From positions 153,143-217,142 of IMG/VR virus record IMGVR_UViG_3300042895_001344: a stretch of DNA of 64,000 bases, one strand, 5' to 3'. Below are positions 1 through 64,000 of the stretch, in pieces. The position numbers and the translations under genes are program-made. Positions within the stretch are counted from its first letter, which is position 1. Every line of letters begins with the position of its first letter. The notes below the pieces were generated by a model, which was not told where the DNA came from, searched no databases, and saw only the letters and a list, made by a program, of their open reading frames with translations.

Positions 1-1
1 C

Positions 2-481
2 TCTAAAGTCATAATCAAAAGCATTTCCTTTATCGTCAATTCTGTATGTTATTCTACCAAACGCAGCACCCGCGGTAACTTCAGTAGATGTAAAATATGG
101 ATCATATTGTATTGTATCACCTGAATATTCTGGTTGATATGCGTGTTCTGAAATTTTATCAACATCAGTTGCCAACACAAGTATAGGTGCCACATTACCT
201 TGTTTGTAATTACCCGTTTCAATTGTACTACCAGTGTGGTCATAATCAGGTTGGTCATAACAAGTTTTGAAATCTGTAATTAAATAATGTTTACCTGGTG
301 TTAATGTTGCACCTGTTAAAAGAGAATATAACTCACTATGTGTTACTTCCTCATATATTGAGACACTTAGTAAATTACTTACGCTTACTTTTTTAGTTTC
401 TCCGTTGTTAACTATTGGTAACATATCTCCCGATAAAGGTTCGGTAAGTTCATTTAATAGTGAAATTTTTTGATCTGCCAT
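2..481 (-). CDS. Partial (runs off the window) tail-fibre/structural protein, MADQKISLLNELTEPLSGDMLPIV...
   Basis: Hand translation: ATG at 481, open for 160 codons to the window edge; not in the ORF track. The N-terminus resembles that of 3568..4989, and a TATTTATA motif lies upstream. Confidence 0.75.
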   Translation of the reverse strand, partial: MADQKISLLNELTEPLSGDMLPIVNNGETKKVSVSNLLSVSIYEEVTHSELYSLLTGATLTPGKHYLITDFKTCYDQPDYDHTGSTIETGNYKQGNVAPILVLATDVDKISEHAYQPEYSGDTIQYDPYFTSTEVTAGAAFGRITYRIDDKGNAFDYDFR

Positions 482-502
482 TTTGTGTTTGTTTTTCTTT
501 TA

Positions 503-510
503 TATAAATA
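503..510 (-). promoter_or_regulatory. TATTTATA putative late-promoter motif
   Basis: 21 nt upstream of the ATG at 481; recurrent motif (see findings). Confidence 0.5.
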
Positions 511-546
511 GTTTTATTTTTTGTCTATTACTTAGTATTTTTATTA

Positions 547-3525
547 TTAACTACCGAATGTTATTGATATTGGGTCGGCATATACAAATGGATTAGCCGA
601 TGTTACTGTTTGTGTGGCAGGTCCCGTTTGTATTGTAAAGATTCCGCCAATAGTATCAGCAAAGAACGTACCTGGTGTTGTACTTGTGTATGTTACAGTG
701 TTAGCACCTTGTGTTATAGATATTGTACCACCATTAGTTGCCAATTCAGTAAATTGAGTTGTGTAGTTGGTACCATTACTATCATCTAAATTGAAATAAA
801 TTTCATTAACACCGTTTGATTTATTTGGATTAAATGTTTCAGTTACTTCATTAGTTTCATTATTTCTTATTAAAAATATAGAATTACCATCTGATAACGG
901 TGGTTGTGCATCAAAAATACCTCCTTCATCACTATAGAAATACCACGCACCTATTCCTCCACCTATTGATGTTGGTGTGGGTGTCGGTGTTGGTCCTCCT
1001 AATCCTATACCTACAACGACATCAATCGAACCGCCAGACCATGTGTAAGTATATGTTCCATTAGTTAAACCTAAACTCGATAATGTTTGACCTGTAAATG
1101 TTTGACTACTTGAAATGTTCGCACCTGATGTGTATCCTGTTGGTACAATCAATAAGTATGGTGGTGCCATATTCATGATTACACCAAACGCCTGTCCAGT
1201 ACCTGAACTATGTGGTAATCCAGAACCACTTCCGAAATTACTTGGTACAGATGTGAATCCACTATATGAACTACCTGATGAACCACTAGCCCCACAAACA
1301 AATGTTGCATTACTAATACCTAAACCTCCATTTCCAAATGGTCCAGCACTTGATGATACTAAAGTTAATCCACTAAGGTCAACTGTTCCCGATGCAGACA
1401 TAACAACATTAGAACCTACTTCAGTTATAGTAACTGTCATTGGTGCCGAACCAGATGTTGGTGTTGGAGTTGGTGTACTTGTTGCCGGTAAAGGTGTTGC
1501 AGTACTTGTCGGTTCTGGTGTTGGTGTACTTGTTGCAGCTAAAGGTGTTGGTGTAGGTGTATCTGTTGGTACTCCTGTTGGTGCTGGTGTCGCCGTTGCA
1601 GGTTCAGGTGTACTTGTTGCCTCAGGTGTTGGTGTAGGTGTGTCTGTTGGAACGTTTGTTGGTTCTGTTGTAGACGTAGGTGTTGGAGTTGGTGTCGATT
1701 GACCTGAAACTAATATATCTATATAGAAAACCTCCCCAAATGTAAATGTAGAAACGGGCGAACTTTGTACTAATGATAATTTAGTTGAATCTAAAAAATA
1801 CGAACTATTACTACCGTCATATACCATGGCAATATTTGTACCTGAATATATTGCACTATTTCCATTTTGACATAATGTTACAGTAAATGAAGTACCTACT
1901 GCATTTCCGAAGTATGTTGTTTGGTCTGTTCCATCATTATCAATTTCATTAAAATATAATACCGAAGAATTAGTACCTAATATATTAACGAGATTTAATG
2001 CTGTTGCCGGCATTGTACTTGATATCCAAAGTGACTCACCTGAACTTGGTGTTGTTAATAAATTTGACAACACATAAGGTTTACCACTACATGATGCAAC
2101 TGTTGTTGGTGTAGGGGTTGGTGTTTCAGTAGGTGTCGGTGTTGGTGTTGCGGTTGATGAAACTACTGTTGGTGTAGGTGTTGGTGTCATTTCAGGGAAC
2201 ACAGCTTTTAATGTTGCTGTATCACCAGTAATAGTTACAATGGTGTTAGATGAATTAGGTACAGGTAAATTAACATTAGTACCCTCCCAATTTTGGAATA
2301 ACCCACTACCACTAAACGCAGTAATAGAATATTGTTGATTTTTAACAACACTGATTGTTGTATCTGATGTATATGTGACTCCACCGAATGAAATACCATC
2401 ATAACCCATAACTATATCAATAAATAACGACGCCATTTCTGGTGTTGGTGTTGGTGTAGCGGTTGGACCTGGTGTTGGTGTTGGTGTAGGTGTATTTGAT
2501 GGAATACAGTTAACAATATCCACAAATTGACTATTGGTAAACTGAGATAAGAAATAAAATCCACTACCATCGGTAAGAATGTAATACCCATCAAATAGTA
2601 ATGAAACTGTTTCATTTGAATTTGAACTTACGTAAACATAATCAAAAATTTCACCATCGACATAACCGATAATTGAATCCTGTGCGGAACAACTTGAATT
2701 CATTAAACAATCAAGTGCACTACAAGCGGTGGTTAAATCATTAAAAAATGGACCCGTATTATCGGTATTACCAATTATTGTAATTTGATATGGATGATTA
2801 ATTGGTTCATTCGTTGCCGTTGGTGTACTTGTTGCCGGTAAAGGTGTATCTGTTGGTACGGGAGTTGGTGTACTTGTTGCCGGTAAAGGTGTAGGAGTAT
2901 CAGTTGGTACCGATGTTGAATCTGGCGTTGGTGTAGGAGTTGGGGTTGTTGATGTAGATTCTAATAAAATATTATCCCCATTTTCTTGTAATAAACTATC
3001 ACCATTCTCTTGTAATAAACTATCACCTAAATTATCTGTCGGTGTTGGTGTAGGTGTTGCTGTAGCTGGTAACGGAGTTGGAGTACTAGTTGCCGGTAAA
3101 GGAGTAGGTGTTGCCGTTGGTAAATTTGTAGGTGTAGGGGTTGGTGTTGGTAAATCTTCACCATATGTTGTAAAATAACCGTTATTATTTAACCAAGTTT
3201 TAGCATCACTACCATTTGTAAATGGTTCTAAACCATCTGTTATTGGTAAAACGTTTAATAAATCTAATAAAGATTGTTCGGTTAAATCTGTTGATCTCCA
3301 AAAATTAATATAGGAATCTTCATCCACCGGTGTCGGATGATCTCCCGTTGGTACTTGGTTGGCAATAACATAACCTAACTCTTCATCGGGTCCCATCCAC
3401 CATTTAACCCCACCTGGATCTTGTGAATAATCTTGATCTGAAACACCTATTGCGATGTTTCCAATTTGTATTGTTCCGTCTATGGTGGTACCTGTGTTGT
3501 ATGCGAAGGGTCTTGTTGTTGCCAT
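547..3525 (-). CDS. 992-aa modular Pro/Thr-repeat fibre or decoration protein with a PEP-CTERM-protein-like beta domain
   Basis: Globular segments separated by several (TP)n linkers; LLQENGD repeat; domain starting VTITEVGSNVVMSASGTVDL; no signal peptide. Confidence 0.65.
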   Translation of the reverse strand: MATTRPFAYNTGTTIDGTIQIGNIAIGVSDQDYSQDPGGVKWWMGPDEELGYVIANQVPTGDHPTPVDEDSYINFWRSTDLTEQSLLDLLNVLPITDGLEPFTNGSDAKTWLNNNGYFTTYGEDLPTPTPTPTNLPTATPTPLPATSTPTPLPATATPTPTPTDNLGDSLLQENGDSLLQENGDNILLESTSTTPTPTPTPDSTSVPTDTPTPLPATSTPTPVPTDTPLPATSTPTATNEPINHPYQITIIGNTDNTGPFFNDLTTACSALDCLMNSSCSAQDSIIGYVDGEIFDYVYVSSNSNETVSLLFDGYYILTDGSGFYFLSQFTNSQFVDIVNCIPSNTPTPTPTPGPTATPTPTPEMASLFIDIVMGYDGISFGGVTYTSDTTISVVKNQQYSITAFSGSGLFQNWEGTNVNLPVPNSSNTIVTITGDTATLKAVFPEMTPTPTPTVVSSTATPTPTPTETPTPTPTTVASCSGKPYVLSNLLTTPSSGESLWISSTMPATALNLVNILGTNSSVLYFNEIDNDGTDQTTYFGNAVGTSFTVTLCQNGNSAIYSGTNIAMVYDGSNSSYFLDSTKLSLVQSSPVSTFTFGEVFYIDILVSGQSTPTPTPTSTTEPTNVPTDTPTPTPEATSTPEPATATPAPTGVPTDTPTPTPLAATSTPTPEPTSTATPLPATSTPTPTPTSGSAPMTVTITEVGSNVVMSASGTVDLSGLTLVSSSAGPFGNGGLGISNATFVCGASGSSGSSYSGFTSVPSNFGSGSGLPHSSGTGQAFGVIMNMAPPYLLIVPTGYTSGANISSSQTFTGQTLSSLGLTNGTYTYTWSGGSIDVVVGIGLGGPTPTPTPTSIGGGIGAWYFYSDEGGIFDAQPPLSDGNSIFLIRNNETNEVTETFNPNKSNGVNEIYFNLDDSNGTNYTTQFTELATNGGTISITQGANTVTYTSTTPGTFFADTIGGIFTIQTGPATQTVTSANPFVYADPISITFGS

Positions 3526-3532
3526 TATGTTA

Positions 3533-3540
3533 TATAAATA
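3533..3540 (-). promoter_or_regulatory. TATTTATA putative late-promoter motif
   Basis: 7 nt upstream of the ATG at 3525. Confidence 0.55.
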
Positions 3541-3567
3541 CTTTTATTTTCTGTCTATTTTAATTTT

Positions 3568-4989
3568 TTAGTGTAATCTTTCTATTGAAATAAAGTTATT
3601 AAGATAAGTGTCACCGATTATCAAAATAATTCTATATACTCTATTGTTTGTATCATCTCTTAAAATGTAGGTAGATGTATCACCTTGTCCAGTAAAGTTC
3701 CAATTAAACATTGATGCAGTTGCGGTTGTTGATAATGAAGTTGAACTAACACTTCCCGATGAAGAACCTCCAAAAGCTTGATAATGTGCCGAAATAAATC
3801 CTGTAACAGTATCAGATACTGTTGCGACACTCAACCCCCTATTACCGCTTGATGTTAGAGTTGCTTTAATATTATCTAATGTTACAAATGTTCCAGCATT
3901 TACTATTCCACTTGATTTACACGTCAATTCACCACTAACGCCGGCGGGTGACTTACTTAAATCAAGATATACACCTCTTGCACCTCCACCTTGTTCAAAA
4001 ATTCTTAATCTATTTTGATAAGAATCAATTGTAATTCCACTACCTGTAAGTGAGTTGTTTGTTTGTGATTTTGCTAATAAAATTTCTCCACCTTCATCAC
4101 CACTTCCAGTTCCAATTTGTAATGCAGTTGTTATTATATTCATTGAACCACTTATTATTACCGAACCTGTAATATTTTGAGTTGTTGAAATTGAACCTGT
4201 TGTAATTAAACCCGTATAACTAACAACTCCACTAGTTCCTGATGAACCATTAGAACCCGATGTTCCACTACTACCATTAGAACCTGATGTACCACTTGTA
4301 CCTGACCAACCATTTATTTGGGTTACCATCATAAAACACTGATTTGTGCTAAACCCACCAGTTGAATTACTAAAAGTACTTCTTAGGGCTACTTGTGTCG
4401 TTCCTGTTGTGACAATAATTGCCTCCGCCAATGGTTGCCAAGCTGCAGGAGCGACACTATTAACAACTATTACACCTGCTAGATTTCCTATTAAAGTATT
4501 ACTTGTGGTTACATTTATCCATTGATATTGTGTTTCAGCATTGTTTATATTATTTGCCAATGCAAAACTAGCATTAAGTTTATATGTCTTATTTGCTGCT
4601 AAGGTTATAATACCCGTAGATTGATTATAAGATACCGAACCATTTGATATTGTGGTACCCGATAATATAAAATTATTTCCCGTTGATGGTATGGTTGCAG
4701 TTGATGGTGTAAAATATAACCAATCATTGTCTACGTAACCTGATGTTCCCGATGACCCTGAACTACCGTTTGAACCTGACGAACCCGAAGAACCGTTAGA
4801 CCCCGATGTTCCCGATGAACCGGCAGTTCCTGAAGAACCTAAATCAAGAAATGGTTGACTTGATACCAAATCTTCAATTGATATGCGATTTGATGTGTAC
4901 CCACTACCGCTGGTTGAGGATATCATTAATATATCATCAATTTTTACGGAACCCGTACTAGTTAATTCTGAAACTTTTATTAGTGCCAT
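3568..4989 (-). CDS. Tail-fibre-like protein with Gly-Ser-Ser collagen-like triplets
   Basis: Two G-X-X blocks (GSSGTSGSNGSSG...) flank a beta-rich domain; beta-rich C-terminal domain. Confidence 0.65.
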   Translation of the reverse strand: MALIKVSELTSTGSVKIDDILMISSTSGSGYTSNRISIEDLVSSQPFLDLGSSGTAGSSGTSGSNGSSGSSGSNGSSGSSGTSGYVDNDWLYFTPSTATIPSTGNNFILSGTTISNGSVSYNQSTGIITLAANKTYKLNASFALANNINNAETQYQWINVTTSNTLIGNLAGVIVVNSVAPAAWQPLAEAIIVTTGTTQVALRSTFSNSTGGFSTNQCFMMVTQINGWSGTSGTSGSNGSSGTSGSNGSSGTSGVVSYTGLITTGSISTTQNITGSVIISGSMNIITTALQIGTGSGDEGGEILLAKSQTNNSLTGSGITIDSYQNRLRIFEQGGGARGVYLDLSKSPAGVSGELTCKSSGIVNAGTFVTLDNIKATLTSSGNRGLSVATVSDTVTGFISAHYQAFGGSSSGSVSSTSLSTTATASMFNWNFTGQGDTSTYILRDDTNNRVYRIILIIGDTYLNNFISIERLH

Positions 4990-5013
4990 TTTTATTTATA
5001 TTTTTATAATTTT

Positions 5014-5337
5014 TTATTCAGGTATTAGTATGTTTCCATTTTCATCTGAAATTATGTAAACACCGTTTTCGGTTATTATACCAAACTCATTCGGAGTTGG
5101 ACTTGGTGTATTTGTTATTGTAGGAGTTGGTGTAGGTGTAATTGTTGGAGTGGCAGTTGGTGGAACAGGGGTAGATGTTGGCGTTGGTGTTGGTGTATCT
5201 GTTGGTACCGGTGTTGGTGTACTTGTAGCTGGTAAAGGTGTATCGGTAATTGACGGCGTCGGCGTAGGTGTCCCCGTTGGTGGGGATGTTTGGTTTTTTG
5301 GGACTAAAATGAATTTACCGTTTATCTGCCAAGACAT
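5014..5337 (-). CDS. Small Pro/Thr-repeat structural protein
   Basis: (TP)n core, C-terminal IITENG...DENGNILI motif. Confidence 0.7.
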
Positions 5338-5362
5338 ACATTAAATATTTTGTTTTATGAAA

Positions 5363-7090
5363 TTATATTGGTGTAGGGGTTGGAGTTGGTAAAGTATTCT
5401 GATCTACGAATCCAAAACAAACCGTACAATAGTTTTCTGTTTCAGTGTAATTAAAACTTACGCTACTTACCGTACCATCTATACGGATAATATTAAACCC
5501 TTCAATTCCTGTAAATTGAGTATATTGAGTTCCATTTACTGGGTTTTGGTATGTTGTATCTAGTTCCCAAATTGGTGTGAATGGTGCGGAAACGATAACC
5601 GGAACGGATGTAATTGAATTACCCACACTAGCAAAGGCAATCAAAGGATTTGTAACTGGTTGACTAAATGTTGCGGTAAACACACCCATCGATGTATTTC
5701 GTATTTGAGTTCCACTAACCGGAACATTATATTCTTGAGGGAACGTTGTACCCTCATACATACCTGAACTCTGTATTCCCATACCACCTACACTTTGTGT
5801 AACTGCAATAGTAATACCATTTTGACCTATACCTGATGCGGTTGAATCGGTAACTGAGTTAATAGTCATCCATTGAAATCCTAAACTTACAGGTGTTGCT
5901 GTAGGTGTAACAGTTGGCGTAGGAGTTGGACTTGGTGTCGATGTAGGAACCGGAGTTGGTGAAGGTGTTACTGTTGGTGTTGCCGTTGGTGGAACATATG
6001 CTCTCACGTCATCAACACAAGGTGCATTACATATTTCAAAAGTATATCCTGTTAATGTTCTAAAATTATGTTTAACGTGAATAAAATCTAATGGTTCTTC
6101 ATAATATAATGCCGATTTAATATTAAACCCACATGTTTTTGATGTATTACCAAAATAAGTGTAGTTATATCCTCCACCCCAAGATTGTATTAAAGTTTGT
6201 TCGTCTCTATATGACGGTATAATCTCTTCCCAATTAGTTTCGGTATAAATTAAATTACCATTTAAATAAAACTTTAAATCACCCAATCTCATATCTCTTT
6301 GTTCCGCCCATTTTTTATTTAATTCTTCAACATACTCAGTTGTAATTGTACCACCCGTAACCCAATCTTCTATTGTATTGGTAATTGTGTATCCTGTTGT
6401 GATTTGTGTTGATGTCATTGCGGTGACACCTGTTAATGGTTTAATAAATTCTACCGCATGTGGACCTCTAATTAAATTGTTAAATCCACCCACATTATCC
6501 AAATCACAATCTGTAAATTCTTTATATCTATTAAAAACTATCGTTAAATTAAAATCACTCGTATTTCCTGTTACACATAATACAGGTGTTTGACCATTTA
6601 AAAGACTATGTGTCTCAGTATAACCCGTAGTATTACAATAACCTGAATAATGATATGAAACCCACTTTACCCTACCATCATTTGTAAATTGAAATGATAA
6701 GTTATTATCCAAATAATTTGTATATGTAGTATCACCATCAACCCCGATATAGTAAAAAATCGTACCTCCAGACCAATTTACTGAGTTTCTATTGAATACA
6801 AAATCCAACGTCCAACCCTTTTCTGTTCTTCTTCTAACCGTAAAATCACAGGTATCTCCCGTGTAACGACTAGCAACCGGAACAACCCATGGTTTCTGAT
6901 CGTTTAAAGGTGTGGTTAAACAACTTGAGTCAATTGTAAGAGCACTATATGTGATTGGGGTAGTTAAATCTAACACATCTGTATCGTAATCAACCTCATT
7001 TGTGGTTAATTGATAGTCATAAAGTTCCGATGAATCTAACTTCAAATCCAATTTAGATCCGTAATAGTTTAAAATATTCTGTCTATTCAT
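5363..7090 (-). CDS. Structural protein with a lectin/LamG-like beta region and PT linker
   Basis: The ORF track starts at 7111, but the ATG at 7090 (MNRQNILNYYG) lies 5 nt after a TATTTATA motif; beta-rich sequence. Confidence 0.55.
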   Translation of the reverse strand: MNRQNILNYYGSKLDLKLDSSELYDYQLTTNEVDYDTDVLDLTTPITYSALTIDSSCLTTPLNDQKPWVVPVASRYTGDTCDFTVRRRTEKGWTLDFVFNRNSVNWSGGTIFYYIGVDGDTTYTNYLDNNLSFQFTNDGRVKWVSYHYSGYCNTTGYTETHSLLNGQTPVLCVTGNTSDFNLTIVFNRYKEFTDCDLDNVGGFNNLIRGPHAVEFIKPLTGVTAMTSTQITTGYTITNTIEDWVTGGTITTEYVEELNKKWAEQRDMRLGDLKFYLNGNLIYTETNWEEIIPSYRDEQTLIQSWGGGYNYTYFGNTSKTCGFNIKSALYYEEPLDFIHVKHNFRTLTGYTFEICNAPCVDDVRAYVPPTATPTVTPSPTPVPTSTPSPTPTPTVTPTATPVSLGFQWMTINSVTDSTASGIGQNGITIAVTQSVGGMGIQSSGMYEGTTFPQEYNVPVSGTQIRNTSMGVFTATFSQPVTNPLIAFASVGNSITSVPVIVSAPFTPIWELDTTYQNPVNGTQYTQFTGIEGFNIIRIDGTVSSVSFNYTETENYCTVCFGFVDQNTLPTPTPTPI

Positions 7091-7095
7091 TATAA

Positions 7096-7128
7096 TATAA
7101 ATATCTTTCATAACATTTGATATTTATA
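7096..7128. promoter_or_regulatory. Back-to-back divergent TATTTATA motifs (7096-7103 minus, 7121-7128 plus)
   Basis: Each copy points toward its own divergent gene at the strand switch. Confidence 0.6.
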
Positions 7129-7143
7129 TAAAAGTCTATTTAG

Positions 7144-7893
7144 ATGAATAATTTTATAAAACAGGTAATTGAGGAGAAATTTGCTTCAAAAGCACAACAA
7201 AGGTTCTTCTACGCTAAGGCGAATGAAAAGGGTAAACCCAAGAAAGAAAAGAAGAAATGGTCTAAATGGGCTAAGGAGTTCTCCGATAAAACAGATTATG
7301 ATGAAATCCCCGATAAAGTAGAGAAAGAGGAAGAAGTAGATGAAATCGTGGACGGTGCCGGTAATTTTGCTAAAAGTAAAAAACCAACTAACTCAAGAGC
7401 TGAAGTAACATCAAATTCAACAACTGATGAATTTGTATTAACAGGAGCGGGTCAATCGTCTATATCACCAAAATTAGGTATGGGTTTTAGAAGATATTGG
7501 GGTGAGTCTGATATGAGTAAAGCATTAGGTGCTGAAGATACAATTATGGATGATGCTAATTATGAAGAAGCTAAAAAGAAATTTATTGAGTTGGGTGTAA
7601 CTGACCCAAAGGAATTGGAAGATAGATTAGGACAAATGGGATATGATCCAAAATTACCAGACGATAAGGTGAGATTGGTAGAAAACCCTAAAAAATTCAT
7701 GGAAGAATACATAGATAATCTTTTAAAACAAAAAGGAAAAGATAATGATGTATTACCCAAAGAAGAAGAGGTTGAGGAGATTGAAATCAATCCAATAGTT
7801 GTAAAACAAATAAAATCACTTAAAAATAGTATGAAAACTTATGGTCTTAAACCAGACCATATTTTGAAAGGACTTAAAGACGATAATGAATAA
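7144..7893 (+). CDS. Hypothetical protein, probable virion/internal head protein
   Basis: 249-aa ORF after the motif; N-terminal IKQVIEE and KFASKAQQRFFYA segment. Confidence 0.6.
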   Translation: MNNFIKQVIEEKFASKAQQRFFYAKANEKGKPKKEKKKWSKWAKEFSDKTDYDEIPDKVEKEEEVDEIVDGAGNFAKSKKPTNSRAEVTSNSTTDEFVLTGAGQSSISPKLGMGFRRYWGESDMSKALGAEDTIMDDANYEEAKKKFIELGVTDPKELEDRLGQMGYDPKLPDDKVRLVENPKKFMEEYIDNLLKQKGKDNDVLPKEEEVEEIEINPIVVKQIKSLKNSMKTYGLKPDHILKGLKDDNE

Positions 7894-8377
7894 AGAGTTA
7901 AAAAATAGGGACTTTGATTTACCACAGAACATTTTAGATAAGATCAACCACACGGTTACAGGTCTTAACGGTCAAAATGTGCATGGGGTAATGAGAGCAA
8001 AAAAACTTTTAACCGATAAAAAAGTAACATATGGTCAACTTAAACGTATTATTCATGACATACAAGGTATGGATAAAGTTGCTGATAAAATTAGGTATGA
8101 CTTGGCTGGTGGTGATTTAATGGATACGTGGTCAAAACAATATCTTCAGGGTGAGAGAGATTTAATTCAAAATAGAAAAGAAGGTAGAAAACAGGCTGAT
8201 GATATTTCAAGTACAACGGGAGAAAGAAAAAATAGTTTCTTAACGAAACATACAAAAAAATCAAGTTGGTTACCGTCATTTAAATTTAATTCTAATTCAG
8301 AAAAAAATTCAGTGGCGTCAATAAAATTAACAGGTTTATTTGAACAAGTTAATAGAATAAAAAAATTAATGTTATAA
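7886..8377 (+). CDS. Hypothetical protein ending in LFEQVNRIKKLML
   Basis: ORF coupled to both neighbours. Confidence 0.7.
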   Translation: MNKELKNRDFDLPQNILDKINHTVTGLNGQNVHGVMRAKKLLTDKKVTYGQLKRIIHDIQGMDKVADKIRYDLAGGDLMDTWSKQYLQGERDLIQNRKEGRKQADDISSTTGERKNSFLTKHTKKSSWLPSFKFNSNSEKNSVASIKLTGLFEQVNRIKKLML

Positions 8378-8378
8378 T

Positions 8379-9071
8379 ATGGCAACAAAATTAGATCAAA
8401 TATCAGAACAGTTTAGAAAAGAATCTATTACAAGAAATTCTTATAACGAAAAGAATTTATATAATAGTCAAAATATTAATGCATTATCTAACGGAGATGA
8501 AAAAGGTAAAGGTCAAATTGGTGACAGCGATAAAATCGGTTCAACCACTGACATTCAAAATAGAATTTCAAGTTTAGGTAGAAACACTTACAATGAAAAT
8601 AATCAATATAGTTTAACTAATCCAAATGCATTAGCAGATGGAGATGAAAAAGGAAGAGGTCAAAAAGAAGATAATGTTGCAATTGGAACATCTGTAGATA
8701 TTGCAAATAGAAATTTATTATTAAGTAAAAACACATATAAATTAAATAATAAATATGGTGTTAACAATCCTAATGCAATGTCCGACGGTGATGAAAAAGG
8801 TAAGGGACAAAAAGGTGAAACAGGTGAGGTTGGTTCAAGAACTGACGTGTTAAAAAGAACTGAAAATTTAGTAAAAAATAAGTTTAATAAAAAGAATTTA
8901 TATAATAGTACAAATCCTGATGCAATTTCTGACGGAGATGAAAATGGTAAAGGACCTAAAGATGAAAATGGAACTGTTGGTTCTAAAACTGATATTTTAA
9001 AAAGAACCGAAAATACTGGTAAGAATAGTTATAACTCTAAAAAAGAATATAATAGACATCCAACAGAATAA
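8379..9071 (+). CDS. Protein of four tandem 49-aa repeats (NPNA.SDGDEKG.G)
   Basis: Repeats visible in the translation. Confidence 0.8.
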   Translation: MATKLDQISEQFRKESITRNSYNEKNLYNSQNINALSNGDEKGKGQIGDSDKIGSTTDIQNRISSLGRNTYNENNQYSLTNPNALADGDEKGRGQKEDNVAIGTSVDIANRNLLLSKNTYKLNNKYGVNNPNAMSDGDEKGKGQKGETGEVGSRTDVLKRTENLVKNKFNKKNLYNSTNPDAISDGDENGKGPKDENGTVGSKTDILKRTENTGKNSYNSKKEYNRHPTE

Positions 9072-9820
9072 TGAGTTTTACAAATACAATCTTCAAAATA
9101 CTTGAAGAACAAAATATTTTAAGGACATCAAAAACTAAACCTATAGTTGATTCAATCAAAAATAGGAATAAGATTTCTTTTTTTTATACTGGTCCAAGAA
9201 AACCTGCAAAAGATAGTGTTAAACCTGGTAAAAGAATTGATGCCGAAGCAGTGGCTTTAGGGTTAAGTAAAAGAGGTAATTTAGTTATTCGTGCATATGT
9301 CCAACCACCTTCAGTATCCAAAAAAGGATTTGATAAAACAGGTTGGAGAACTTTTATGGTTAGTAGAATGAGTGATTTAAGAATTAGCGATGAAAAATTT
9401 GATCAGAAGAGACCCGACTATAAAGAAGGTGATGATAAATCAATGAGTGTTACTTACGTAACAACAGATTGGACAAATAAACCTGAGGTTAAGAAACCAA
9501 GGATTGTTAAACCAAAACCAAGTGTCCCTTCGGCAACTGCAACAACTCAATCAACTCCAAGTGTTGACCCGACAACAACAACTACACCTGAGGAACCAAA
9601 AACAACAGAACTACCACAACCAAAAACTCAAACTAAACCTGAGAAAGTTGTACCAAAACCTGAACCAACAAAAACAGAACCTGAAACAACAGAACCTAAA
9701 ACACAAGAATTACCTCAACCAAAACAAACAGAAAAACCAGTTGCAAATCCTGAAGAGGATGAGGAAAATAAAAATTTACAAGAAAGTATTAAAAATATTA
9801 AGCGTTTAATGTTTTCTTAA
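9071..9820 (+). CDS. WYL-like domain protein with Pro/Thr/Lys/Glu tail
   Basis: ISFFYTG...G.R..EAVALG...LVIRAYV...GWRTFMVSRM matches the WYL/SH3-like pattern. Confidence 0.65.
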   Translation: MSFTNTIFKILEEQNILRTSKTKPIVDSIKNRNKISFFYTGPRKPAKDSVKPGKRIDAEAVALGLSKRGNLVIRAYVQPPSVSKKGFDKTGWRTFMVSRMSDLRISDEKFDQKRPDYKEGDDKSMSVTYVTTDWTNKPEVKKPRIVKPKPSVPSATATTQSTPSVDPTTTTTPEEPKTTELPQPKTQTKPEKVVPKPEPTKTEPETTEPKTQELPQPKQTEKPVANPEEDEENKNLQESIKNIKRLMFS

Positions 9821-9853
9821 AATAGTTTATTATAATATAAAATATTTATTAAC

Positions 9854-10423
9854 ATGTCACAACAAGGATCAATATCATCTAACGATTTAATGAAAAAGTT
9901 AGTACAAGCAAAAAAAGTAATGAATAAAGTTGATGGTGGAAATTATGAAAGAGGTCATGTTAATAGTGAAATGTTAAGATCTGATCCTTCAGAATTAATG
10001 GAAATGCAAACACCTCAACAACCTAATACAAGACCTGTGGGTGGTAATATGAGTATTGATAAAATACAAAATTCAAAATTACCTGACGCAATTAAAAAAG
10101 CAATGATGGAAAACCCAATTCAACAAATTTCTTTAAATGATACTTTAGATATGGATTTCGTTAAAGGAGCAAAACGTTTAATGGAACAAGAAGGTGTTGC
10201 AACAAGACCGTCGGCACAACCAAAACAAACTATTGTTAATAATAATATTGACATGAACGCAATCGCAGTTCTTATTGAAAATACAGTTCGTAAAGTAATG
10301 GATGAAAAATTAAATCAAATCCTTACAGCATCCACAACATCATCTATTAATGAAAATTTAGTACTGAAGGTGGGAGACTCTATTTTCAAGGGTAAAATTA
10401 CAGGAGTAAATAAAGCCAAGTAA
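9854..10423 (+). CDS. Hypothetical protein
   Basis: 189-aa ORF, TATTTATT upstream. Confidence 0.7.
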   Translation: MSQQGSISSNDLMKKLVQAKKVMNKVDGGNYERGHVNSEMLRSDPSELMEMQTPQQPNTRPVGGNMSIDKIQNSKLPDAIKKAMMENPIQQISLNDTLDMDFVKGAKRLMEQEGVATRPSAQPKQTIVNNNIDMNAIAVLIENTVRKVMDEKLNQILTASTTSSINENLVLKVGDSIFKGKITGVNKAK

Positions 10424-10475
10424 TTTTGTTTTTCCAATTTTTTTAGTTATATTTTAGACATATAAGTTAATTTAA

Positions 10476-11696
10476 ATGTCAAAAATTAGAATTTTAGCAA
10501 TTCCATCGGATAAGCATGGTGTAGGTAAGTTTAGAATGATGGATCCATTTGTATTCATTTCAGATAAACATTCGGAAGATATTCACGTAGATATTTCGTA
10601 TAATGCGGAAGATAGAGATGATTATTTTTTAAACTACGATATTGTAGTTTTTCATACTTTTATCCATCAAACAAATCACGAACATAACATTAAAAGAATT
10701 AATTGGTTAAAATCCAAAGGTATTATTACTATTATGGATATTGATGACCTATGGTTTGTTGATCAAAGACATCCAATGTATCATGCAATTAAAATGAATA
10801 AAGTTGGTGAGATGAAAATTGACATGTTAAAGACAGTTGATTATGTTAGTACTACCACTCCAATATTTGCAAAAACAATTAAAGATAAATTAAAAGTTAA
10901 TAATGTTGTTGTTTTTCCAAATGCGGTAAATGAAGATGAACCACAGTTTCAAAATAAACCTGTTCAATCAGATAAAGTTAGATTTGGTTGGTTAGGTGGG
11001 TCTTCTCATTTACATGATTTAGAGTTATTGTCTAATGGAATTTCTTCCACATATAATTTATTTAAAGATAAAGTACAATTTGTTTTATGTGGGTTTGATA
11101 CAAGAGGTAGTGTTACTGTGATTGATCAGAGTGGTAAACAACAACAAAGACCTATACAACCAACTGAAACAGTATGGTACAAATATGAAGGATTTTTCAC
11201 AGATGATTTTAAAGTATTAAGTTCTGAATATAAAAATTATTTAGGAACATTTACTCAAGGAGATTACAACGACATAGATGAACCATATAGAAGAAGATGG
11301 ACAAAAGATATTAACAGTTATGCAACAAACTATAACACGTTTGACGTATCATTAGCACCGTTAGTTGATTCGGTATTCAACGCAAATAAATCACAATTAA
11401 AAGTAATTGAAGCGGGATTTTTTAAGAAGGCAATCATTGCAAGTGATGTTGATCCATTTACAATCGATTTAATTTCTGCGGTTGATGAAGGTAAGTTTAA
11501 TGATAAAGGAAACGCATTATTAGTAGGTTCTAAAAAGAACCATAAAGATTGGGCAAAACATATGAAACGTTTAGTTGAAAATCCTAATATGATTGAAGAC
11601 TTAGGTAATCGTTTATATGAAACAGTTAAAGACACATACTCATTAAAGAAAGTATGTAAAGATAGAGTAGAATTTTTTAAATCAATAATAAAATAA
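10476..11696 (+). CDS. GT-B (GT4-like) glycosyltransferase
   Basis: RFGWLGGSSHLHDL; FDVSLAPL...FNANKSQLKVIEAG...IIASDV. Confidence 0.85.
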   Translation: MSKIRILAIPSDKHGVGKFRMMDPFVFISDKHSEDIHVDISYNAEDRDDYFLNYDIVVFHTFIHQTNHEHNIKRINWLKSKGIITIMDIDDLWFVDQRHPMYHAIKMNKVGEMKIDMLKTVDYVSTTTPIFAKTIKDKLKVNNVVVFPNAVNEDEPQFQNKPVQSDKVRFGWLGGSSHLHDLELLSNGISSTYNLFKDKVQFVLCGFDTRGSVTVIDQSGKQQQRPIQPTETVWYKYEGFFTDDFKVLSSEYKNYLGTFTQGDYNDIDEPYRRRWTKDINSYATNYNTFDVSLAPLVDSVFNANKSQLKVIEAGFFKKAIIASDVDPFTIDLISAVDEGKFNDKGNALLVGSKKNHKDWAKHMKRLVENPNMIEDLGNRLYETVKDTYSLKKVCKDRVEFFKSIIK

Positions 11697-11702
11697 AACA
11701 AC

Positions 11703-11939
11703 ATGCATTATTTAGTTACAATCGGTTATGAGACCGAACAAATGGACAGAGAAGGAAACCCTCGTGTTAAAAAGTACAAGTACATTATCGAGGCAGAATC
11801 AGTAGAAGAAGCAACCATTGTTGCATCAAAATACAGAGCTGGTGACACACGTTCAAGTGAAAGTATTTCAGTTGCAAAAATGGCAATTGAATGTATCATT
11901 GACAGTAAGAACACACCCGAGTATTACAAAAGTAAATAA
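11703..11939 (+). CDS. Hypothetical protein
   Basis: 78-aa ORF in operon. Confidence 0.7.
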   Translation: MHYLVTIGYETEQMDREGNPRVKKYKYIIEAESVEEATIVASKYRAGDTRSSESISVAKMAIECIIDSKNTPEYYKSK

Positions 11940-11958
11940 CAATTAAACACCAACTGAT

Positions 11959-12174
11959 ATGGAATTTTATAGTCGTGAGATACAAATTATGCGTCAATCA
12001 CAAAGTAAAATGGCATTGGAATATGTAACATCAGTTGGTGTTTCTGTTACTCTTGAGGAGTTGGTAAGGATTACCGATTTATTTGTGGAGATATGTTTAC
12101 GTCCACAAGATGATAATCTTAAACAAAGAATTAAGGCATTAGATAAATGGTTAGAAGAAAAGAAAAATAAATAA
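11959..12174 (+). CDS. Hypothetical protein
   Basis: 71-aa ORF in operon. Confidence 0.7.
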   Translation: MEFYSREIQIMRQSQSKMALEYVTSVGVSVTLEELVRITDLFVEICLRPQDDNLKQRIKALDKWLEEKKNK

Positions 12175-12175
12175 A

Positions 12176-12808
12176 ATGGACCAAAAAGAAGCTGAAGAAT
12201 ATTTAAAAAAATTAGAAGATTTTGAAAAAACAATCGGAACCGATAATGAAGATGATTTAGATTTAAATTTTATGTCGGAGTTAAATGAATTGTTGACAAA
12301 ATTACAAGAAGAATTACAACCAATTCAACCTGTTACTGAACAAAATATAATTAACACTCAACCAACGATGACGGGTGGGGGTGTTTTAGTTAAAGTAAAA
12401 AAATTAGATACAAATGCGGTTATTCCTTCATATTCAAAAGTTGGTGATGCTGGTATGGATTTAACAATCACAAAAGAAATTGAAAATACATCATTTAGTG
12501 TATCGTATGGTTTTGGTATTGCAATGGAAATTCCTAAAGGTTATGTTGGGTTAGTATTTCCTCGTTCATCAGTTAGAAATCAAGATTTAATATTATCAAA
12601 TTGTGTTGGTGTTATTGATAGTGGATATAGAGGTGAATTACAAGCAACATTTAAGAAAACTCAAGGTTTGGATTCAATTAAATATAAAGTGGGTGAAAGA
12701 GGTGCACAGATTATCATATTACCTTATCCTACTATATATATGACTGAAGTTCCTGAATTATCAGATACTGAAAGAGGTAGTGGTGGATTTGGATCTACGG
12801 GAAAATAG
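12176..12808 (+). CDS. dut: Trimeric dUTPase with acidic N-terminal extension
   Basis: AGMDL, PRSS, GVIDSGYRGE, AQII, RGSGGFGSTG motifs. Confidence 0.97.
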   Translation: MDQKEAEEYLKKLEDFEKTIGTDNEDDLDLNFMSELNELLTKLQEELQPIQPVTEQNIINTQPTMTGGGVLVKVKKLDTNAVIPSYSKVGDAGMDLTITKEIENTSFSVSYGFGIAMEIPKGYVGLVFPRSSVRNQDLILSNCVGVIDSGYRGELQATFKKTQGLDSIKYKVGERGAQIIILPYPTIYMTEVPELSDTERGSGGFGSTGK

Positions 12809-12811
12809 TGA

Positions 12812-12819
12812 TATTTATA
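12812..12819 (+). promoter_or_regulatory. TATTTATA putative late-promoter motif
   Basis: 32 nt upstream of phoH. Confidence 0.5.
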
Positions 12820-12851
12820 AACAATAAACGGATCATTTAAAACTATCAACT

Positions 12852-13583
12852 TTGGCGTATAAAACAAAAACCAAGACAACCAACCACCCACCCGTATTAG
12901 TAGAAGAAAAGAAAGTATCACATAAAGATAGGATTAGACAAATCATCAAACGTCCTAAAGAAAAGTTCCTAACCAAAAACCAAGAAACCTATTGGAATAT
13001 TCTTGGAGAAAATCAAATTACATTATGTTTCGGTCCCGCAGGTGTAGGTAAATCCTACATAGCAATGAAACGTGCAGTAGACCTATTATACGACGATTCT
13101 AACAAGTATGAGAAGATTATCATAGTAAGACCCGCAGTTGAAGCTGAGGAGAAATTAGGGTCACTTCCAGGGGGATTAGAAGAGAAATTAGATCCATACA
13201 TATACCCATCATATTATCTATTAAATAAGATTATCGGGAAAGAGGCTCGTGAAGAACTAAAAGATCAAGGTTATATCGAAGTTGCTGCCCTTGCTTACAT
13301 GAGAGGTTGGAACGTAGATAATACTATCCTTGTTTTTGAAGAAGCTCAAAATGCTACACCATCTCAAATTAAGTTATTATTAACTCGTATCGGTTTTAAT
13401 TCTAAATTCTTTATTTCGGGTGATCTTGAACAATCAGACAAATATCGCGACAAAACAAAATCAGGACTTTACGATGCTAAAATGAGATTACAAGATGTTA
13501 AAGGAATTGGTTTATTTGAATTCGGAATGCAAGATATTGTAAGGAACCCTATCATCGGTGAAATATTGAATAGATACGATTAG
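12852..13583 (+). CDS. phoH: PhoH-family ATPase (TTG start)
   Basis: GPAGVGKS, RPAVEA, LGSLPG, YMRG, FEEAQN, GDLEQSD, DIVRNP. Confidence 0.95.
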   Translation: MAYKTKTKTTNHPPVLVEEKKVSHKDRIRQIIKRPKEKFLTKNQETYWNILGENQITLCFGPAGVGKSYIAMKRAVDLLYDDSNKYEKIIIVRPAVEAEEKLGSLPGGLEEKLDPYIYPSYYLLNKIIGKEAREELKDQGYIEVAALAYMRGWNVDNTILVFEEAQNATPSQIKLLLTRIGFNSKFFISGDLEQSDKYRDKTKSGLYDAKMRLQDVKGIGLFEFGMQDIVRNPIIGEILNRYD

Positions 13584-13620
13584 TATTTACTTATAATTCA
13601 ATTCGTTGTATATTTTTACA

Positions 13621-14307
13621 ATGGAAATATATATTAGTATTGATGGTGTTTTAAGAAATACAATTCAAAAGTTTGATTATCATTATAATGAATCATATTT
13701 CAATAGTGATATTACAATTGAAGATGAAGAAGAAAACACATTTGAATATGCAGTTACTGAACCTATTCAAAATGATAATCTTTTAAATTCTTACAAATTT
13801 CAATCACAAGAAGAGTTTGAAAACTTTTTATTCATTGAATACCCAATTGAAATATTTGGTCATGCTGGATTAAGTTATTCAACTACATTTACCGATTTAC
13901 ATAAAATTTTATTTGATAATCCCGAACATAATTTTACATTAGTTGGGTTGGACGAATTAGGTAAATCTAAACCTGCAACATTATTCTTTTTATCTAAAAA
14001 TGGTTTTCTTGGTAATAATATTAAATTTATTAAAACAAAAGATATTGAAGATAATTGGAAACAATGCGATGTGTGGATCACCGACAATAAAAAGATTATT
14101 GACTTAATTCCTGAGAATAAAACTGGAATCAAATTCAATACCACTTATAATCAATTCTTTACTTATGGTAAAGAAATATCTAAATTAATAGAAATAAACG
14201 AACCATGGTTGAAATCTTTGGAAAAAACTACTACATTGACCTTGACGGAATCACAGAGAAGTGTAGAACAGGAGGAACCATCCCAGACGAAGACGGAACT
14301 GAAGTAA
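13621..14307 (+). CDS. HAD-like 5'(3')-deoxyribonucleotidase-type protein
   Basis: ISIDGVLRN (DxDG-like, first Asp replaced by Ser), DVWITDN, FNTTYNQ. The ATG at 13621 follows a promoter-like TTTA-N19-TATATTTT. Confidence 0.55.
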   Translation: MEIYISIDGVLRNTIQKFDYHYNESYFNSDITIEDEEENTFEYAVTEPIQNDNLLNSYKFQSQEEFENFLFIEYPIEIFGHAGLSYSTTFTDLHKILFDNPEHNFTLVGLDELGKSKPATLFFLSKNGFLGNNIKFIKTKDIEDNWKQCDVWITDNKKIIDLIPENKTGIKFNTTYNQFFTYGKEISKLIEINEPWLKSLEKTTTLTLTESQRSVEQEEPSQTKTELK

Positions 14308-14489
14308 CCGAAGTAAACATATTCAAATACGAAATTATAAAAATGTGTTTGGATAGAGTTTTAGGTGAAATTGACGAAGTTGACGAAGGGCTTGGAAAAT
14401 TTGCACAAGAAGGAACATCAGTATCTTTCAGAATTGCATTTAACACATTAATAAAAAATCAAATTTTAATAGAAGACGAAGATGAGTAA
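14205..14489 (+). CDS. Hypothetical protein
   Basis: 94-aa ORF overlapping the upstream gene by 103 nt. Confidence 0.7.
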   Translation: MVEIFGKNYYIDLDGITEKCRTGGTIPDEDGTEVTEVNIFKYEIIKMCLDRVLGEIDEVDEGLGKFAQEGTSVSFRIAFNTLIKNQILIEDEDE

Positions 14490-15537
14490 AGAAAACATAG
14501 AAAAACTTGAATCAGCCTTAGGAAGGTTAGAAACAAAAGAAAACGTTATATATTTTTTAACGTACGATACTAAAAATAATGCGAGAGCAGCGATTAAACA
14601 TATCTATGATATGGCTTTAACGTTAAAAGAAAATGGACACACTCCAAAAATTTTAACAGAAGATAAATCATATATTAGACCTGAATGGTTAGGTGAAAAA
14701 TATGATGATTTAGAACTTGTTTCAATTAAAGAAGACAAAATCAATATTCAAATTGATGATGTGATTGTTGTTCCTGAATATTATTCAAATGTACTACAAC
14801 AATTATCAAATGTAAGATGTACTAAAGTTATGTTGATACAACAAAAAGAATATATTTTTGAAACATTACCAGTTGGTAGTCGTTGGAGTGATTATGGATT
14901 TGATCGTGTAATCGTAACCACCGAGTCAACTAAAAAATATGTACAAGAATTATTTCCAGAATCTTTAGTTCATATTATCCCACCAATTATTGGTGATAAT
15001 TTTAAACCTACTGAAGGTATTGTAAAACCTTACATTGCAATTAGTTGTAGAGATAGAGTTAAACATAGAAAATTCATTTCTGAATTTTATATCAAATATC
15101 CTCATTTACGTTGGATCACATTTAAAGATATGGTTCAAATGACATATGAAGAATTCTCAGAAGGACTAAAAGATTGTATGGTTTCATTATGGGCCGATGA
15201 CGAATCAACATTTGGTACGTTCCCATTAGAATCAATGAAATCGGGTGTTCCGATTATTGGTAAAATACCAAGTACAGAACCTGATTGGTTAAATGAAAAT
15301 GGTATGTGGACTTATGATGAAAATAAATTAGTTGACATTTTAGGGACATTTGTTTTAGCTTGGTTAGATGGTGTTGAATTAACTGATGAAGTTAAACAAA
15401 AAATGAAAGATACTTTATTACCATATGATACTGAAATAACTAAAAATAATATCTTATCAATTTTCAATTCATTTACCAATAAAAGAGTTGAGACTTTATC
15501 GAAGGCATTAGAAAATCTAAAAAAAGAACAAGAATAA
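14482..15537 (+). CDS. GT-B glycosyltransferase-like protein
   Basis: DDVIVVPE, ESTFGTFPLESMKSGVPIIG. Confidence 0.75.
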   Translation: MSKENIEKLESALGRLETKENVIYFLTYDTKNNARAAIKHIYDMALTLKENGHTPKILTEDKSYIRPEWLGEKYDDLELVSIKEDKINIQIDDVIVVPEYYSNVLQQLSNVRCTKVMLIQQKEYIFETLPVGSRWSDYGFDRVIVTTESTKKYVQELFPESLVHIIPPIIGDNFKPTEGIVKPYIAISCRDRVKHRKFISEFYIKYPHLRWITFKDMVQMTYEEFSEGLKDCMVSLWADDESTFGTFPLESMKSGVPIIGKIPSTEPDWLNENGMWTYDENKLVDILGTFVLAWLDGVELTDEVKQKMKDTLLPYDTEITKNNILSIFNSFTNKRVETLSKALENLKKEQE

Positions 15538-15538
15538 T

Positions 15539-16318
15539 ATGAAAAATATAACAGTAATTTTACCTGTACATAGACTAGATGGCATTTATAAAGAAATGTT
15601 AGATAATTCGATTAAATCAGTTGAACAATTTCATAATGATGTTAACTTATCAATAGTATGTCCACCATCATTAAAAACAGAATTAGTAAATTTATCTGAA
15701 GTTTTAGAAATTGAAGTTATTTCTAACAATGGTAAAACTGATTTTTGTTCTCAAGTAAATTTGGGAATTGAAAAATGTAAAACTGAATGGTTTAGTATTT
15801 TAGAAATTGATGATGAGTATAAATCAATTTGGTTAAAATCAACAAACGAATATGTTAAAACATATACCGATGTTGATGTATTTTTACCTGTAGTTAAGGA
15901 TATTAATGTTGATGGAAATTTTGTAAGTTTTACAAATGAATCAACTTGGGCATATGGGTTTACTGAAAAACAAGGTATATTGGATAATGAAGTTTTATTA
16001 GATTTTCAAAACTATCAAATTAGTGGTGGACTTTATAAAACACAAGTTATTAAAGATAATGGTTCATTAAAAGAAAATATCAAGTTAACATTTGGTTATG
16101 AGTTTTTATTAAGATTAACACATAACAATATTAAGGTTATGACCGTACCAAGAGTAGGATATCAACACTTAAACTTTAGAGAGGATTCGTTATTTTGGTC
16201 ATATAAAAACGATGAAACTAATAAGATTAGTGAAGATGAGGCTAAGTTTTGGTTGGAGACGGCAAAGAAGGAATTTTTCTTTAAAAATAAACGAGATGTA
16301 AATTATGAAATAGCTTAA
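15539..16318 (+). CDS. GT2 (GT-A) glycosyltransferase
   Basis: ITVILPV, QVNLGIEKCKTEWFSILEIDDEY. Confidence 0.8.
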   Translation: MKNITVILPVHRLDGIYKEMLDNSIKSVEQFHNDVNLSIVCPPSLKTELVNLSEVLEIEVISNNGKTDFCSQVNLGIEKCKTEWFSILEIDDEYKSIWLKSTNEYVKTYTDVDVFLPVVKDINVDGNFVSFTNESTWAYGFTEKQGILDNEVLLDFQNYQISGGLYKTQVIKDNGSLKENIKLTFGYEFLLRLTHNNIKVMTVPRVGYQHLNFREDSLFWSYKNDETNKISEDEAKFWLETAKKEFFFKNKRDVNYEIA

Positions 16319-17019
16319 TGCCAAGACCAAGAACCCAAAAAATATATTTTGGGGAGGATCAAGAGAAGGCGGTAGTCAATTACTTAGAAAGTACTGATGA
16401 AGCAGAAAAAAATAAGATATTCAATGAATATTTACGTGAACCCCTAATTATAATGGTCGAATCAATTATTCGACGTTATAAACTTTATAGAAAAGATATG
16501 GAATTTGAAGAGATTCATACAGACACCATGTCCTTTCTTATAACAAAGATCAACAAGTTTGATCATACCAAGAATACCAAAGCATATTCTTATTTTGGTA
16601 CCATCTGTAAAAACTACCTTATGGGTGCAATACAGAAGGATACAAAGGAACAAAACAGACAAGTATCGTATGATGATATATCCTCAGATTTTGAAGATAG
16701 TAAAGACCTTTCATATGTAATTGACGAATTCGTAGTTGATTACGCATCTGTAATTGTAAAACTTACCGTGGATTTAGAAAATTTTGTGGAAAAGGAAAAA
16801 AACCTATCTGATAATGAAAGAAAACTGGGTTATGCATTATTAGAAATTTTTGGAAACTTCGATAAGATATTTCAAGTAGGAGATGGTAATAAATTCAATA
16901 AGAACCTCATTTTACTCTCTTTAAGAGAAATGACCTCATTATCAACAAAAGAGATTAGAGTCTCCCTAAAACGTTACAAGAAATTATATGACGGTATTTT
17001 GGGTGGGTTTTTAGAATAA
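16318..17019 (+). CDS. Sigma-70-like factor, probable late sigma (gp55 analogue)
   Basis: Region-2-like EEIHTDTMSFLITKINKFDHTKNTKAYSYFGTICKNYL. Confidence 0.6.
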   Translation: MPRPRTQKIYFGEDQEKAVVNYLESTDEAEKNKIFNEYLREPLIIMVESIIRRYKLYRKDMEFEEIHTDTMSFLITKINKFDHTKNTKAYSYFGTICKNYLMGAIQKDTKEQNRQVSYDDISSDFEDSKDLSYVIDEFVVDYASVIVKLTVDLENFVEKEKNLSDNERKLGYALLEIFGNFDKIFQVGDGNKFNKNLILLSLREMTSLSTKEIRVSLKRYKKLYDGILGGFLE

Positions 17020-17033
17020 ATCTATTTATTGAT

Positions 17034-17414
17034 ATGAGAACACAAAGAAACAATATTACATTAGATGTTGATTCGGCGTTAGCCTTAATGCAGGAGATCT
17101 ACAACGATGTCGTTGAGAATAGAAATACCGCATCCACCATTTTGAGAAAAATGATGAGTTTTATGAAGGACGCTGAAGATATGAGTACAATCGGACCTGT
17201 TATTAAAGAACAACAGAAGATCCTTAACGATTGTACCGAGAAGAAAATTTCATTAGTTAAATTACAAAGTGTTTTACTTAAACAAACCACCGGTGGGTCT
17301 GGTGGTGGAGGTGGTTCTATGGGTAAATTGACTTTATCTGACGAAGATCGTGAGATTTTGGATAGATTGGTTAATGATGGAAATGATAATAAATCAACTA
17401 ACTATTCATTATAA
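17034..17414 (+). CDS. Hypothetical coiled-coil protein
   Basis: 126-aa ORF. Confidence 0.7.
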   Translation: MRTQRNNITLDVDSALALMQEIYNDVVENRNTASTILRKMMSFMKDAEDMSTIGPVIKEQQKILNDCTEKKISLVKLQSVLLKQTTGGSGGGGGSMGKLTLSDEDREILDRLVNDGNDNKSTNYSL

Positions 17415-19348
17415 TGTTTGACAAATTAAAGACCAAAATTGATTTAATTCAGAAAAGTGTTGATAGTGCATCAGTTAAAATGGAAATTAATTCTGATGAC
17501 TTTATTAAAAAACATGCTCCTAAATTACCAAATTTAGATGCTAAATTAGAACAGTTTAAATCTAAATTAGCAAACAAAAAAAAGAAAAAACAAAATCAAA
17601 AAAATATTTTTGAGGAAGTTATTAGTGTAGTAAATAAATTTTTAGAAGCGGGTAGAAAAGTTAATGATTCAAGTAGATTTCAATCTACTCAAAGATTAAG
17701 ACAACACGTTATTGATTCTGTAGAAGTCACATCTAATTCCGCAAAACAAATTTTAATGGATTGCGTTAAAAGTGCGTTTTTTGCAAATGGAGGAATATGT
17801 GGTACTGATCGATTTCTTACAGGTGCCGATATGGACTCTGTAGTTATTTCACCAAAAGAGATTGATTTTTTAAATATGTTTAGAGTTCCACCAAAAAGTG
17901 ATTATGGTGCAATAATGTATGAAAACCCCAAAAGAACGGGGGGTAATAAAGTTCAAGTAAATACAGGACTATATAATTCATTTACAGGAGGAACATTTGA
18001 ATATGAAACACCAAGTAATAAAACATTATTTACATCAACTTGGAATACAAGTGATCAAACATTTCAAATAAGTGGATTAACACAGGGTCCAGGTCTTGGA
18101 CAATATGGTATTATTAAAGTAGAAGATTTCTTTAATGATTATTATTCAAATATAGAAATGCCAGATTTAAATGAAATTGTAAAGAAAGCGATGTTACTTA
18201 CTTTAAAGGCGGCTAGTGTCAGTGCAGATAAAACCGGTGTAAAAGTCGGAGGATCTGCAACAGGAATGGAAAATCCTTTAGATTTTACCCCTTCATTAGA
18301 TGAGGCAATTAATAACTTGGAAAGAATGTTAAATAAATTGTTTGCTTTTTGTAATAACCAAACCGAACAATTGAGTGGACAAACTCCAACAAATCTATTT
18401 CACGAAAATGAAGAACCCGATGAATTTTATTTTGATTTTGATGACGTTGAAGGAATTGATATAGATTCTGAAGATGCGAGAAGAAGAAAAGTTTTAAAAT
18501 TTGTGGACTGTAACAACTTTGAGGTTCCTTATAATACGGTTCATATTGAGGACTTTATTTATTTAGAAGATAAAACGGATCTAAGAACATTGATAGACGG
18601 TGCATTAAATAAAGCTGCGTCAGATGCATATGAACAATCTAATTTTGCAATTGACTTACCTAGTTTTCAATTATCCATAAATTTATCTTTTATCTTCAAT
18701 ATACCTAAGGCCTTAATAATGAGTGTAATATCACCTAAGATGTTTTTACCATTTGTAATAATTTATAAATTATTCACAGCGGGAGCAAAACAATTGATAT
18801 TCGATGTAAAAACAATAATGAAATTATTGAAAAAGATTTTCTTATGTACAATTAACCAATTGTTTTGGAAATTTTTACGTGAGTTTTGGAAAAGAGTTAA
18901 AGCCGACCTTAAGAATTTTTTAAAAAGAATAATACAAAAAATATTAAGAGATAAGTTTAGAAGATATTATATAGTAATTGCCGCGTTGATTGCATTATTA
19001 AAAAGAATAATTGAAACTGGTATAAATAACTGTGCGGATTTAATTGGTGCAATTGGTGCTGCAATTGACGGCGCATTAAGTGCATCGGGGGGTTTAAACA
19101 TACCAAACGTCCTTTTATTAATTGCAGATAAATTACCTGGTTTTAGTGCGGTTAAAACATCTATGGACGTTAATGAAAAAATGGAAGCGATGGGGATTCC
19201 AACAGGAGATGTAAATGGAGAACCTAACTATCACCTACTATCACATTCAGCGGCGATAGAGGGACTCGCCGATAATTTAGCAAAAACACCATTTATATCA
19301 ATACCTAAAGCATCAGGTATACCGGTTGGTGCATTAATGAAACATTAA
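17414..19348 (+). CDS. Large hypothetical protein, possibly tail/baseplate
   Basis: 644-aa ORF just upstream of the spike-like gene; basic hydrophobic helix near the C-terminus. Confidence 0.55.
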   Translation: MFDKLKTKIDLIQKSVDSASVKMEINSDDFIKKHAPKLPNLDAKLEQFKSKLANKKKKKQNQKNIFEEVISVVNKFLEAGRKVNDSSRFQSTQRLRQHVIDSVEVTSNSAKQILMDCVKSAFFANGGICGTDRFLTGADMDSVVISPKEIDFLNMFRVPPKSDYGAIMYENPKRTGGNKVQVNTGLYNSFTGGTFEYETPSNKTLFTSTWNTSDQTFQISGLTQGPGLGQYGIIKVEDFFNDYYSNIEMPDLNEIVKKAMLLTLKAASVSADKTGVKVGGSATGMENPLDFTPSLDEAINNLERMLNKLFAFCNNQTEQLSGQTPTNLFHENEEPDEFYFDFDDVEGIDIDSEDARRRKVLKFVDCNNFEVPYNTVHIEDFIYLEDKTDLRTLIDGALNKAASDAYEQSNFAIDLPSFQLSINLSFIFNIPKALIMSVISPKMFLPFVIIYKLFTAGAKQLIFDVKTIMKLLKKIFLCTINQLFWKFLREFWKRVKADLKNFLKRIIQKILRDKFRRYYIVIAALIALLKRIIETGINNCADLIGAIGAAIDGALSASGGLNIPNVLLLIADKLPGFSAVKTSMDVNEKMEAMGIPTGDVNGEPNYHLLSHSAAIEGLADNLAKTPFISIPKASGIPVGALMKH

Positions 19349-19351
19349 GAT

Positions 19352-19555
19352 ATGGAAAGTCAAAAATTAATTGAAATTGCAAACGATGTAGAAAATAAAT
19401 CTAATAAAGATTTAATGATTGTTGCGGATGAATTAAATGAGGAATTTGAAAAAACTAAAGAATTAATTATTGATTTAACCAGACATTTAGATGGTGTTGA
19501 AAGTTTATATAATAAGGTTAATAAAGAAATAGAAAAAAGATATACAGGGAAATGA
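19352..19555 (+). CDS. Hypothetical coiled-coil protein
   Basis: 67-aa ORF coupled to the next gene. Confidence 0.65.
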   Translation: MESQKLIEIANDVENKSNKDLMIVADELNEEFEKTKELIIDLTRHLDGVESLYNKVNKEIEKRYTGK

Positions 19556-21066
19556 AAATAATAGATATTGGTAAATGTATTGATAATGTTGATCCTTTAG
19601 GTATTGGTAGAATAAGGGTTAGTCGTTATAACGAATATACGGGACAGAAAGAAGGTGCGATCGACTATGAACCATGGAGTGATAGAGATTTATTTATTGC
19701 CAATCCTTTCTTACCTTCTAATGTCAATTTTATTCCTGAGATTAATCAATCTGTAAAAATAATACAATACAATACTGATAAAGATACAGTAAACGTTGAG
19801 TACATTGCCGGTCCATTTACAACGATGTATGATTATAACGGACAAACATTCTCACAACAAATTGCAAATACCACTTATGGTACTAACGTTAAACATAAAG
19901 CTAATATTAGAAATTCGACAGGTGAATATATAAATAAAAAATCTGAAAATACATTTGCAAAAGAAAAAGATTTTGCAATATATGGTAAGAGTGGTTCTGA
20001 TGTTCTTTTTACAGAAAATGGATTACAATTGAGAGGTGGTAAATTATTATCCAAAGAGGCGGCCAGTACTGTGAATAGACAAACTATGTTAGATTATCCT
20101 TTAATGGCTAAAAAGTCATCAAGGATTTATTTGAAAAAATTCCCTAAAAAAATGAACTTAGAGGAGGTTTTAACTACCGAAAATATAAGTGAAAACAAAG
20201 ATTTAAATTATATTATTGAATATGATGTAAATAGTTTTGTAAATGATGCAACGGGTTATACTATTAGTTTGTATGTTTATAAAGTAAACGGGGCGTTAGG
20301 TGATCTATTTAAAACAAATTATTTTACCGAAAATACCGAGGTTCAATCTTCTTTAATTAAGTTAATTAATGATGACAACACGAACACAACACCCACTTAT
20401 CAAATAACTGTAACATCAATATCCGACATATATAGAGAAATAAGAGATAAAATATTTTTAGTACACGACAAAGGATTAAATGAATTAAACACTCAATATC
20501 CTTCAGATGATATACATCCGTTCTTTTTTAGGCCATACACTAATTTTAAAAGATCTTTATCGACTACGGACGAATTAAATAATAAACAAACTATTTTGAA
20601 TGGAATTAACGTATTAAGAATTGGTCCTGGTGCTGGTTTAATATGGTCAGCAACAAGAGCAAAGGCGGAAGTTAATCCTGTTAATTCGATTGAGAAGGTT
20701 GCTAAAATTGATAATAATACTGCCGAACAAACATTTGGAGCTATGTTAGTGGATAAACTTTATCTATTATCAACTGATTTAGGTACAAACGAATCTACCA
20801 ATCCTGTACCATTTGTCGATTTAAATGGTTATGAATTATCTCAACAAGATTATATAGAAAAAATTGAACCTTCAACCTTTTCAACGGTAAGAGGTGAAAA
20901 TCTATTAAAATTACTTAGTAAAATGATAGAAGTTATTTTTACTCATAGACATAATCCATTAATGCCAATATCGGGTCAATATGATTACGATCATGGTAAT
21001 GAACTTAAGGAACTTTTTAAGACTATTGAAAATGACATTTTAAATAAATCGATTAGAATCAACTAA
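19552..21066 (+). CDS. gp5/VgrG-like baseplate central spike
   Basis: N-terminal OB-fold motif DNVDPLGIGRIRV and P..N.SV; C-terminal RGENL...THRH. Confidence 0.65.
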   Translation: MKIIDIGKCIDNVDPLGIGRIRVSRYNEYTGQKEGAIDYEPWSDRDLFIANPFLPSNVNFIPEINQSVKIIQYNTDKDTVNVEYIAGPFTTMYDYNGQTFSQQIANTTYGTNVKHKANIRNSTGEYINKKSENTFAKEKDFAIYGKSGSDVLFTENGLQLRGGKLLSKEAASTVNRQTMLDYPLMAKKSSRIYLKKFPKKMNLEEVLTTENISENKDLNYIIEYDVNSFVNDATGYTISLYVYKVNGALGDLFKTNYFTENTEVQSSLIKLINDDNTNTTPTYQITVTSISDIYREIRDKIFLVHDKGLNELNTQYPSDDIHPFFFRPYTNFKRSLSTTDELNNKQTILNGINVLRIGPGAGLIWSATRAKAEVNPVNSIEKVAKIDNNTAEQTFGAMLVDKLYLLSTDLGTNESTNPVPFVDLNGYELSQQDYIEKIEPSTFSTVRGENLLKLLSKMIEVIFTHRHNPLMPISGQYDYDHGNELKELFKTIENDILNKSIRIN

Positions 21067-21071
21067 TTTGA

Positions 21072-21079
21072 TATTTATA
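21072..21079 (+). promoter_or_regulatory. TATTTATA putative late-promoter motif
   Basis: 11 nt upstream of the ATG at 21091. Confidence 0.55.
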
Positions 21080-21090
21080 ATAAAAAAGAG

Positions 21091-22512
21091 ATGTCATATA
21101 TACGTTCCTATTTTGAGAAGAATAACACAATTATAAAGGGTTCAACCACAAATACCGCTAAAAATCCAACCACGGAGATTTATTACGGTAATAGCACTTT
21201 TTCTAAATTTATATTTAAGGTTGATTTCACAGATTTAATTGGAAAATTAAGTAATGGAGAATTGACTCTTACAGATATTGGTGTTAGTGGTAATACTGTA
21301 TCACATACATTACACCTAACAAATTGTATATTTGGTGATGAGGGGTTTAAAGGTCAGGGTAGAAGTACTGGTAGACAAAGAGCGACCTCTTTTGATCTAA
21401 TATTATTTGAAATTACCGAAGAATGGGATGAGGGTGTTGGTTTTGACTATGTGAATGCTCCCTCAGATACTACAGACGATAGTACAATTTTTGATCAAAA
21501 CCCATCAAATTGGTACAGTAGAACGACTTTAGACGCTTGGTCAACATCAGGAATTTATGCTGAAAACCCAACTGTGATAGGGACAATACATTTTGATAAT
21601 GGAAATGAAAATATTGATTTTGATTTAACAACTTATATTAATCAAAAATTAAGAAATGAGGTATTAAATTTCGGTACTAAATTAAGTCAAATTAAGGGAT
21701 TTGGATTGGCGTTTTCTTTACCTTATCAAGATCTCACACCTGAATATGATAAGTCAGTTTCGTTCTTTACAAAATATACACAAACATTTTTTGAACCTTA
21801 CGTCGAGACATTTGTAAATGATAGAATTAACGATAATAGAACAAACTTTGCTGCGGGTGTTTATAATTACTTATATCTTTATGTTACTAAAGGTTCTAAT
21901 TTTTATAATTTAGACACTATGCCGATAGTTAATGTTTTAGATTCAAATAACAACGTTATTGATGGTTTAGGTAATCAACAAGAGGTTTCTAGAGTTAAAA
22001 AAGGTGTTTATAAAGTAAAATTAGGTATTGATGGTGATTTGTGTGACGGTAAAAAATTCTTTTACGATCAGTGGACAAACCTTTCGATTGACGGGGTTGA
22101 AATTGATGATGTGAAACAAAAATTTGTTCCTAAACCATTTACCTCACAATATACAATTGGGGAAAATCAAACGGAATTACAAAGATATAAAATACAATAC
22201 TTTGGTATAAAACAAAACGAAAAGATTGTAAGAGGTGAATTGAGAAAAGTAGTTGTAACCATTAAATCTATAGATATTCAAAAAGCCAACTTGTTTGATG
22301 AGGTTTATTTTAGAATGTTTATTAAGGAAGGTACTACAAATGTAAATGTACATGATTGGACATTGTTAGATAAAACTAATGAAAATTCGTTTCATTTTGA
22401 CACTTCAGTTTATATCCCAAGAGAATATTTTATTGAAATTAAAGCTAAAACTCACACTGAAGAAATATTCTATAATGAACATATTAAATTTGAGATTGTC
22501 TCAGAAAAATAA
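21091..22512 (+). CDS. Probable structural (tail/baseplate) protein
   Basis: 473 aa, beta-rich, late motif upstream. Confidence 0.5.
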   Translation: MSYIRSYFEKNNTIIKGSTTNTAKNPTTEIYYGNSTFSKFIFKVDFTDLIGKLSNGELTLTDIGVSGNTVSHTLHLTNCIFGDEGFKGQGRSTGRQRATSFDLILFEITEEWDEGVGFDYVNAPSDTTDDSTIFDQNPSNWYSRTTLDAWSTSGIYAENPTVIGTIHFDNGNENIDFDLTTYINQKLRNEVLNFGTKLSQIKGFGLAFSLPYQDLTPEYDKSVSFFTKYTQTFFEPYVETFVNDRINDNRTNFAAGVYNYLYLYVTKGSNFYNLDTMPIVNVLDSNNNVIDGLGNQQEVSRVKKGVYKVKLGIDGDLCDGKKFFYDQWTNLSIDGVEIDDVKQKFVPKPFTSQYTIGENQTELQRYKIQYFGIKQNEKIVRGELRKVVVTIKSIDIQKANLFDEVYFRMFIKEGTTNVNVHDWTLLDKTNENSFHFDTSVYIPREYFIEIKAKTHTEEIFYNEHIKFEIVSEK

Positions 22513-22515
22513 AAC

Positions 22516-22523
22516 TATTTATA
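22516..22523 (+). promoter_or_regulatory. TATTTATA putative late-promoter motif
   Basis: 4 nt upstream of the ATG at 22528. Confidence 0.55.
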
Positions 22524-22527
22524 TATT

Positions 22528-23181
22528 ATGAAAGTAATTAAACTAAAAGAAAACGATCTTAGAAAATATATTGCTAAGATTATAAAGGAAAATCAATCAA
22601 CCGAAAACTATATGTTTTTCAGTAATTTACAACAAATACATAGACAATGTGAGATGTTGATGAAAATGGATCCACAAGAGTTAGATCAAATTATTAAAAA
22701 CGGTCACGATTGGGCGGACGATCATGTATCTGAAGCTAAGAACAATATGGATCAAGTTTTTGATTTCTTTATGAATGAAACTAAAAGTAAAGATAAACAA
22801 GATGTTACTGCCGATATGGATCAGTTTAGTATGAACGAAGAAGGACAACTTGACGAAAAATGTTGGGATGGGTATAAACAAGTTGGTAGTAAGAAAAAAG
22901 GTGGAAAAATGGTACCGAATTGTGTACCTGTAAGTGAAGCAAGTAGTCCTGCACAACAAGCTGCAATTGCAATCAATATGAAGAAAAAGGGTGTTGAACC
23001 TAAAAATGAGTCATACGGTGAAATAGACGAAAGTAAGAACTGTCCAACAGACCCTGCGAAGTGGGCAGCATCAAAGGCTAAAGCTAAATCTAAATTTGAC
23101 GTCTATCCTTCAGCATATGCAAATGGATTCGCGGCGAAAGATTATAAAGCAAAAGGTGGTGGTTGGAGAAAATGTAAATAG
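22528..23181 (+). CDS. Modular hypothetical protein with KCWDGY...VPNCVP and YPSAYANG mini-domains
   Basis: Small basic modules separated by (L/I/V)xE sites. Confidence 0.6.
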   Translation: MKVIKLKENDLRKYIAKIIKENQSTENYMFFSNLQQIHRQCEMLMKMDPQELDQIIKNGHDWADDHVSEAKNNMDQVFDFFMNETKSKDKQDVTADMDQFSMNEEGQLDEKCWDGYKQVGSKKKGGKMVPNCVPVSEASSPAQQAAIAINMKKKGVEPKNESYGEIDESKNCPTDPAKWAASKAKAKSKFDVYPSAYANGFAAKDYKAKGGGWRKCK

Positions 23182-23943
23182 ATGAATTTAGAAGAGAACA
23201 TACAAAGAATTAAACAAATGATGATTTCTGAGGAGATGGTACAATCTGATGCTTGGAAGTCTTTAAAGAAGACATTAGATGTTCTTAAAAAGAAGAAAAA
23301 AGTTTTACTATTAAGTTGTTCTAATAGACACAATTGGGACGAAAATGATATTGATATACCAAAATCTAAAATGATTGCGATGTATCTTAACGAAGAATTA
23401 GGTGACAAATCCGTTTTAATAGATGTACCTGAACTTAAGATATTTCCTTGTGAAGGTAACGTATCAAGAAAAGACGGAGATTCATGTGGAGTATTAAAAT
23501 CTAAACTTGAAGACAAGGACAAAAATCCTTCAGGTCATCATAGATGTTGGGCAAGTATAAACAACAAATCAGATGAACTTTGGAAAATATCTAAAGAACT
23601 ATTTGAATCGGACGCGGTTATATTTTTTAGTTCAATAAGGTGGGGACAGACAAATATGTATTATCAAAATCTAATTGAAAGACTTAATTGGATTGAAAAT
23701 AGACATACAACACAAAATGAATCAAACATAGTAAAAGATATTGAATCTGGATATATTTGTACGGGACATAATTGGAATGGAAGTAACGTTGTTGATCTAC
23801 AAAAACAAGTTCATTCATTTTATGGATTCAAACCAAACGATGATATATATTGGAATTGGCAGTATACTAAAGATATTAACGACGAAAGTCAAAAATCATA
23901 TAAAGATTCTCATGATAAATTCATAAAAGACACTAAATTATAA
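23182..23943 (+). CDS. Flavodoxin-fold, NADPH-FMN-reductase/iron-sulfur-flavoprotein-like protein
   Basis: VLLLSCSNR, KIFPCEG, ESDAVIFFSSIRWG, LIERL. Confidence 0.75.
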   Translation: MNLEENIQRIKQMMISEEMVQSDAWKSLKKTLDVLKKKKKVLLLSCSNRHNWDENDIDIPKSKMIAMYLNEELGDKSVLIDVPELKIFPCEGNVSRKDGDSCGVLKSKLEDKDKNPSGHHRCWASINNKSDELWKISKELFESDAVIFFSSIRWGQTNMYYQNLIERLNWIENRHTTQNESNIVKDIESGYICTGHNWNGSNVVDLQKQVHSFYGFKPNDDIYWNWQYTKDINDESQKSYKDSHDKFIKDTKL

Positions 23944-23944
23944 T

Positions 23945-24223
23945 ATGAGAATAATAATAACCGAAGACCAAAAAAATAAAATTATGAATAGTAATGATTG
24001 GGTGGAAACAAACGGTAAATTAATTAAAACATTTTATTTTAAAGATTATAAGGAAGTTATGTCATTTGCTAATGAGGTGATGAAAATTGCCAACAAACAA
24101 AATCATCACCCCGATATGACGGTTCATTATGATAATGTAAAGTTATCAATTACAGACCACGATAAGGGTAAGGTGTCCGATAAGTGTCATAAATTTGTTA
24201 ATGAGGTAAATAAAATTATATAA
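23945..24223 (+). CDS. phhB: Pterin-4-alpha-carbinolamine dehydratase
   Basis: F.FKDYKEVMSFAN...ANKQNHHPD...THD-like DHD...SDKC. Confidence 0.85.
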   Translation: MRIIITEDQKNKIMNSNDWVETNGKLIKTFYFKDYKEVMSFANEVMKIANKQNHHPDMTVHYDNVKLSITDHDKGKVSDKCHKFVNEVNKII

Positions 24224-24224
24224 C

Positions 24225-24977
24225 ATGAAAATTATTGTTTCAAAGGAAGATAAAGAATATATAAACGAATGTCTTAAATCAGGTGAGGTTTTAAAAGAAG
24301 ATCTTACAAGGTGGTTTAAAGAGAAGTGGGTAGATGTTAGTAAAAAGGTAGATGGTAAACACCCACCTTGTGGTAGAAAAGATGCTGATGGTAAATCGTA
24401 TCCTAAATGTAGACCTTCTAAAAAAGTGTCTAAAGAAACTCCAAAAGTTGCCTCTTCATATGATAAAAAAGAAAAGAAAGCAATGACTTCACAAAAAAGA
24501 AGAGCAGAAAAGAAAGACCCTAAAGTGGGTAAGGGTAATAAACCAACAATGACTAAATTTGATGAGAATATGGAAAAGAGAACAATAATTCAAATATCTG
24601 AAGATCAATTCGAAAGACTATTTGAATACAACGAAGAAACTCCTGTATTGATATATGAGGATGAGTTTGGATCAATAGAAAATACTAAATTTGAATACGA
24701 CTTAGGTCTTTTAAATGAGGCTGAGTATCAAGGACGTAAAGTTCAACTTGGTAAAATCATGCAAGGGGACGTAAAGAAATCAAAAGTTTATGTTAAGAAC
24801 GATAAAGGTAAAGTCGTTAAAGTAAACTTTGGTTTTGGTGGTAAATCCGCTAAAGGTAAACGAATGGTTATTAAGAAAAATAACCCTGCAAGACGTAAAT
24901 CATTTAGAGCACGTATGAATTGTGATAATCCAGGTCCTCGTTGGAAACCAAGATATTGGGCTTGTAGAACTTGGTAA
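24225..24977 (+). CDS. Two-module basic hypothetical protein (WFKEKWVD...; NNPARRKSFRARMNC)
   Basis: 250-aa ORF; two Cys/Trp/Lys-rich modules joined by an acidic linker. Confidence 0.65.
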   Translation: MKIIVSKEDKEYINECLKSGEVLKEDLTRWFKEKWVDVSKKVDGKHPPCGRKDADGKSYPKCRPSKKVSKETPKVASSYDKKEKKAMTSQKRRAEKKDPKVGKGNKPTMTKFDENMEKRTIIQISEDQFERLFEYNEETPVLIYEDEFGSIENTKFEYDLGLLNEAEYQGRKVQLGKIMQGDVKKSKVYVKNDKGKVVKVNFGFGGKSAKGKRMVIKKNNPARRKSFRARMNCDNPGPRWKPRYWACRTW

Positions 24978-25274
24978 TTAAATTAATTTTTGATTAGATA
25001 TAAAGTATACCCTATCGGACGCATAGAGACCTTTATAGGACGCCTCTTTCTTTTCCACTAACTTACCCATCTGTATTAAATGAAGACCGTTTTTAAGGTC
25101 TATTCCCACTAATAAACGACCTTGCCACTTTTCGTAGGTTGTTTCACGCACATATTTTCCCTCATCGTCCATTTTGAGGTGTTCAATCATCACTTCTTTT
25201 TTAATTTTACACGTAATCCCCCTCTCATCTATGAGTTTGGTTAAGACGTCTAATCGTAGATTTTCGTATTCCAT
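24978..25274 (-). CDS. Hypothetical protein
   Basis: 98-aa ORF with its own host-type promoter. Confidence 0.7.
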   Translation of the reverse strand: MEYENLRLDVLTKLIDERGITCKIKKEVMIEHLKMDDEGKYVRETTYEKWQGRLLVGIDLKNGLHLIQMGKLVEKKEASYKGLYASDRVYFISNQKLI

Positions 25275-25278
25275 AACA

Positions 25279-25310
25279 CAAATATACTATATTTTTTAGA
25301 ATATACCAAA
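25279..25310 (-). promoter_or_regulatory. Bacteroidota housekeeping-type promoter TTTG-N20-TATATTTG
   Basis: Exact match to the -33/-7 consensus, 4 nt before the ATG at 25274. Confidence 0.7.
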
Positions 25311-25313
25311 AAT

Positions 25314-25342
25314 AAAAAACCCCCGATTTCTCGAGGGTTTTT
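25314..25342 (-). terminator. Intrinsic terminator after the major capsid gene
   Basis: AAAAACCCTCGA-GAAA-TCGGGGGTTTTT on the minus strand. Confidence 0.8.
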
Positions 25343-25361
25343 CGTGATATTCCTATTAAGA

Positions 25362-27119
25362 TTATCTTAATGTATCTAAACCAAACACTTGGATACCTTG
25401 TACATCGATTACACCGAAGTAACGGTTGTTCACCATTTTCTTTGCGTAACGTGTCATGATACCTTTGATTGGAGTCATGTTGAATGGATTGTACATTGTA
25501 GGAGTTAATTGTAATGGCACATATGGTGCGTATACATAACCTGCATCTAACAATGATTTTCCTTTATGACCGATCAAGATTTTGTTAGCTGGGAAGTAAG
25601 GATCACGATACACTTGGTAACGACCACCTACTGTACCGATTTTCTCGATACCCATGTTATATTGATCTTGTTCTGGTTCTGCGTTAGAAACGTGGAAATA
25701 CTCTAAATCATCGAATACTGCAGAAACTTCTGAAGAAACAACGATCCAGTTAGCACCACCTCTTAACGTAGTTTTGTGGATTTGAGCAGAAATTTGGTTG
25801 ATTTTTGTAACCAAAGTTTGGTTCCAATCTTTTTGAGTGTAACCTTGTAAAGTTGAGTTTCCAGATCCACCGTATTTCCATCCATTGTAATCCCATTTAG
25901 CTTTCCATGCTGCACCTTTACGTAAGTCACGTAAGATTTCACGGTCAACCTCAGCAGCGATTTGCTCTGATAATAAAGCTGTCAATTCAGCTTCAGCGTC
26001 GATGTTGTGGAACGCACTAACATCTTGTGCTAATTCTGGAGACCAGCTAGCTCTTAATTTTCTTTCAGTTACAGAAACTGTTACTGATTCTAAATCAAAA
26101 GATACTTCACCAATTTGATCTTCAAACTCCAAAGTATCGTACTTGCGATAAGAAGCGTTGAATTCTGTTCTTGCTAAAGTTGAACCTGTTACTTCGTAAT
26201 CAGAAAAACCCGAAGTTGGGTCGTATTTTTGTAAATCTACTTGTACATAGATTTTACCGTCAGTATCACAAATATCGTAGAAATTTTGTGTTGCGTTAGT
26301 TGTTTTAGCACCGTATTCTACAATACCTTTACCGTACTTTTGAGTAACGATATTGATTGGTAATGAAGTACCTGTAGTTGCACCTAAGAAAGCTAATAAG
26401 TTAGCATCTGAAGTGAAAACTTGTAATGAAGCTAAGAATTCTTCAGAATCCATTTCATTACCGTCTGGTCCTTTCAATTTACCTGCACCTGCAGATTCAA
26501 ATCCTTCTAATTCTAAAATTACATAAGATTTAGTTGTACCGGTATTAATAGCAGATGTACTTGTAGTAACTTCACCGTTAGAGAAAGTTGTGAAACCATT
26601 TACAGTTAATGCGCTAACAGAATAAGCACCTTTTGAATAATCAAAAAGACCTTGTTCTAAGTCGTCATTAGCTTCGTAGAAACGATCGTAAAGATTCTTA
26701 GCACCTGTATTATAACCTGCTGTTGCAGCGTCAGAGTTACCTGGCATACCGTAAGGAGAGTAATGACCGTTAGCGTCAGTTCTCTCTTGGATTTTAGGTA
26801 CGAAGAAGAACAATTTACCGATTGGTAAGTTCATAGCTTGTACAGACACGATGTCGTTAGCTAATAATTTAGAGAATACACGACGAATGATAGGGAAAAC
26901 TACAGTCTCGAAAGAACCAGACGCATCAGCTACTGCTGCTTCGTTGATTAAGTAAGACGCTTGGTTTTCATACAATTGCGCGATGTTATCTTTTTGGTGA
27001 CCACCAAGACCCTCTAAGAATCCTAATTCGTCCCATTTTTTAATGGTATCTTCTTTGATAACTCTAAGGTGCTTAAGACCTATGTTACCAACCATACCGC
27101 TTTCTAATAATGCTCCCAT
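25362..27119 (-). CDS. gp23: T4 gp23-like major capsid protein
   Basis: VSVQAMNLPIG, RKLRASWSPELAQD, AEVDREI, YAPYVPL, GIMTRY. Confidence 0.97.
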   Translation of the reverse strand: MGALLESGMVGNIGLKHLRVIKEDTIKKWDELGFLEGLGGHQKDNIAQLYENQASYLINEAAVADASGSFETVVFPIIRRVFSKLLANDIVSVQAMNLPIGKLFFFVPKIQERTDANGHYSPYGMPGNSDAATAGYNTGAKNLYDRFYEANDDLEQGLFDYSKGAYSVSALTVNGFTTFSNGEVTTSTSAINTGTTKSYVILELEGFESAGAGKLKGPDGNEMDSEEFLASLQVFTSDANLLAFLGATTGTSLPINIVTQKYGKGIVEYGAKTTNATQNFYDICDTDGKIYVQVDLQKYDPTSGFSDYEVTGSTLARTEFNASYRKYDTLEFEDQIGEVSFDLESVTVSVTERKLRASWSPELAQDVSAFHNIDAEAELTALLSEQIAAEVDREILRDLRKGAAWKAKWDYNGWKYGGSGNSTLQGYTQKDWNQTLVTKINQISAQIHKTTLRGGANWIVVSSEVSAVFDDLEYFHVSNAEPEQDQYNMGIEKIGTVGGRYQVYRDPYFPANKILIGHKGKSLLDAGYVYAPYVPLQLTPTMYNPFNMTPIKGIMTRYAKKMVNNRYFGVIDVQGIQVFGLDTLR

Positions 27120-27141
27120 TTTTAATATTGGTTTTAATTTT

Positions 27142-28440
27142 TTATTTTATTTTTCTCATCATTTCTTTAATTCTACTGAATTGAGGATTTTCATAAGCTT
27201 TTGACTCAGATAATACCTCTGTAGAAGAAGATGTTGATGGAGTGTTAGAGATTTTTTTCGCAACTGATTCGGTAACCGTAGTTTTTGAACCTAATTCAGT
27301 TTTGATTGTTGAGAATAAAGACTTAGCTTCATTCATAGTAGAAACTGTATCAAATCTCTTTAATATATTCAATTTCTCTTGTTTTGTAGTTGAATGTTCA
27401 GTAAACAAACGTGTAGCGTAAGCTAAGTTTGCATTGAATACTGCAACTTCATTTAGTTTATCCTTGAATAATACTAACGCCTTTTTATATTCAGCATTTT
27501 GTTTTTTCAATGTTTCAACTTGTTCGTTGATACCTGAACCCGCTTTGTACATTTTTTTAGATGGTAAACCAGCTCTTTTCATACCGTTCTTGTTTCCATG
27601 AGGGTTTGATTTTGTACGTGCAGCTTCTGTAGCTTCAACTTTTTTAGGTTCTTCAACCTCGTCTTCCTCGTCTAATTCGATTTCATAGATAGTTTCTTCG
27701 TCAGCTTCTAATTCGTCTTCAGCATCAACATCTTCCATATCGGTTTCTGTATCAACATCAGATTCTAAATCAGAATCAACGTCTGTATCCATTCCACTCA
27801 TATCAACGTCGGAATCAACGTCAGAATCAACATCTGTATCTAAGTCAGCTCCCATGTCCATTCCAGTATCAAGATCAGAATCTTCACTATCTAATTTGAT
27901 AATGTATTCATTTTCTCCGTCACCGAATTCGACATTGTTACCGTCTTTTTTAACTACAATACCATCTTCTGGTTTCATAGCCTTGAATACTTTAAGAACT
28001 TCATCGTCTGAAGCACCTGTCATATCCATAACGTCTTCATCATCCATTGAACCTTCGTCACTCATAGATTCCATATCAGTACCCATATCGGTACCCATGT
28101 CATCCATGTCAACATCAGTGTCAACATCCGAATCAACGTCATCTGTTGAGTCTAAGTTATCGAGGTCTGTATCTGTATCAACATCTGTATCAACGTCTTC
28201 TTCAGATTCATCATCTGTGTCTTCGTCGTCAGCTGTTACATCTTGTTCTGCCTCTTCTTCAGGTTTAGCAACTTCTTCATCAGTTGTTGTTTCTTCCTCT
28301 TCTTCCAATGATTCTTTTAGCAAATCTTTAAGTTCTTCCTTCATTGTTGAAGCAAGTATACCTTTTGCATTTTGCTTTACGGCCTCTTCAAGATTTTGTA
28401 CTTGAAGTAACGCTTGTTCTAAAATTGATTTTTCGCTCAT
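27142..28440 (-). CDS. Prohead core/scaffolding protein (gp22-like) with long acidic tracts
   Basis: Lies between the protease and capsid genes; coiled-coil C-terminal half; D/E-rich middle. Confidence 0.75.
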   Translation of the reverse strand: MSEKSILEQALLQVQNLEEAVKQNAKGILASTMKEELKDLLKESLEEEEETTTDEEVAKPEEEAEQDVTADDEDTDDESEEDVDTDVDTDTDLDNLDSTDDVDSDVDTDVDMDDMGTDMGTDMESMSDEGSMDDEDVMDMTGASDDEVLKVFKAMKPEDGIVVKKDGNNVEFGDGENEYIIKLDSEDSDLDTGMDMGADLDTDVDSDVDSDVDMSGMDTDVDSDLESDVDTETDMEDVDAEDELEADEETIYEIELDEEDEVEEPKKVEATEAARTKSNPHGNKNGMKRAGLPSKKMYKAGSGINEQVETLKKQNAEYKKALVLFKDKLNEVAVFNANLAYATRLFTEHSTTKQEKLNILKRFDTVSTMNEAKSLFSTIKTELGSKTTVTESVAKKISNTPSTSSSTEVLSESKAYENPQFSRIKEMMRKIK

Positions 28441-28467
28441 TGTGAAAATTAATTGTTTTTATTACCT

Positions 28468-28475
28468 TATAAATA
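28468..28475 (-). promoter_or_regulatory. TATTTATA putative late-promoter motif
   Basis: 27 nt upstream of the scaffold ATG. Confidence 0.55.
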
Positions 28476-28529
28476 CTACGATTTATTAAAAAATCGTGTT
28501 TTTTAATGTTCCTGCCCCTAAAAAGTTTA

Positions 28530-29213
28530 TTATTTAGATAGAAATGTATCTAAATTGCCCATAAGTTTAGACATTCTACTGTCAAGTGTTGGTTTCTTAA
28601 TTTCCGCTTCTTGATATTGGTCTCTTTCTGATGGGTCTTTAAAAATATAAGCACCGGGAGTTGATGGTGATGATACTAAATCAAAACAAACTAATTCGAA
28701 ATCATCTTGTACGATGTTTTCTCCTTTAACTTGTTTAAGTGATCCTACACCACGTGAAGAGATACCTAAAGTTGCCCCGTTCATTAATAACATCGCAGCT
28801 TGATCTCCTTTGGTTGAAACGATACCCATCTTCTTCCATCCAGGAGAAGTGAATAACTTGATTTTACCCATAAGGATTCTACCGTCCCACCAAGTTTCTA
28901 AAATTGAATGTGATACTCGATCTAAATCGATTAGTGAAGATGAAGGGTGATTTAATTCATTTAATGCTCCACCCTTTTTAATTAGTGATTGATATTTTTC
29001 GTTTTCTCTCTTAAGTAACATTTCAGGATATATCCTTCCGTTCTTATTTGGAGTATCGAATTTTTGTAAAACAGCATAAAGGATTAGATCTTCAGAGAAG
29101 TCCACACCCTTCATTTCCTGTATAATTTTTTTATTCTCTTCTGGAGATACGTGTCCTGCGTCGTATTCTATTAAAATTCCTGTTCCAAGTTCTTTGGGTC
29201 CTAATATCTTCAT
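28530..29213 (-). CDS. gp21: T4 gp21-like prohead protease
   Basis: NKNGRIYP, ELNHP, DRVSH, GISSRGVGS, FDLVSSPSTPGA. Confidence 0.95.
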   Translation of the reverse strand: MKILGPKELGTGILIEYDAGHVSPEENKKIIQEMKGVDFSEDLILYAVLQKFDTPNKNGRIYPEMLLKRENEKYQSLIKKGGALNELNHPSSSLIDLDRVSHSILETWWDGRILMGKIKLFTSPGWKKMGIVSTKGDQAAMLLMNGATLGISSRGVGSLKQVKGENIVQDDFELVCFDLVSSPSTPGAYIFKDPSERDQYQEAEIKKPTLDSRMSKLMGNLDTFLSK

Positions 29214-29229
29214 TTATAGATTTTATTAC

Positions 29230-29237
29230 TATAAATA
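29230..29237 (-). promoter_or_regulatory. TATTTATA putative late-promoter motif
   Basis: 16 nt upstream of the gp21 ATG. Confidence 0.55.
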
Positions 29238-29251
29238 CATCGATATCCCTA

Positions 29252-29677
29252 TTATTTTTTGGATTTGTAGAAATTGAATAGATTTTTGTCAGAAAGTCCA
29301 TCTTCTATTACCATAGATAGAATATCTTTTACGTTATTTTTAATTTCTTTTGATTTAACGTCGAACTGTTTATCAACATATAATGTGATTTCTAAGTTCA
29401 TAAAAGATCTTTTTTCTAATTTAATTCCCTTTGTTCTAATATCTAAATCAACAATAGATTGTTGTTTAAAATAAGGGTTCTTAAGATTATAAATTATTTC
29501 TTTAACCTTTCGTCTTGATTTATGAATCATATGATCAAAATCATCAGTCTCATTTTCGGCTTGTACCCATGAGTTTAATTTCAAATAAATGGTTTTAAGA
29601 TTCTTAAAATCTACGGTACCATAACCGATCTTTACATCATTGTAAATCCCTAATGGGATATACTTACCTGTTTTCAT
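29252..29677 (-). CDS. Hypothetical protein
   Basis: 141-aa ORF. Confidence 0.7.
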   Translation of the reverse strand: MKTGKYIPLGIYNDVKIGYGTVDFKNLKTIYLKLNSWVQAENETDDFDHMIHKSRRKVKEIIYNLKNPYFKQQSIVDLDIRTKGIKLEKRSFMNLEITLYVDKQFDVKSKEIKNNVKDILSMVIEDGLSDKNLFNFYKSKK

Positions 29678-29779
29678 TAATATTTCATATTATTATTTCT
29701 TATGGTGTTTTTAAAAAATAACTAAAATACTTGGAATAACCAAAAATAATTTCATATATTTGTTGTATATTTATTATAT

Positions 29780-29971
29780 ATGATTATTATAGACTTATCT
29801 AAAGAAAAAAGTATTGAGACAGCGTTAAGAACTTATAAACAAAAAGTTCAAAAAACAAAGCAAGTTCAAAAATTGAGGGAAAGACAACAGTTCGTAAAAC
29901 CTTCCGTTAAAAAAAGAACTGAAAAATTAAAAGCAGTTTATTTACAACAAAAAAGAAATGGACTTAGTTAA
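29780..29971 (+). CDS. rpsU: Ribosomal protein bS21 (Bacteroidota type)
   Basis: SIETALRTYKQK...LRERQQFVKPSVKKR...KAVY. Confidence 0.9.
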   Translation: MIIIDLSKEKSIETALRTYKQKVQKTKQVQKLRERQQFVKPSVKKRTEKLKAVYLQQKRNGLS

Positions 29972-30701
29972 GTCCATTTTTTAATTCGTTTAATCTGTAG
30001 TAATTGTATCTCGACGGAAACATTTGATTTACTTCATCTTTAACAGCATTTAATTTATTTATTAAATCCGTTTCATTTGATTCACTTAAAAGTGTTGATA
30101 CTTGACTTACAATTGATTCTTTTAATTCAGTTGTTTTGGTGATGATCTCATCATAAGGAATAGATAAGATATTTTTTAATTCTTCTTTTTGTGATTCTGA
30201 TAATGTATTAGAATAAAGAGCGTTAAAATTGTTTGTTAACACCGCATTTAATAAATTTTCATTTGGTATCAAGGTTGAATCTTTAGATTCTTTAATTTCT
30301 TTTTTGGTTGTTAAATGATTTACTAAATTCTTTTTTGCATTAACCTTCTTTTCAATATTTGATAGACTATCTTTTTCAATTAAGATATCTAATGAATTGT
30401 ATATTTCATTTTCATTAATTGCCTCTACGTTTATCATTTTATTTAATGATGTACAAAATGTAGTTAAATCATCCATTTGTTGTTTTAAGATACTAATAAC
30501 TCCCTCGACGTATAACTTTGCGGTTTCTTTATCGTCAATATATTTGTTTTCAATTTCTTCATAAAACAAATACATTTCTTTAAAATTTTTATTTTCTTTA
30601 ATTGTTGTTAAAATATTTTTAATCTCACCTTTATTTTCATTGGTGTAAGATTCAGTTAACTTGTTTAATAATTTGGTTTTAATGACCCCGAATTTGTTCA
30701 T
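29964..30701 (-). CDS. Hypothetical head-module protein
   Basis: 245-aa helical ORF coupled to the portal gene. Confidence 0.7.
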   Translation of the reverse strand: MNKFGVIKTKLLNKLTESYTNENKGEIKNILTTIKENKNFKEMYLFYEEIENKYIDDKETAKLYVEGVISILKQQMDDLTTFCTSLNKMINVEAINENEIYNSLDILIEKDSLSNIEKKVNAKKNLVNHLTTKKEIKESKDSTLIPNENLLNAVLTNNFNALYSNTLSESQKEELKNILSIPYDEIITKTTELKESIVSQVSTLLSESNETDLINKLNAVKDEVNQMFPSRYNYYRLNELKNGLN

Positions 30702-30703
30702 GT

Positions 30704-32545
30704 TTAATCGTTTAAGATATCATTTATTTTTGTCTCTATTTCATAAATATTCTGTTGAGCTTTTTCCATATCAAACAGAATATTAAAATCTTCTTTTTCT
30801 TCACCTAACATACCAAGTATTTTAGATTTTTTTGATTTTTTAGCTAATGTAGATTCACTCAAAGGTTCCTCTCCTCCACCCGCTGGTGGCGGTGGTGCTC
30901 CACCTCCCATATCCATTCCTCCACCTCCCATATCCATTCCTCCACCCGCTTCTGCTCCTGCGGCTTCCATTGCCTTTTCTCTATCCTCTTCAGGAATACC
31001 ATACTTAGCATCTACCTCATCAAATACACCTGAACGTTTAATAACATTCTGAGTATTCGTTAATTCAAATCCTAATGCACGTTCTAAACGTTGTTGTTGT
31101 AAGTCTAACATAACTTCACTATCACTAAATCCAAGGATATTTTTCTTAGCCCATGTATGTGATACTGGTAAGATACCCACTTGAGATTGATCCGATGTTG
31201 CGTCTTTATAAAGTGTTACTTTTTCTTTCCATTGTTCAATACGTAATAAATCAGATTGTGCTGATGGGTTAGTTAATGATAATGAGAAATTATTTAATTC
31301 ATCCTCCATACCTAAAAGGTATAATTGAATTAATGCAATTTTATTTAATTCTTGAATAACAGATTTTTGAATTCTATTAATAGTTCTAGCAAAACGAATA
31401 TCCATTAAAGCTAAACTCTTACCTTCACCGACAACTTCTTCAAATCCTAAGAACGCTTTAGGTATACGTAATGCGGCTAACATCTTCTTTTGAATGTATT
31501 CAATATCAGCAATCTCTCCTAAGTTTTGTGCTCCTGGTAATGTTTCAATTGGATTAGATTGTGATGGATCACGAACAGGAATAAAATAATCCTGATCAAC
31601 AGCCATTTGATTATATCTCATATCGACTTGACCGTTACGTGGATCTGAAATCTGATCTCTTTTAAATTTGTTTGCAACACGTTGTACGTAAGATTCAATA
31701 TCCTTATCATCCATATTACCAACGAATACTTTGAATACACGTCTTTCAGGTGCTCTTGATGTTCTATAGATTAACATGGCATCTTCAGCAAGTAAAAGTT
31801 GTTTCCAAATACGTCTAATTTTATCTAACATAGAAGTACCGTAAGGTAACTTTCTATCATCACCTAATAATCTAAAGTGAGCAATTTCCCATGCTTGAAA
31901 TTCCAAATCTTTGTTCTTCCATTGAAAACGTAATTCTCTTGATGGAACTTTTAAATCTCTATTTTGTGTTGTGGTCTTACCCGCGGCACCTTCAATTCTT
32001 TCAATTTCAATATTTGGTAATTGTTGACATCCGATGATACCTTTTTCGGGATCTAACTTTAAATAAACAAAGTTGTCACCATACTTACAAACACCTCTAG
32101 TCCACATTTGTAAGTTAGTATTAACGTCTAATCTGTTATTAAATAAATCTTCTAATATTTCTTTAATTCTATCTGATTCAGAATAGATCGTTAAAATTTG
32201 ACCCTTTTCAGACATTGTAGTGGATTCTTCCGCATATATGTCTAACGCTGCAGATATTTCAGGAGTAAACTCCATCGCCTCATAATCGTAATAAGCTGCT
32301 AATCTATTTGGTTCATAATAAACCGATTGGTTATAGAGAGATTGGTCTAATTTAGTCCATTTATCAGCGATGTATTGACTCTGTTGAGCCTGTAACATTG
32401 CCTTATCATAATCTTCTTTGTTATCTGTTTTTAATAATTCATCTTTACTGAAATTAAATGAAGGTGCCTGTGTTACCTGAGGTTTCCCTGGGTACCCAAA
32501 CATCTTTGTTAATTTCTGAAATACAGTTAAATTTTGATTTGCCAT
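30704..32545 (-). CDS. gp20: T4 gp20-like portal protein
   Basis: EDAMLIYRTSRAPERRVFKVFVGNM, DYFIPVR, IETLPG, AALRIP. Confidence 0.95.
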   Translation of the reverse strand: MANQNLTVFQKLTKMFGYPGKPQVTQAPSFNFSKDELLKTDNKEDYDKAMLQAQQSQYIADKWTKLDQSLYNQSVYYEPNRLAAYYDYEAMEFTPEISAALDIYAEESTTMSEKGQILTIYSESDRIKEILEDLFNNRLDVNTNLQMWTRGVCKYGDNFVYLKLDPEKGIIGCQQLPNIEIERIEGAAGKTTTQNRDLKVPSRELRFQWKNKDLEFQAWEIAHFRLLGDDRKLPYGTSMLDKIRRIWKQLLLAEDAMLIYRTSRAPERRVFKVFVGNMDDKDIESYVQRVANKFKRDQISDPRNGQVDMRYNQMAVDQDYFIPVRDPSQSNPIETLPGAQNLGEIADIEYIQKKMLAALRIPKAFLGFEEVVGEGKSLALMDIRFARTINRIQKSVIQELNKIALIQLYLLGMEDELNNFSLSLTNPSAQSDLLRIEQWKEKVTLYKDATSDQSQVGILPVSHTWAKKNILGFSDSEVMLDLQQQRLERALGFELTNTQNVIKRSGVFDEVDAKYGIPEEDREKAMEAAGAEAGGGMDMGGGGMDMGGGAPPPPAGGGEEPLSESTLAKKSKKSKILGMLGEEKEDFNILFDMEKAQQNIYEIETKINDILND

Positions 32546-32549
32546 TCTA

Positions 32550-32557
32550 TATAAATA
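32550..32557 (-). promoter_or_regulatory. TATTTATA putative late-promoter motif
   Basis: 4 nt upstream of the portal ATG. Confidence 0.55.
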
Positions 32558-32599
32558 CTTTTCTTTATAATATAAACTAAAATAATGATAAACTAAACA

Positions 32600-34378
32600 T
32601 TATCTACGTTTACCAAATAACCAAGAATTCTCTTGATATGTTTGTTTACTGACATTCATATTATTATCTCGATAATATAAATTATTATTATCCGTTCCCA
32701 TTGAACCTATTTGATCAAATGCGGTACCATATGAATAGAATGATTTACTTGTCTCATATGATCTTTCACTCATAGTCCAAGAATCTAACATTGCTTTGTT
32801 CGCATTTTCGTTCTTTTGTAATAAATTAAATGATACATCCGCAGCATATAAAGCCATTGACATACCCATAATAGCATCATCATGTGTTCCTTTCATATGA
32901 TCAGGTCTACCGTTCATATAAACAAACGTGTTAAGTTCGTTTAATAATCTTGCAGATCTAACAATAAATCCTTTTCTAAGTTGTTCCTCAAATGCTGCAA
33001 CAATTTGAGTTCTTTTGTTGTTAAAGTTAAGACCTGGTATTTTCTCCATCGCCTTAGCGTTATAGTCCCAAATGTTTTGAGTATTAACACCCTCAACGTA
33101 TACGTTTTTGTAATTTAACTCAGTTAATTTTCTTGATGTTGCAACTCCCATTCCACCTGTAATATCCGTTACAATAAACGCATTACCATATAGGATAGCC
33201 CATTTGTATGCAACTGCCGCTAAGTCATCGGGAGGTATTTTACCAATATATTCTGCAACCTGTTCCCTATCATCAAAATCTATAATTGATATAGCCGAAA
33301 AATCCTCACTATCTCCTCTACTAACATCCACACCCATAATATAACGATGACCAATTATTGGTTCTTTCCATTGCCAAAACGTAGCCTGCATGTATTTTTC
33401 AATAGGTTCTCTAATCATGTTTTTAGCAATATTCTCTTGAATATCACCAGGGATAACACCATCTCCCGAACCTAAGAAATCACATTCCAACTCCTGAGCA
33501 ATTTTACGTCTATCGTATTTAAATTTCTTAGACATTGACTCAAACCACGAAGAAAATGGTTTATAACCATCCTCTAAAAGTTTGTTATATTCTTTCATAT
33601 CAAAATCATGTAAAACAACTTCATCGTCATTATATTGTTCTCTATTCAACATGTAATGACAGATGTCCTGACATTTAACCCAATGTAAATCTTTGGTGTA
33701 ACGAGGGTCTTTAAACCACCTTAAATCTGTTATATGGAAATCATTGATTCCACGTAATGCTTGGTCGTAAACACCGTAATAGATAGGGTCATAACCATTT
33801 GGAGTGGAGATAAGAATAATCTTACCACCCGTTGATAGGGACGCCATAGATGCTGCCCAAAAATCATCACCTGCTTCAATATATGCTGCCTCATCAAATA
33901 CAAGTATGGTAGGTGTATAACCACGAAGGGCATCCGCTGAAGTTGCAACCGCCTTAACCTCACAACCATTATTTAATCTAAATCTACTCTCTGAGTTTTT
34001 ATCAGGTGAGAACCCAACATTTAACCATTCAGGCCATTGTTCCAAGAAGTGTCTAACCTTATTAGCCATCTCCACCGCAGTATCACGTTTGTTTGCAATA
34101 AGTAGAACTCTCTCAGGATTATCGGGTTTTGCTAATTGTAATTTTTTTGATAACCATGCGGCCGTTACTGTTGTTACACCCGCCTGTCTATATTTTCTTG
34201 TAATGTTTTCGTTGTAATCTTCGTAGTCCTTTATTAGTTGAATTTGATCTTCAAACAGGTCCATTGGGACATACTTCTTCTGTGTATTATCGAATGTTTG
34301 TAAATACGTTCTAAGTGCATACGGAGTATCTTTTATAATCTTTGCATACTCAATTAATTGTTCCGTTCTGGTATTCAT
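32600..34378 (-). CDS. gp17: T4 gp17-like terminase large subunit
   Basis: KYRQAGVTT, LVFDEAAYI, ISTPNG, QELEC, MGVDVSRG, HDDAIM. Confidence 0.95.
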   Translation of the reverse strand: MNTRTEQLIEYAKIIKDTPYALRTYLQTFDNTQKKYVPMDLFEDQIQLIKDYEDYNENITRKYRQAGVTTVTAAWLSKKLQLAKPDNPERVLLIANKRDTAVEMANKVRHFLEQWPEWLNVGFSPDKNSESRFRLNNGCEVKAVATSADALRGYTPTILVFDEAAYIEAGDDFWAASMASLSTGGKIILISTPNGYDPIYYGVYDQALRGINDFHITDLRWFKDPRYTKDLHWVKCQDICHYMLNREQYNDDEVVLHDFDMKEYNKLLEDGYKPFSSWFESMSKKFKYDRRKIAQELECDFLGSGDGVIPGDIQENIAKNMIREPIEKYMQATFWQWKEPIIGHRYIMGVDVSRGDSEDFSAISIIDFDDREQVAEYIGKIPPDDLAAVAYKWAILYGNAFIVTDITGGMGVATSRKLTELNYKNVYVEGVNTQNIWDYNAKAMEKIPGLNFNNKRTQIVAAFEEQLRKGFIVRSARLLNELNTFVYMNGRPDHMKGTHDDAIMGMSMALYAADVSFNLLQKNENANKAMLDSWTMSERSYETSKSFYSYGTAFDQIGSMGTDNNNLYYRDNNMNVSKQTYQENSWLFGKRR

Positions 34379-34383
34379 ATATG

Positions 34384-34391
34384 TATAAATA
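34384..34391 (-). promoter_or_regulatory. TATTTATA putative late-promoter motif
   Basis: 5 nt upstream of the terminase ATG, just after a terminator. Confidence 0.55.
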
Positions 34392-34396
34392 CAAAA

Positions 34397-34422
34397 AAAG
34401 GTGGTTATTGTAAACCACCTTT
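34397..34422 (-). terminator. Intrinsic terminator
   Basis: AAAGGTGGTT-6 nt-AACCACCTTT inverted repeat with U-run on the minus strand. Confidence 0.75.
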
Positions 34423-34425
34423 GTA

Positions 34426-35844
34426 TTATTTCGTAGGTCTGTCTAACCCTAACTCGTCAAATAGACTGTCATCATCATCTTCTTCATCATTACCACCACT
34501 TGGTAAATCAACACCTAAATTATTTAAAAAACCCTTTAATTCATCGTTATCAGTTTCATCACTTATACCTGTTAAGTCCTCGTCAAATTCCGCCATCGTT
34601 TGTTCGTAATCGTAATTGTTGATGTCCTCTTCAATTGCACGAACCAATGTTTCCATTAAACGATTTCCATTCTCAGAATTAGAAACTATTTCTTTCATGA
34701 ATACTAAGAATTCCTTTGCTGGTTTTTTGAATATATGTTGGAATACCATTAATTGAATAATTCCTTTATCTTCATCTGTCAATACATCTTCAGGGAATTT
34801 AGATCTAATTCTATCCCAAATTGCAGGTCCTAAACGTAAATCCCACATTTCTTTTTCCAATGTATCTTCACTATCTTCAATTGCTGTAAAGTCTTCTTCA
34901 TTACCTTCTTCATCTCTTTTTCTACCTTGTAATGCAACTAACTCTAAAGTTCCTTTAATCAATTCGTGTATTAAAACTGGAAAGTTTACTGCTCTTGCTT
35001 TAACTGTCGGTGGATCAGTTTGTCTATCAACATCTTCTCTACCTGCAATATTACCAGCTTGACCCATTGCTTTCATGGTATCATTAGGTAATTGCCAATA
35101 TAATGCGTCGTTTACTGACATCATAATTCCGTAAAGACCAACAAGCCTGTCGTTACCAACAATTTGACTAATTCTCTCTTCAGCGTAATGATACATGTAA
35201 TGACCTCTTTTAGATGCACCTTGTATAATTGTATTTATAAATCTTCTTTTTGCTTTTTCTAAGTCAAGTTTCTCTAAATCATTAACGATTTCAATTTCGT
35301 TACCAAAATTCATTTCTTCTTCACCACCTTCTTCTTCACCACCTTCTTCTTCACCACCTTCTTCTTCACCTTCTTGGTCGTGATTAAAATCTTCAGGGTT
35401 GAATTCCCCCATACCAATAATTTTTGCATCATATTGAACTGACCCTTCAGGAATACCTAATTCCTTCATAACTAATTCAATCGCTAACGCTTCTAATTCT
35501 CCTCTGTGGTTTTGTTCAAACTGTAAGATTTGGTTGTGAGCACTCATCATTTGTTGCATCAATGGAGACATACCTTGTGTACCTCTAATAGTGGCATTTG
35601 TACCGGTATATTGTCTCATTTTAGCAACAACTTGTCTATATCTTTCTGAAGCTAATAGTTCTTGGAAGTTCTTGTTAGGTTCATCCCCTGTTTCAGGGAA
35701 AGGTATTTTTTGCAATGGGGTTTCTCCCGCAGCTAAATCATCTTGTACCCCTTGGTCAGGTCTATCCTGACTATCAAAATCCATTGGCATTTCATTCAAA
35801 TTTTCTTGAATTAAAGATAAGAGTTTTTTCTTAGAAAATTGCAT
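34426..35844 (-). CDS. Acidic hypothetical protein, probably head-associated
   Basis: 472 aa; GGEEE repeats; PVLIHELIKG segment. Confidence 0.6.
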   Translation of the reverse strand: MQFSKKKLLSLIQENLNEMPMDFDSQDRPDQGVQDDLAAGETPLQKIPFPETGDEPNKNFQELLASERYRQVVAKMRQYTGTNATIRGTQGMSPLMQQMMSAHNQILQFEQNHRGELEALAIELVMKELGIPEGSVQYDAKIIGMGEFNPEDFNHDQEGEEEGGEEEGGEEEGGEEEMNFGNEIEIVNDLEKLDLEKAKRRFINTIIQGASKRGHYMYHYAEERISQIVGNDRLVGLYGIMMSVNDALYWQLPNDTMKAMGQAGNIAGREDVDRQTDPPTVKARAVNFPVLIHELIKGTLELVALQGRKRDEEGNEEDFTAIEDSEDTLEKEMWDLRLGPAIWDRIRSKFPEDVLTDEDKGIIQLMVFQHIFKKPAKEFLVFMKEIVSNSENGNRLMETLVRAIEEDINNYDYEQTMAEFDEDLTGISDETDNDELKGFLNNLGVDLPSGGNDEEDDDDSLFDELGLDRPTK

Positions 35845-35849
35845 TTTAA

Positions 35850-37013
35850 TTACTTTTTTTTCTCCTCGGCCATTTTTGCCTTTGGTTTAGGGTTTGTCCC
35901 TGGTCCAGGTTGAAAAGGAGTTTTTCTTGGATCTTCTCTTCTTGTTGGAGTTGGTCTTGTACCAGGTTTAGTTGATGGTGCGGGTTTTGAAGGTGCAGTT
36001 TTTGGTTCCGCACTTACAATGGCATCATATGACATAAACTCAGGAATACCGTTGTGTCCCTTTTTAACTTTAGGACCGAATTGGTGGGTCATTGTTTCAG
36101 ACTCATTAAGTTTAGATTGGATAAGTTCCATAATTTCGTTTTTAGACGTAAAGCTATGAAATTCTTTGTTCTCCACCAAACCTTTAACCCAATTTTTTAC
36201 TTCTTTAACATCTACCTTTTTACACTTACATTTAGATTCTACCTTTTCACACTCATCACATTTTTTAATATTTTTAAGTTGTGGGAAATCTTCTTTAGAT
36301 TTCTGTAATGCCTTTTCACTTCTTTCATTGTGATAGTCACCCTCTTCTACTTCACTCTCTTTCTTTTCTTTTCTCTTATTATAACCATTAAAATCTGGAC
36401 TTGGTGGTTTTCCTGGATTAAATGGATTTTTTCCCTTTTTTTCTTTAGACTCGTTATCCTTTTTCCAACTATCAACAAATTTACCAAGTTCTTTTTCAAC
36501 TTCATGATCTTCAGGATCTCTACCTAAATCTTTTTTTAATTTTTCTTTAGTTGCACCTATCATAATACCATGTAAAGATTCGTCCACTTCTCCCTCTTCA
36601 GTTTCGTCAACTTCTTTTTTCTTAGGGGTAGATTTCTTTTTAGGAGTTCCACCAAATACCGTTGAACTACTTGATTTTGAACCTTTAATAGTTAAACCCA
36701 TATCCGCTTCGCTCACATCTTCCTTTGTTTCACCCTTCTTTTCTTTATTCAAGATTGCAAAGTCGTCAGCATCTATTTTACCGTTCTTGTTTTTATCAAT
36801 TTTATTTTGTTTTCCTTTTAAAATTTCTTTAACCTCAACAGTTTTATTTGGATCATTTGCCAATTTCTGAATTTCAGGATTGGATGCCATAGCTTGTGTA
36901 GTTGTTACAATTCTTTCTGATAAATCGTTAAGTTGTTTATCGGTAAAATTAACTAATGTCTTTTCAGAAAAACCTTCTTTTAAAAGTCTTCCTATTAATT
37001 CTGTTCTTTTCAT
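35850..37013 (-). CDS. Lys/Glu-rich hypothetical protein with one EF-hand-like loop
   Basis: DKNKNGKIDADD. Confidence 0.6.
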   Translation of the reverse strand: MKRTELIGRLLKEGFSEKTLVNFTDKQLNDLSERIVTTTQAMASNPEIQKLANDPNKTVEVKEILKGKQNKIDKNKNGKIDADDFAILNKEKKGETKEDVSEADMGLTIKGSKSSSSTVFGGTPKKKSTPKKKEVDETEEGEVDESLHGIMIGATKEKLKKDLGRDPEDHEVEKELGKFVDSWKKDNESKEKKGKNPFNPGKPPSPDFNGYNKRKEKKESEVEEGDYHNERSEKALQKSKEDFPQLKNIKKCDECEKVESKCKCKKVDVKEVKNWVKGLVENKEFHSFTSKNEIMELIQSKLNESETMTHQFGPKVKKGHNGIPEFMSYDAIVSAEPKTAPSKPAPSTKPGTRPTPTRREDPRKTPFQPGPGTNPKPKAKMAEEKKK

Positions 37014-37411
37014 GATTCCTTGAATTTTATTTCTTCTTTTAAGAGGATAAACCCTCTTGATTTTAATTTTTTTGTTACGTTTTCAATTGGTTCCGCAAAC
37101 TTAAATGTTAGTCTTTCTTCTGTATTTTCAAAATCAAACTTTTCCCAAGCCATTGAAATTACACCATCTACAGCATCAATAACTCCGAAATGATCGGAGT
37201 CTTGAACTAATTCTAATTGTAAATCTGTATCTTTTAATAAACCAACTACGTCAACATATTCGATGTCAGGTGATTTAGACCGTTGGCAAGCCGAAGCAGG
37301 TATAACGAACCAATCGCCCATATCAATTTCAGTGGTCTCACTGAATACGAATTCGTATTGTTTTTGACCTTTGTAATCTGACCCAATTTCATTGACATAT
37401 ATTAGATGCAT
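37010..37411 (-). CDS. Hypothetical protein
   Basis: 133-aa ORF coupled to both neighbours. Confidence 0.7.
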   Translation of the reverse strand: MHLIYVNEIGSDYKGQKQYEFVFSETTEIDMGDWFVIPASACQRSKSPDIEYVDVVGLLKDTDLQLELVQDSDHFGVIDAVDGVISMAWEKFDFENTEERLTFKFAEPIENVTKKLKSRGFILLKEEIKFKES

Positions 37412-37413
37412 TT

Positions 37414-38385
37414 TTATTTAAAATATTTGCTTAATGTATCACCAATTGCAGCCTTTATTTCGTCCAAATCTAATTCTTTAGTTTCATCTTCCGCGTCCAT
37501 TTCACCTTCTTCTTTAATTGAATACTTACTCAAATTTACTTCATCGGTATCCATTGGGGTATTAACGAATTCATCTAAAGCTGACATTGAATCGTATTCG
37601 TTCATATCTAATTCAGGTTCAGCAGATGGAGCAGGTTCTTCACCTGTTGGTTCTTCAGAACCCATTCCACCTTCTTCTTCCTCTCTTTCAAATTTCTTAG
37701 CAACATCTTCAATATCTTCATCTGATAATTTATCTAAATCAACTGCAGAAATAATCATGTTTAAAATGTATTTGATATCATCACTTTCCATTCTATCATG
37801 TAAATCTCTTAATTCTTGACCTAATTTACCAGCGTATTTTTGAGCTTCAGCCATGTAAGATGATCTCTTACCAGCATCTTCATCTTCACCACCTTCAGCA
37901 GGAGGAGCATCTGTAGGTGCATCCATTGGAACTTCACCTTCAGGAGATGGGGGAGGAACGTCACCTGATGCATCAGCCGCAGGTGCTGGAGGTAAATCCA
38001 TCGGTGCTTCAGGCATTGGAGCCTCTTGTTGAGGTTTGTTTTGCTTTAACACATATTTTGTTGCTTCCTGTAGTTCTTCCTGTCCTTTCAACAATTCAAG
38101 TCGTTTGAACGCTTCGGCATACGAAGAGAACTTATTCTTGTTCTTCATGAACATACCACCGATATAATCGAGTGATGATTCATTTAATCCTCTCTTTACA
38201 TAGTAACCGTCTTTTTCTTTAACGACACCATATACACCCCCGTTTTTAGATTCTTTCACTAATTCGGGTTTACTCGAAGAACGACTGTTATTTTTATTAC
38301 TGTTGAAGTATGTTAATTCAAGGATTCTTTTTAACTTGTCGTCCCCGTTTAATTTTTCACTTCCTAGTGGTTTTAATTCTGCCAT
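37414..38385 (-). CDS. Acidic, Pro-rich hypothetical protein
   Basis: 323-aa ORF; TATTTATA at 38421-38428 upstream. Confidence 0.65.
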   Translation of the reverse strand: MAELKPLGSEKLNGDDKLKRILELTYFNSNKNNSRSSSKPELVKESKNGGVYGVVKEKDGYYVKRGLNESSLDYIGGMFMKNKNKFSSYAEAFKRLELLKGQEELQEATKYVLKQNKPQQEAPMPEAPMDLPPAPAADASGDVPPPSPEGEVPMDAPTDAPPAEGGEDEDAGKRSSYMAEAQKYAGKLGQELRDLHDRMESDDIKYILNMIISAVDLDKLSDEDIEDVAKKFEREEEEGGMGSEEPTGEEPAPSAEPELDMNEYDSMSALDEFVNTPMDTDEVNLSKYSIKEEGEMDAEDETKELDLDEIKAAIGDTLSKYFK

Positions 38386-38456
38386 TTTATAAAATTGTTA
38401 AGATATACTTATTCTTATCCTATAAATACATAGATATATAGAAAAATTAGGTATAA

Positions 38457-39209
38457 TTATTGTGTTATAGACAATTTCCTGTCCTTAAGTTGCGTTTTTA
38501 GTCTTAAAAGTTTTTGGATGTATCCGTTTCTTCTTAATAATTTGAATGTTAGATTTTCATAAGAATATTCCCCACCCGACTCTAAACCACTCTGTCTAAA
38601 CTCTTTTATCTTTTTTCTAAGATCTTCAAGTTGATCAATGGTGATTTCTTTTGGGTTTTGTACTAACCGATCTATCTTTTTTCCAAACTCTTCACCCTTC
38701 TCTAAAATCTTTCTGTCATCAATATTCGGTTTATCTTTTTCAGGTTCTACAATCCATTTATTATGTAATACGGAGTAAACACCTGATGACACATGTTCCT
38801 CATTTACATCTTGGACGTAAACCTCAACATCATAACCTTTTATTTTAATATCATATTTTTCATTCCACACGTTTTTCTTCGCATCGAAAAACTCTTTTAA
38901 GATATCCATTTCATATTTGGATTCTTCAAAGTCAATAAGAATATGTAAATCAACGTCGGAGTATTGTGACCAATTATAGTTCGCTAAAGATCCAGTGAGA
39001 ACTACATCATGTATAAAAAACTCAACCCCCAAACTTTCAATAAAGTCATTAGATACCTCAAGAAGTCTTTTTTTAATTTCATCACGCATAACAAAATGAC
39101 CCTTTTTCTCCTCAAAAATTTGATCGGATAAAGTTTCTTTTGTTTCGAAAGATTTTACAATTTGTTTGTCTTTCTTTTTTCCCTCAATAAGTTCTTCAAA
39201 TAAACTCAT
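38457..39209 (-). CDS. Pol-beta superfamily nucleotidyltransferase
   Basis: GSLANY...SDVDLHI (GS + DxD) and third acidic strand DVEVYVQD. Confidence 0.8.
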   Translation of the reverse strand: MSLFEELIEGKKKDKQIVKSFETKETLSDQIFEEKKGHFVMRDEIKKRLLEVSNDFIESLGVEFFIHDVVLTGSLANYNWSQYSDVDLHILIDFEESKYEMDILKEFFDAKKNVWNEKYDIKIKGYDVEVYVQDVNEEHVSSGVYSVLHNKWIVEPEKDKPNIDDRKILEKGEEFGKKIDRLVQNPKEITIDQLEDLRKKIKEFRQSGLESGGEYSYENLTFKLLRRNGYIQKLLRLKTQLKDRKLSITQ

Positions 39210-39451
39210 CCTTTTTTAGTATAGTTATGTGCTTTAGCGATATTTTCGTTAAAGTATTTTCCTTGGGATTCAGATAACCTAAATTTGGTGAACTTAGACC
39301 AAGGAACTTTATTATACTCATAAATACTTCCGTTATTGAATATAACGGTCAAGTCTTCTGTTTCTGTATGGTAAGAGACTTCTTTAAGATTGGATGATTG
39401 GACAACGACAGTAATAAGTTTACCATCAATTTTTTCTGATATTATTCCCAT
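39206..39451 (-). CDS. KTSC-domain protein
   Basis: SSNLKEVSY...LTVIFNNGSIYEYNKVP...SESQGKYFNENI. Confidence 0.9.
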   Translation of the reverse strand: MGIISEKIDGKLITVVVQSSNLKEVSYHTETEDLTVIFNNGSIYEYNKVPWSKFTKFRLSESQGKYFNENIAKAHNYTKKG

Positions 39452-39493
39452 ATTATATTGTTTATATATTATAGATAATAAATATCAAAAAAT

Positions 39494-39516
39494 AAACCCC
39501 TCATTTAGAGGGGTTT
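39494..39516 (-). terminator. Intrinsic terminator between the two KTSC genes
   Basis: AAACCCCTC-5 nt-GAGGGGTTT. Confidence 0.65.
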
Positions 39517-39523
39517 AAGTTAG

Positions 39524-39775
39524 TTAGATACTTTTAACTTTTCTCGTCTTAAACTGACTCACAATGTTCTCGTTTAAGAACTTACCTTGTGATTTAGCCA
39601 ATCTAAACTTTGTAAAAGTTGTAGACGGAACGTTTTGGTACTCATAAGATTTACCTGTTGTAAAGGTAACTCTTAAATTTTCTTTTAAAGTGTCGTAAGA
39701 CGCAGCCTTTAAACTAGTGGAAGCGATTGATACGGTGATCATCTTTCCGTTGATTTTTTCTTTTTTTACTGACAT
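39524..39775 (-). CDS. KTSC-domain protein (paralog)
   Basis: STSLKAASY...LRVTFTTGKSYEYQNVP...AKSQGKFLNENI. Confidence 0.88.
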   Translation of the reverse strand: MSVKKEKINGKMITVSIASTSLKAASYDTLKENLRVTFTTGKSYEYQNVPSTTFTKFRLAKSQGKFLNENIVSQFKTRKVKSI

Positions 39776-39842
39776 GGTGTTAAATTTTATATTATAAATC
39801 TACACAAATATATCCATAAAAAAAAATTTTAGAGAAAATATT

Positions 39843-40199
39843 TTAATTCAATGAAATCAATCTTTCTAAACTTTTCTTCTTATCAATTGGTAATGAAAGA
39901 GTTAGAACTCCGTTTTCTACTTTTCCTTCGATTTCTTTTTCTTTAACATCTTCTGGAATATTGTAGGATTTCACAAAACTTCCAATAAAATGATGTGTAT
40001 TATCACTCTCTTCTTTTTGGTAAGTGATCTTTAACACACCTTCTTTGGTAGAAATTTTAAGGTCTTCCTTTGTTAAACCAGGAACACTGATGGATACCGT
40101 GTATCCTAATTCATCTTTTTCGATGTTAGTTTCAGGAGTAGATAGAAATCCCTTCGTGTCCAATCCTCTAAAAAATGGGTCTTTAAATAATGTAATCAT
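39843..40199 (-). CDS. Small heat-shock protein (Hsp20)
   Basis: VPGLTKEDLKI, F.KSYNIP, GKVENGVLTLSLP. Confidence 0.92.
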   Translation of the reverse strand: MITLFKDPFFRGLDTKGFLSTPETNIEKDELGYTVSISVPGLTKEDLKISTKEGVLKITYQKEESDNTHHFIGSFVKSYNIPEDVKEKEIEGKVENGVLTLSLPIDKKKSLERLISLN

Positions 40200-40323
40200 A
40201 ATATATTGTTTTTATACTCTCTTACTAACAAAATTTTTGCCAACACATTAATTTAGACAACTTGTCATAGTTTTTTAATTTTATTTGACAACTTGTCATT
40301 AAAATAAATTTATACACAACCGT

Positions 40324-40354
40324 TTTGTTTTTAGTTCGATTTATGTTATGTTTG
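40324..40354 (+). promoter_or_regulatory. Bacteroidota-type promoter TTTG-N19-TATGTTTG
   Basis: Exact consensus upstream of the ATG at 40379. Confidence 0.7.
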
Positions 40355-40378
40355 TACTGTAAACTAAACTTATTATTT

Positions 40379-42412
40379 ATGTCAGTAGATTTTTTTGAGG
40401 ATGGACCAACCACGAACCCCAAGAAGGTTAGAAAAGGGTCAAACACACCAATCTTGGACAATTTCTCTCGTGATCTTATTAAGATGGCTGAAGAGGGTAA
40501 AATTGATCCTGTAGTTGGTAGGGATAAAGAGGTAAAAAGAATTGCTCAAATTCTATCTCGTAAAAAGAAAAACAACGCGGTAATTGTTGGAGAGGCTGGT
40601 GTCGGTAAATCAGCGTTAGTTGAAAAATTAGCATTAATGATATACAAAGGAGATTGTCCTTCAAATCTCTTAGACAAACGTATCATGTCTTTGGATTTAA
40701 CTTCATTAGTTGCCGGTACAAAATACCGTGGACAATTTGAAGAGAGAATTAAAGCAATTATCAACGAATTACAAGAGGCTCCAAACGTAATCATCTTTAT
40801 TGATGAATTACATACTATGGTTGGTGCCGGTAATGCGAGTGGTGCGATGGATGCTGCAAATATTTTAAAACCCGCATTAGCACGTGGTGAATTACAATGT
40901 ATTGGTGCAACAACATTTGATGAATTTAAAAAACATATTGAAAAAGACGCAGCATTAGTTCGTCGTTTTCAAAAAATAGTTTTACAAGAACCAACCGAAG
41001 AAGAAACATTAGAAATTCTTAAAAACTTAACAACATCATATCAAGACTTTCACAAAGTAAGTTATGAAGAAGGTGTTTTAGAAACTATTGTTAAACTTTC
41101 AGGTCGTTATATTACTGATAGACAATTTCCTGATAAGGCAATTGACGTATTAGATGAATTAGGTTCTGAAAAAAGAGTATCGTCTAAAATTCCTGAAGTA
41201 ATTGAAAAATTAAAAAAGGAAATTGACATTATTAAAGAAAAGAAAGTTCAAGTTGTAAAAAGTCAAAATTACGAACAAGCTGCGAAGCTTCGTGATGAAG
41301 AAAGGAAGGTCACAACAAAATTAGATGAAGAAAAATTAAAGTGGTCCGACAAACAAAAAGATAATAAAATACCGGTTTCATTAGATGATGTTTACGACAT
41401 CGTTAGTGATATGACGGGAGTTCCAATTACTAAACTTGACACTAAAGAAACTAAGAAGTTATTAGAACTTGAAAATATTTTATCTTCAAAAGTAATTGGT
41501 CAAGACGAAGCGGTTAAAACAATCTCTAAGGCAATTAGAAGAAATCGTGTAGGTATCAAAGAAGCAAATAAACCAATCGGTTCATTTATTTTTATCGGAT
41601 CAACAGGTGTTGGTAAAACATATCTTGCAAAGTCAATTGCTGAAACCTTATTTGGTGATCCTGATAAAATTATCCGTGTTGATATGAGTGAGTATATGGA
41701 GAAACATAATGTATCTAAATTAATCGGTTCTCCACCGGGTTATGTCGGTTATGATGAAGGGGGTCAGTTGACTGAGAAGATTAAAAATAACCCATTCTCT
41801 GTCGTTTTATTTGATGAAATTGAGAAGGCTCATAAAGACGTGTTTAATATCTTACTCCAAATTTTAGATGAAGGACATTTAACAGATTCATTTGGTAGAA
41901 AAATTAATTTCACAAATACAATTGTTATCATGACATCTAACGTAGGAGCTAAACGTGTATCTGATTTAGGTGCAGGTGTTGGATTTAAAACTTCATCAAG
42001 TGAAGAACAACAATATGAAGTTAGAAAGACAATGATTCAAAAGGCATTGAAACAACAATTCAATCCTGAGTTTTTAAATCGTATTGACGATATCATTCTA
42101 TTCAATTCATTAAATGATGAAACGTTAAGAAAAATTATTGGAATTGAAGTTAATAATTTAAACAAACGTTTAATTAATAAGAACTACAAAATTAATTTCG
42201 ATAAAACGGTTATCAATAGAATTTATGAATTGAACTCACAAGAAGAGTACGGTGCACGTCCGTTAAAACGTATTATACAAAATCTTTGTGAAGACTTTTT
42301 GAGTGAGGAAATTTTAAAAGGTACAATTTTAGAAAATGTACAATATATTTTGAAATATAAGGACGAAAATTTAACTATCACTAAAAAAACCACCAATATT
42401 GAATCAAAATAA
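40379..42412 (+). CDS. clpC: ClpC-type AAA+ chaperone lacking the Clp N-domain
   Basis: GEAGVGKS and GSTGVGKT Walker A motifs, IDELH and FDEIEK Walker B motifs, UVR-type middle domain, GVGF loop. The start is moved from 40325 to the ATG at 40379, after the promoter. Confidence 0.9.
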   Translation: MSVDFFEDGPTTNPKKVRKGSNTPILDNFSRDLIKMAEEGKIDPVVGRDKEVKRIAQILSRKKKNNAVIVGEAGVGKSALVEKLALMIYKGDCPSNLLDKRIMSLDLTSLVAGTKYRGQFEERIKAIINELQEAPNVIIFIDELHTMVGAGNASGAMDAANILKPALARGELQCIGATTFDEFKKHIEKDAALVRRFQKIVLQEPTEEETLEILKNLTTSYQDFHKVSYEEGVLETIVKLSGRYITDRQFPDKAIDVLDELGSEKRVSSKIPEVIEKLKKEIDIIKEKKVQVVKSQNYEQAAKLRDEERKVTTKLDEEKLKWSDKQKDNKIPVSLDDVYDIVSDMTGVPITKLDTKETKKLLELENILSSKVIGQDEAVKTISKAIRRNRVGIKEANKPIGSFIFIGSTGVGKTYLAKSIAETLFGDPDKIIRVDMSEYMEKHNVSKLIGSPPGYVGYDEGGQLTEKIKNNPFSVVLFDEIEKAHKDVFNILLQILDEGHLTDSFGRKINFTNTIVIMTSNVGAKRVSDLGAGVGFKTSSSEEQQYEVRKTMIQKALKQQFNPEFLNRIDDIILFNSLNDETLRKIIGIEVNNLNKRLINKNYKINFDKTVINRIYELNSQEEYGARPLKRIIQNLCEDFLSEEILKGTILENVQYILKYKDENLTITKKTTNIESK

Positions 42413-43058
42413 TCTTTGGGTATTTGGAGATTCCTTTTCTGTTCCATTTAAAAAAATAGAAAAGGAATGTCCTTATGTCCATTATAAAGGGTACTGTCCA
42501 AAAATATATTCAGAACTTTTATCTGAAAAATTAGAATATAATTTAATTGATATGTCAATTGGTGGATGTTCTAATTATAGTTTATTCCATAAATTTATTG
42601 ACTGTGTAGAAAAAATTAAACCTAATGACATTTTAATATTTGGTTGGACACAACCAATTAGATTTAGGGTTGCATCTAAACATAATGATTTTTATGACGT
42701 TATGATTGCGGTTGTAAAACATATGACTGACATGTTTACACTTAAAGTTGATACGTTACAGGACATAACAATTAATCGAAATGAAAATTCCGTTTATTAC
42801 ACCGAATTATCGGATTACATAAAACTTATAAATTTTACATTAAAAAATAATAAAATAATTCATTGGACTTGGGTAGAACCATCTAATAAATTTTTTACTG
42901 ATGAAAAACAATATGAAAAAGCATATTATGATTTATTAGAACCATATAAAAAATATCTTTTAATAAAAGAAGAAACAAATAAAGAAATTGACGATTTTCA
43001 TTATGGTGAAATTGCTCATTTAGAATTATCAGAAGATTTATATAAAAAAATAATGTAA
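42399..43058 (+). CDS. SGNH/GDSL-like hypothetical protein (start uncertain, TTG)
   Basis: VFGDSFS, GGCSN, D.HY motifs. Confidence 0.55.
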   Translation: MNQNNLWVFGDSFSVPFKKIEKECPYVHYKGYCPKIYSELLSEKLEYNLIDMSIGGCSNYSLFHKFIDCVEKIKPNDILIFGWTQPIRFRVASKHNDFYDVMIAVVKHMTDMFTLKVDTLQDITINRNENSVYYTELSDYIKLINFTLKNNKIIHWTWVEPSNKFFTDEKQYEKAYYDLLEPYKKYLLIKEETNKEIDDFHYGEIAHLELSEDLYKKIM

Positions 43059-43094
43059 ATAGTTGACTTTTTATTAAAGTTATATATATTTATA

Positions 43095-43198
43095 TCACTA
43101 TAGGTTCTCTTTGTCGATTACCTTTTCGTTTTTCAAAAGTAAGTGGGGTTGAACCCACCCAAAGACCTTAAACCCCGACATCTCGTTGGGGTTTTTTT
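43095..43198 (+). ncRNA. Candidate ~100-nt structured small RNA
   Basis: Bounded by a promoter-like GTTG-N19-TATATTTA and a terminator; no ATG; multibranch fold. Confidence 0.4.
43170..43198 (+). terminator. Intrinsic terminator
   Basis: AAACCCCGAC-ATCTC-GTTGGGGTTT plus T-run. Confidence 0.8.
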
Positions 43199-43242
43199 AT
43201 GTAATTTGGTTTTATCGTTAAACTTTCGTATATTTACTATAT

Positions 43243-43461
43243 ATGAAAAAAGTAACATTTATTTTAGCTCTTGGTGTAGCACTTACACTAACAGCATGTG
43301 GTTCAGGGTCAGCCGCAACAGAAACAACAGACTCTACAGTAGCTCCTGTTGCAGATACAACTGCAGTAGTCGCTGATTCAACAGTATCACCTGTAGAAGG
43401 TGGTGGTGTTTTATTAAAAGAAGGTGCTGAAAAACCAGTATCTAATGAAGAAGTAAAATAA
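43243..43461 (+). CDS. Small lipoprotein with three D-S/T-T motifs
   Basis: MKK + hydrophobic stretch + LTAC lipobox; own promoter (TTTG-N20-TATATTTA) and terminator. Confidence 0.75.
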   Translation: MKKVTFILALGVALTLTACGSGSAATETTDSTVAPVADTTAVVADSTVSPVEGGGVLLKEGAEKPVSNEEVK

Positions 43462-43465
43462 GAAA

Positions 43466-43497
43466 TAGGGGTTGGTTTATTCTGACCCCCATTTTTT
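43466..43497 (+). terminator. Intrinsic terminator
   Basis: GGGGTTG...TGACCCC imperfect stem followed by a T-run. Confidence 0.55.
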
Positions 43498-43514
43498 AAT
43501 CCTAAATCTCTCCT

Positions 43515-43943
43515 ATGGATATTACAAACGAGACACAAGGCGAATTAATATTATTACGAGGTTTACCTGGTTCAGGTAAAACAACTCTAGCAAAAATCAT
43601 ACTACAACTTAGAAGTACGGACGAACCTGAAATTTTATCTGCCGATGATTTTTTCGAAGATAAAGAAGGTGATTACAATTTTGATCCTACTAAATTAAAA
43701 GAAGCTCATAACTATTGTCAATTTAGATGCTCAGAAAGAATGAGACAACAAAAGGCAAAGATAGTTGTTGCAAATACTTTTACCCAAGAATGGGAAATGG
43801 ACGAATATTTTAAAATGGCTGAAAGATACAATTATCGTGTTCATACAGTGGTTGTTGAAAACAGACATGGTAATGAAAATATTCATGGGGTTCCCGAAGA
43901 TAAACTTCAACAAATGAAGAATAGATTTCAAGTTAAACTTTAA
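43515..43943 (+). CDS. P-loop polynucleotide-kinase-like protein (AAA_33/N4BP2 type)
   Basis: LRGLPGSGKTT, SADDFF, VVANTFT, IHGVP. Confidence 0.8.
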   Translation: MDITNETQGELILLRGLPGSGKTTLAKIILQLRSTDEPEILSADDFFEDKEGDYNFDPTKLKEAHNYCQFRCSERMRQQKAKIVVANTFTQEWEMDEYFKMAERYNYRVHTVVVENRHGNENIHGVPEDKLQQMKNRFQVKL

Positions 43944-44185
43944 TGAGTCAATTTATTTCTTCTTTTATTGAATCCATAAATCCAAAACCAAAGATGAAAT
44001 TTCACGCTAACTTACATAGAAACCAATGGTCAATATATCCATTACCTTTTGTTTATTTTTATTTTGAAACATGTCAACCAGATTCTCATGTATCAATTTG
44101 GAAAAACAAAATATGTGGAGTATATTTGTCCTTTAATTGGTTGAAACATACTTACAACATCGGAATCCACAAAACAATAAACTAA
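43943..44185 (+). CDS. Hypothetical protein
   Basis: 80-aa ORF coupled on both sides. Confidence 0.6.
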   Translation: MSQFISSFIESINPKPKMKFHANLHRNQWSIYPLPFVYFYFETCQPDSHVSIWKNKICGVYLSFNWLKHTYNIGIHKTIN

Positions 44186-45255
44186 TGTTAGAGATTTTAG
44201 AGAAATATTATACTGATGGTTTGTTACATAAACAAACACATCCTACTAAAGATTTGACTATATGGAATTATTCTCCTAAAGTTCAATACGAAAGATTGTG
44301 GGATGATATTACTTTGCAATGCCGTGGATTGGTGACCAATTCAAAAGGTGATATTGTTGCAAGACCATTTAAGAAATTCTTTAACTACGAAGAACATAAA
44401 CCAGAAGATATTCCAAATGAAACTTATGTTGTTTATGAAAAGATGGATGGATCATTAGGTATTCTTTTTAATTATGAAGGAGAATGGATATTATCCACTC
44501 GTGGTTCTTTTACATCACCGCAAGCAATTAAAGGAAAAGAAATTCTTGATAGACACGACATCAGTGCGTGGAGAAAAGACAACACATATTTGTTTGAAAT
44601 TATTTATCCTGAAAATAGAATTGTTGTTGATTACAAAGGTGAAGAAAAATTAGTTGTTCTTGGTGCTTTTCATACTGAAAGTGGAATGGAAATACCTGAT
44701 AGTAGTTTATTTTGGACACAAGATTCAGGATTTGAAGTTGCTATGACATACAAAACTTGGGGAGAAGGATATGATTTACTTAAAGAAGAAATATCTAAAG
44801 ATAGAGAAGGATATGTAATTAAATTTAAGAATGGTTTTCGTATGAAAATCAAAGGAGAAGAATATAAAAGATTACATAAAATATTAACCAACTTTTCATC
44901 CAAAGATATTTGGGAATTATTGAGGGATGGAAAACCTATGGATGAATTTTTAGATAGGGTACCTGATGAATTTTACAAGTGGGTTAAACAACAAGTGAGT
45001 TCTTTTGAATATGCCAAATACAGAATTGGTGAACATTGTGGTAAGATACACGATTATTTTAGATATGGAAAATATGGTGATGTGGACCCAATGCCAACAA
45101 AAAAAGATTTTGCGTTACATTTAGAAAAATGTAATGTTGAGACATTTTATAGACCAATATTATTTGCAATGTGGGACGGAAAACCATATGAACATATTAT
45201 TTGGAGAATAATGAAACCTAAATACGAAAAACCATTTAAGAAAGATGAAAATTAA
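44185..45255 (+). CDS. T4 Rnl1-type RNA ligase
   Basis: CRGLV, KKFFN, EKMDGSLG (motif I), FEII, EGYVI, MKIK; likely start is the ATG at 44185. Confidence 0.92.
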   Translation: MLEILEKYYTDGLLHKQTHPTKDLTIWNYSPKVQYERLWDDITLQCRGLVTNSKGDIVARPFKKFFNYEEHKPEDIPNETYVVYEKMDGSLGILFNYEGEWILSTRGSFTSPQAIKGKEILDRHDISAWRKDNTYLFEIIYPENRIVVDYKGEEKLVVLGAFHTESGMEIPDSSLFWTQDSGFEVAMTYKTWGEGYDLLKEEISKDREGYVIKFKNGFRMKIKGEEYKRLHKILTNFSSKDIWELLRDGKPMDEFLDRVPDEFYKWVKQQVSSFEYAKYRIGEHCGKIHDYFRYGKYGDVDPMPTKKDFALHLEKCNVETFYRPILFAMWDGKPYEHIIWRIMKPKYEKPFKKDEN

Positions 45256-45733
45256 TAATAGATTGAGATTATACCTTGACGATATAAGAACTCCTGTGGA
45301 TGATGATTGGATTGTTGTGAGAAATTATGATGAATTTGTTGCACAAATAAAATTACATGGATTAGGTAATTTTGAAGTTATATCCTTAGATCATGATTTA
45401 GGTGAAGGTGCTATGGTGGAATACTATACAAATGTAAAAAATAATTATATGTTGGATTACAACAACATAGAAGAAAGAACGGGAATGGATTGTTGTAGAT
45501 ATTTGGTTAGTGAGAGTATGAACGAAAAAATACCCTTACCTCAAGTATATATACATTCCGCAAACCCTATTGGTTCCGCAAATATGATGGGATATATCAA
45601 CAATTATTTAATGAATTGTAGACTACCTCAAACCTGTGTAAGAGTTCAAATTAATCACACCATTAATGAAATCCACATGTTATCCCCTGAAGCACGTAAA
45701 GCAAAGTGGGATCGTAGTATGGAGAATGAATAA
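45245..45733 (+). CDS. Cyclic-phosphate-processing receiver-like domain protein
   Basis: LYLDDIR, SLDHDLG, TGMD, IHSANPIG. Confidence 0.8.
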   Translation: MKINNRLRLYLDDIRTPVDDDWIVVRNYDEFVAQIKLHGLGNFEVISLDHDLGEGAMVEYYTNVKNNYMLDYNNIEERTGMDCCRYLVSESMNEKIPLPQVYIHSANPIGSANMMGYINNYLMNCRLPQTCVRVQINHTINEIHMLSPEARKAKWDRSMENE

Positions 45734-45800
45734 TTCTTGGATATTCAAAAAAAATCATTATTTTTACGTTCATAACTAAACAAACTAAACACTTACCCAC

Positions 45801-46139
45801 ATGGAAAATTTGGATCAACCAAAAAGAAGAAAGAAACCTTATAAAGAATTGATTATCAATGGAATTTATAAGGATTGGAAAAGTTTTTACGAACCAAACA
45901 AAGAAGACATTTATAAATCTATAATTGAAATTTTTGAGGAGTTTAAAAACACAAGAAAAAAATCTTTAGTATTAAAACTTTCAGCTAAGTTTAAAAACAC
46001 TGATTGGAATACAGAATTTGAATTTCATCGTAATGAAACCATTGTTTTAAAAAGAGATATTTTACCTTTTTTTGAAGAAAATGAAGATTATGAAATGTGT
46101 GGTCAAGTATTAAATTTACATAAAGAATTGACTTCTTAA
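45801..46139 (+). CDS. Hypothetical protein with a C-terminal UVR-like motif
   Basis: FFEENEDYEMCGQV. Confidence 0.55.
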   Translation: MENLDQPKRRKKPYKELIINGIYKDWKSFYEPNKEDIYKSIIEIFEEFKNTRKKSLVLKLSAKFKNTDWNTEFEFHRNETIVLKRDILPFFEENEDYEMCGQVLNLHKELTS

Positions 46140-46197
46140 AATATAATTAATATATTAGTAAAGTATCAGGAGAGAGGTACATTTATTTTTTGTCAAG

Positions 46198-46228
46198 TCC
46201 TCGAGGTTTATACTTCGGGGATTTTTTT
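46198..46228 (+). terminator. Intrinsic terminator at the convergence with the envelope module
   Basis: TCCTCGAGG-TTATA-CTTCGGGGA plus T-run. Confidence 0.75.
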
Positions 46229-47835
46229 TATAATACCATTCTACTACCTATTTGGAAATTACTTAAAAAATCAGAAAATGGTTTGGTGTTTCCACTCATT
46301 TTGTAGTTTGCGGAGAACCCAAATCTCTTACTAATTTTATAATCAAATGCTGCACCTAATAAAAATCCCATATGTCTATTGACTGTTGTTACACCCGTTG
46401 CACTATTATAACTTATAGGTGCAAACATTGTAAATACCTGTGGTGATATTGTTAATTTTTTATTATACTGATAAGGTTTAGTCCAAAACACAATTGCAGA
46501 TGTAGCCATATTGTATTCAAACCCACCCGTCTCATCGTTTTTAAGTAATAGATTAATTACACCCACATTATAACCATATGTTCCTTTTTTTGCAGTTGGT
46601 TTGATGTATGTATATCCTAATAAATTCATATAGTTTCCACCTAAGTACGCAATTCCAGTTCCGTATGAATGTATTGCGTCTAATTGTCCATCTTCGGTCA
46701 TTCCCATTTTTGTTATACCACCCGTCATTACGATTGAACTTAAATTACTATTCACCATCAATCCAGCACTATAACTCACATCACCTGCTAACGATGATTT
46801 ACTAAGTCCTAATGATATAGACGCTAAGAAACTACCCGGAGTTGCTTCCATAACACTTATATCCGATGCCAATAGTGTTGGATTTGTTACCTCTTGTTTT
46901 TTCTTTTTTTCTTCTTCTTTTTTCTTTTCTTCCTCTTTCTTTTTCTCTTCCTCTTTTTTAGCTTCTTCTTTCTTCTCTTCTTCTTTTTTGGCTTCTTCCT
47001 TTTTCTCCTCAGTCTTTTTTTCTTCTGATTTCTTTTCTTCGGTTTTTGCTTCTTCTTTCTTTTCTTCTGTTTTAGCTTCAGTTTTCTTTTCTTCGGTTTT
47101 TTGTTCTGCAGGTTTGTCCGATTTAGTTTCAGCAGGTTTTGCCTCCGCGGGTTTTGCTTCAGCAGGTTTTGCTTCTGTTGATGATGAACTACCACCACTT
47201 GCAGGAGGTGGAGATGAACTACCACTTGCGGGTGGTGGTGCAGCTGCCGGTGGAGGTGCTGCCGTTGGTGGGGGTGCAGTGACTACGGGTGGTGGGGGTG
47301 GTGGTGCAATGTTTATTGGTGGTGGTGTTGCTGCATTTGCCGCTGCAGAACTTGCTGCCGCACTTGCCGATGAACTTGCTGCCGATGATGCCGATGAACT
47401 TGCAGCCTTTGCCGCAGCCTCTGCAGCCGCCTTTGCTGCAGCATCTGCGGCAGCTTTTGCGGCGGCGTCCGATGCCGCTTTTGCTGCGGCATCTGCAGCT
47501 GCCTTTGCGGCTGCGTCAGCGGCAGCTCTTGCTGCAGCATCTGCGGCAGCTCTCGCGGCAGCTTCTTGTGCCAATCTTATATTATCATTTATAGGACAAG
47601 GAGTTGAAAATATTGAATTTACCCATACTTGAAACGCACCACTACTCATGTCAGCTAATGTAACTATTTTAGATTTACCTCTAATAACTGCAACCGTTTG
47701 ATTTTGACCAAAGGGAATTGTTACCACATAGACTTTATTGTCACATGGATCAATATATGTTTGTGTTATAGTACTTTGACTAAACGACTTAACATAAAAA
47801 AATAATATTAGGAGAGAGATAATATATTTTTTCAT
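46228..47835 (-). CDS. Exported protein with a long Ala/Pro/Lys/Glu linker and C-terminal outer-membrane beta-barrel
   Basis: Signal peptide ...VKSFS|Q; AAADAAAK, poly-Pro and EEKK tracts; amphipathic strands; ISPQVF motif. Confidence 0.7.
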   Translation of the reverse strand: MKKYIISLLILFFYVKSFSQSTITQTYIDPCDNKVYVVTIPFGQNQTVAVIRGKSKIVTLADMSSGAFQVWVNSIFSTPCPINDNIRLAQEAAARAAADAAARAAADAAAKAAADAAAKAASDAAAKAAADAAAKAAAEAAAKAASSSASSAASSSASAAASSAAANAATPPPINIAPPPPPPVVTAPPPTAAPPPAAAPPPASGSSSPPPASGGSSSSTEAKPAEAKPAEAKPAETKSDKPAEQKTEEKKTEAKTEEKKEEAKTEEKKSEEKKTEEKKEEAKKEEEKKEEAKKEEEKKKEEEKKKEEEKKKKQEVTNPTLLASDISVMEATPGSFLASISLGLSKSSLAGDVSYSAGLMVNSNLSSIVMTGGITKMGMTEDGQLDAIHSYGTGIAYLGGNYMNLLGYTYIKPTAKKGTYGYNVGVINLLLKNDETGGFEYNMATSAIVFWTKPYQYNKKLTISPQVFTMFAPISYNSATGVTTVNRHMGFLLGAAFDYKISKRFGFSANYKMSGNTKPFSDFLSNFQIGSRMVL

Positions 47836-47841
47836 TATTCG

Positions 47842-48570
47842 TTATTCAAATTTTTCATTATAATCTTTTATTGTAAATGGACAATATACTGAATATCTAA
47901 TGTCTTTTGATAAGTTTTTAGTTACCTCATGTACGTAATTGTATTTTTGATGTTCAATCAACACACATTTATTAAAATTTGGTAAAACTTCTATTTCACC
48001 ATTTTTAGTATAAAGTTTTAATAATGACCCATCATCAAATTTTCTATCGTTGTTTATAAAAAATACAGCAGTAAATAATCTTTCACCATTTGGGTCACTA
48101 TCAAAATGTTTCTTAATAAATGATCCTTCTGGATATACATTTATATGACCAACTAATGAATCTTTAAAATTTGGTTTAATTTTTTTATTAAATAATTCAA
48201 ATAATATGTTTTCGTAACATTTAGATATTAGATCATAAATTCCATTAGTTTTTAACAAACTACTATTATGTGTTAATAAAAAATTAAAATAATCATTTTC
48301 ATTAAATCCATATTGATCATTTAATTTATTTAAAAAACAATAATCTGTATAATTCAATGAATATGAATCTACTATTTTATTGTATCTTATTGGATCTATT
48401 TCTTTAACTTTATTTTCCACATCATTTGACCATTGTAAAAACCCTAACGAGCTATTAATCTCATCAACATTTACGTCAAAATTAATTAATGATGTATTAA
48501 GTTTAACAAACTCATCTTTAGTAAGATAATTTTCTAAATCAAATATTTTATAGTCAAAATCTAAATTCAT
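47842..48570 (-). CDS. 2OG-Fe(II) oxygenase (prolyl-hydroxylase-like)
   Basis: HFD, GSLL, VHEV, RYS. Confidence 0.8.
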   Translation of the reverse strand: MNLDFDYKIFDLENYLTKDEFVKLNTSLINFDVNVDEINSSLGFLQWSNDVENKVKEIDPIRYNKIVDSYSLNYTDYCFLNKLNDQYGFNENDYFNFLLTHNSSLLKTNGIYDLISKCYENILFELFNKKIKPNFKDSLVGHINVYPEGSFIKKHFDSDPNGERLFTAVFFINNDRKFDDGSLLKLYTKNGEIEVLPNFNKCVLIEHQKYNYVHEVTKNLSKDIRYSVYCPFTIKDYNEKFE

Positions 48571-49415
48571 TATTTGTTATTTAAACCTATTGATATTTGT
48601 GTGTATCCTCTTATTGGGTCGGTATCTAATTTTAATGTAACGAATTTAAAATCTTTTATAATACCAACTTTAAATGTGGTAAATGATGAATTTGATTTTG
48701 GAAATGAAATACCACCTAAGTCATCTTTACCTTGCCATCTAATAACTTCATTACCAAATCCTACCATACCATGTATTCCTATTTTACCAATTCTTTTACC
48801 ACCACCAACATAGAAAGTTGATTCTTTTTTCCAATCTTCTTTACTAAGTGGAAAGTCGACATTGTTAATTTGACCATATGGATAATAGCTATTTTGGTCT
48901 ATTGCGTAAGTCATTACATAATCCATAATAAAATATCCTCTCTTGTCACCAATCGTTCCCCAATAAGAAATTTGTTTATTATTTGTATGTCCAAATCCAA
49001 AGGAGGTATAAACACGTTCTTTTCTAATAGTATCTCTTTTTCCACCTTCATATATATGAATTACACTTCTTTGTCTCCATCCGTAATCATCATACCAAAT
49101 ATAAGGCATTGGTTGATACCATCCCCAGTTTCCCCAATAGTAACCAAATTGATTATTTCTATTCCAATTTTGAACACGTACTCTACCACGTTGGTCTGGT
49201 TGTGATTGTTGAGGTTGATTATTTCTCCAACTACTTACATTATTTTGTTGTGGTACAGATGGTTGAACTCTTGTTTGAGTTGATTGTGATGTTTGTGATG
49301 ATGCTGGAACACTTCCACCAGTTTGTCTCCAAGAACTAACTTGGGAATATAACATTATTGTGCAGAATAATATTAATATTAATATTAAACCTGTAACTAA
49401 TAAAACCTTTTTCAT
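48570..49415 (-). CDS. Exported protein, probable small outer-membrane beta-barrel
   Basis: Signal peptide ...MLYS|Q; Gln-rich and aromatic low-complexity region; alternating Gly/aromatic strands. Confidence 0.55.
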   Translation of the reverse strand: MKKVLLVTGLILILILFCTIMLYSQVSSWRQTGGSVPASSQTSQSTQTRVQPSVPQQNNVSSWRNNQPQQSQPDQRGRVRVQNWNRNNQFGYYWGNWGWYQPMPYIWYDDYGWRQRSVIHIYEGGKRDTIRKERVYTSFGFGHTNNKQISYWGTIGDKRGYFIMDYVMTYAIDQNSYYPYGQINNVDFPLSKEDWKKESTFYVGGGKRIGKIGIHGMVGFGNEVIRWQGKDDLGGISFPKSNSSFTTFKVGIIKDFKFVTLKLDTDPIRGYTQISIGLNNK

Positions 49416-49591
49416 ACTGTTTCAGTTAAAATTGTGGTTAGTAAATAACCGGTTATTATTGGGAATGGTGAAAATATTAAAAAAAAGAACAATAACCTCC
49501 AAACCAATGGATCAACATTTGTACGGTGACTTAAACCACTACATACACCAAAAAAAACTTTGTCGTCGTGAACTCTTTTAAACTTTTTCAT
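49412..49591 (-). CDS. pspC: PspC-domain membrane protein (59 aa, absent from the ORF track)
   Basis: Hand translation MKKFKRVHDDKVFFGVCSGLSHRTNVDPLVWRLLFFFLIFSPFPIITGYLLTTILTETV; TGA overlaps the next ATG; TATTTATA 4 nt upstream. Confidence 0.85.
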   Translation of the reverse strand: MKKFKRVHDDKVFFGVCSGLSHRTNVDPLVWRLLFFFLIFSPFPIITGYLLTTILTETV

Positions 49592-49595
49592 ATAA

Positions 49596-49603
49596 TATAA
49601 ATA
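49596..49603 (-). promoter_or_regulatory. TATTTATA putative late-promoter motif
   Basis: Just after a terminator and before pspC. Confidence 0.55.
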
Positions 49604-49607
49604 TTAA

Positions 49608-49631
49608 AAAAGGGGTTATAAAACCCCTTTT
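49608..49631 (-). terminator. Intrinsic terminator
   Basis: AAAAGGGGTT-4 nt-AACCCCTTTT. Confidence 0.75.
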
Positions 49632-49849
49632 AAACATATTCTATCTAATTCTTCTTGCCTTAAACCTATGGTTGAATCTATTTGTCCTCCGTCGGATAAA
49701 ATGTTTACTAAATAAAGACCAAATTTTTTATCACTTATCTCAATTTCTTGCCCATGTATAAACCCCATATCCATCAATTTTAATCTCATACATGGTGTAC
49801 AATTTTCACAAGGATTATTTTGTGGAACGTCCACTACTTCATATTTCAT
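49616..49849 (-). CDS. feoA: FeoA-like SH3 protein with an N-terminal CxxCxxC
   Basis: RLKLMDMGFIHGQEIEI...IGLRQEE. Confidence 0.7.
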   Translation of the reverse strand: MKYEVVDVPQNNPCENCTPCMRLKLMDMGFIHGQEIEISDKKFGLYLVNILSDGGQIDSTIGLRQEELDRICLKGVL

Positions 49850-50577
49850 TATTTCGTGAATATACCTTTTTTAATCATTCTATCAAGGATGTTAGCACAT
49901 GCAATGTCTAAAGCTTTCTTTGTTGCAATACTAATTGTTGATTGATTGAACTTAATTGGGTCAATGGTCGCATCCGATAAAAGGGTTAACTCTCTTTTTG
50001 TTGTTGCCTCACCTAAACCTGACCCACCAAATACTACACCTGTTTCAGCATCAGTAAATCTAACCTGAAGACCTATACGAGTTACCATATTGTCTTTAAT
50101 ACCGTCTTTTAGGTTAATAGTTTCGTCTTCTGACACCGAGTAGTCATAACACTCAATCGTAACAAAATACTTCGCCAAATTGATTTTACCACGACCGTCT
50201 AATTTATTCTCAGAAATACCCGCAGCAGACGCTTGGAATTGTTTTACCATCCTATTCTTAATTTCTGTCTTATCCTCGGTAAATTTGAATCTATTTAAGT
50301 TTTCAAGGTATTCCATTGAAATGTTAGCAACACCCAAACCAACACGTTTTTCTTTTAACTCAGGATACATTTCATACATCTCATCAGAAATGCCTGCCTT
50401 TAATATTTGAATTGGAATTTGAGGACCGTCGTAATCCATGTAAGCACTTATGTCTCGTTTTTTTTCAAAATCTGCTTTATACTGTTCGGTTTTTGTTGAT
50501 CCTATTGTTTGTCCCATTGCATTATCTGCAATTAAACAGGTTAAAATAAAAATTAAAAATATTATTAAATGTCTCAT
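49849..50577 (-). CDS. CsgG/HfaB-like exported protein
   Basis: Signal peptide ...NAMG|Q; GVANISMEYL.N.NRFKFTE; IGLQVRFTDAETGVV.G.G.G; C-terminal A.KKAL helix. Confidence 0.65.
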   Translation of the reverse strand: MRHLIIFLIFILTCLIADNAMGQTIGSTKTEQYKADFEKKRDISAYMDYDGPQIPIQILKAGISDEMYEMYPELKEKRVGLGVANISMEYLENLNRFKFTEDKTEIKNRMVKQFQASAAGISENKLDGRGKINLAKYFVTIECYDYSVSEDETINLKDGIKDNMVTRIGLQVRFTDAETGVVFGGSGLGEATTKRELTLLSDATIDPIKFNQSTISIATKKALDIACANILDRMIKKGIFTK

Positions 50578-50586
50578 AGTTTTATA

Positions 50587-51330
50587 TTAAGGGTTCCATT
50601 TATTTAATGCACTTATGTAGTTACTCGTCATATGATCTTTGGCAGTATTACCTGTGAATACAGCTTTAAGATATTCACCAACTCTTTGCCAATCAATCAT
50701 CCATTTTTTAACTTTACCCTCACTATCAATACGTAATTCAGTATTAACGTGGTGATATCCAATATTTGGGGCACGAGTAACAACATCTAAATTATTAACA
50801 ATCCTTAATGATTCAATTGATGATTTATCAAAGTTCTGTTTGAATACTTTATTACCAACTCTTGGACTACCGATAGTACAACATATAATTTTATTTGATT
50901 TATAAATTGAATAAATCTCATATGCACATAAGGTAGAAACTGCAGCTCCCAAACTGTGACCGCAAACAATAATATTATCAACTTCACCCTCCCCACCTAA
51001 TGTGGATAATGCTTTTTCAAATGATTTATAAGTTTCGTCTTTAACAGCGTCCCAAGATGATTTAAATCCAATGTGAACTTTTTCACCATCTTGAACAAAT
51101 GGAACTTTATCAATTGATGCGTCGTTTTGGAAATCCTTTTTAGAAGAACTTCCTCTCCAAACGATATAGATAGATTTATCCTTTGTGGCAACAAATCCTT
51201 GTGTATCTGTTTTTTTATCGTCAATCCATTTAATTAATTTTAATCTTTGTGCTTTAAAATCAATGTCTTTTTGTTCTGAATATACTTTCTCGGTTAAACC
51301 GACATTGTATAGTATTTCGTTTTTTGTCAT
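50587..51330 (-). CDS. Class-3 lipase (alpha/beta hydrolase)
   Basis: VWRGS, VHIGF, GHSLG, TIGSPRVG, VNNLDVVTRAP, Y.HV, DH. Confidence 0.92.
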   Translation of the reverse strand: MTKNEILYNVGLTEKVYSEQKDIDFKAQRLKLIKWIDDKKTDTQGFVATKDKSIYIVWRGSSSKKDFQNDASIDKVPFVQDGEKVHIGFKSSWDAVKDETYKSFEKALSTLGGEGEVDNIIVCGHSLGAAVSTLCAYEIYSIYKSNKIICCTIGSPRVGNKVFKQNFDKSSIESLRIVNNLDVVTRAPNIGYHHVNTELRIDSEGKVKKWMIDWQRVGEYLKAVFTGNTAKDHMTSNYISALNKWNP

Positions 51331-51354
51331 TGTGTATTTGTTTTTGTTATAATA

Positions 51355-51591
51355 TTACTGTCTTGCTGGCCATATACCACGAGTGGCTATTATGTATTTC
51401 ATACCATCCATAGGTGGTTCCATTTTAGGTACCGCAAATAAATTTGGTGTTGCTCCGTATCTATCTTGCAGTAATACATATAACGCCTCATTTTCCCTTA
51501 TGTTTAATAATTGTCCGTTGCATTCTACATATCCTTGAGGAGCGTAGCCTCCTGCAAATAATTTAATTGCCCCAATTAATTCTTCTTCCAT
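51355..51591 (-). CDS. Stand-alone phage tail-collar domain protein
   Basis: IGAIKLFAGGYAPQGYVECNGQLL...ALYVLL...YG; YIIATRGIWP. Confidence 0.85.
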   Translation of the reverse strand: MEEELIGAIKLFAGGYAPQGYVECNGQLLNIRENEALYVLLQDRYGATPNLFAVPKMEPPMDGMKYIIATRGIWPARQ

Positions 51592-51594
51592 AGT

Positions 51595-52668
51595 TTATTG
51601 TGTTTTTGTTTTAGATTGATCACCCTTCTTTAAAAATATATCAAATATTGTTTTAGGACTGTATTCTACAAGTAATATTAAACCCTTCCTCAACGTAGAG
51701 TTTTTTACAACGTGATTTAAAATATCTTTAATAACCTCTTTAATGGCGAAATTTTTAGTGTCAAAATATGTTCCATCAAAATATCTTGGACTTGTTCCCT
51801 CACCACCTGGTGAACCGTGATGAGCACCTATAGAGGTACGCCAATAATCAGCATGATTTTGCCATTCAGGAACTGAAACCAATTCAGGTGAATCAAAAAA
51901 TAAATTCCACGATAATACATTACCCTTTTGTAACATATTACCAGTACCTAAGTTAAAAAGATTTAAAAAGTATTGATTAAACTTATCTAATTTGTGATCA
52001 CTTGTTGTTACCATTCCTCCTATTTCTACATTGATATGTCCTGTACTATATGCTTCTTCCTTTATTGCAAATTCAGGATTTTTAAATCTTGGTGATAAAC
52101 CCTTTCCGAGTTGAAATATAGGTTCTTTAGGATTTCCTGGTAGATGTGTTAAAACACGAATAGCATTTTCTTTGTTGATAGGATACTTACGAGAACTGTA
52201 TTTTAATAATGGCCAAATTGCTCTTAATAGACCACCTTGATTTTCACCTGGTGTTAACCAAATTTTTCCCTCAACCATCATATCCGCAGCAATTTCCTTT
52301 GTGTCTTCATTAACCCATCCTCTTTGTCCCGTAACTGTTACTTCCACATTGATACAAATCTCATCTCCAATCCACATCCCTTGTTGAGGACAGATTATGG
52401 AATAAATTCTACCTTCATTGGTATATCCTATTCTTGAAATATAAGGAGCAAATTGTACATAACAACGTTTTGGGTCTTTTTCCCCATTTAGGGTATTCCA
52501 ACTAAACATTGGCCATTTAACACCCCATTGTCTTTGTAGTAAATTAATGTTATCCATATTACCCAACATAGGTAATGAGGTTAAATCTGTGGTAGGATAT
52601 AGCATTTTCTTTTGTTTTTCAGATGGAAAACCACCTTGCCATCCCGTAGGAATTTGTTCGTTTGTCAT
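51595..52668 (-). CDS. Hypothetical protein
   Basis: 357-aa ORF; TATTTATA at 52679-52686 upstream. Confidence 0.7.
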   Translation of the reverse strand: MTNEQIPTGWQGGFPSEKQKKMLYPTTDLTSLPMLGNMDNINLLQRQWGVKWPMFSWNTLNGEKDPKRCYVQFAPYISRIGYTNEGRIYSIICPQQGMWIGDEICINVEVTVTGQRGWVNEDTKEIAADMMVEGKIWLTPGENQGGLLRAIWPLLKYSSRKYPINKENAIRVLTHLPGNPKEPIFQLGKGLSPRFKNPEFAIKEEAYSTGHINVEIGGMVTTSDHKLDKFNQYFLNLFNLGTGNMLQKGNVLSWNLFFDSPELVSVPEWQNHADYWRTSIGAHHGSPGGEGTSPRYFDGTYFDTKNFAIKEVIKDILNHVVKNSTLRKGLILLVEYSPKTIFDIFLKKGDQSKTKTQ

Positions 52669-52691
52669 ATTCTTTTAATATAAATACACAA

Positions 52692-52716
52692 AAAAGGGAG
52701 TTTTTAACTCCCTTTT
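52692..52716 (-). terminator. Intrinsic terminator
   Basis: AAAAGGGAGTT-TTT-AACTCCCTTTT. Confidence 0.8.
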
Positions 52717-52719
52717 ATA

Positions 52720-52968
52720 CTAACCTTCTGTTTCTTCTTTCTTTTTGTGAGAGAATTTATCCAAAGTATCTGCACCCATTCCAATTCCCGTGATTAACAT
52801 CACCGCATTCACCAATTCAGGTGATGGAGCGAAATCCGCGTGAGAGAACGAATTTAAAATCATCGTAATACATAGGAATAAAGCACCTATCATTGCTATT
52901 ACCGGCTTTACCGATATTGATCCTCTTTCATCTTTGAAAATTTCAATAACCCATTGTTTAAAATTCAT
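52720..52968 (-). CDS. Two-TM small membrane protein (holin-like)
   Basis: Two hydrophobic helices, charged C-terminal tail. Confidence 0.55.
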   Translation of the reverse strand: MNFKQWVIEIFKDERGSISVKPVIAMIGALFLCITMILNSFSHADFAPSPELVNAVMLITGIGMGADTLDKFSHKKKEETEG

Positions 52969-52997
52969 AGTTTTTTATTTTTTGTCTTTTGTTTATT

Positions 52998-53666
52998 TTA
53001 TCCTTCCGTATGCATTTCTGCATTTTCATCTTTAATTTTACCACATTTTAAACACTCCTCAATGCCATCACCATCCAAGTCACCCCAAACGTGTTCACAT
53101 TGTCTATGTGCGAAATACATATCTATTTTACCGTCACCATCAAAATCAATACCATCTATTGTACCATCACCATCTTCATCAACCTCAACACCTGTTCTTG
53201 GTTGTGATTTGAAAGGACTTTCAACAACTTGAGGATTATTTGGTTCTGATTTTACCTCTACTTTGTTTGCCTCAATTAAGTTGATTTCATGTGCGTTCTT
53301 TGCGGCTTGCACAAATGCATCTGGAATCAATGGAGTGTTATTTGGTGGAGTTACAGGCATATCAGCAGTATTACTCATTGACGTACCATCTTCTTCGTCC
53401 ATTTTCTGAACTAACATCTTATCCTTATCAGTATCACTAAACCAATAGTCAATGATTTTACCATAACTACCGATAAACGCTCCTAATAATAATAAAAGAA
53501 GTTCTTTCCATTCTCCTTCAATCGTAGATTTATTTAATATACCAAAGAACATTCCTCCAATAATAATCATAAATCCACCTAACACTATCGCAGTGATATA
53601 CCACCTGCGTTTCATCATATTTGCTAATAAATCCTTAAATCCGCTTGGCGGTTGTTCATTACTCAT
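52998..53666 (-). CDS. Two-TM membrane protein with DxDGDG Ca-binding-like repeats and a CxHxW...CxxC tail
   Basis: DEDGDGTIDGIDFDGDGKID; CEHVWGDLDGDGIEECLKCG. Confidence 0.65.
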   Translation of the reverse strand: MSNEQPPSGFKDLLANMMKRRWYITAIVLGGFMIIIGGMFFGILNKSTIEGEWKELLLLLLGAFIGSYGKIIDYWFSDTDKDKMLVQKMDEEDGTSMSNTADMPVTPPNNTPLIPDAFVQAAKNAHEINLIEANKVEVKSEPNNPQVVESPFKSQPRTGVEVDEDGDGTIDGIDFDGDGKIDMYFAHRQCEHVWGDLDGDGIEECLKCGKIKDENAEMHTEG

Positions 53667-53683
53667 CTTTTTTTAATTTAAAA

Positions 53684-53998
53684 TTACCATTTAGGTGCTT
53701 CTTCTTTAAACTCATCACCTTCTTTTTTCTTAGGTTTTGGTGCTGGCGCCGGTTTAGCACTACCGTCTCCACCTTTATTGATGATTACAGTTTTACCACC
53801 ACCCGATTGTTGAGTTTGTGAATTGGTAATGTTGATTACAGGTGCCGCTTGTTGAACGGGAGCCTCTTTTTCGTCACCACCTGTTAATTTTGTTGTAAAC
53901 CAACCACCCACACCTAATGTGATGGTGCTTACTAAACCGATAATGATGTTCTTAATTGAACCACCTGTACTTTCTGATTTTTCTTGTTCTTCTGCCAT
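53684..53998 (-). CDS. Single-TM protein with a Pro/Gly/Lys-rich tail
   Basis: IIIGLVSTITLGVGGWF followed by low-complexity sequence. Confidence 0.65.
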   Translation of the reverse strand: MAEEQEKSESTGGSIKNIIIGLVSTITLGVGGWFTTKLTGGDEKEAPVQQAAPVINITNSQTQQSGGGKTVIINKGGDGSAKPAPAPKPKKKEGDEFKEEAPKW

Positions 53999-54030
53999 AA
54001 TTTTGTGTTTTTTGTCTTTATATAATTATC

Positions 54031-54399
54031 TTAAATTTTATTAAAATCTGTAATTCCTAACATATTACCCGCAACATCGTATAATGCAATCCTATACGCT
54101 GAAGATGGTAAAGCGGATGTATACACCCTTAAAATGTTATCACCAACCTTAACCTCACTTGTTGATTTTGATACCACTCTATTGGAAATATCAAAAATCT
54201 TAACGGTTACAGTTTGAGCAACATCACTTTTTATGTTCATTGCAACTTCATTTGTTATAAATGAAGTTTCTAATTTTAATCCCACTGAACTTGAGATTTT
54301 AAGGTTGTCACTAATCACTTGTGGTTGCATTGGTATGTCTACTTTTCTACATCCAACAAGTAAGATTAATCCAAAGAGTACGAGAGATACTTTTTTCAT
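54031..54399 (-). CDS. Lipoprotein consisting of a T9SS-CTD-like Ig domain
   Basis: LVGC lipobox; VTVKIFDISNRVV...G.N.L.V.TSALPSSAYRIAL. Confidence 0.6.
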   Translation of the reverse strand: MKKVSLVLFGLILLVGCRKVDIPMQPQVISDNLKISSSVGLKLETSFITNEVAMNIKSDVAQTVTVKIFDISNRVVSKSTSEVKVGDNILRVYTSALPSSAYRIALYDVAGNMLGITDFNKI

Positions 54400-54411
54400 T
54401 TTTTGTCTTGT

Positions 54412-54765
54412 TTAATTTATAATTATTCTTGTTTTACCTATTTGATTATTATTTTGATCCTTTAACACGACACTTAGGTTTTTTGTCGGTAAAGTATTAG
54501 TAAATATTTTAAGAGAGTTTAATCCTACTTTACCAGTAAACCTTTCCCTTGATACTACTTGGTTTTGAACCGTATCAATCATTGTTAAAGTATATACTCC
54601 TCCTGTAGTTAAATTAATATTAATAACATCCCCGTTTTTTACCTTATTTTCAGATAAGGAGAAAAATTCCACATTTGTCGGTGACACAGGTGTAAACGGA
54701 ACCATTTTTTTGCACGATATTATAAAAACCATACAACACAATAATATAATTTTGATACGTTTCAT
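54412..54765 (-). CDS. Lipoprotein paralog with a T9SS-CTD-like domain
   Basis: IISC lipobox; YTLTMID...VV...G.NSLKIFTNTLP. Confidence 0.55.
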   Translation of the reverse strand: MKRIKIILLCCMVFIISCKKMVPFTPVSPTNVEFFSLSENKVKNGDVININLTTGGVYTLTMIDTVQNQVVSRERFTGKVGLNSLKIFTNTLPTKNLSVVLKDQNNNQIGKTRIIIN

Positions 54766-54768
54766 ATT

Positions 54769-55662
54769 TTAAAATTGAAAGTTTGTTCCTATCATAAATA
54801 GAATTGGATTACTCTTTTTATACCCAACCGATTCACTTAATTTATTCCAAGTTGTGTTATATCTAACATTAGTATTCAATACAAATTTTTTAGTTATTTT
54901 CCAATCAATAGATGTACCATAATATAAGTCCAAATTGAAATCATCTACATATGCTAAATCCGATTCAGTCCCATCTTTGAATACTTTGTAGATATCACTC
55001 ATTGCAAATATTTGTGGTGAGATGTTTACTCTCTTTGTTTTGAATGTATACGTATACATTGCCATACCTCTATAACTAATTTGACTTGATGATGGCATTT
55101 GTGGATATATTAAATCTTTAAAATCACCATTTTCATCTACTATATATTTTCCTTCCCATTGACCTTGATAACTTCCCCAAAACGATTTTGACGCAATCAC
55201 ACTATAACCAAATGTTCCAAACTTTTTAGTTCTGAATACATCAATGAATGATAGAGAAATATCTTTTTGAAAATCAAAATCGGTTGAATAGAATGATTGT
55301 AATGTAGTAGTTCTTGTATTCGTATTTCTACTGAAACCATAACCCACACCATAGTAGTTCCATATTGGATTTATTGATGATGCGAATGAGTGACCCCATT
55401 TACCATTTTTAGATGATTTACTATATCCTAAATTTAAGGTAGTAGATACTTGTTTTCCAATTACACCTACTGATAAATTTGAGGATGAAAGAACATCTTT
55501 TGAAAAATCAATATATGACTCTAATATACCTAAATTATTCCAATCACCACTTTCTCCAAATAATTCTTTTGGTGATAGTTGTAAGGTATCTGGTTTTACA
55601 ATTTGTGCGTTTGTAACAAATGTTGTCAAAATTAGTGACAGAATTAATAATAGTTTTTTCAT
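54769..55662 (-). CDS. Outer-membrane beta-barrel protein
   Basis: Signal peptide ...VTNA|Q; amphipathic strands; ISPQIF; C-terminal Phe (GTNFQF). Confidence 0.75.
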   Translation of the reverse strand: MKKLLLILSLILTTFVTNAQIVKPDTLQLSPKELFGESGDWNNLGILESYIDFSKDVLSSSNLSVGVIGKQVSTTLNLGYSKSSKNGKWGHSFASSINPIWNYYGVGYGFSRNTNTRTTTLQSFYSTDFDFQKDISLSFIDVFRTKKFGTFGYSVIASKSFWGSYQGQWEGKYIVDENGDFKDLIYPQMPSSSQISYRGMAMYTYTFKTKRVNISPQIFAMSDIYKVFKDGTESDLAYVDDFNLDLYYGTSIDWKITKKFVLNTNVRYNTTWNKLSESVGYKKSNPILFMIGTNFQF

Positions 55663-58271
55663 TAATTTATTTTTATTTTTAATGATTTTCCATCTTTATT
55701 AACTGCGTCCGTTGAACCTATTGAAATTAAACCCAATATGTTATCCAATTTTGTGTTTGACGAAAATGAAATCTTATATGTTGTTGTCTTATCTAAACTT
55801 GTACTACCATCACTTACCAAAGAACCTAAATTAATGTAATTACCCTTGTTGGTTGCATAGTTGGTAGGTGAACCTTTTGTGGTAAATTGTATTCCTTTAA
55901 AATTTAAGACCGAATTATCGTAGTTTAATTGAAATTGAGTTCCTACCACGTTTTGTTGTAATGGGTCAAATGTGATGTAAGCATAAACACTATCACCAAT
56001 TACTTCGGTCATAATAGATGCGTTGATGTCAGTTGATATTGGTGTACTCATTGATGTTCTAACTGTCATCGTTGTGATATTATTTGATGGAGGAGTTGCC
56101 GAATGTGATAAGTTTACATCACCTTTCCAACTAACAGCCAAATCGTAGTTATAACTTATTACATTATCTAATAAACTAAAATTATAAGTTTTTCCTGCAA
56201 AATTTTGAAAAGAACTCCAAGTTGACTTACCAATTTTATTATAAATTGAATCAGGTATCAAACGTATTGTATTATCCAAAGTATAATTACTAACTAAGTT
56301 TTGTACACCCGTTAAATTTTGTAATAATTTGAAACAATCCGCTTCATTAAATAAACCATCATCATTTACATCTGCGTTTTTATATTGAATTCCGTAAGTA
56401 AACTCATTACCACTTTGATTTCCAAATATACCACCATTTGCCAATTCCTTAAATGCCAAATACACATCTGATACTGTTACGATACTATTATACAAAGTTT
56501 TTAATTGTGTACTATCATATTCTTGTAATTCCATTTTGTGTTGTTTGAACGCACCTTGTTGGGTAAGTCCAATACCACATGCAAATGCATAGTCGGTATT
56601 TGAACCATTCATATTTCTAATATATTGATTATATGCAGAAGTTCCATCGGTTACTTTTGTTAATGGAGATGGAACAGTATATTGTGCCCAACCATTATTG
56701 TCATGTGATGTATATGTAACAGGCCCATCATACGCATCTAATATTTTTACATTTGATATTTTCGTTGGGTCTATACTTCCAACTTGTCTCATATCAATTA
56801 ACAATCTACTATTACCATTTAACCAACTTGCATTTGGATTTGTATAAGACCACTCTACCCCACCCGGAGATATAGTTGCTTTGTATGATGCAGGTGCCGA
56901 TACGAATTGGTAACTTAATCCCCATCCACCATAACCCGATGTTGATACTCCATTACGAGTTGAACCAACATATTCACTTAACCCCTGTACTACTTTAATA
57001 TAAACTTCTTTTGTTTGTCCGTCTGATATTACACCAGCATGTACCGCTGCGGCTGGAATATATGAATCACTTGTATAGATATCGGTTCCCCATATTGCTC
57101 CACCTGTTGTACCTGTTATTGTTATTCTATATATCTTACCAATATCCGATTCATTAAATTGTTGCATATCGGATGTTCCTGCTGTTAATGGAATACCAGT
57201 TGTATAAATCTTTGAAGTATCTATTTGATTTGAAAGAAATACTTTACCCAAACCACTCAATGATTTATAACCATCCGCCGCTGCCCAATTTGAATATGTG
57301 TCGTTTCTTTTGAATATCTGTGCTAAGAATTTTGTTTTATCTATTGAAGTATTAAACTTAAATCCAAATAATGCTTTTATAGTTTCTCCGTTTGAATGTG
57401 TTACTGAATTGGTATAGAACTCCGTAAATGTTGCATCATCGGGATTAGACCAAGTTCCATATTCAATTACATATGGGTTACTCCAATTGTTTGATAAGTC
57501 ATTCCATTGATTACCATTCCATTTTGTTACTGCATAATCCTCACTATGATTATATCCGTTTGGTTCACCATTTGCCCAATTATTATACACACCTGGTCGG
57601 TTTCCGGCAGTTGGTCCGTTGGATGTTTTCATCACAGTCCCCTTTTCAGGACCCGCATCAATTACCCAAGTTCCATCTATAACTTCATCTGTTGCTGCAA
57701 ACCATATATTTGATTGTGGTACATTAGCTTGAATAAATAAATCTTCCGATGATGATGTTAGTGTTAATAGATAACCCGTCTGTCCTTTGAATGTTGTTGT
57801 TAACGCAATTGCTCTTGCGTTTGTATAAGTTGTACCGGTTGTTACGGGTTTGTAAAAGTGACCATTTACTCCATTGAAATAATATCCTGGTTGATTAACA
57901 GTTGCGGCCACTGAAATATTAATATCACCAATTACTGTTCCTGTGTTTATTTTTAGAGACGCTAACGCAGTATTAATACTTGCCATTGTTCCAGTTACCA
58001 CTAAACGAGTTTTATTACCACTTAAAGTAAATCCACTTGCTGCCGTTAAACCCGTTGTTGTGTTTAATACGAATGTTGTACCTGATGGTGGATTGACTAA
58101 ACTTATAGAAGCAAGTAAAGTAGATGTTGCACCAAATCCACTTAATGAAAATCCACTAGCGTCTTGTCCTGTGGTATTCACAGTAAATGATTTAGGGTCT
58201 GGAGCCGTTACTGACTGACCAAACCCTAAAAATGATATAAATAAAAATAATACTACTAATAGTTTCTTCAT
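55662..58271 (-). CDS. Exported adhesin-like protein: C-type lectin + LCCL + dockerin-like + cohesin-like domains
   Basis: Signal peptide ...LGFG|Q; GYLLTLTS.SE, WANGEPN, WNDL; IWGTDIYTSDS.I.AAAVHAG; ADVNDDG; GTQFQLNYD. Confidence 0.8.
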   Translation of the reverse strand: MKKLLVVLFLFISFLGFGQSVTAPDPKSFTVNTTGQDASGFSLSGFGATSTLLASISLVNPPSGTTFVLNTTTGLTAASGFTLSGNKTRLVVTGTMASINTALASLKINTGTVIGDINISVAATVNQPGYYFNGVNGHFYKPVTTGTTYTNARAIALTTTFKGQTGYLLTLTSSSEDLFIQANVPQSNIWFAATDEVIDGTWVIDAGPEKGTVMKTSNGPTAGNRPGVYNNWANGEPNGYNHSEDYAVTKWNGNQWNDLSNNWSNPYVIEYGTWSNPDDATFTEFYTNSVTHSNGETIKALFGFKFNTSIDKTKFLAQIFKRNDTYSNWAAADGYKSLSGLGKVFLSNQIDTSKIYTTGIPLTAGTSDMQQFNESDIGKIYRITITGTTGGAIWGTDIYTSDSYIPAAAVHAGVISDGQTKEVYIKVVQGLSEYVGSTRNGVSTSGYGGWGLSYQFVSAPASYKATISPGGVEWSYTNPNASWLNGNSRLLIDMRQVGSIDPTKISNVKILDAYDGPVTYTSHDNNGWAQYTVPSPLTKVTDGTSAYNQYIRNMNGSNTDYAFACGIGLTQQGAFKQHKMELQEYDSTQLKTLYNSIVTVSDVYLAFKELANGGIFGNQSGNEFTYGIQYKNADVNDDGLFNEADCFKLLQNLTGVQNLVSNYTLDNTIRLIPDSIYNKIGKSTWSSFQNFAGKTYNFSLLDNVISYNYDLAVSWKGDVNLSHSATPPSNNITTMTVRTSMSTPISTDINASIMTEVIGDSVYAYITFDPLQQNVVGTQFQLNYDNSVLNFKGIQFTTKGSPTNYATNKGNYINLGSLVSDGSTSLDKTTTYKISFSSNTKLDNILGLISIGSTDAVNKDGKSLKIKIN

Positions 58272-58274
58272 AAA

Positions 58275-59927
58275 TTATTCAACAATCAAATTAATCTTGT
58301 TTCCGTTTCCATCAACCGCGTCAGCTAAAACTGTATAAAATAAACCCGCCGTATTTGTTATGGTTTCTTTCGGTATAAAAGTTAATTTGTAAGGTGTCCC
58401 TATTTTAATTCTACCAGTTTTCATTTGATCCATTGAACCGAATGTTAATCTACCATCTCCATTTGTTGAGAAGTTAGTTACGTTTGGACCGGCGTCAAAT
58501 GATATATTATCAAATGTTAATTTTGAATTGTCATATTGTAAGATTACCTCTAATCCCGCTAATCCGTCTTTTGTTAATGTTCCCGTTAATACAACTTTAC
58601 CATTAACAATTGTAGAGTTTAATCCTAATGTTGCCTTTTCAATTGTTGGTGTATATGACATTGATTGAACTGAAAATGATTTGATTGATGAGGTACTTTT
58701 TTCATTAATTGAGTTTAAGTAAGTTCCTGCTGCAATTCTACTTGCGATTACATCAGGGTCAGATGAATGAGACCAATCCAAATCACCACCCCATGCGTAT
58801 ACCATATCTACCGATTGATTTGATGATGTTACTTTTGTTTTGTAAGTAGGTACACCATCTAACCAACTTTGATTTAATAAACCACTATACCATTTGAATA
58901 AACCACTATTTGTACTCAATGGAATCCATGCACTATCTTTTACATTAGCGATACCCATTACATATGCAAACATATAATATGAATCACTTTCACTAAACAC
59001 ACTTTTACTCTTTGTAATTTGACCTATATTCTTTTGTAATTGTGGTCTTGTAAAATAAGTTTTTACACCCGCGATATCCGTTTGTGAAATACCTAAAAAT
59101 GCTTTATATGCGTCTGATACTGTTATAATGTTATTCATAAAAGTTTTTCCTGTTGCACCATACATCCACACCGCCAAACTATCTCCCACTTTCACTTCTG
59201 TTGTAAATGTCGCCTCACCACTTGCATCTAATACTTTTGTTGCAATTGGTGTTACTGTAAAATCAATTGTACCATCTGTTTTTATTGGAAATAATGCAAC
59301 ACTGTGTGCGGTAATATCATATCCTGTTGGGAATAAAACTCTTAGTTTGAACTGAGACGTATTACCAACAACATTTGTTAAAGACATTGTACCTGGATCA
59401 GTTGTAATTGGTGTAATGTATGCACTTGTTGCATCAATTGAATATGATAAGTCTAATTTATGAATGTCGGTATACGCACCCAAATCTTTGATTACATATT
59501 TTTGAGTTGCAACATCTCCGTTGATAGATGCATCGGTTCTTTGAACAGTTAATTGACCAACATTCCAATCTGCGTTGGCTGCGTAACCCCATGGAGATAT
59601 TAGATATTGTGCATATAAATCTTTAGCTGTAATACTATTTGCTGCACTTGAAGTAAATTTATAAGACGACCAACCTGTGTAGAATGTTTGAACTGATGTT
59701 CCTTGTGAGAACGTCGTTGAAACATATGAAAGTGCCTTATTGTTAAATTGATATCTCAACCAAAAATAACGAGGCGTGGTTGTACCTCTCGCAACCGTGT
59801 ATTTAACTGAAACCGTATCACCAACCTTTAACCCTGTTGTAGGTGTCACAGATTGGTTGACAGTTAATTGTGCATTTGTTGCTATGGATATTACTAGTAT
59901 TCCAAGTAGCGTTAATAGTTTTTTCAT
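58275..59927 (-). CDS. Exported protein with dockerin-like and cohesin-like domains, paralog of 55662..58271
   Basis: Signal peptide ...ATNA|Q; ITVSDAY; GGDLDWSHS; GLEVILQYDNSKLTF. Confidence 0.7.
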   Translation of the reverse strand: MKKLLTLLGILVISIATNAQLTVNQSVTPTTGLKVGDTVSVKYTVARGTTTPRYFWLRYQFNNKALSYVSTTFSQGTSVQTFYTGWSSYKFTSSAANSITAKDLYAQYLISPWGYAANADWNVGQLTVQRTDASINGDVATQKYVIKDLGAYTDIHKLDLSYSIDATSAYITPITTDPGTMSLTNVVGNTSQFKLRVLFPTGYDITAHSVALFPIKTDGTIDFTVTPIATKVLDASGEATFTTEVKVGDSLAVWMYGATGKTFMNNIITVSDAYKAFLGISQTDIAGVKTYFTRPQLQKNIGQITKSKSVFSESDSYYMFAYVMGIANVKDSAWIPLSTNSGLFKWYSGLLNQSWLDGVPTYKTKVTSSNQSVDMVYAWGGDLDWSHSSDPDVIASRIAAGTYLNSINEKSTSSIKSFSVQSMSYTPTIEKATLGLNSTIVNGKVVLTGTLTKDGLAGLEVILQYDNSKLTFDNISFDAGPNVTNFSTNGDGRLTFGSMDQMKTGRIKIGTPYKLTFIPKETITNTAGLFYTVLADAVDGNGNKINLIVE

Positions 59928-59929
59928 AG

Positions 59930-60577
59930 TTATTTAACAAATAATTTAGTTATTAATTTATCCGCCGATTTTTTTAAGGCGTTACTAAGTGACGTTTGAT
60001 TAAATTGACCTCCCTCATCAACAATTAATGTTGACATTGATATTTCTGAAGATGATTCTTCGACCATTATTTCCTTTTCTTTTTTACCATCCTTATATAA
60101 AGTTCCTTTCATACGAATGACAACTTCTTCTTCATTTTTGTGAAAAACAGAAATGTTCTTTTTTGTTGTAAGAACATCTAAATAAATGATTTGAACTTTT
60201 AATTTGTATGGGGCTGAAGGTGTTAAATCATAACCCTTTTCTTGTAAGAATTCTTCCAATGTATTTTTTACACCGAAAGCTAAATTTCTATTACCTGCCA
60301 ATTTACCCATCTTAACTTCATTGGTAACACTCTCCACCCAAATATGGTCTTCAGCCACATAGAATATATTTTCAGGTGAGTTCTTGAATGTACCATCAAT
60401 CCTCCACGAAATCCAATTTGAGATGTCTCTTGTTATTTCTCTTTGGCCTGAAAATTCCAAAACCGCCATGGATATACCGAATATCATTCCAAATATTACC
60501 CATGATATCGCAAAGTATAAAAAACCTAAAAAGATTTTTTCTTTAATATTAATTGATAGTGTTCTTAATTTTTCCAT
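59930..60577 (-). CDS. Membrane-anchored CsgG-like protein (paralog of 49849..50577)
   Basis: N-terminal TM helix; LAFGVKNTLEEFL; FNQTSLSNALKK. Confidence 0.55.
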   Translation of the reverse strand: MEKLRTLSINIKEKIFLGFLYFAISWVIFGMIFGISMAVLEFSGQREITRDISNWISWRIDGTFKNSPENIFYVAEDHIWVESVTNEVKMGKLAGNRNLAFGVKNTLEEFLQEKGYDLTPSAPYKLKVQIIYLDVLTTKKNISVFHKNEEEVVIRMKGTLYKDGKKEKEIMVEESSSEISMSTLIVDEGGQFNQTSLSNALKKSADKLITKLFVK

Positions 60578-60664
60578 ACTGTTCTGAGTTTACAATTCCC
60601 TCAGAACCACATATTAATATAATACATAATATCTTGAGAGAGATACGTTTATTTTTTGTCTGTC

Positions 60665-60672
60665 TATAAATA
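60665..60672 (-). promoter_or_regulatory. TATTTATA putative late-promoter motif heading the envelope operon
   Basis: 87 nt upstream of the ATG at 60577. Confidence 0.5.
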
Positions 60673-60772
60673 CTATTGAATTAGTCTACTGATGAAACTC
60701 ATGAGTTATTTTATTGAAAATATTTTGTTTTCATAAAAAAATATCTTATATTATAATATTAAATAAATTATT

Positions 60773-61555
60773 ATGGGAAATTTTAAACATCTCACAGAAT
60801 TGGAAATTCAACAAATGACATTTGATTGGAGATACCGAGGATTTACAACATTAGAACTCTTAACAGAAGAAGAATGTGACGAAATCAATGACGAACTTGA
60901 ACGTTTACGTCAGGAGAGAAAAGGAACATTAACAGACGATGGTAAGGAGTGGGGTGAATGGGATCCATTCGCATATCCACATAAATTATCGGATAAACTT
61001 GCAAAACTATATGTTCACCCTAAATTAATTGAAGCTTGTCAGTTTCTAATGGAAGGTGAAATTGTTGGGATGCAAAGTTGGGCATACTTTAAACCACCAG
61101 GACAATTAGGTAGAGATATGCACCAAAACGCCTTTTACACGGGTTGTAAACACAATGAAATTATCAATACGGCATTAGCATTGGATAACCACGACAACAG
61201 TAATGGTTCCGTGTGGAACTACGAAGGTTCACATAGATTACAAACCTTACCAATTGAGGTTGATGAGGAAAGAACAAAAACTAATCCATCGTTTTGGAGA
61301 AATGAAAGAGGTAAACCTTGTATTATGCCTGAGGGACACGATTTCCGTAAGGTAGAAGGAATTCTAAAAAAAGGACAAGTGGTTTTATTACACTCACATT
61401 GTGTACACGGGTCGGAAGCTAACAACTCAAATAGAATGAGAAGAAACTTTTTAGGTGGATTCTTAAAAAAAGGTGCATTTTACAATCAGGGAAGTCATAT
61501 GAAACGTGAACCAATTGATGTATATGAACTTAGAGATAAACATTGGAGTGAATAG
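60773..61555 (+). CDS. PhyH-family 2OG-Fe(II) dioxygenase with a non-canonical HQN motif
   Basis: GFTTLELLT.EEC, YFKPPG, MHQN, GSHR, VHGSEAN.S.RMR. Confidence 0.85.
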   Translation: MGNFKHLTELEIQQMTFDWRYRGFTTLELLTEEECDEINDELERLRQERKGTLTDDGKEWGEWDPFAYPHKLSDKLAKLYVHPKLIEACQFLMEGEIVGMQSWAYFKPPGQLGRDMHQNAFYTGCKHNEIINTALALDNHDNSNGSVWNYEGSHRLQTLPIEVDEERTKTNPSFWRNERGKPCIMPEGHDFRKVEGILKKGQVVLLHSHCVHGSEANNSNRMRRNFLGGFLKKGAFYNQGSHMKREPIDVYELRDKHWSE

Positions 61556-61575
61556 TAGTATATTGTTATATTGAT

Positions 61576-61605
61576 AACCCTCACCTTAAAAAGTGGGGGT
61601 TTTTT
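61576..61605 (+). terminator. Intrinsic terminator
   Basis: AACCCTCAC-8 nt-GTGGGGGTT plus T-run. Confidence 0.7.
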
Positions 61606-61624
61606 GTAAAAGATTAAAAATAAT

Positions 61625-61655
61625 TTTGTATATTCGTATATATTTATTATCTTTG
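61625..61655 (+). promoter_or_regulatory. Bacteroidota-type promoter TTTG-N19-TATCTTTG driving the tRNA cluster
   Basis: Exact consensus match. Confidence 0.7.
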
Positions 61656-61693
61656 TAAAATAAGTGGTTCTTTGACATATTGAAATAAAATAA

Positions 61694-61766
61694 GCCTCGT
61701 TAGCTCAGTTGGTAGAGCAAGTCATTTGTAATGATTAGGTCTGCGGTTCAAGTCCGTAACGAGGCT
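61694..61766 (+). tRNA. trnT: tRNA-Thr(TGT)
   Basis: GCCTCGT/ACGAGGC acceptor, AGTCA-TTTGTAA-TGATT anticodon arm, GGTTCAA T-loop. Confidence 0.93.
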
Positions 61767-62036
61767 CAACAGGTGACGACGGTGGTGTGACCCCACTGTC
61801 TATGAATCTCAACTATCCGTTTGAATCTAGATGTAGAACGGTGAGAGTAGAGTTACTATAAGTTGGAGTAATTAACCATTAAGCGAAAAGTAACCTCCGA
61901 TTCATGAATCAGTCTCGGACATGATGTACATAGATGGTACGAAAAACCTGTAACTTTTTGAAACTAACTCAACGAGGACTTTGTTAACCAGTGCATGACA
62001 CGGAGGTGCAACTTAAGTTGGGTTGGAATCAAACAC

Positions 62037-62109
62037 GCTTCCTTAGCTCAGTTGGTAGAGCGCAAAACTGTTAATTTTGAAGTCGGGGGATCGTGACCCT
62101 CAGGGAGCG
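62037..62109 (+). tRNA. trnN: tRNA-Asn(GTT)
   Basis: GCTTCCT/AGGGAGC acceptor, CAAAA-CTGTTAA-TTTTG; T-loop ATCGTGA. Confidence 0.88.
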
Positions 62110-62202
62110 CAACGTGATAATCACTCCACGCAAGTGGTAAGCACCCGGCAGTAACACCGGGATGGCAATGTGGTTATTAAGAGGTAAGGAAAAGACTAAA
62201 AT

Positions 62203-62277
62203 GGGAATGTAGCTCAGTTGGTTAGTAGCAGTGCTCTCATAAAGCAAAGGTCTTTGGTTCAAATCCAAACTTTCCCA
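62203..62277 (+). tRNA. tRNA with CAT anticodon (elongator Met or Ile2; not initiator-like)
   Basis: GGGAATG/CTTTCCC acceptor with one mismatch, loop CTCATAA, GGTTCAAATCC. Confidence 0.8.
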
Positions 62278-62471
62278 CACGATTCGGTTAGTCACCGAAT
62301 AGTATGTCCAATATGATGAGAAATGGTTTGACAACCATATGGAAACGTACATTGACGTATAGGAAGAACGTCAGGGGACATCACCCCGACCTCGTGAGGA
62401 CGAAATGATTATTCCTAACCCGAAAGGGGACAGCTAAGACACCTGTGAGTTGGATAAATAAAGGTGTCAAC

Positions 62472-62557
62472 GGAGAGATGGCAGAGTTGGTCTATCGCGA
62501 CAGTCTTGAAAACTGTAGACTGTAACAGGTCCGTGGGTTCGAATCCTACTCTCTCCG
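62472..62557 (+). tRNA. trnS: tRNA-Ser(TGA)
   Basis: GGAGAGA/TCTCTCC, ACAGT-CTTGAAA-ACTGT, long variable arm, GGTTCGAATCC. Confidence 0.95.
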
Positions 62558-62820
62558 CTGTAGAGTTTGCCCGTGGTAACGGTCTAATGGGGAAACCTTG
62601 TAGACTTCTCGCGTCAAAACCCAAAACACTGATCTACTGGTGCTTGGGCTAAATGTAGAAAAAAAACGGGATCTTTTTTAATCACAAATAAAAATGTGAG
62701 CTATAATAAAGTAGCCAATTATAAGCCAACATAAAGCTGTTGGATACAGACGGAGTAATTAACCAGAGTATAGTGCAACAATTGTGATATTATAACAAAT
62801 ACCCATTTGAGTGATTATTT

Positions 62821-62892
62821 GTTCTTGTCGACTAAGGGTTAGGTCACCTCCCTTTCACGGAGGTAATACGGGTTCGAATCCCGTCGAGAATA
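62821..62892 (+). tRNA. trnE: tRNA-Glu(TTC)
   Basis: GTTCTTG/CGAGAAT, CCTCC-CTTTCAC-GGAGG, GGTTCGAATCC. Confidence 0.92.
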
Positions 62893-62930
62893 CATTTTGT
62901 TTATTGGAATATTTTTTGTATATTATCATC

Positions 62931-63281
62931 ATGAAACCGCAGATTTTTAATTTACTTACATCAATTTCACTTTTCCTATTAGGATCGGTTGGTCATTGGT
63001 ATATAATGTATTGGCAATTTAAAATGGAAAATTGGATTAAGACTCCGTGGCCTTATTTAATTGCAGTCGGTTGTACGTTCTTGTGGATTAAAGCATCTCA
63101 TTATGGTGTAAAAGCGTTTAATGGTGAAATGTGGAGTAATAGATTTATATTTTTTGTGACAGGTATTATGATTGCATCGGTTCTTTATCCGTACCATTTT
63201 GGTCAACCGTTCACAATGAAAACCGCAGTTCAATTACTGTTGGCTTTCACAATTATTATTATATCATTATTTTGGAAATAA
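62931..63281 (+). CDS. Small 4-TM membrane protein (DMT/SMR-like)
   Basis: ATG at 62931 after TTTG-N19-TATATTAT; the longer ORF call runs through tRNA-Glu; four hydrophobic helices. Confidence 0.6.
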   Translation: MKPQIFNLLTSISLFLLGSVGHWYIMYWQFKMENWIKTPWPYLIAVGCTFLWIKASHYGVKAFNGEMWSNRFIFFVTGIMIASVLYPYHFGQPFTMKTAVQLLLAFTIIIISLFWK

Positions 63282-63294
63282 AAAATTAAAAGTT

Positions 63295-63525
63295 ATGTTT
63301 ATAGGTTATTATGTTATTTGTGTTATTTATTGTTTGTATCAGTTGTTTAAAAATTTAGACAAAAGATATTCTAACGACCCAACAGGTGGTTCACCAGAAT
63401 TAGATACTATCATGGTTTTAGTAATGGCTTGGATACTTGCCCCCGTTGATGTTTCATTGACTTGGATTCGTTGGTATAGGGAAGCTGAAGAAGCAAGAAG
63501 AAGACAAGGTAGTAGATTTTTATAA
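63295..63525 (+). CDS. Small membrane protein
   Basis: Two hydrophobic segments. Confidence 0.6.
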   Translation: MFIGYYVICVIYCLYQLFKNLDKRYSNDPTGGSPELDTIMVLVMAWILAPVDVSLTWIRWYREAEEARRRQGSRFL

Positions 63526-63691
63526 GATATGGGACTCCGATGGAAGTCCGCAAGAAGAATAGATGTTTTTCATCCATCAAATATCAATAGTGCTGACTGC
63601 TACGGAGATACAAGACAGAAGTGAAGGAACTGTTCCTATTGATTATTTTGTTTTTTAACAAAAAATTCCTATATTATTAAAAATAGAAAAT

Positions 63692-63907
63692 ATGAAGTGT
63701 TTAAAAAACGTAAAAACGGGAAACATTATTAGAGTTGATGAAAAACAAGCCTATCAAATGGCTGGTTCAACATGGAAATACACAACTAAAACAGAATGGA
63801 AAGGTATTGTAACTGAATCACCAAAAGAGAATGTTGAAGTTGGACATGATATGGGTGGATCATATGAAATTAAAAAAGAAAAAAAATCTAAAAAAGTTTC
63901 AAAATAA
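63692..63907 (+). CDS. Small basic hypothetical protein
   Basis: 71-aa ORF after TTTG-N19-TATATTAT. Confidence 0.65.
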   Translation: MKCLKNVKTGNIIRVDEKQAYQMAGSTWKYTTKTEWKGIVTESPKENVEVGHDMGGSYEIKKEKKSKKVSK

Positions 63908-63939
63908 TTTGGAATATTAGAAAACATTTCTTATCTTTG
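63908..63939 (+). promoter_or_regulatory. Bacteroidota-type promoter TTTG-N20-TATCTTTG
   Basis: Exact consensus match; the target lies at or beyond the window edge. Confidence 0.7.
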
Positions 63940-64000
63940 TAAAAGAAAGGAACAATCAGTAAAAATGTACCTGAAGTGAGAGCGACAAGTTTGCTACACC

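What the first reader, a model, noticed from the sequence alone, without database searches (positions are those of the whole stretch)
55662..58271. Phage-encoded exported lectin: C-type lectin with EPN/WND motifs plus an LCCL domain
Seen: WANGEPNG and WNDL in a C-type lectin-like domain, an intact-looking LCCL domain, then dockerin-like and cohesin-like domains in the same chain. Established: EPN with WND indicates Ca-dependent mannose/glucose/GlcNAc-type binding in animal C-type lectins, and LCCL is linked to LPS binding. Inference: it could cross-link infected cells to uninfected bacteria or algal surfaces. Having cohesin and dockerin in both paralogs would allow head-to-tail polymerisation into a filament.
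Basis: partly seen in the sequence, partly recalled or inferred. Interest (0 to 1): 0.7.

Follow-up and report, generated by a model that had tools for sequence, protein, structure and literature searches.

The report
Phage-encoded exported modular lectin
A giant freshwater phage of Bacteroidota encodes a secreted sugar-binding protein (C-type lectin plus LCCL on a dockerin/cohesin-like base) in a conserved late operon whose lectin head is swapped between related phages, which suggests a virus-made envelope or adhesion complex whose function is untested.

Summary
Window 55662-58271 (-) encodes an 869-aa protein with these parts:
- a Sec signal peptide that leaves Gln at +1;
- an adhesin-type N-domain;
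- a C-type lectin domain with invariant EPN, E and WND calcium/sugar ligands;
- an LCCL domain;
- a hypervariable beta-sandwich;
- a half-canonical dockerin-like segment;
- a cohesin-fold C-terminus.

The contig is a 217-kb fragment of a T4-like jumbo phage. Relatives reach 335-340 kb and come from lake metagenomes.

The gene is the third of a nine-gene operon of exported and membrane proteins. That operon carries the same upstream motif as the portal and other head-module genes and ends with a holin-like gene.

Across 71 related viral loci this gene slot holds CTLD (38), CTLD+LCCL (14) or PA14 (18) heads on one conserved base. Head type does not follow the similarity of the flanking genes.

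The cultured Flavobacterium phage immuto has an analogous cassette: an EPN/WND lectin with a dockerin-like tail, plus a cohesin with a T9SS sorting domain.

Best reading: a late-made, exported, Ca-dependent glycan-binding adhesin module of a phage envelope complex. Head-to-tail cohesin-dockerin filaments are not supported. No paper found describes this.

The parts
58218..58271 (-). Signal peptide (res 1-18). Predicted SPase I cleavage leaves Gln19 at +1, as in the Bacteroidetes Q-rule.
   Evidence: Sequence. The same pattern occurs in all six signal-peptidase-I-type proteins of the island and in the full-length homologues. The Q-rule is described in PMC5837995.
57894..58217 (-). N-terminal beta domain (res 19-126). 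With the CTLD it forms an adhesin-type 'head'.
   Evidence: pLDDT about 90. The head module (res 1-295) recurs at 38-55% identity in many other proteins. One is a 2061-aa Sediminibacterium adhesin with a CHU_C T9SS domain.
57450..57893 (-). C-type lectin-like domain (res 127-274). EPN is at 57558-57566, E244 at 57540-57542 and WND at 57498-57506. The domain has no cysteines.
   Evidence: Pfam Lectin_C 24.0 bits. VIA Z 17.6 and Foldseek TM up to 0.85. The ligand residues are invariant. Coordinates were checked.
57192..57449 (-). Beta-rich linker domain (res 275-360), variable towards its C-terminal end.
   Evidence: Secondary structure. Entropy profile.
56892..57191 (-). LCCL domain (res 361-460), an optional insertion present in about a fifth of the homologues.
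   Evidence: Pfam LCCL 52.6 bits. Column occupancy is 0.28 among CTLD forms. It is present in 14 of 71 proteins in this gene slot.
56514..56891 (-). Hypervariable beta-sandwich (res 461-586) of unknown family.
   Evidence: Highest column entropy in the protein, 1.3-1.8. Identity ranges from 29 to 98% and is uncoupled from the flanking domains. No Pfam or Atlas lead.
56268..56513 (-). Dockerin-like helical segment (res 587-668). The canonical second F-hand DVNDDGLFNEAD lies at 56337-56372; the first repeat is degenerate.
   Evidence: Calcium positions 1, 3, 5, 9 and 12 are D or N in 64 of 64 sequences. The top nine PDB sequence hits are dockerins at E 0.1-0.3. No Pfam Dockerin hit.
55665..56039 (-). 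Cohesin-fold C-terminal domain (res 745-869).
   Evidence: VIA Z 13-14 to type I cohesins and Foldseek matches to type II cohesins. Pfam Cohesin 21.5 bits, below the 24.1 cut-off. Family profile against PDB finds cohesin 4ums at E 0.0019.
58275..59927 (-). Upstream paralogue P0002 (550 aa): signal peptide, unknown head, and the same C-terminal base with a degenerate dockerin-like part and a cohesin-like part.
   Evidence: BLASTP E 5e-15 over 280 aa. Always adjacent to the lectin gene in the related loci. Atlas sister clusters carry Cohesin, Dockerin_1 and Por_Secre_tail. Loop degeneracy.
59930..60577 (-). First gene of the operon: a 215-aa protein with an N-terminal membrane anchor and a faint YajG-type lipoprotein likeness.
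   Evidence: Pfam PF03923 24.7 bits against a cut-off of 25. Conserved at this position in relatives.
60665..60672 (-). Putative late-promoter motif (gene sense: aGTATTTATAg), 88 nt upstream of the first operon gene.
   Evidence: The same motif lies 5-36 nt upstream of the portal and neighbouring head-module genes. In the whole contig, 28 ORFs have it in sense orientation within 60 nt upstream, against 6 in the reverse orientation.
54769..55662 (-). P0003, 297 aa: signal peptide plus a probable outer-membrane beta-barrel ending in Phe. It is present in about half of the related loci.
   Evidence: All-beta AF2 model of low confidence (pLDDT 56.6). The best folds are OM barrels such as NanC, OmpA-like, PcoB and EspP, at E about 1e-3. 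Presence or absence in relatives.
54031..54765 (-). Two small paralogous lipoproteins (117 and 122 aa) with a beta-sandwich that weakly resembles a T9SS sorting domain or DUF3244.
   Evidence: Lipobox Cys. Por_Secre_tail 15.7-16.8 bits, below the cut-off, and DUF3244 20.2 bits. hhalign to the phage immuto T9SS sorting domain gives E 0.0019 and probability 14%.
52692..53998 (-). End of the operon: a 104-aa membrane protein, a 222-aa two-TM protein with DxDGDG repeats, an 82-aa two-TM holin-like protein, and a terminator hairpin at 52692-52716.
   Evidence: Translations. Terminator scan. Conserved order in relatives.

Best explanation
The 869-aa protein is a Sec-exported, calcium-dependent glycan-binding protein made by a freshwater T4-like jumbo phage that infects Bacteroidota.

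Its glycan-recognition part is an adhesin-type head (N-domain plus C-type lectin domain with a complete mannose/glucose/GlcNAc-type EPN/E/WND site), an optional LCCL domain and a hypervariable beta-sandwich. This part is mounted on a conserved dockerin-like/cohesin-fold base.

The base is shared with the neighbouring paralogue. It most likely assembles the two proteins, together with the co-transcribed lipoproteins and (where present) an outer-membrane barrel, into an envelope-associated complex.

The operon appears to be expressed late, with the structural genes, and ends with a holin-like gene. The complex would therefore be in place or released around lysis, where it binds polysaccharide on host-type cells, debris or particles.

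Shown: domain identities, export signal, phage origin, operon structure, head swapping and conservation of the ligand residues.

Inferred: calcium and sugar binding, complex formation, late timing, final location and the biological pay-off (adhesion or aggregation of infected cells or their remains).
For: - Domains.
- Ligand residues invariant in 49 distinct homologues.
- Signal peptide with Gln at +1 in all six signal-peptidase-I-type proteins of the island and in the full-length homologues. This is a Bacteroidetes-specific rule (PMC5837995), already noted for Porphyromonas phage proteins (PMC10367356).
- Phage context: T4-type head and portal genes, a 217-kb viral record, relatives on 335-340-kb contigs, lake-water metagenomes.
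- Conserved operon order (215-aa anchor protein, P0002, lectin slot, optional barrel, two lipoproteins, two membrane proteins) in about 80 viral loci.
- Three head types on one base, interleaved with respect to flanking-gene similarity. Among loci whose P0002 is at least 80% identical, 7 carry CTLD+LCCL and 5 carry PA14.
- The same head sits on a chromosomal T9SS adhesin of Sediminibacterium.
- PA14, the alternative head, is also a calcium-dependent sugar-binding adhesin domain (established knowledge of yeast flocculins).
- Flavobacterium phage immuto has a signal-peptide EPN/WND lectin with a dockerin-like tail next to a protein with Cohesin (36.7 bits) and a T9SS sorting domain (44.8 bits).
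- Virus-only Atlas clusters combine Cohesin, Dockerin_1 and Por_Secre_tail.
- Promoter-like motif shared with the portal and neighbouring head-module genes, and a terminator after the holin-like gene.
- Freshwater metatranscriptome contigs cover the operon, and the head gene is enriched 30-fold or more over its neighbours in the same RNA runs.
Against: - No recognisable T9SS sorting domain or other outer-membrane export signal in this protein or its paralogue. Surface display is therefore not shown, and the protein may stay periplasmic until lysis.
- The CTLD lacks the two canonical disulfides, and sugar binding is untested.
- The Pfam Cohesin score is under its cut-off, and the dockerin is only half-canonical.
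- The complex prediction gives only weak support, and through a non-canonical interface.
- The exact promoter motif is found upstream of the operon in only 28 of 68 relatives.
- RNA-library contigs can contain DNA.
- No experimental data exist for any member, and no literature was found.
Confidence: 0.55

Rival explanations
1. Receptor masking. The lectin binds the host's own surface glycans (LPS, capsule or glycosylated T9SS adhesins that serve as phage receptors). This blocks superinfection and keeps progeny from being lost on debris of the lysed cell. Head swapping would then track the receptor glycan diversity of different hosts.
For: - The protein is exported into the envelope.
- Head swapping and a hypervariable domain fit tracking of variable host glycans.
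- LCCL domains bind lipid A in CRISPLD2.
- Small lipoproteins are co-encoded. Known exclusion proteins such as T5 Llp and Cor are lipoproteins. There is a faint PHROG hit to Cor, but over the signal peptide only.
- Late expression with a holin-like gene fits protection of progeny at release.
Against: - Classical exclusion genes are small and expressed early. This operon shares its upstream motif with structural genes.
- An 869-aa multi-domain protein with an assembly base is elaborate for masking.
- No route to the outer leaflet has been identified.
- The Cor hit is not significant.
Confidence: 0.2
2. Virion accessory. The exported lectin complex meets progeny virions at lysis and decorates them, or acts as a soluble adaptor. 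This gives particles an extra glycan-binding function for adsorption to hosts or particles, much as receptor-binding proteins swap heads.
For: - The modular head swapping and hypervariable domain resemble receptor-binding proteins.
- The promoter motif is shared with structural genes.
- The next transcription unit holds a tail-collar-domain protein.
- In an Aquirufa MAG, a signal-peptide protein with the same head lies next to a gene with an endosialidase-chaperone (tail-fibre) domain.
Against: - Tailed-phage virions assemble in the cytoplasm, and a cleaved Sec signal peptide puts this protein in another compartment.
- No PHROG structural family matches any operon protein.
- No cohesin or dockerin partner was found elsewhere in the 217-kb fragment.
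- No precedent is known to me.
Confidence: 0.1
3. Cohesin and dockerin in both paralogues pair head-to-tail between chains to build a lectin-studded filament.
For: - A cohesin fold and a dockerin-like segment are in the same chain.
- The paralogue shares the module.
- The complex prediction passed its mark weakly: 0.35 against a best control of 0.00. In calibration the mark was reached by 51 of 78 solved complexes and 2 of 108 mismatches, and passes at or below 0.60 are more often wrong than right.
Against: - The predicted interface is cohesin edge (res 791-810, 831-833) against cohesin edge (res 473-491 of the paralogue), with no dockerin contact.
- The paralogue's dockerin-like loops lack the calcium ligands in both halves, and this protein's first loop is degenerate.
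- Only about 75 residues separate the dockerin-like part from the cohesin. That fits one compact module or an intramolecular contact equally well. The monomer pTM is 0.70.
Confidence: 0.07
4. Lysis or envelope-disruption machine. The operon (inner-membrane proteins, outer-membrane lipoproteins, a barrel and a holin-like protein) is the phage's lysis cassette for a Bacteroidota envelope. The lectin and LCCL domains would target LPS or peptidoglycan-linked glycans to destabilise the outer membrane.
For: - An 82-aa two-TM holin-like gene ends the operon, followed by a terminator.
- Lipoproteins and membrane-anchored proteins are in the same unit.
- LCCL has lipid A affinity in CRISPLD2.
Against: - No endolysin, spanin or holin family hit for any operon protein.
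- LCCL and the barrel are optional among relatives.
- Swapping lectin heads has no obvious role in lysis.
Confidence: 0.08

Closest known systems
Collectin-type animal C-type lectin domains (mannose-binding protein A, SP-D, CEL-I, SRCL, ASGPR)
   Same: Same fold (Z up to 17.6, rmsd 1.7 A). All five Ca-site-2 ligands are present, with EPN and WND as in mannose/glucose/GlcNAc-type lectins.
   Different: No cysteines, so neither canonical disulfide. No coiled-coil neck. Preceded by a bacterial adhesin-type N-domain. Encoded by a phage and exported into a bacterial envelope. Binding is untested.
Bacteroidota T9SS surface adhesins carrying the same N-domain+CTLD head (e.g. the 2061-aa Sediminibacterium protein in L095)
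   Same: The head module is 38-55% identical and keeps EPN/E/WND. Both have a signal peptide and both are multi-domain adhesin-like proteins.
   Different: The bacterial protein ends in a CHU_C type B T9SS sorting domain and carries cadherin, He_PIG and Laminin_G domains. The phage protein has none of these and ends in a dockerin-like/cohesin-fold base instead.
Flavobacterium phage vB_FspM_immuto cassette (immuto_13 to _18)
   Same: A T4-like Bacteroidota phage and the nearest cultured relative by major head protein. It has a signal-peptide EPN/WND lectin with a dockerin-like tail, a signal-peptide cohesin protein, and a homologue of the window's 535-aa barrel protein (E 2e-6).
   Different: In immuto the lectin-dockerin and the cohesin are on separate chains, and the cohesin protein carries a significant T9SS type A sorting domain. 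In the window both modules are fused in one chain and no sorting domain is detectable. Sequence similarity is limited to the CTLD (31.6% identity) and a short cohesin motif.
Cellulosomal and non-cellulosomal cohesin-dockerin modules
   Same: Cohesin jelly-roll fold (Z about 14). One canonical dockerin F-hand calcium loop.
   Different: No enzymes are attached. The dockerin has a single functional loop. Both modules lie in one chain. Pfam scores are at or below the cut-offs. Pairing is not shown.
LCCL-domain proteins (cochlin, CRISPLD2/Lgl1, Limulus factor C)
   Same: Clear LCCL family match (52.6 bits), combined with a C-type lectin domain as in factor C. These are extracellular proteins that interact with bacterial surfaces or lipid A (PMC10892792).
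   Different: No cysteines. The match covers profile positions 34-92 of 96. The domain is an optional insertion within the phage family. Its ligand is unknown.
PA14/GLEYA adhesins (yeast flocculins and Epa adhesins)
   Same: Sister phages carry a PA14 head in the same gene slot on the same base. Both head types are calcium-dependent sugar-binding adhesin domains (established knowledge).
   Different: This window's protein has the CTLD+LCCL head, not PA14.
DGR-diversified C-type-lectin-fold receptor-binding proteins (Bordetella phage Mtd)
   Same: A phage-encoded CLec-superfamily fold, with variability among relatives.
   Different: No reverse transcriptase and no template repeat. Here the lectin site is invariant and another domain varies. 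The protein is exported rather than being a tail-fibre tip.

Membership tests
C-type lectin-like domain (Pfam PF00059) | Family HMM score above the curated cut-off | tested here: met
   24.0 bits against 22.6, res 164-268. Many homologues also carry a precomputed PF00059 hit.
C-type lectin-like domain (Pfam PF00059) | CTLD fold (two helices, two sheets, long loop region) | tested here: met
   VIA Z 17.6, rmsd 1.7 A over 123 residues to SRCL. Dozens of CTLDs score Z above 14. Foldseek TM up to 0.85. Model pLDDT is about 90 in this region.
C-type lectin-like domain (Pfam PF00059) | Ca-site-2 ligands (EPN or QPD, a downstream Glu, and WND) | tested here: met
   E236-P-N238, E244 and W256-N-D258 align to MBP, SP-D and CEL-I. 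They are invariant in 49 homologues and in 20 diverse head modules.
C-type lectin-like domain (Pfam PF00059) | Two conserved disulfide bridges | tested here: not met
   The domain has no cysteine. More distant relatives keep a Cys pair flanking EPN and WND (NWC...CWND).
C-type lectin-like domain (Pfam PF00059) | Calcium-dependent carbohydrate binding | not testable with these tools
   Needs a glycan array or binding assay with and without EDTA.
LCCL domain (Pfam PF03815) | Family HMM score above the curated cut-off | tested here: met
   52.6 bits against 22.6, res 391-450, profile positions 34-92 of 96.
LCCL domain (Pfam PF03815) | Conserved cysteines (disulfides) of eukaryotic LCCL modules | tested here: not met
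   No cysteine in res 361-460. The fold could not be judged because pLDDT is 34-49 there: the alignment used for modelling held few LCCL-containing sequences.
LCCL domain (Pfam PF03815) | Lipid A or bacterial surface binding | not testable with these tools
   Known only for CRISPLD2 and cochlin.
Cohesin (Pfam PF00963) | Family HMM score above the curated cut-off | tested here: not met
   21.5 bits against 24.1. Some close homologues do carry a PF00963 hit. The family profile's best PDB hit is a cohesin at E 0.0019.
Cohesin (Pfam PF00963) | Nine-stranded jelly-roll cohesin fold | tested here: met
   Res 745-869 score Z 13.3-14.2 at rmsd 2.1-2.5 A to type I cohesins. Type II cohesins appear in Foldseek.
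Cohesin (Pfam PF00963) | Binds a dockerin partner | tested here: inconclusive
   The complex prediction with the paralogue scored 0.35 against a best control of 0.00, a weak pass. The mark was reached by 51 of 78 solved complexes and 2 of 108 mismatches, and low passes are often wrong. The interface is cohesin to cohesin, not dockerin to cohesin.
Dockerin (Pfam PF00404) | Family HMM match | tested here: not met
   No hit at E up to 0.1. The top nine PDB sequence hits for res 585-700 are dockerins, but at E 0.1-0.3.
Dockerin (Pfam PF00404) | Two duplicated F-hand calcium-binding loops, each followed by a helix | tested here: not met
   The second loop, D634/N636/D638/N642/D645, is canonical and conserved. 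The first has Leu at position 3 and no acidic ligands. In the paralogue both loops are degenerate.
T9SS cargo (type A TIGR04183 or type B CHU_C/TIGR04131 sorting domain) | C-terminal sorting domain detectable by the family models | tested here: not met
   No NCBIfam or Pfam hit for this protein or its paralogue at E up to 0.1. hhalign of the C-terminal profile to the immuto protein matches its cohesin part, not its sorting domain.
DGR variable protein (CLec-fold target of a diversity-generating retroelement) | Nearby reverse transcriptase and a template/variable repeat pair | tested here: not met
   No RVT_1 match in the 217-kb record. No repeat involving the gene.

The most novel reading that the evidence does not exclude
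Freshwater jumbo phages of Bacteroidota, and in a split form with a T9SS anchor the cultured Flavobacterium phage immuto, build a cellulosome-like glycan-binding scaffold in or on the host envelope late in infection. Interchangeable lectin heads (CTLD, CTLD+LCCL, PA14) sit on a cohesin/dockerin base. This virus-encoded 'adhesome' would reprogram how infected cells, their debris or the released virions stick to polysaccharide particles and neighbouring hosts. It would be a previously undescribed class of phage host-manipulation module, widespread in lakes.
Probability: 0.25. Interest if true: 0.8.

Novelty: new variant of a known kind. Interest (0 to 1): 0.6.

Why it matters
Exported phage proteins that follow the Bacteroidetes Q-rule have been noticed before, but their function is unknown (PMC10367356). 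Here such a protein can be read domain by domain. It turns out to be one member of a large, virus-only family found in lake metagenomes: more than 2800 homologues, about 80 syntenic viral contigs, and fragments in freshwater and river metatranscriptomes.

The family shows three features together: an invariant sugar-binding site, an adjacent hypervariable domain, and wholesale exchange of lectin heads. That pattern is typical of molecules at a host-virus or cell-environment interface.

If the complex changes the adhesion of infected Bacteroidota, which are major degraders of particles and polysaccharides, it would link phage infection to aggregation and particle attachment in lakes. If it masks receptors or arms virions, it would be a new way of doing so.

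The cohesin-plus-T9SS-sorting-domain protein of phage immuto would also mean that phages use the host's type IX secretion system to display their own scaffold. Phage immuto has a cultivable host, so these ideas can be tested directly.

Tried and rejected
- **Nucleotide search of the phage collection** with 24 kb of the window. It gave only a chance 269-bp hit to a Staphylococcus phage.
- **PHROGs.** No family for the lectin, its paralogue, the barrel, the lipoproteins or the membrane proteins.
- **NCBIfam.** Nothing for the lectin, so no T9SS sorting domain.
- **Complex prediction** of the two C-terminal modules. The result was weak support only: score 0.35, best control 0.00. In calibration 51 of 78 solved complexes and 2 of 108 mismatches reached the mark, and passes at or below 0.60 are more often wrong than right. 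The interface was not dockerin to cohesin. I do not count it as evidence for polymerisation.
- **AF2 model of the putative barrel P0003.** Confidence is low (pLDDT 56.6), so the matches to outer-membrane barrels are only suggestive, and a PorP/SprF relationship could not be tested.
- **Are the two small lipoproteins T9SS sorting domains?** Sub-threshold HMM scores and hhalign probability 14% leave this inconclusive.
- **Hypervariable domain 461-586.** No Pfam, PDB-sequence or Atlas lead.
- **DGR hypothesis** for the variability. Rejected: no reverse transcriptase and no template repeat.
- **Genome scan with the single head sequence.** It found nothing; a profile was needed.
- **Literature searches** for phage lectin, cohesin, dockerin, T9SS and LCCL. 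They found no description of this family.
- **Virion-structural reading.** Considered and ranked low because of the conserved cleavable signal peptide.

Full report
**1. The observation**

The ORF at window 55662-58271 on the minus strand is intact and encodes 869 residues. WANGEPNG (res 232-239) and WNDL (256-259) are present.

Pfam places a C-type lectin domain (24.0 bits, cut-off 22.6) and an LCCL domain (52.6 bits, cut-off 22.6) above their curated thresholds. A cohesin match falls just below its threshold (21.5 against 24.1).

An AlphaFold2 model built on 48 homologues has mean pLDDT 81.7 and pTM 0.70. Residues 127-274 superpose on solved C-type lectin domains at Z up to 17.6 (rmsd 1.7 A over 123 residues). 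Residues 745-869 superpose on type I and II cohesins at Z about 14.

In sequence alignments to mannose-binding protein, SP-D and CEL-I, residues E236, N238, E244, N257 and D258 take the places of the five Ca-site-2 ligands.

The dockerin-like part is weaker. The second F-hand loop (DVNDDGLFNEAD, res 634-645) is canonical, and its calcium positions hold D or N in 64 of 64 relatives. The first loop is degenerate. Pfam Dockerin gives no hit. The nine best PDB sequence matches for res 585-700 are all dockerins, but only at E 0.1-0.3.

It shares the last 280 residues at 24% identity (E 5e-15). Its dockerin-like loops have lost the calcium ligands in both halves.

**2. It is a phage gene, and the host is a member of Bacteroidota**

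The window carries a T4-type major head protein and a portal. It is the last 64 kb of a 217-kb viral record judged 65% complete. Near-identical proteins lie on contigs of 335-340 kb.

The nearest cultured relatives by head protein are Flavobacterium phage immuto and Microcystis phage Mel-JY01. The sequence is held by many lake-water metagenomes.

All six signal-peptidase-I-type exported proteins of this region have Gln directly after the predicted cleavage site, and so do the lectin's full-length homologues. This Q-rule is specific to Bacteroidetes (PMC5837995). It has been noted, without a function, for proteins of Porphyromonas phages (PMC10367356).

The closest cellular copies of the head module are in freshwater Bacteroidota. 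The best is a short contig binned with a Schleiferiaceae MAG at 73% identity, which is probably phage DNA. Others include Sphingobacteriaceae, Daejeonella, Sediminibacterium and Aquirufa.

**3. Anatomy**

The protein is a mosaic:
- signal peptide, res 1-18;
- beta-rich N-domain, 19-126;
- C-type lectin domain, 127-274;
- beta-rich spacer, 275-360;
- LCCL, 361-460;
- beta-sandwich, 461-586;
- dockerin-like helices, 587-668;
- short beta linker, 669-744;
- cohesin fold, 745-869.

Each module turns up separately in other proteins of the 50%-identity library:
- The head (res 1-295) occurs on many proteins, some of them long.
- LCCL occurs in tandem arrays.
- The region 461-869 occurs in 630-660-aa proteins whose N-terminus is a PA14/GLEYA domain instead.

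One chromosomal carrier of the head is a 2061-aa Sediminibacterium protein with cadherin, He_PIG and Laminin_G domains and a CHU_C type IX secretion signal. That is a host-type surface adhesin.

**4. Context: an operon of envelope proteins**

In the 217-kb record, proteins with signal peptides are concentrated in window 46228-59927.

The lectin is the third gene of a tightly packed minus-strand unit. In order, the unit encodes:
- a 215-aa anchored protein;
- the 550-aa paralogue;
- the lectin;
- a 297-aa probable outer-membrane barrel;
- two paralogous small lipoproteins;
- a 104-aa membrane protein;
- a 222-aa two-TM protein with DxDGDG repeats;
- an 82-aa two-TM holin-like protein.

A hairpin-plus-T-run terminator follows at 52716-52692.

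Eighty-eight bases upstream of the first gene lies aGTATTTATAg. The same motif sits 5-36 bases upstream of the portal gene and of neighbouring genes of the head-gene cluster. Across the contig it shows a strong orientation bias: 28 ORFs have it in sense within 60 nt upstream, against 6 in the reverse orientation.

I read this as a late promoter. That is an inference, and only 28 of 68 relatives keep the exact octamer upstream of the operon.

Three RNA libraries (freshwater, river and lake metatranscriptomes) contain contigs of this phage lineage. In them the head gene is at least 30-fold deeper than its neighbours, against 3- to 5-fold in a DNA run. One library also covers the operon at low to moderate depth. 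This is consistent with transcription in nature, but contig depth is a poor measure and DNA carry-over cannot be excluded.

**5. Comparative evidence**

A scan of viral contigs with the C-terminal module returned 80 loci. The gene order is conserved in them.

The slot after the paralogue holds three forms: CTLD only (38 loci), CTLD+LCCL (14) and a PA14 head (18). Head type is interleaved with respect to the similarity of the neighbouring gene. Among loci whose paralogue is at least 80% identical to the window's, seven have CTLD+LCCL and five have PA14.

LCCL is a clean 100-residue insertion. The barrel gene is present in roughly half of the loci.

Within the CTLD forms the lectin site is invariant. 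Residues 461-580 are the most variable part of the protein. Their identity to the window (29-98%) is uncoupled from that of the flanking domains.

No reverse transcriptase or template repeat is present, so this is not a diversity-generating retroelement.

Flavobacterium phage immuto carries an analogous cassette:
- a signal-peptide lectin with WNGGEPNN/WNDL (Lectin_C 57.3 bits) and a DVNNDSRFTVSD dockerin-like tail;
- a second signal-peptide protein;
- a signal-peptide protein with Cohesin (36.7 bits) and a T9SS type A sorting domain (TIGR04183, 44.8 bits);
- a homologue of the window's 535-aa barrel protein (E 2e-6).

The ESM Atlas holds several virus-only clusters that combine Lectin_C, LCCL, Cohesin, Dockerin_1 and Por_Secre_tail.

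**6. Mechanism**

The best-supported reading is that the phage makes a calcium-dependent glycan-binding adhesin late in infection and exports it. Its conserved base joins it to the paralogue and probably to the co-encoded lipoproteins and barrel, giving an envelope-associated complex.

Several points support an adhesin-like, glycan-directed function:
- the head is shared with host T9SS adhesins;
- the alternative head, PA14, is the sugar-binding domain of yeast flocculins;
- the EPN/E/WND site is invariant;
- LCCL domains have lipid A affinity in CRISPLD2.

What is not shown is where the protein ends up. Neither it nor the paralogue has a detectable T9SS sorting domain. It may therefore stay periplasmic until lysis releases it.

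The biological pay-off could be any of the following:
- masking of receptor glycans on the cell and its debris;
- arming of released virions;
- a role in envelope disruption.

I give the general statement 0.55. The specific rivals get 0.2, 0.1 and 0.08, and the cohesin-dockerin filament model gets 0.07.

**7. The polymerisation claim**

It passed its mark only weakly: 0.35 against a best control of 0.00. In calibration the mark was reached by 51 of 78 solved complexes and 2 of 108 mismatches, but passes at or below 0.60 are more often wrong than right.

The confident contacts are between the edges of the two cohesin-like sandwiches (res 791-810 and 831-833 against res 473-491). No dockerin residues are involved.

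Taken with the degenerate dockerin loops, this gives no support for head-to-tail filaments. A heterodimer through the cohesin-like domains remains possible.

**8. Novelty**

The individual domains are known, and so are exported Q-rule proteins in Bacteroidetes phages.

Three things appear to be undescribed in the searched literature:
- the combination of these domains in one phage protein;
- its place in a conserved late operon of envelope proteins;
- the exchange of lectin heads on a cohesin/dockerin base across a large lake-phage lineage, with a T9SS-anchored split version in a cultured phage.

I class it as a new variant of a known kind (modular lectin adhesins and non-cellulosomal cohesin-dockerin scaffolds). 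Its function is experimentally open.

Noticed in passing
window 46228-47835 (-): A 535-aa exported protein: a signal peptide with Gln at +1, a small Cys-containing N-domain, about 250 residues of Ala/Pro/Ser/Lys/Glu low-complexity repeats, and a C-terminal beta-rich part related to the barrel P0003 (E 5e-4). Its N-domain is homologous to immuto_18 of Flavobacterium phage immuto (E 2e-6), so this gene also belongs to the shared cassette.
   Followed up: partly
window 54031-54765 (-): Two paralogous 117- and 122-aa lipoproteins that are little more than a beta-sandwich weakly resembling a T9SS C-terminal sorting domain or DUF3244. They are conserved in almost all related loci. They could be anchors for the lectin complex or could interfere with host T9SS. 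All scores are below threshold.
   Followed up: partly
window 52998-53666 (-): A 222-aa two-TM protein whose C-terminal part has three DxDGDG calcium-loop-like repeats (DEDGDGTIDGID, DFDGDGKIDMY, DLDGDG) and a Cys cluster (C-x15-C-x2-C). It is conserved in the operon of related phages.
   Followed up: no
window 52720-52968 (-) and 52692-52716: An 82-aa two-TM protein with a charged C-terminus (holin-like, no family hit) closes the operon. A strong hairpin terminator follows, and then a new copy of the GTATTTATA motif.
   Followed up: partly
window-wide, e.g. 503-510, 3533-3540, 28468-28475, 29230-29237, 32550-32557, 34384-34391, 38421-38428, 52679-52686, 60665-60672: A conserved upstream motif, (A/G)TATTTATA in gene sense, lies 5-90 nt before many genes, including the portal gene and neighbouring genes of the head-gene cluster. 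It is the reverse complement of the T4 late-promoter octamer TATAAATA, and the orientation bias is strong (28 against 6). It is probably this phage's late promoter.
   Followed up: partly
window 60578-60640 (-): An 8-bp-stem hairpin (GTTCTGAG...CTCAGAAC) ends 4 nt before the ATG of the first operon gene, in a long 5' leader. It may control translation.
   Followed up: no
window 547-7111 (-): Three large genes (992, 473 and 582 aa) plus a 107-aa ORF between them contain long Thr/Pro-rich repeat linkers, seen as GGTGTTGGTGT repeat families on the + strand. The 473-aa protein also hits collagen-like tail-fibre PHROGs. These are probably the fibre genes.
   Followed up: no
window 61694-62893 (+): A cluster of five tRNA genes (Thr-TGT, Asn-GTT, Met-CAT, Ser-TGA, Glu-TTC) lies next to the operon.
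   Followed up: no
window 47842-48570, 50587-51330, 60773-61555: Auxiliary-type enzymes flank the exported-protein island: a 2OG-Fe(II) oxygenase, a class 3 lipase and a PhyH-family dioxygenase.
   Followed up: no
window 51355-52668 (-): A 78-aa protein that is just a phage tail-collar domain (Pfam Collar, 52.1 bits) follows a 357-aa protein with no family hit. This is a separate unit with its own GTATTTATA motif, directly downstream of the lectin operon.
   Followed up: no
L099 4184-7283 (Aquirufa MAG contig): A 780-aa signal-peptide protein with the same N-domain+CTLD head, plus F5/8 type C and Laminin_G_3 domains, lies directly after a gene with an endosialidase-chaperone (Peptidase_S74) domain typical of tail fibres. 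It may be a prophage or a mis-binned phage, and it bears on the virion-accessory rival.
   Followed up: partly
L089 (Schleiferiaceae MAG, 3.4-kb contig): The closest genome-collection match to the head module (73% identity) is a short contig binned with a freshwater Schleiferiaceae MAG from Lake Mendota. It is probably phage DNA co-binned with its host, and so a lead to the host lineage.
   Followed up: no

What the first reader, a model, noticed from the sequence alone, without database searches (positions are those of the whole stretch)
61770..62820. Structured spacers in the tRNA cluster with a repeated GGAGTAATTAACCA 14-mer
Seen: about 800 nt of non-tRNA, relatively GC-rich sequence with no convincing plus-strand ORF. 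The exact 14-mer GGAGTAATTAACCA occurs at 61865-61878 and 62752-62765. Spacer 62282-62468 has stems ATTCGGT/ACCGAAT, ATGGTT/AACCAT, GGGG/CCCC, CCC-GAAA-GGG and GACACCT/AGGTGTC. Spacer 62560-62745 has CCGT/ACGG, GTCTA/TAGAC, CCCAA/TTGGG and CCAACA/TGTTGG. Inference: several unannotated ncRNAs co-transcribed with tRNAs and released by tRNA processing, with the 14-mer as a conserved protein-binding loop.
Basis: partly seen in the sequence, partly recalled or inferred. Interest (0 to 1): 0.6.

Follow-up and report, generated by a model that had tools for sequence, protein, structure and literature searches.

The report
New folded RNAs between phage tRNAs
The gaps between five tRNA genes of an uncultured T4-like jumbo phage from lakes hold six conserved, folded small RNAs that match no Rfam family; two of them carry the same 9-base hairpin loop, and they join the poorly understood class of phage tRNA-island RNAs (T4 RNA C/D, ROOL, GOLLD).

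Summary
The 816 nt between tRNA-Thr, Asn, Met, Ser and Glu have no conserved ORF, are GC-richer than the window (0.41 against 0.32), and hold the exact 14-mer twice.

The spacers resolve into six discrete modules: M1a, M1b, M2, M3, M4a and M4b. Each recurs in related IMG/VR phage contigs, always on the tRNA strand. In the window's clade they lie 0-5 nt from a tRNA, and their order among the tRNAs differs between relatives. Covariation supports a fold for each one: 94-99% of cells are paired against 19-52% in slid controls, and 3-15 pairs per module show compensatory changes.

None matches Rfam 15, T4 RNA C/D, GenBank phages or cellular genomes.

Lake metatranscriptome contigs cover S1, S2 and S3 but not the flanking ORF ends. 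One contig is adapter-[61777-62033]-adapter, which indicates a discrete RNA spanning spacer 1.

Both 14-mer copies form the same hairpin, GG-AGUAAUUAA-CC, on covarying stems in two unrelated RNAs. It also occurs in a third context in other phages.

The phage is T4-like. A near-identical contig has a GOLLD RNA starting about where the window ends.

Verdict: real, new RNA families of a known kind. Their function is unknown. The shared hairpin is most likely a docking site for a common partner.

The parts
61576..61601 (+). Intrinsic-terminator-like hairpin ending the upstream PhyH-family gene (60773-61555); marks the 5' limit of the RNA operon
61625..61655 (+). Promoter-like site TTTG-N19-TATCTTTG about 38 nt upstream of tRNA-Thr; a second copy lies at 63908-63939
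   Evidence: motif not significantly enriched in the window: 7 found against 3.75 expected. The block 61608-61664 recurs in relatives. In L006 the same box sits 4 nt before M1a.
61694..61767 (+). tRNA-Thr(UGU); no encoded CCA
61769..61955 (+). M1a RNA, about 187 nt, eight helices. Closing stem P1 is 61769-61774 with 61946-61951. The P4 loop holds the palindrome AUCUAGAU at 61825-61832. The P6 hairpin GG-AGUAAUUAA-CC is 14-mer copy 1 (61865-61878).
   Evidence: 30 distinct homologues (A7). 39 pairs: 94.4% of cells paired against 35-44% when slid; 15 pairs with double changes, 0 of 500 shuffles as high. The CM R1 finds one copy per genome. Palindrome variants.
61956..62036 (+). M1b RNA module, a long irregular hairpin of about 80 nt. 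It is contiguous with M1a here and separable in relatives.
   Evidence: 22 distinct homologues (A8). 25 pairs: 99.1% paired against 23-41% slid; 5 compensatory pairs. M1a occurs alone in L030 and L006, M1b alone in L035. RNA contig adapter-61777..62033-adapter.
62037..62110 (+). tRNA-Asn(GUU); absent between M1b and M2 in several relatives
62111..62202 (+). M2 RNA: a three-way junction (outer stem 62115-62124 with 62170-62179) plus a single-stranded purine-rich tail, 62180-62202, whose first 21 nt (AAGAGGUAAGGAAAAGACUAA) are invariant
   Evidence: 10 distinct homologues (A9). 20 pairs: 99.5% paired against 19-48% slid; 3 compensatory pairs. RNA contig 62118-62199.
62203..62278 (+). tRNA-Met(CAU)
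62279..62471 (+). M3 RNA, 193 nt. It has a conserved 5' domain (invariant AGUAUGYCCAAUAUGAUGAGAA), a replaceable central insert and a conserved 3' hairpin. It belongs to a wider family also found in other phage groups.
   Evidence: A10: 98.2% paired against 35-52% slid. A13, 17 sequences from 29 contigs. RNA contigs 62283-62549 and 62291-62490. The global fold is not fully resolved.
62472..62558 (+). tRNA-Ser(UGA)
62559..62677 (+). M4a RNA, about 115 nt, a multi-hairpin fold closed by CCCG/CGGG. In relatives it lies between Asp-Ser, Ser-Ser or Ser-Glu.
   Evidence: A11, 11 sequences: 94.2% paired against 31-49% slid; 5 compensatory pairs. Maps. No RNA contig identical to this phage over its 3' part.
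62678..62820 (+). M4b RNA, about 140 nt and AT-rich. The closing stem is 62680-62685 with 62811-62816. The hairpin at 62744-71 is RUAC / GG-AGUAAUUAA-CC / GUAY and carries 14-mer copy 2 (62752-62765). M4b is absent from some close relatives and present in unrelated phage tRNA arrays.
   Evidence: A12, 13 sequences: 35 pairs, 98.8% paired against 27-46% slid; 13 compensatory pairs. 95-99% identical across the clade while its neighbours diverge. 17 contigs. No RNA contig seen.
62821..62893 (+). tRNA-Glu(UUC), last gene of the RNA operon in this window

Best explanation
The four spacers are six genes for small structured RNAs (M1a, M1b, M2, M3, M4a, M4b) embedded in the tRNA operon of an uncultured T4-like jumbo phage from lakes. 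Proposed mechanism: (1) One precursor is transcribed from the promoter-like site at 61625-61655 through tRNA-Thr to tRNA-Glu. (2) The tRNA-maturation nucleases cut at each tRNA. RNase P cuts at the 5' end. RNase Z cuts after the discriminator base, since none of the five tRNAs encodes CCA. These cuts release the inter-tRNA pieces as by-products with defined ends: S1 (M1a+M1b, about 270 nt), S2 (M2), S3 (M3) and S4 (M4a and M4b). (3) Compact multi-helix folds make the released RNAs long-lived, so they accumulate like tRNAs. (4) They act in trans. The hairpin GG-AGUAAUUAA-CC, present in M1a, in M4b and in a third RNA context in other phages, is a portable docking module for one common partner, most likely a protein. 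M1a also carries a second loop with a covarying self-complementary 6-8-mer that could pair two M1a molecules by a kissing loop. Status of the steps: the folds, gene-like modularity, tRNA-array context and presence in RNA libraries are shown. Steps 1-3 are inferred from geometry plus one end-defined RNA contig. Step 4 is inference only, and the biological role remains unknown.
For: Folds: every module has a consensus structure that holds in 94-99% of cells, against 19-52% when the 3' partners are slid, with 3-15 compensatory pairs (M1a; M1b; M2; M3; M4a; M4b). Gene-like units: in more than 40 locus maps of the window's clade the modules lie on the tRNA strand, 0-5 nt from tRNAs or from each other, and in shuffled order, for example Thr-M1a-Asp, Asp-M4a-Ser, Ser-M4a-Ser, and M1b-M2 without Asn. 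In L006, M1a starts 4 nt after the promoter box. Conservation: modules stay 79-100% identical while neighbouring tRNA alleles fall to 66-81%. Each module is single-copy. Expression: six lake, freshwater or estuary metatranscriptome runs hold parts of the region. Contigs identical to the window cover 61777-62033, 61734-61988, 62003-62112 and 62283-62549; 62118-62199 matches with one mismatch. Depth is zero on the short ORF ends laid (61560-61606, 62923-62960). One contig carries sequencing adapters directly at 61777 and 62033, 10 nt after the Thr end and 3 nt before the Asn start. The read-1 adapter is on the right, which fits a + strand RNA in a dUTP library. No + strand terminator lies inside the operon. 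Shared hairpin: in M1a the loop core UAAUUA is invariant in 30 sequences and its closing pair covaries U-A/G-C. In M4b the 22-mer around it is invariant in 13 sequences from different phage groups, on a stem that covaries G-C/A-U. The same loop tops a covarying stem (CUUAGG/CCUAAG against CUCAGG/CCUGAG) after a tRNA-like element in L141, L151 and L152. M1a P4 loop: AUCUAGAU, CUCGCGAG, AUCGCGAU and UCGCGG are all self-complementary, including the central adjacent pair, which cannot pair within one hairpin. Their self-duplex energies are -7 to -13 kcal/mol.
Against: All RNA evidence is assembled contigs, so true 5'/3' ends, strand and abundance are not measured. Only about 85 nt of flanking ORF sequence served as a silent control. 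The contig's 5' end (61777) lies inside P1. That fits the usual 5' loss in library preparation, but it could mean P1 is not in the mature RNA. No RNA contig matching this phage covers the 3' part of M4a or any of M4b. The UAAUUA self-duplex is only -0.4 kcal/mol, so self-kissing by the 14-mer loop is doubtful. No partner protein was identified. The palindrome test on single loops is not significant by shuffling; the argument rests on a few coordinated substitutions among related sequences. M2's invariant tail has no significant complement in the operon. The alignments come from one phage clade plus a few others, so the sequences are not independent.
Confidence: 0.75

Rival explanations
1. They are cis-acting processing spacers only. 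The structures exist to keep neighbouring tRNAs folding independently, or to present RNase sites, and the excised pieces are waste with no role of their own.
For: In this clade they are always inside tRNA arrays and abut tRNAs by 0-5 nt. No target or partner was found. M4a/M4b RNA was not seen.
Against: Loops and junction strands, not just stems, are invariant. The same hairpin loop is kept in three unrelated contexts. M3-like RNAs occur with no tRNA called in the fetched locus (L133, L134, L143, L144) or kilobases from one (L130, L135, L141), and M1a can be the first gene after the promoter. Many tRNA pairs in the same arrays are only 1-9 nt apart, so tRNA maturation needs no spacer. S1 and S3 contigs are assembled where the laid ORF ends have zero depth.
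Confidence: 0.12
2. M1a, or another module, is a new self-cleaving or otherwise catalytic RNA that frees itself from the preceding tRNA. This would explain the fixed 'Thr, 1 nt, M1a' junction.
For: The Thr <1> M1a spacing is constant in about 30 maps. M1a has highly conserved junction strands in a compact multi-helix fold.
Against: No hit to any ribozyme family in Rfam 15, even at E<=10. M1a also follows His (117 nt), Met (238 nt) or a promoter. RNA contig 61734-61988 bridges the Thr-M1a junction. RNase Z already explains the cut.
Confidence: 0.05
3. The modules are outlying parts of the neighbouring GOLLD RNA: one giant transcript with nested tRNAs, as is known for GOLLD linkers.
For: GOLLD lies in the same island in relatives and in the near-identical contig L002, about 1.5 kb after tRNA-Glu. 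GOLLD linkers sometimes hold tRNAs (PMC12286853).
Against: Three small ORFs and a second promoter-like site (63908-63939) separate Glu from GOLLD. The modules shuffle and come and go independently of one another. S1 has its own discrete ends. No module matches the GOLLD model. L002's GOLLD has no TAATTA.
Confidence: 0.04
4. They are decayed tRNA genes or other non-functional relics (pseudogenes, homing-endonuclease scars, small ORFs).
For: Location in a mosaic tRNA array with gene gain and loss. A T-loop-like 12-mer in M1b. Larger spacers in relatives hold ORFs up to 267 aa.
Against: No tRNA-model hit in any spacer at E<=10. Covariation supports non-cloverleaf folds. The modules are at least as conserved as the tRNAs. 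No ORF is conserved (the M3 centre is replaced).
Confidence: 0.03

Closest known systems
Phage T4 RNA C and RNA D (rnaC, rnaD; 'species 1 and 2' stable RNAs)
   Same: Small stable RNAs of 139 and 119 nt encoded inside the tRNA cluster of a T4-type phage, on the tRNA strand, 1-6 nt from tRNA-Arg and from each other. Their role is unknown (PMC3014915). The window's phage has T4-type portal, Gp23, prohead protease, terminase and Rnl1-type RNA ligase.
   Different: No sequence or structure homology. CM R1 with filters off and all six HMMs at E<=10 give only noise on the T4 region. T4 RNA C ends in a tRNA-like T-arm/acceptor; the modules here have none.
GOLLD RNA (RF02032)
   Same: A phage RNA of lake origin found near tRNA islands, with unknown function and kissing loops in its assembly (PMC12286853). 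It is physically in the same RNA island of this phage clade.
   Different: GOLLD is about 800 nt and forms 14-mer cages. The modules are 80-190 nt, do not match the GOLLD model and are separate genes. Oligomerisation of M1a is only a hypothesis.
ROOL RNA and the manA RNA motif (phage-associated self-assembling RNAs)
   Same: Phage or prophage RNAs, ROOL often near tRNA islands, whose quaternary kissing loops are conserved or covary (PMC12286853). RNAs under 200 nt can form cages (bioRxiv 10.64898/2026.07.01.735769). M1a has a covarying self-complementary loop.
   Different: No Rfam match. No structural or biochemical data exist here.
tRNA-spacer-derived bacterial sRNAs such as 3'ETS-leuZ
   Same: Functional small RNAs released from tRNA precursors by the tRNA-processing nucleases.
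   Different: Those are short, weakly structured base-pairing sponges from cellular operons. These are large, highly structured, phage-encoded, and have no detected complementary target.

Membership tests
Any Rfam 15 family | Score at or above the family's gathering threshold | tested here: not met
   The window at gathering threshold gives only 5 tRNAs. 61500-63000 at E<=10 gives nothing credible in the spacers. Eleven relatives' loci carrying all six modules give only tRNA and GOLLD hits.
T4 RNA C / RNA D | Sequence or structure homology to T4 rnaC or rnaD | tested here: not met
   CM R1 (M1a) with filters off on L127 scores at most 7 bits. nhmmer --max with all six module HMMs gives no hit on rnaC or rnaD on the RNA strand at E<=10. 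Covariance models of M1b-M4b were not built.
T4 RNA C / RNA D | Location: in the tRNA cluster of a T4-type phage, same strand, abutting tRNAs | tested here: met
GOLLD | Match to the conserved 3' domain model RF02032 | tested here: not met
   No GOLLD hit in the window or G000. GOLLD is a separate downstream gene in L002, L005, G001, G002 and G003.
tRNA / tRNA-like | Cloverleaf detectable by ARAGORN or RF00005 | tested here: not met
   No tRNA call in any spacer. The covariation-supported folds are not cloverleaves.
Phage tRNA-island structured ncRNA (the kind, not a homology family) | Conserved secondary structure with compensatory changes | tested here: met
Phage tRNA-island structured ncRNA (the kind, not a homology family) | Present as RNA, more abundant than neighbouring mRNA | tested here: inconclusive
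   Metatranscriptome contigs cover S1, S2 and S3, with zero depth on the short ORF ends laid, and one adapter-bounded S1 contig. But these are contigs only, and none from this phage covers the 3' part of M4a or M4b.
Kissing-loop self-assembling RNA (ROOL/GOLLD/DIS-like) | Self-complementary loop whose palindromy is kept through substitutions | tested here: inconclusive
   The M1a P4 loop shows AUCUAGAU, CUCGCGAG, AUCGCGAU and UCGCGG, but there are few independent changes and single-loop shuffles are not significant. The 14-mer loop core UAAUUA is invariant and its duplex is weak.
Kissing-loop self-assembling RNA (ROOL/GOLLD/DIS-like) | Oligomer observed (native gel, SEC, cryo-EM) | not testable with these tools
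   No RNA 3D or complex tool is available.

The most novel reading that the evidence does not exclude
The GG-AGUAAUUAA-CC hairpin is an address tag. It lets a phage factor, or RNA-RNA contacts, gather several different tRNA-island RNAs (M1a, M4b, tRNA-like elements) into one particle. M1a would multimerise through its covarying palindromic loop. This would be a small-RNA counterpart, or a cargo or partner, of the GOLLD nanocage encoded 1.5 kb downstream, possibly tied to the phage's tRNA-repair module (Rnl1-type ligase and cREC protein).
Probability: 0.1. Interest if true: 0.85.

Novelty: new member of a known kind. Interest (0 to 1): 0.6.

Why it matters
Phage tRNA islands have long been known to hold RNAs of unknown function. 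T4 RNA C and D are still unexplained, and GOLLD and ROOL were recently shown to form cages. This locus adds six compact, well-supported RNA families from the same niche, in a T4-like phage that also carries GOLLD. It also provides a sequence-defined hairpin shared by unrelated RNAs. That hairpin gives a direct experimental handle: a bait for a partner, and loop mutants for assembly. The modules are small enough (80-190 nt) for structure determination. They show that annotating these regions as 'tRNA cluster plus spacers' misses genes.

Tried and rejected
- Rfam at gathering threshold and at E<=10: only tRNAs in the window.
- GenBank phages by blastn and megablast with the region, with a divergent M3 and with a divergent M4b: only tRNAs or nothing. 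tblastn of the upstream PhyH protein found nothing.
- M1a core pattern across one genome per prokaryote species: one hit, a 2.3-kb contig in a Methylococcaceae MAG with the layout Thr-M1a-M1b-Asp-Ser. I take it for a binned phage fragment, not evidence of a host.
- T4 RNA C/D homology: rejected.
- Search for a base-pairing target of M2's invariant tail within the operon: best -14.7 kcal/mol, inside the shuffle range. A genome-wide scan timed out.
- Kissing partner for the 14-mer loop in GOLLD: no TAATTA in L002's GOLLD.
- Tertiary or pseudoknot covariation in M1a by all-against-all column pairs: swamped by phylogenetic correlation, nothing usable.
- Host assignment from Bacteroidota-type promoter boxes: 7 found against 3.75 expected, not significant. 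The host stays unknown.
- Shared flanking proteins between the window and the other phage groups that carry M3 or M4b: almost none, so no co-occurring partner protein could be proposed.
- Complex prediction, structure prediction and the large protein searches were not used. Nothing here rests on a protein.
Full report
**Source**

The window is the last 64 kb of a 217,142-bp linear IMG/VR viral contig, estimated 65% complete. A relative is a complete 335,630-bp genome. The window encodes a T4-type portal (Gp20), Gp23 capsid protein, prohead protease and T4-type terminase. It also encodes an Rnl1-type RNA ligase and a cREC-domain protein. This is therefore a distant T4-like jumbo phage. Lake-water metagenomes hold the region. 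No GenBank phage matches it outside the tRNAs. The host is unknown.

**Checking the observation**

ARAGORN and Rfam agree on five + strand tRNAs: Thr, Asn, Met, Ser and Glu. The four spacers total 816 nt at GC 0.406, against 0.324 for the window. They have no conserved ORF.

The 14-mer is exact at 61865 and 62752 and has no other near copy. As a repeat it is only mildly surprising in this genome. Single-sequence folding is unremarkable, with z from -1.0 to -2.0, so the case rests on comparison with relatives.

**Relatives and modules**

The upstream PhyH-family gene brought in 80 related loci. Short conserved patterns then brought in more: the M1a core in 40 contigs, M2 in 15, M3 in 29 and M4b in 17.

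blastn and nhmmer show that the spacers are not conserved as wholes. They are conserved as six blocks with sharp edges:

| Module | Window coordinates |
|---|---|
| M1a | 61769-61955 |
| M1b | 61956-62036 |
| M2 | 62111-62202 |
| M3 | 62279-62471 |
| M4a | 62559-62677 |
| M4b | 62678-62820 |

In more than 40 distinct locus maps of the window's clade, the blocks lie on the tRNA strand and 0-5 nt from a tRNA or from each other. Their order varies. Examples are Thr-M1a-Asp, Thr-M1b-M2-Leu, Asp-M4a-Ser, Ser-M4a-Ser-M4a, M1b-M2 with or without tRNA-Asn between them, and M4a-Glu with or without M4b.

In L006, M1a begins 4 nt after the promoter-like box, so it is the first gene of the operon there. 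Neighbouring tRNA alleles differ by up to a third between relatives, while the modules stay 79-100% identical. Each module is single-copy in the contig and, for M1a, in the complete relative. These are the properties of genes, not of filler.

**Structures**

*M1a.* There are 30 distinct sequences (A7). I drew eight helices from the alignment and counted them. Of all cells, 94.4% form standard pairs, against 35-44% when the 3' partners are slid by 1-3 columns. Fifteen of 39 pairs show changes on both sides, and no shuffle out of 500 reaches this. The compensatory changes are:
- P1: G-C to A-U.
- P2: G-U to U-G.
- P3: CCC/GGG to CUC/GAG.
- P5: C-G to G-C and G-C to A-U.
- P7: a variable hairpin that carries an insertion in some relatives.
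- P8: A-U to U-A and to C-G.

The junction strands are nearly invariant.

*The other modules:*

| Module | Alignment | Cells paired | Slid controls | Compensatory pairs |
|---|---|---|---|---|
| M1b | 22 sequences | 99.1% | 23-41% | 5 |
| M2 | 10 sequences | 99.5% | 19-48% | 3 |
| M3 | 8 close sequences | 98.2% | 35-52% | 3 |
| M4a | 11 sequences | 94.2% | 31-49% | 5 |
| M4b | 13 sequences, some from other phage groups | 98.8% | 27-46% | 13 of 35 pairs |

M2 is a three-way junction followed by a single-stranded tail whose first 21 nt are invariant.

A 17-sequence alignment of the wider M3 family shows covarying hairpins and an invariant 22-nt strand. It favours a YCCA/UGGR stem over one helix of the close-set fold, so the global M3 fold is unresolved.

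These sequences are related to one another, so the shuffle counts are not probabilities. The slid controls and the many double changes are the stronger argument.

**The 14-mer**

In M1a the 14-mer is hairpin P6: GG(G)/CC(C) closing a 9-nt loop AGUAAUUAA. The core UAAUUA is invariant in all 30 sequences, and the closing pair switches U-A to G-C.

In M4b the consensus fold places the second copy in the same element. A stem RUAC/GUAY covaries G-C to A-U, followed by a small internal loop, GG/CC and the same 9-nt loop. The 22 nt around it are invariant in all 13 sequences.

A regex over all loci found the loop a third time, in L141, L151 and L152. There it tops a covarying stem (CUUAGG/CCUAAG against CUCAGG/CCUGAG) directly after a tRNA-like element. 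So the hairpin is a portable module in at least three RNA contexts.

The core is self-complementary, but its duplex is worth only -0.4 kcal/mol. Invariance across contexts fits one fixed external partner better than it fits self-pairing.

A second M1a loop (P4) holds AUCUAGAU, CUCGCGAG, AUCGCGAU, UCGCGG or shorter GC palindromes. The changes keep self-complementarity, including at the two central adjacent bases, which cannot pair within a hairpin. The self-duplexes are worth -7 to -13 kcal/mol. This is the signature of a dimerising kissing loop, but it rests on few independent events.

**Expression**

Six metatranscriptome runs hold 20-30% of the region's words. I laid four of them.
- Contigs identical to the window cover 61777-62033, 61734-61988, 61921-62032, 62003-62112, 62283-62549 and 62297-62439.
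- Contigs covering 62118-62199 (1 mismatch) and 62291-62490 (2 mismatches) are near-identical.
- Depth is zero on the laid ORF ends, 61560-61606 and 62923-62960.
- Depth is also zero, or from a relative only, on 62594-62828.

In run X17 a 306-nt contig reads read-2 adapter, then 61777-62033 with no mismatch, then read-1 adapter. Many fragments must therefore share those two ends. They lie 10 nt after the Thr 3' end and 3 nt before the Asn 5' end. The adapter orientation fits a + strand RNA if the library is dUTP-stranded.

I read this as a discrete S1 RNA (M1a+M1b) that has lost a few 5' nucleotides in library construction. The covarying P1 argues that the 5' strand belongs to the RNA.

These are assembled contigs, so levels and exact ends remain unmeasured. 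M4a and M4b are not confirmed as RNA.

**Mechanism**

A terminator closes the upstream gene at 61576-61601, and no + strand terminator follows inside the operon. A TTTG-N19-TATCTTTG site lies 38 nt before tRNA-Thr. None of the five tRNAs encodes CCA; the next bases are CAA, CAA, CAC, UGU and CAU.

From established knowledge of tRNA maturation, CCA-less precursors are cut after the discriminator by RNase Z and at the 5' end by RNase P. With 0-5 nt spacing, those two cuts alone would release each module with defined ends. The compact folds would then protect them. What they do afterwards is not known, and I found no target for M2's tail.

**Comparison with known systems**

The closest case is T4 itself. 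RNA C (139 nt) and RNA D (119 nt) follow tRNA-Arg with 1-6 nt gaps, and their roles are unknown (PMC3014915). There is no homology: the M1a covariance model with filters off and all six HMMs find nothing there.

ROOL and GOLLD are phage RNAs often near tRNA islands that assemble through kissing loops (PMC12286853). RNAs under 200 nt can also build cages.

GOLLD is in fact part of this island. It is found in relatives and in contig L002, which differs from the window at 2 of 9228 positions. There the GOLLD 3' domain lies 455-857 nt beyond the window's end, downstream of the second promoter-like site at 63908-63939. The modules are nevertheless separate genes.

None of them matches Rfam 15, GenBank phages or cellular genomes, apart from one probable phage fragment in a MAG.

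**Verdict**

These are new RNA families belonging to a known kind of system. The shared hairpin and the covarying palindrome are the most interesting leads, and both are directly testable.

Noticed in passing
window 63908-64000; L002 9136-10085: A second copy of the promoter-like TTTG-N20-TATCTTTG site lies at 63908-63939. In contig L002 (2 mismatches in 9228 nt against the window) a GOLLD RNA follows (RF02032, 296.9 bits), with its conserved 3' domain 455-857 nt past the window end. The last ~55 nt of the window are therefore probably the 5' start of GOLLD. GOLLD is also present in relatives G001, G002 and G003.
   Followed up: partly
L005 11833-12238: The complete 335-kb relative carries a tmRNA (RF00023, 91.4 bits) about 2 kb downstream of GOLLD. 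The island there holds tRNAs, the new RNAs, GOLLD and tmRNA.
   Followed up: no
window 44185-45252 (+) and 45245-45730 (+): An Rnl1-type RNA ligase (PF09511, 2e-19) is followed immediately by a cREC_REC 'cyclic-phosphate processing receiver' protein (PF20274, 1.3e-22). This looks like an RNA-repair pair, 17 kb upstream of the tRNA island. An AAA_33 (kinase-like) hit exists elsewhere in the window but was not located.
   Followed up: partly
window, several ORFs (coordinates not resolved individually): Pfam hits to the T4 portal Gp20, Gp23 major capsid, prohead protease S77, T4-type terminase, PhoH, a ClpB-like AAA protein, dUTPase and Hsp20. The phage is a distant T4-like jumbo phage.
   Followed up: partly
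tRNAs 61694-62893 against L003-L122: tRNA alleles are strongly mosaic between close relatives (Thr 67-100%, Met 66-100% identity), and whole tRNAs (Asn, Asp) are precisely present or absent. The interleaved RNA modules stay 79-100% identical. This points to frequent cassette-like exchange at tRNA boundaries.
   Followed up: partly
L152 3901-3997, 4091-4209, 4570-4680: In a different phage group that carries M4b there are three tRNA-like units (AGTCAGG...CCTGACT acceptor, TTCGAATCC T-loop) with long inserts in place of a normal anticodon arm. ARAGORN does not call them. The second is followed directly by the GG-AGUAAUUAA-CC hairpin.
   Followed up: no
relatives' tRNA islands, e.g. L007 11721-11834, L085 3656-3752, L007 9578-9764: Further conserved non-coding spacer families exist: Leu-Arg, 114-440 nt, 11 distinct sequences; Met-Asp/Asp-Ser, 79-98 nt; M1a-Glu, 187-213 nt. 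Larger spacers hold ORFs up to 267 aa, possibly homing endonucleases. The catalogue of island RNAs is larger than the six in this window.
   Followed up: partly
L128 (CAIMEB010000164.1, 2322 bp): This is the only hit for the M1a core among one genome per prokaryote species. It is a 2.3-kb contig binned into an uncultured Methylococcaceae MAG, with the layout Thr-M1a-M1b-Asp-Ser. It is probably a mis-binned phage fragment, but a methanotroph host cannot be excluded.
   Followed up: no
window 62071-62352 (-): A 93-aa minus-strand ORF runs across tRNA-Asn, M2, tRNA-Met and the start of M3. It is an artefact of the mechanical ORF listing, not a gene.
   Followed up: yes
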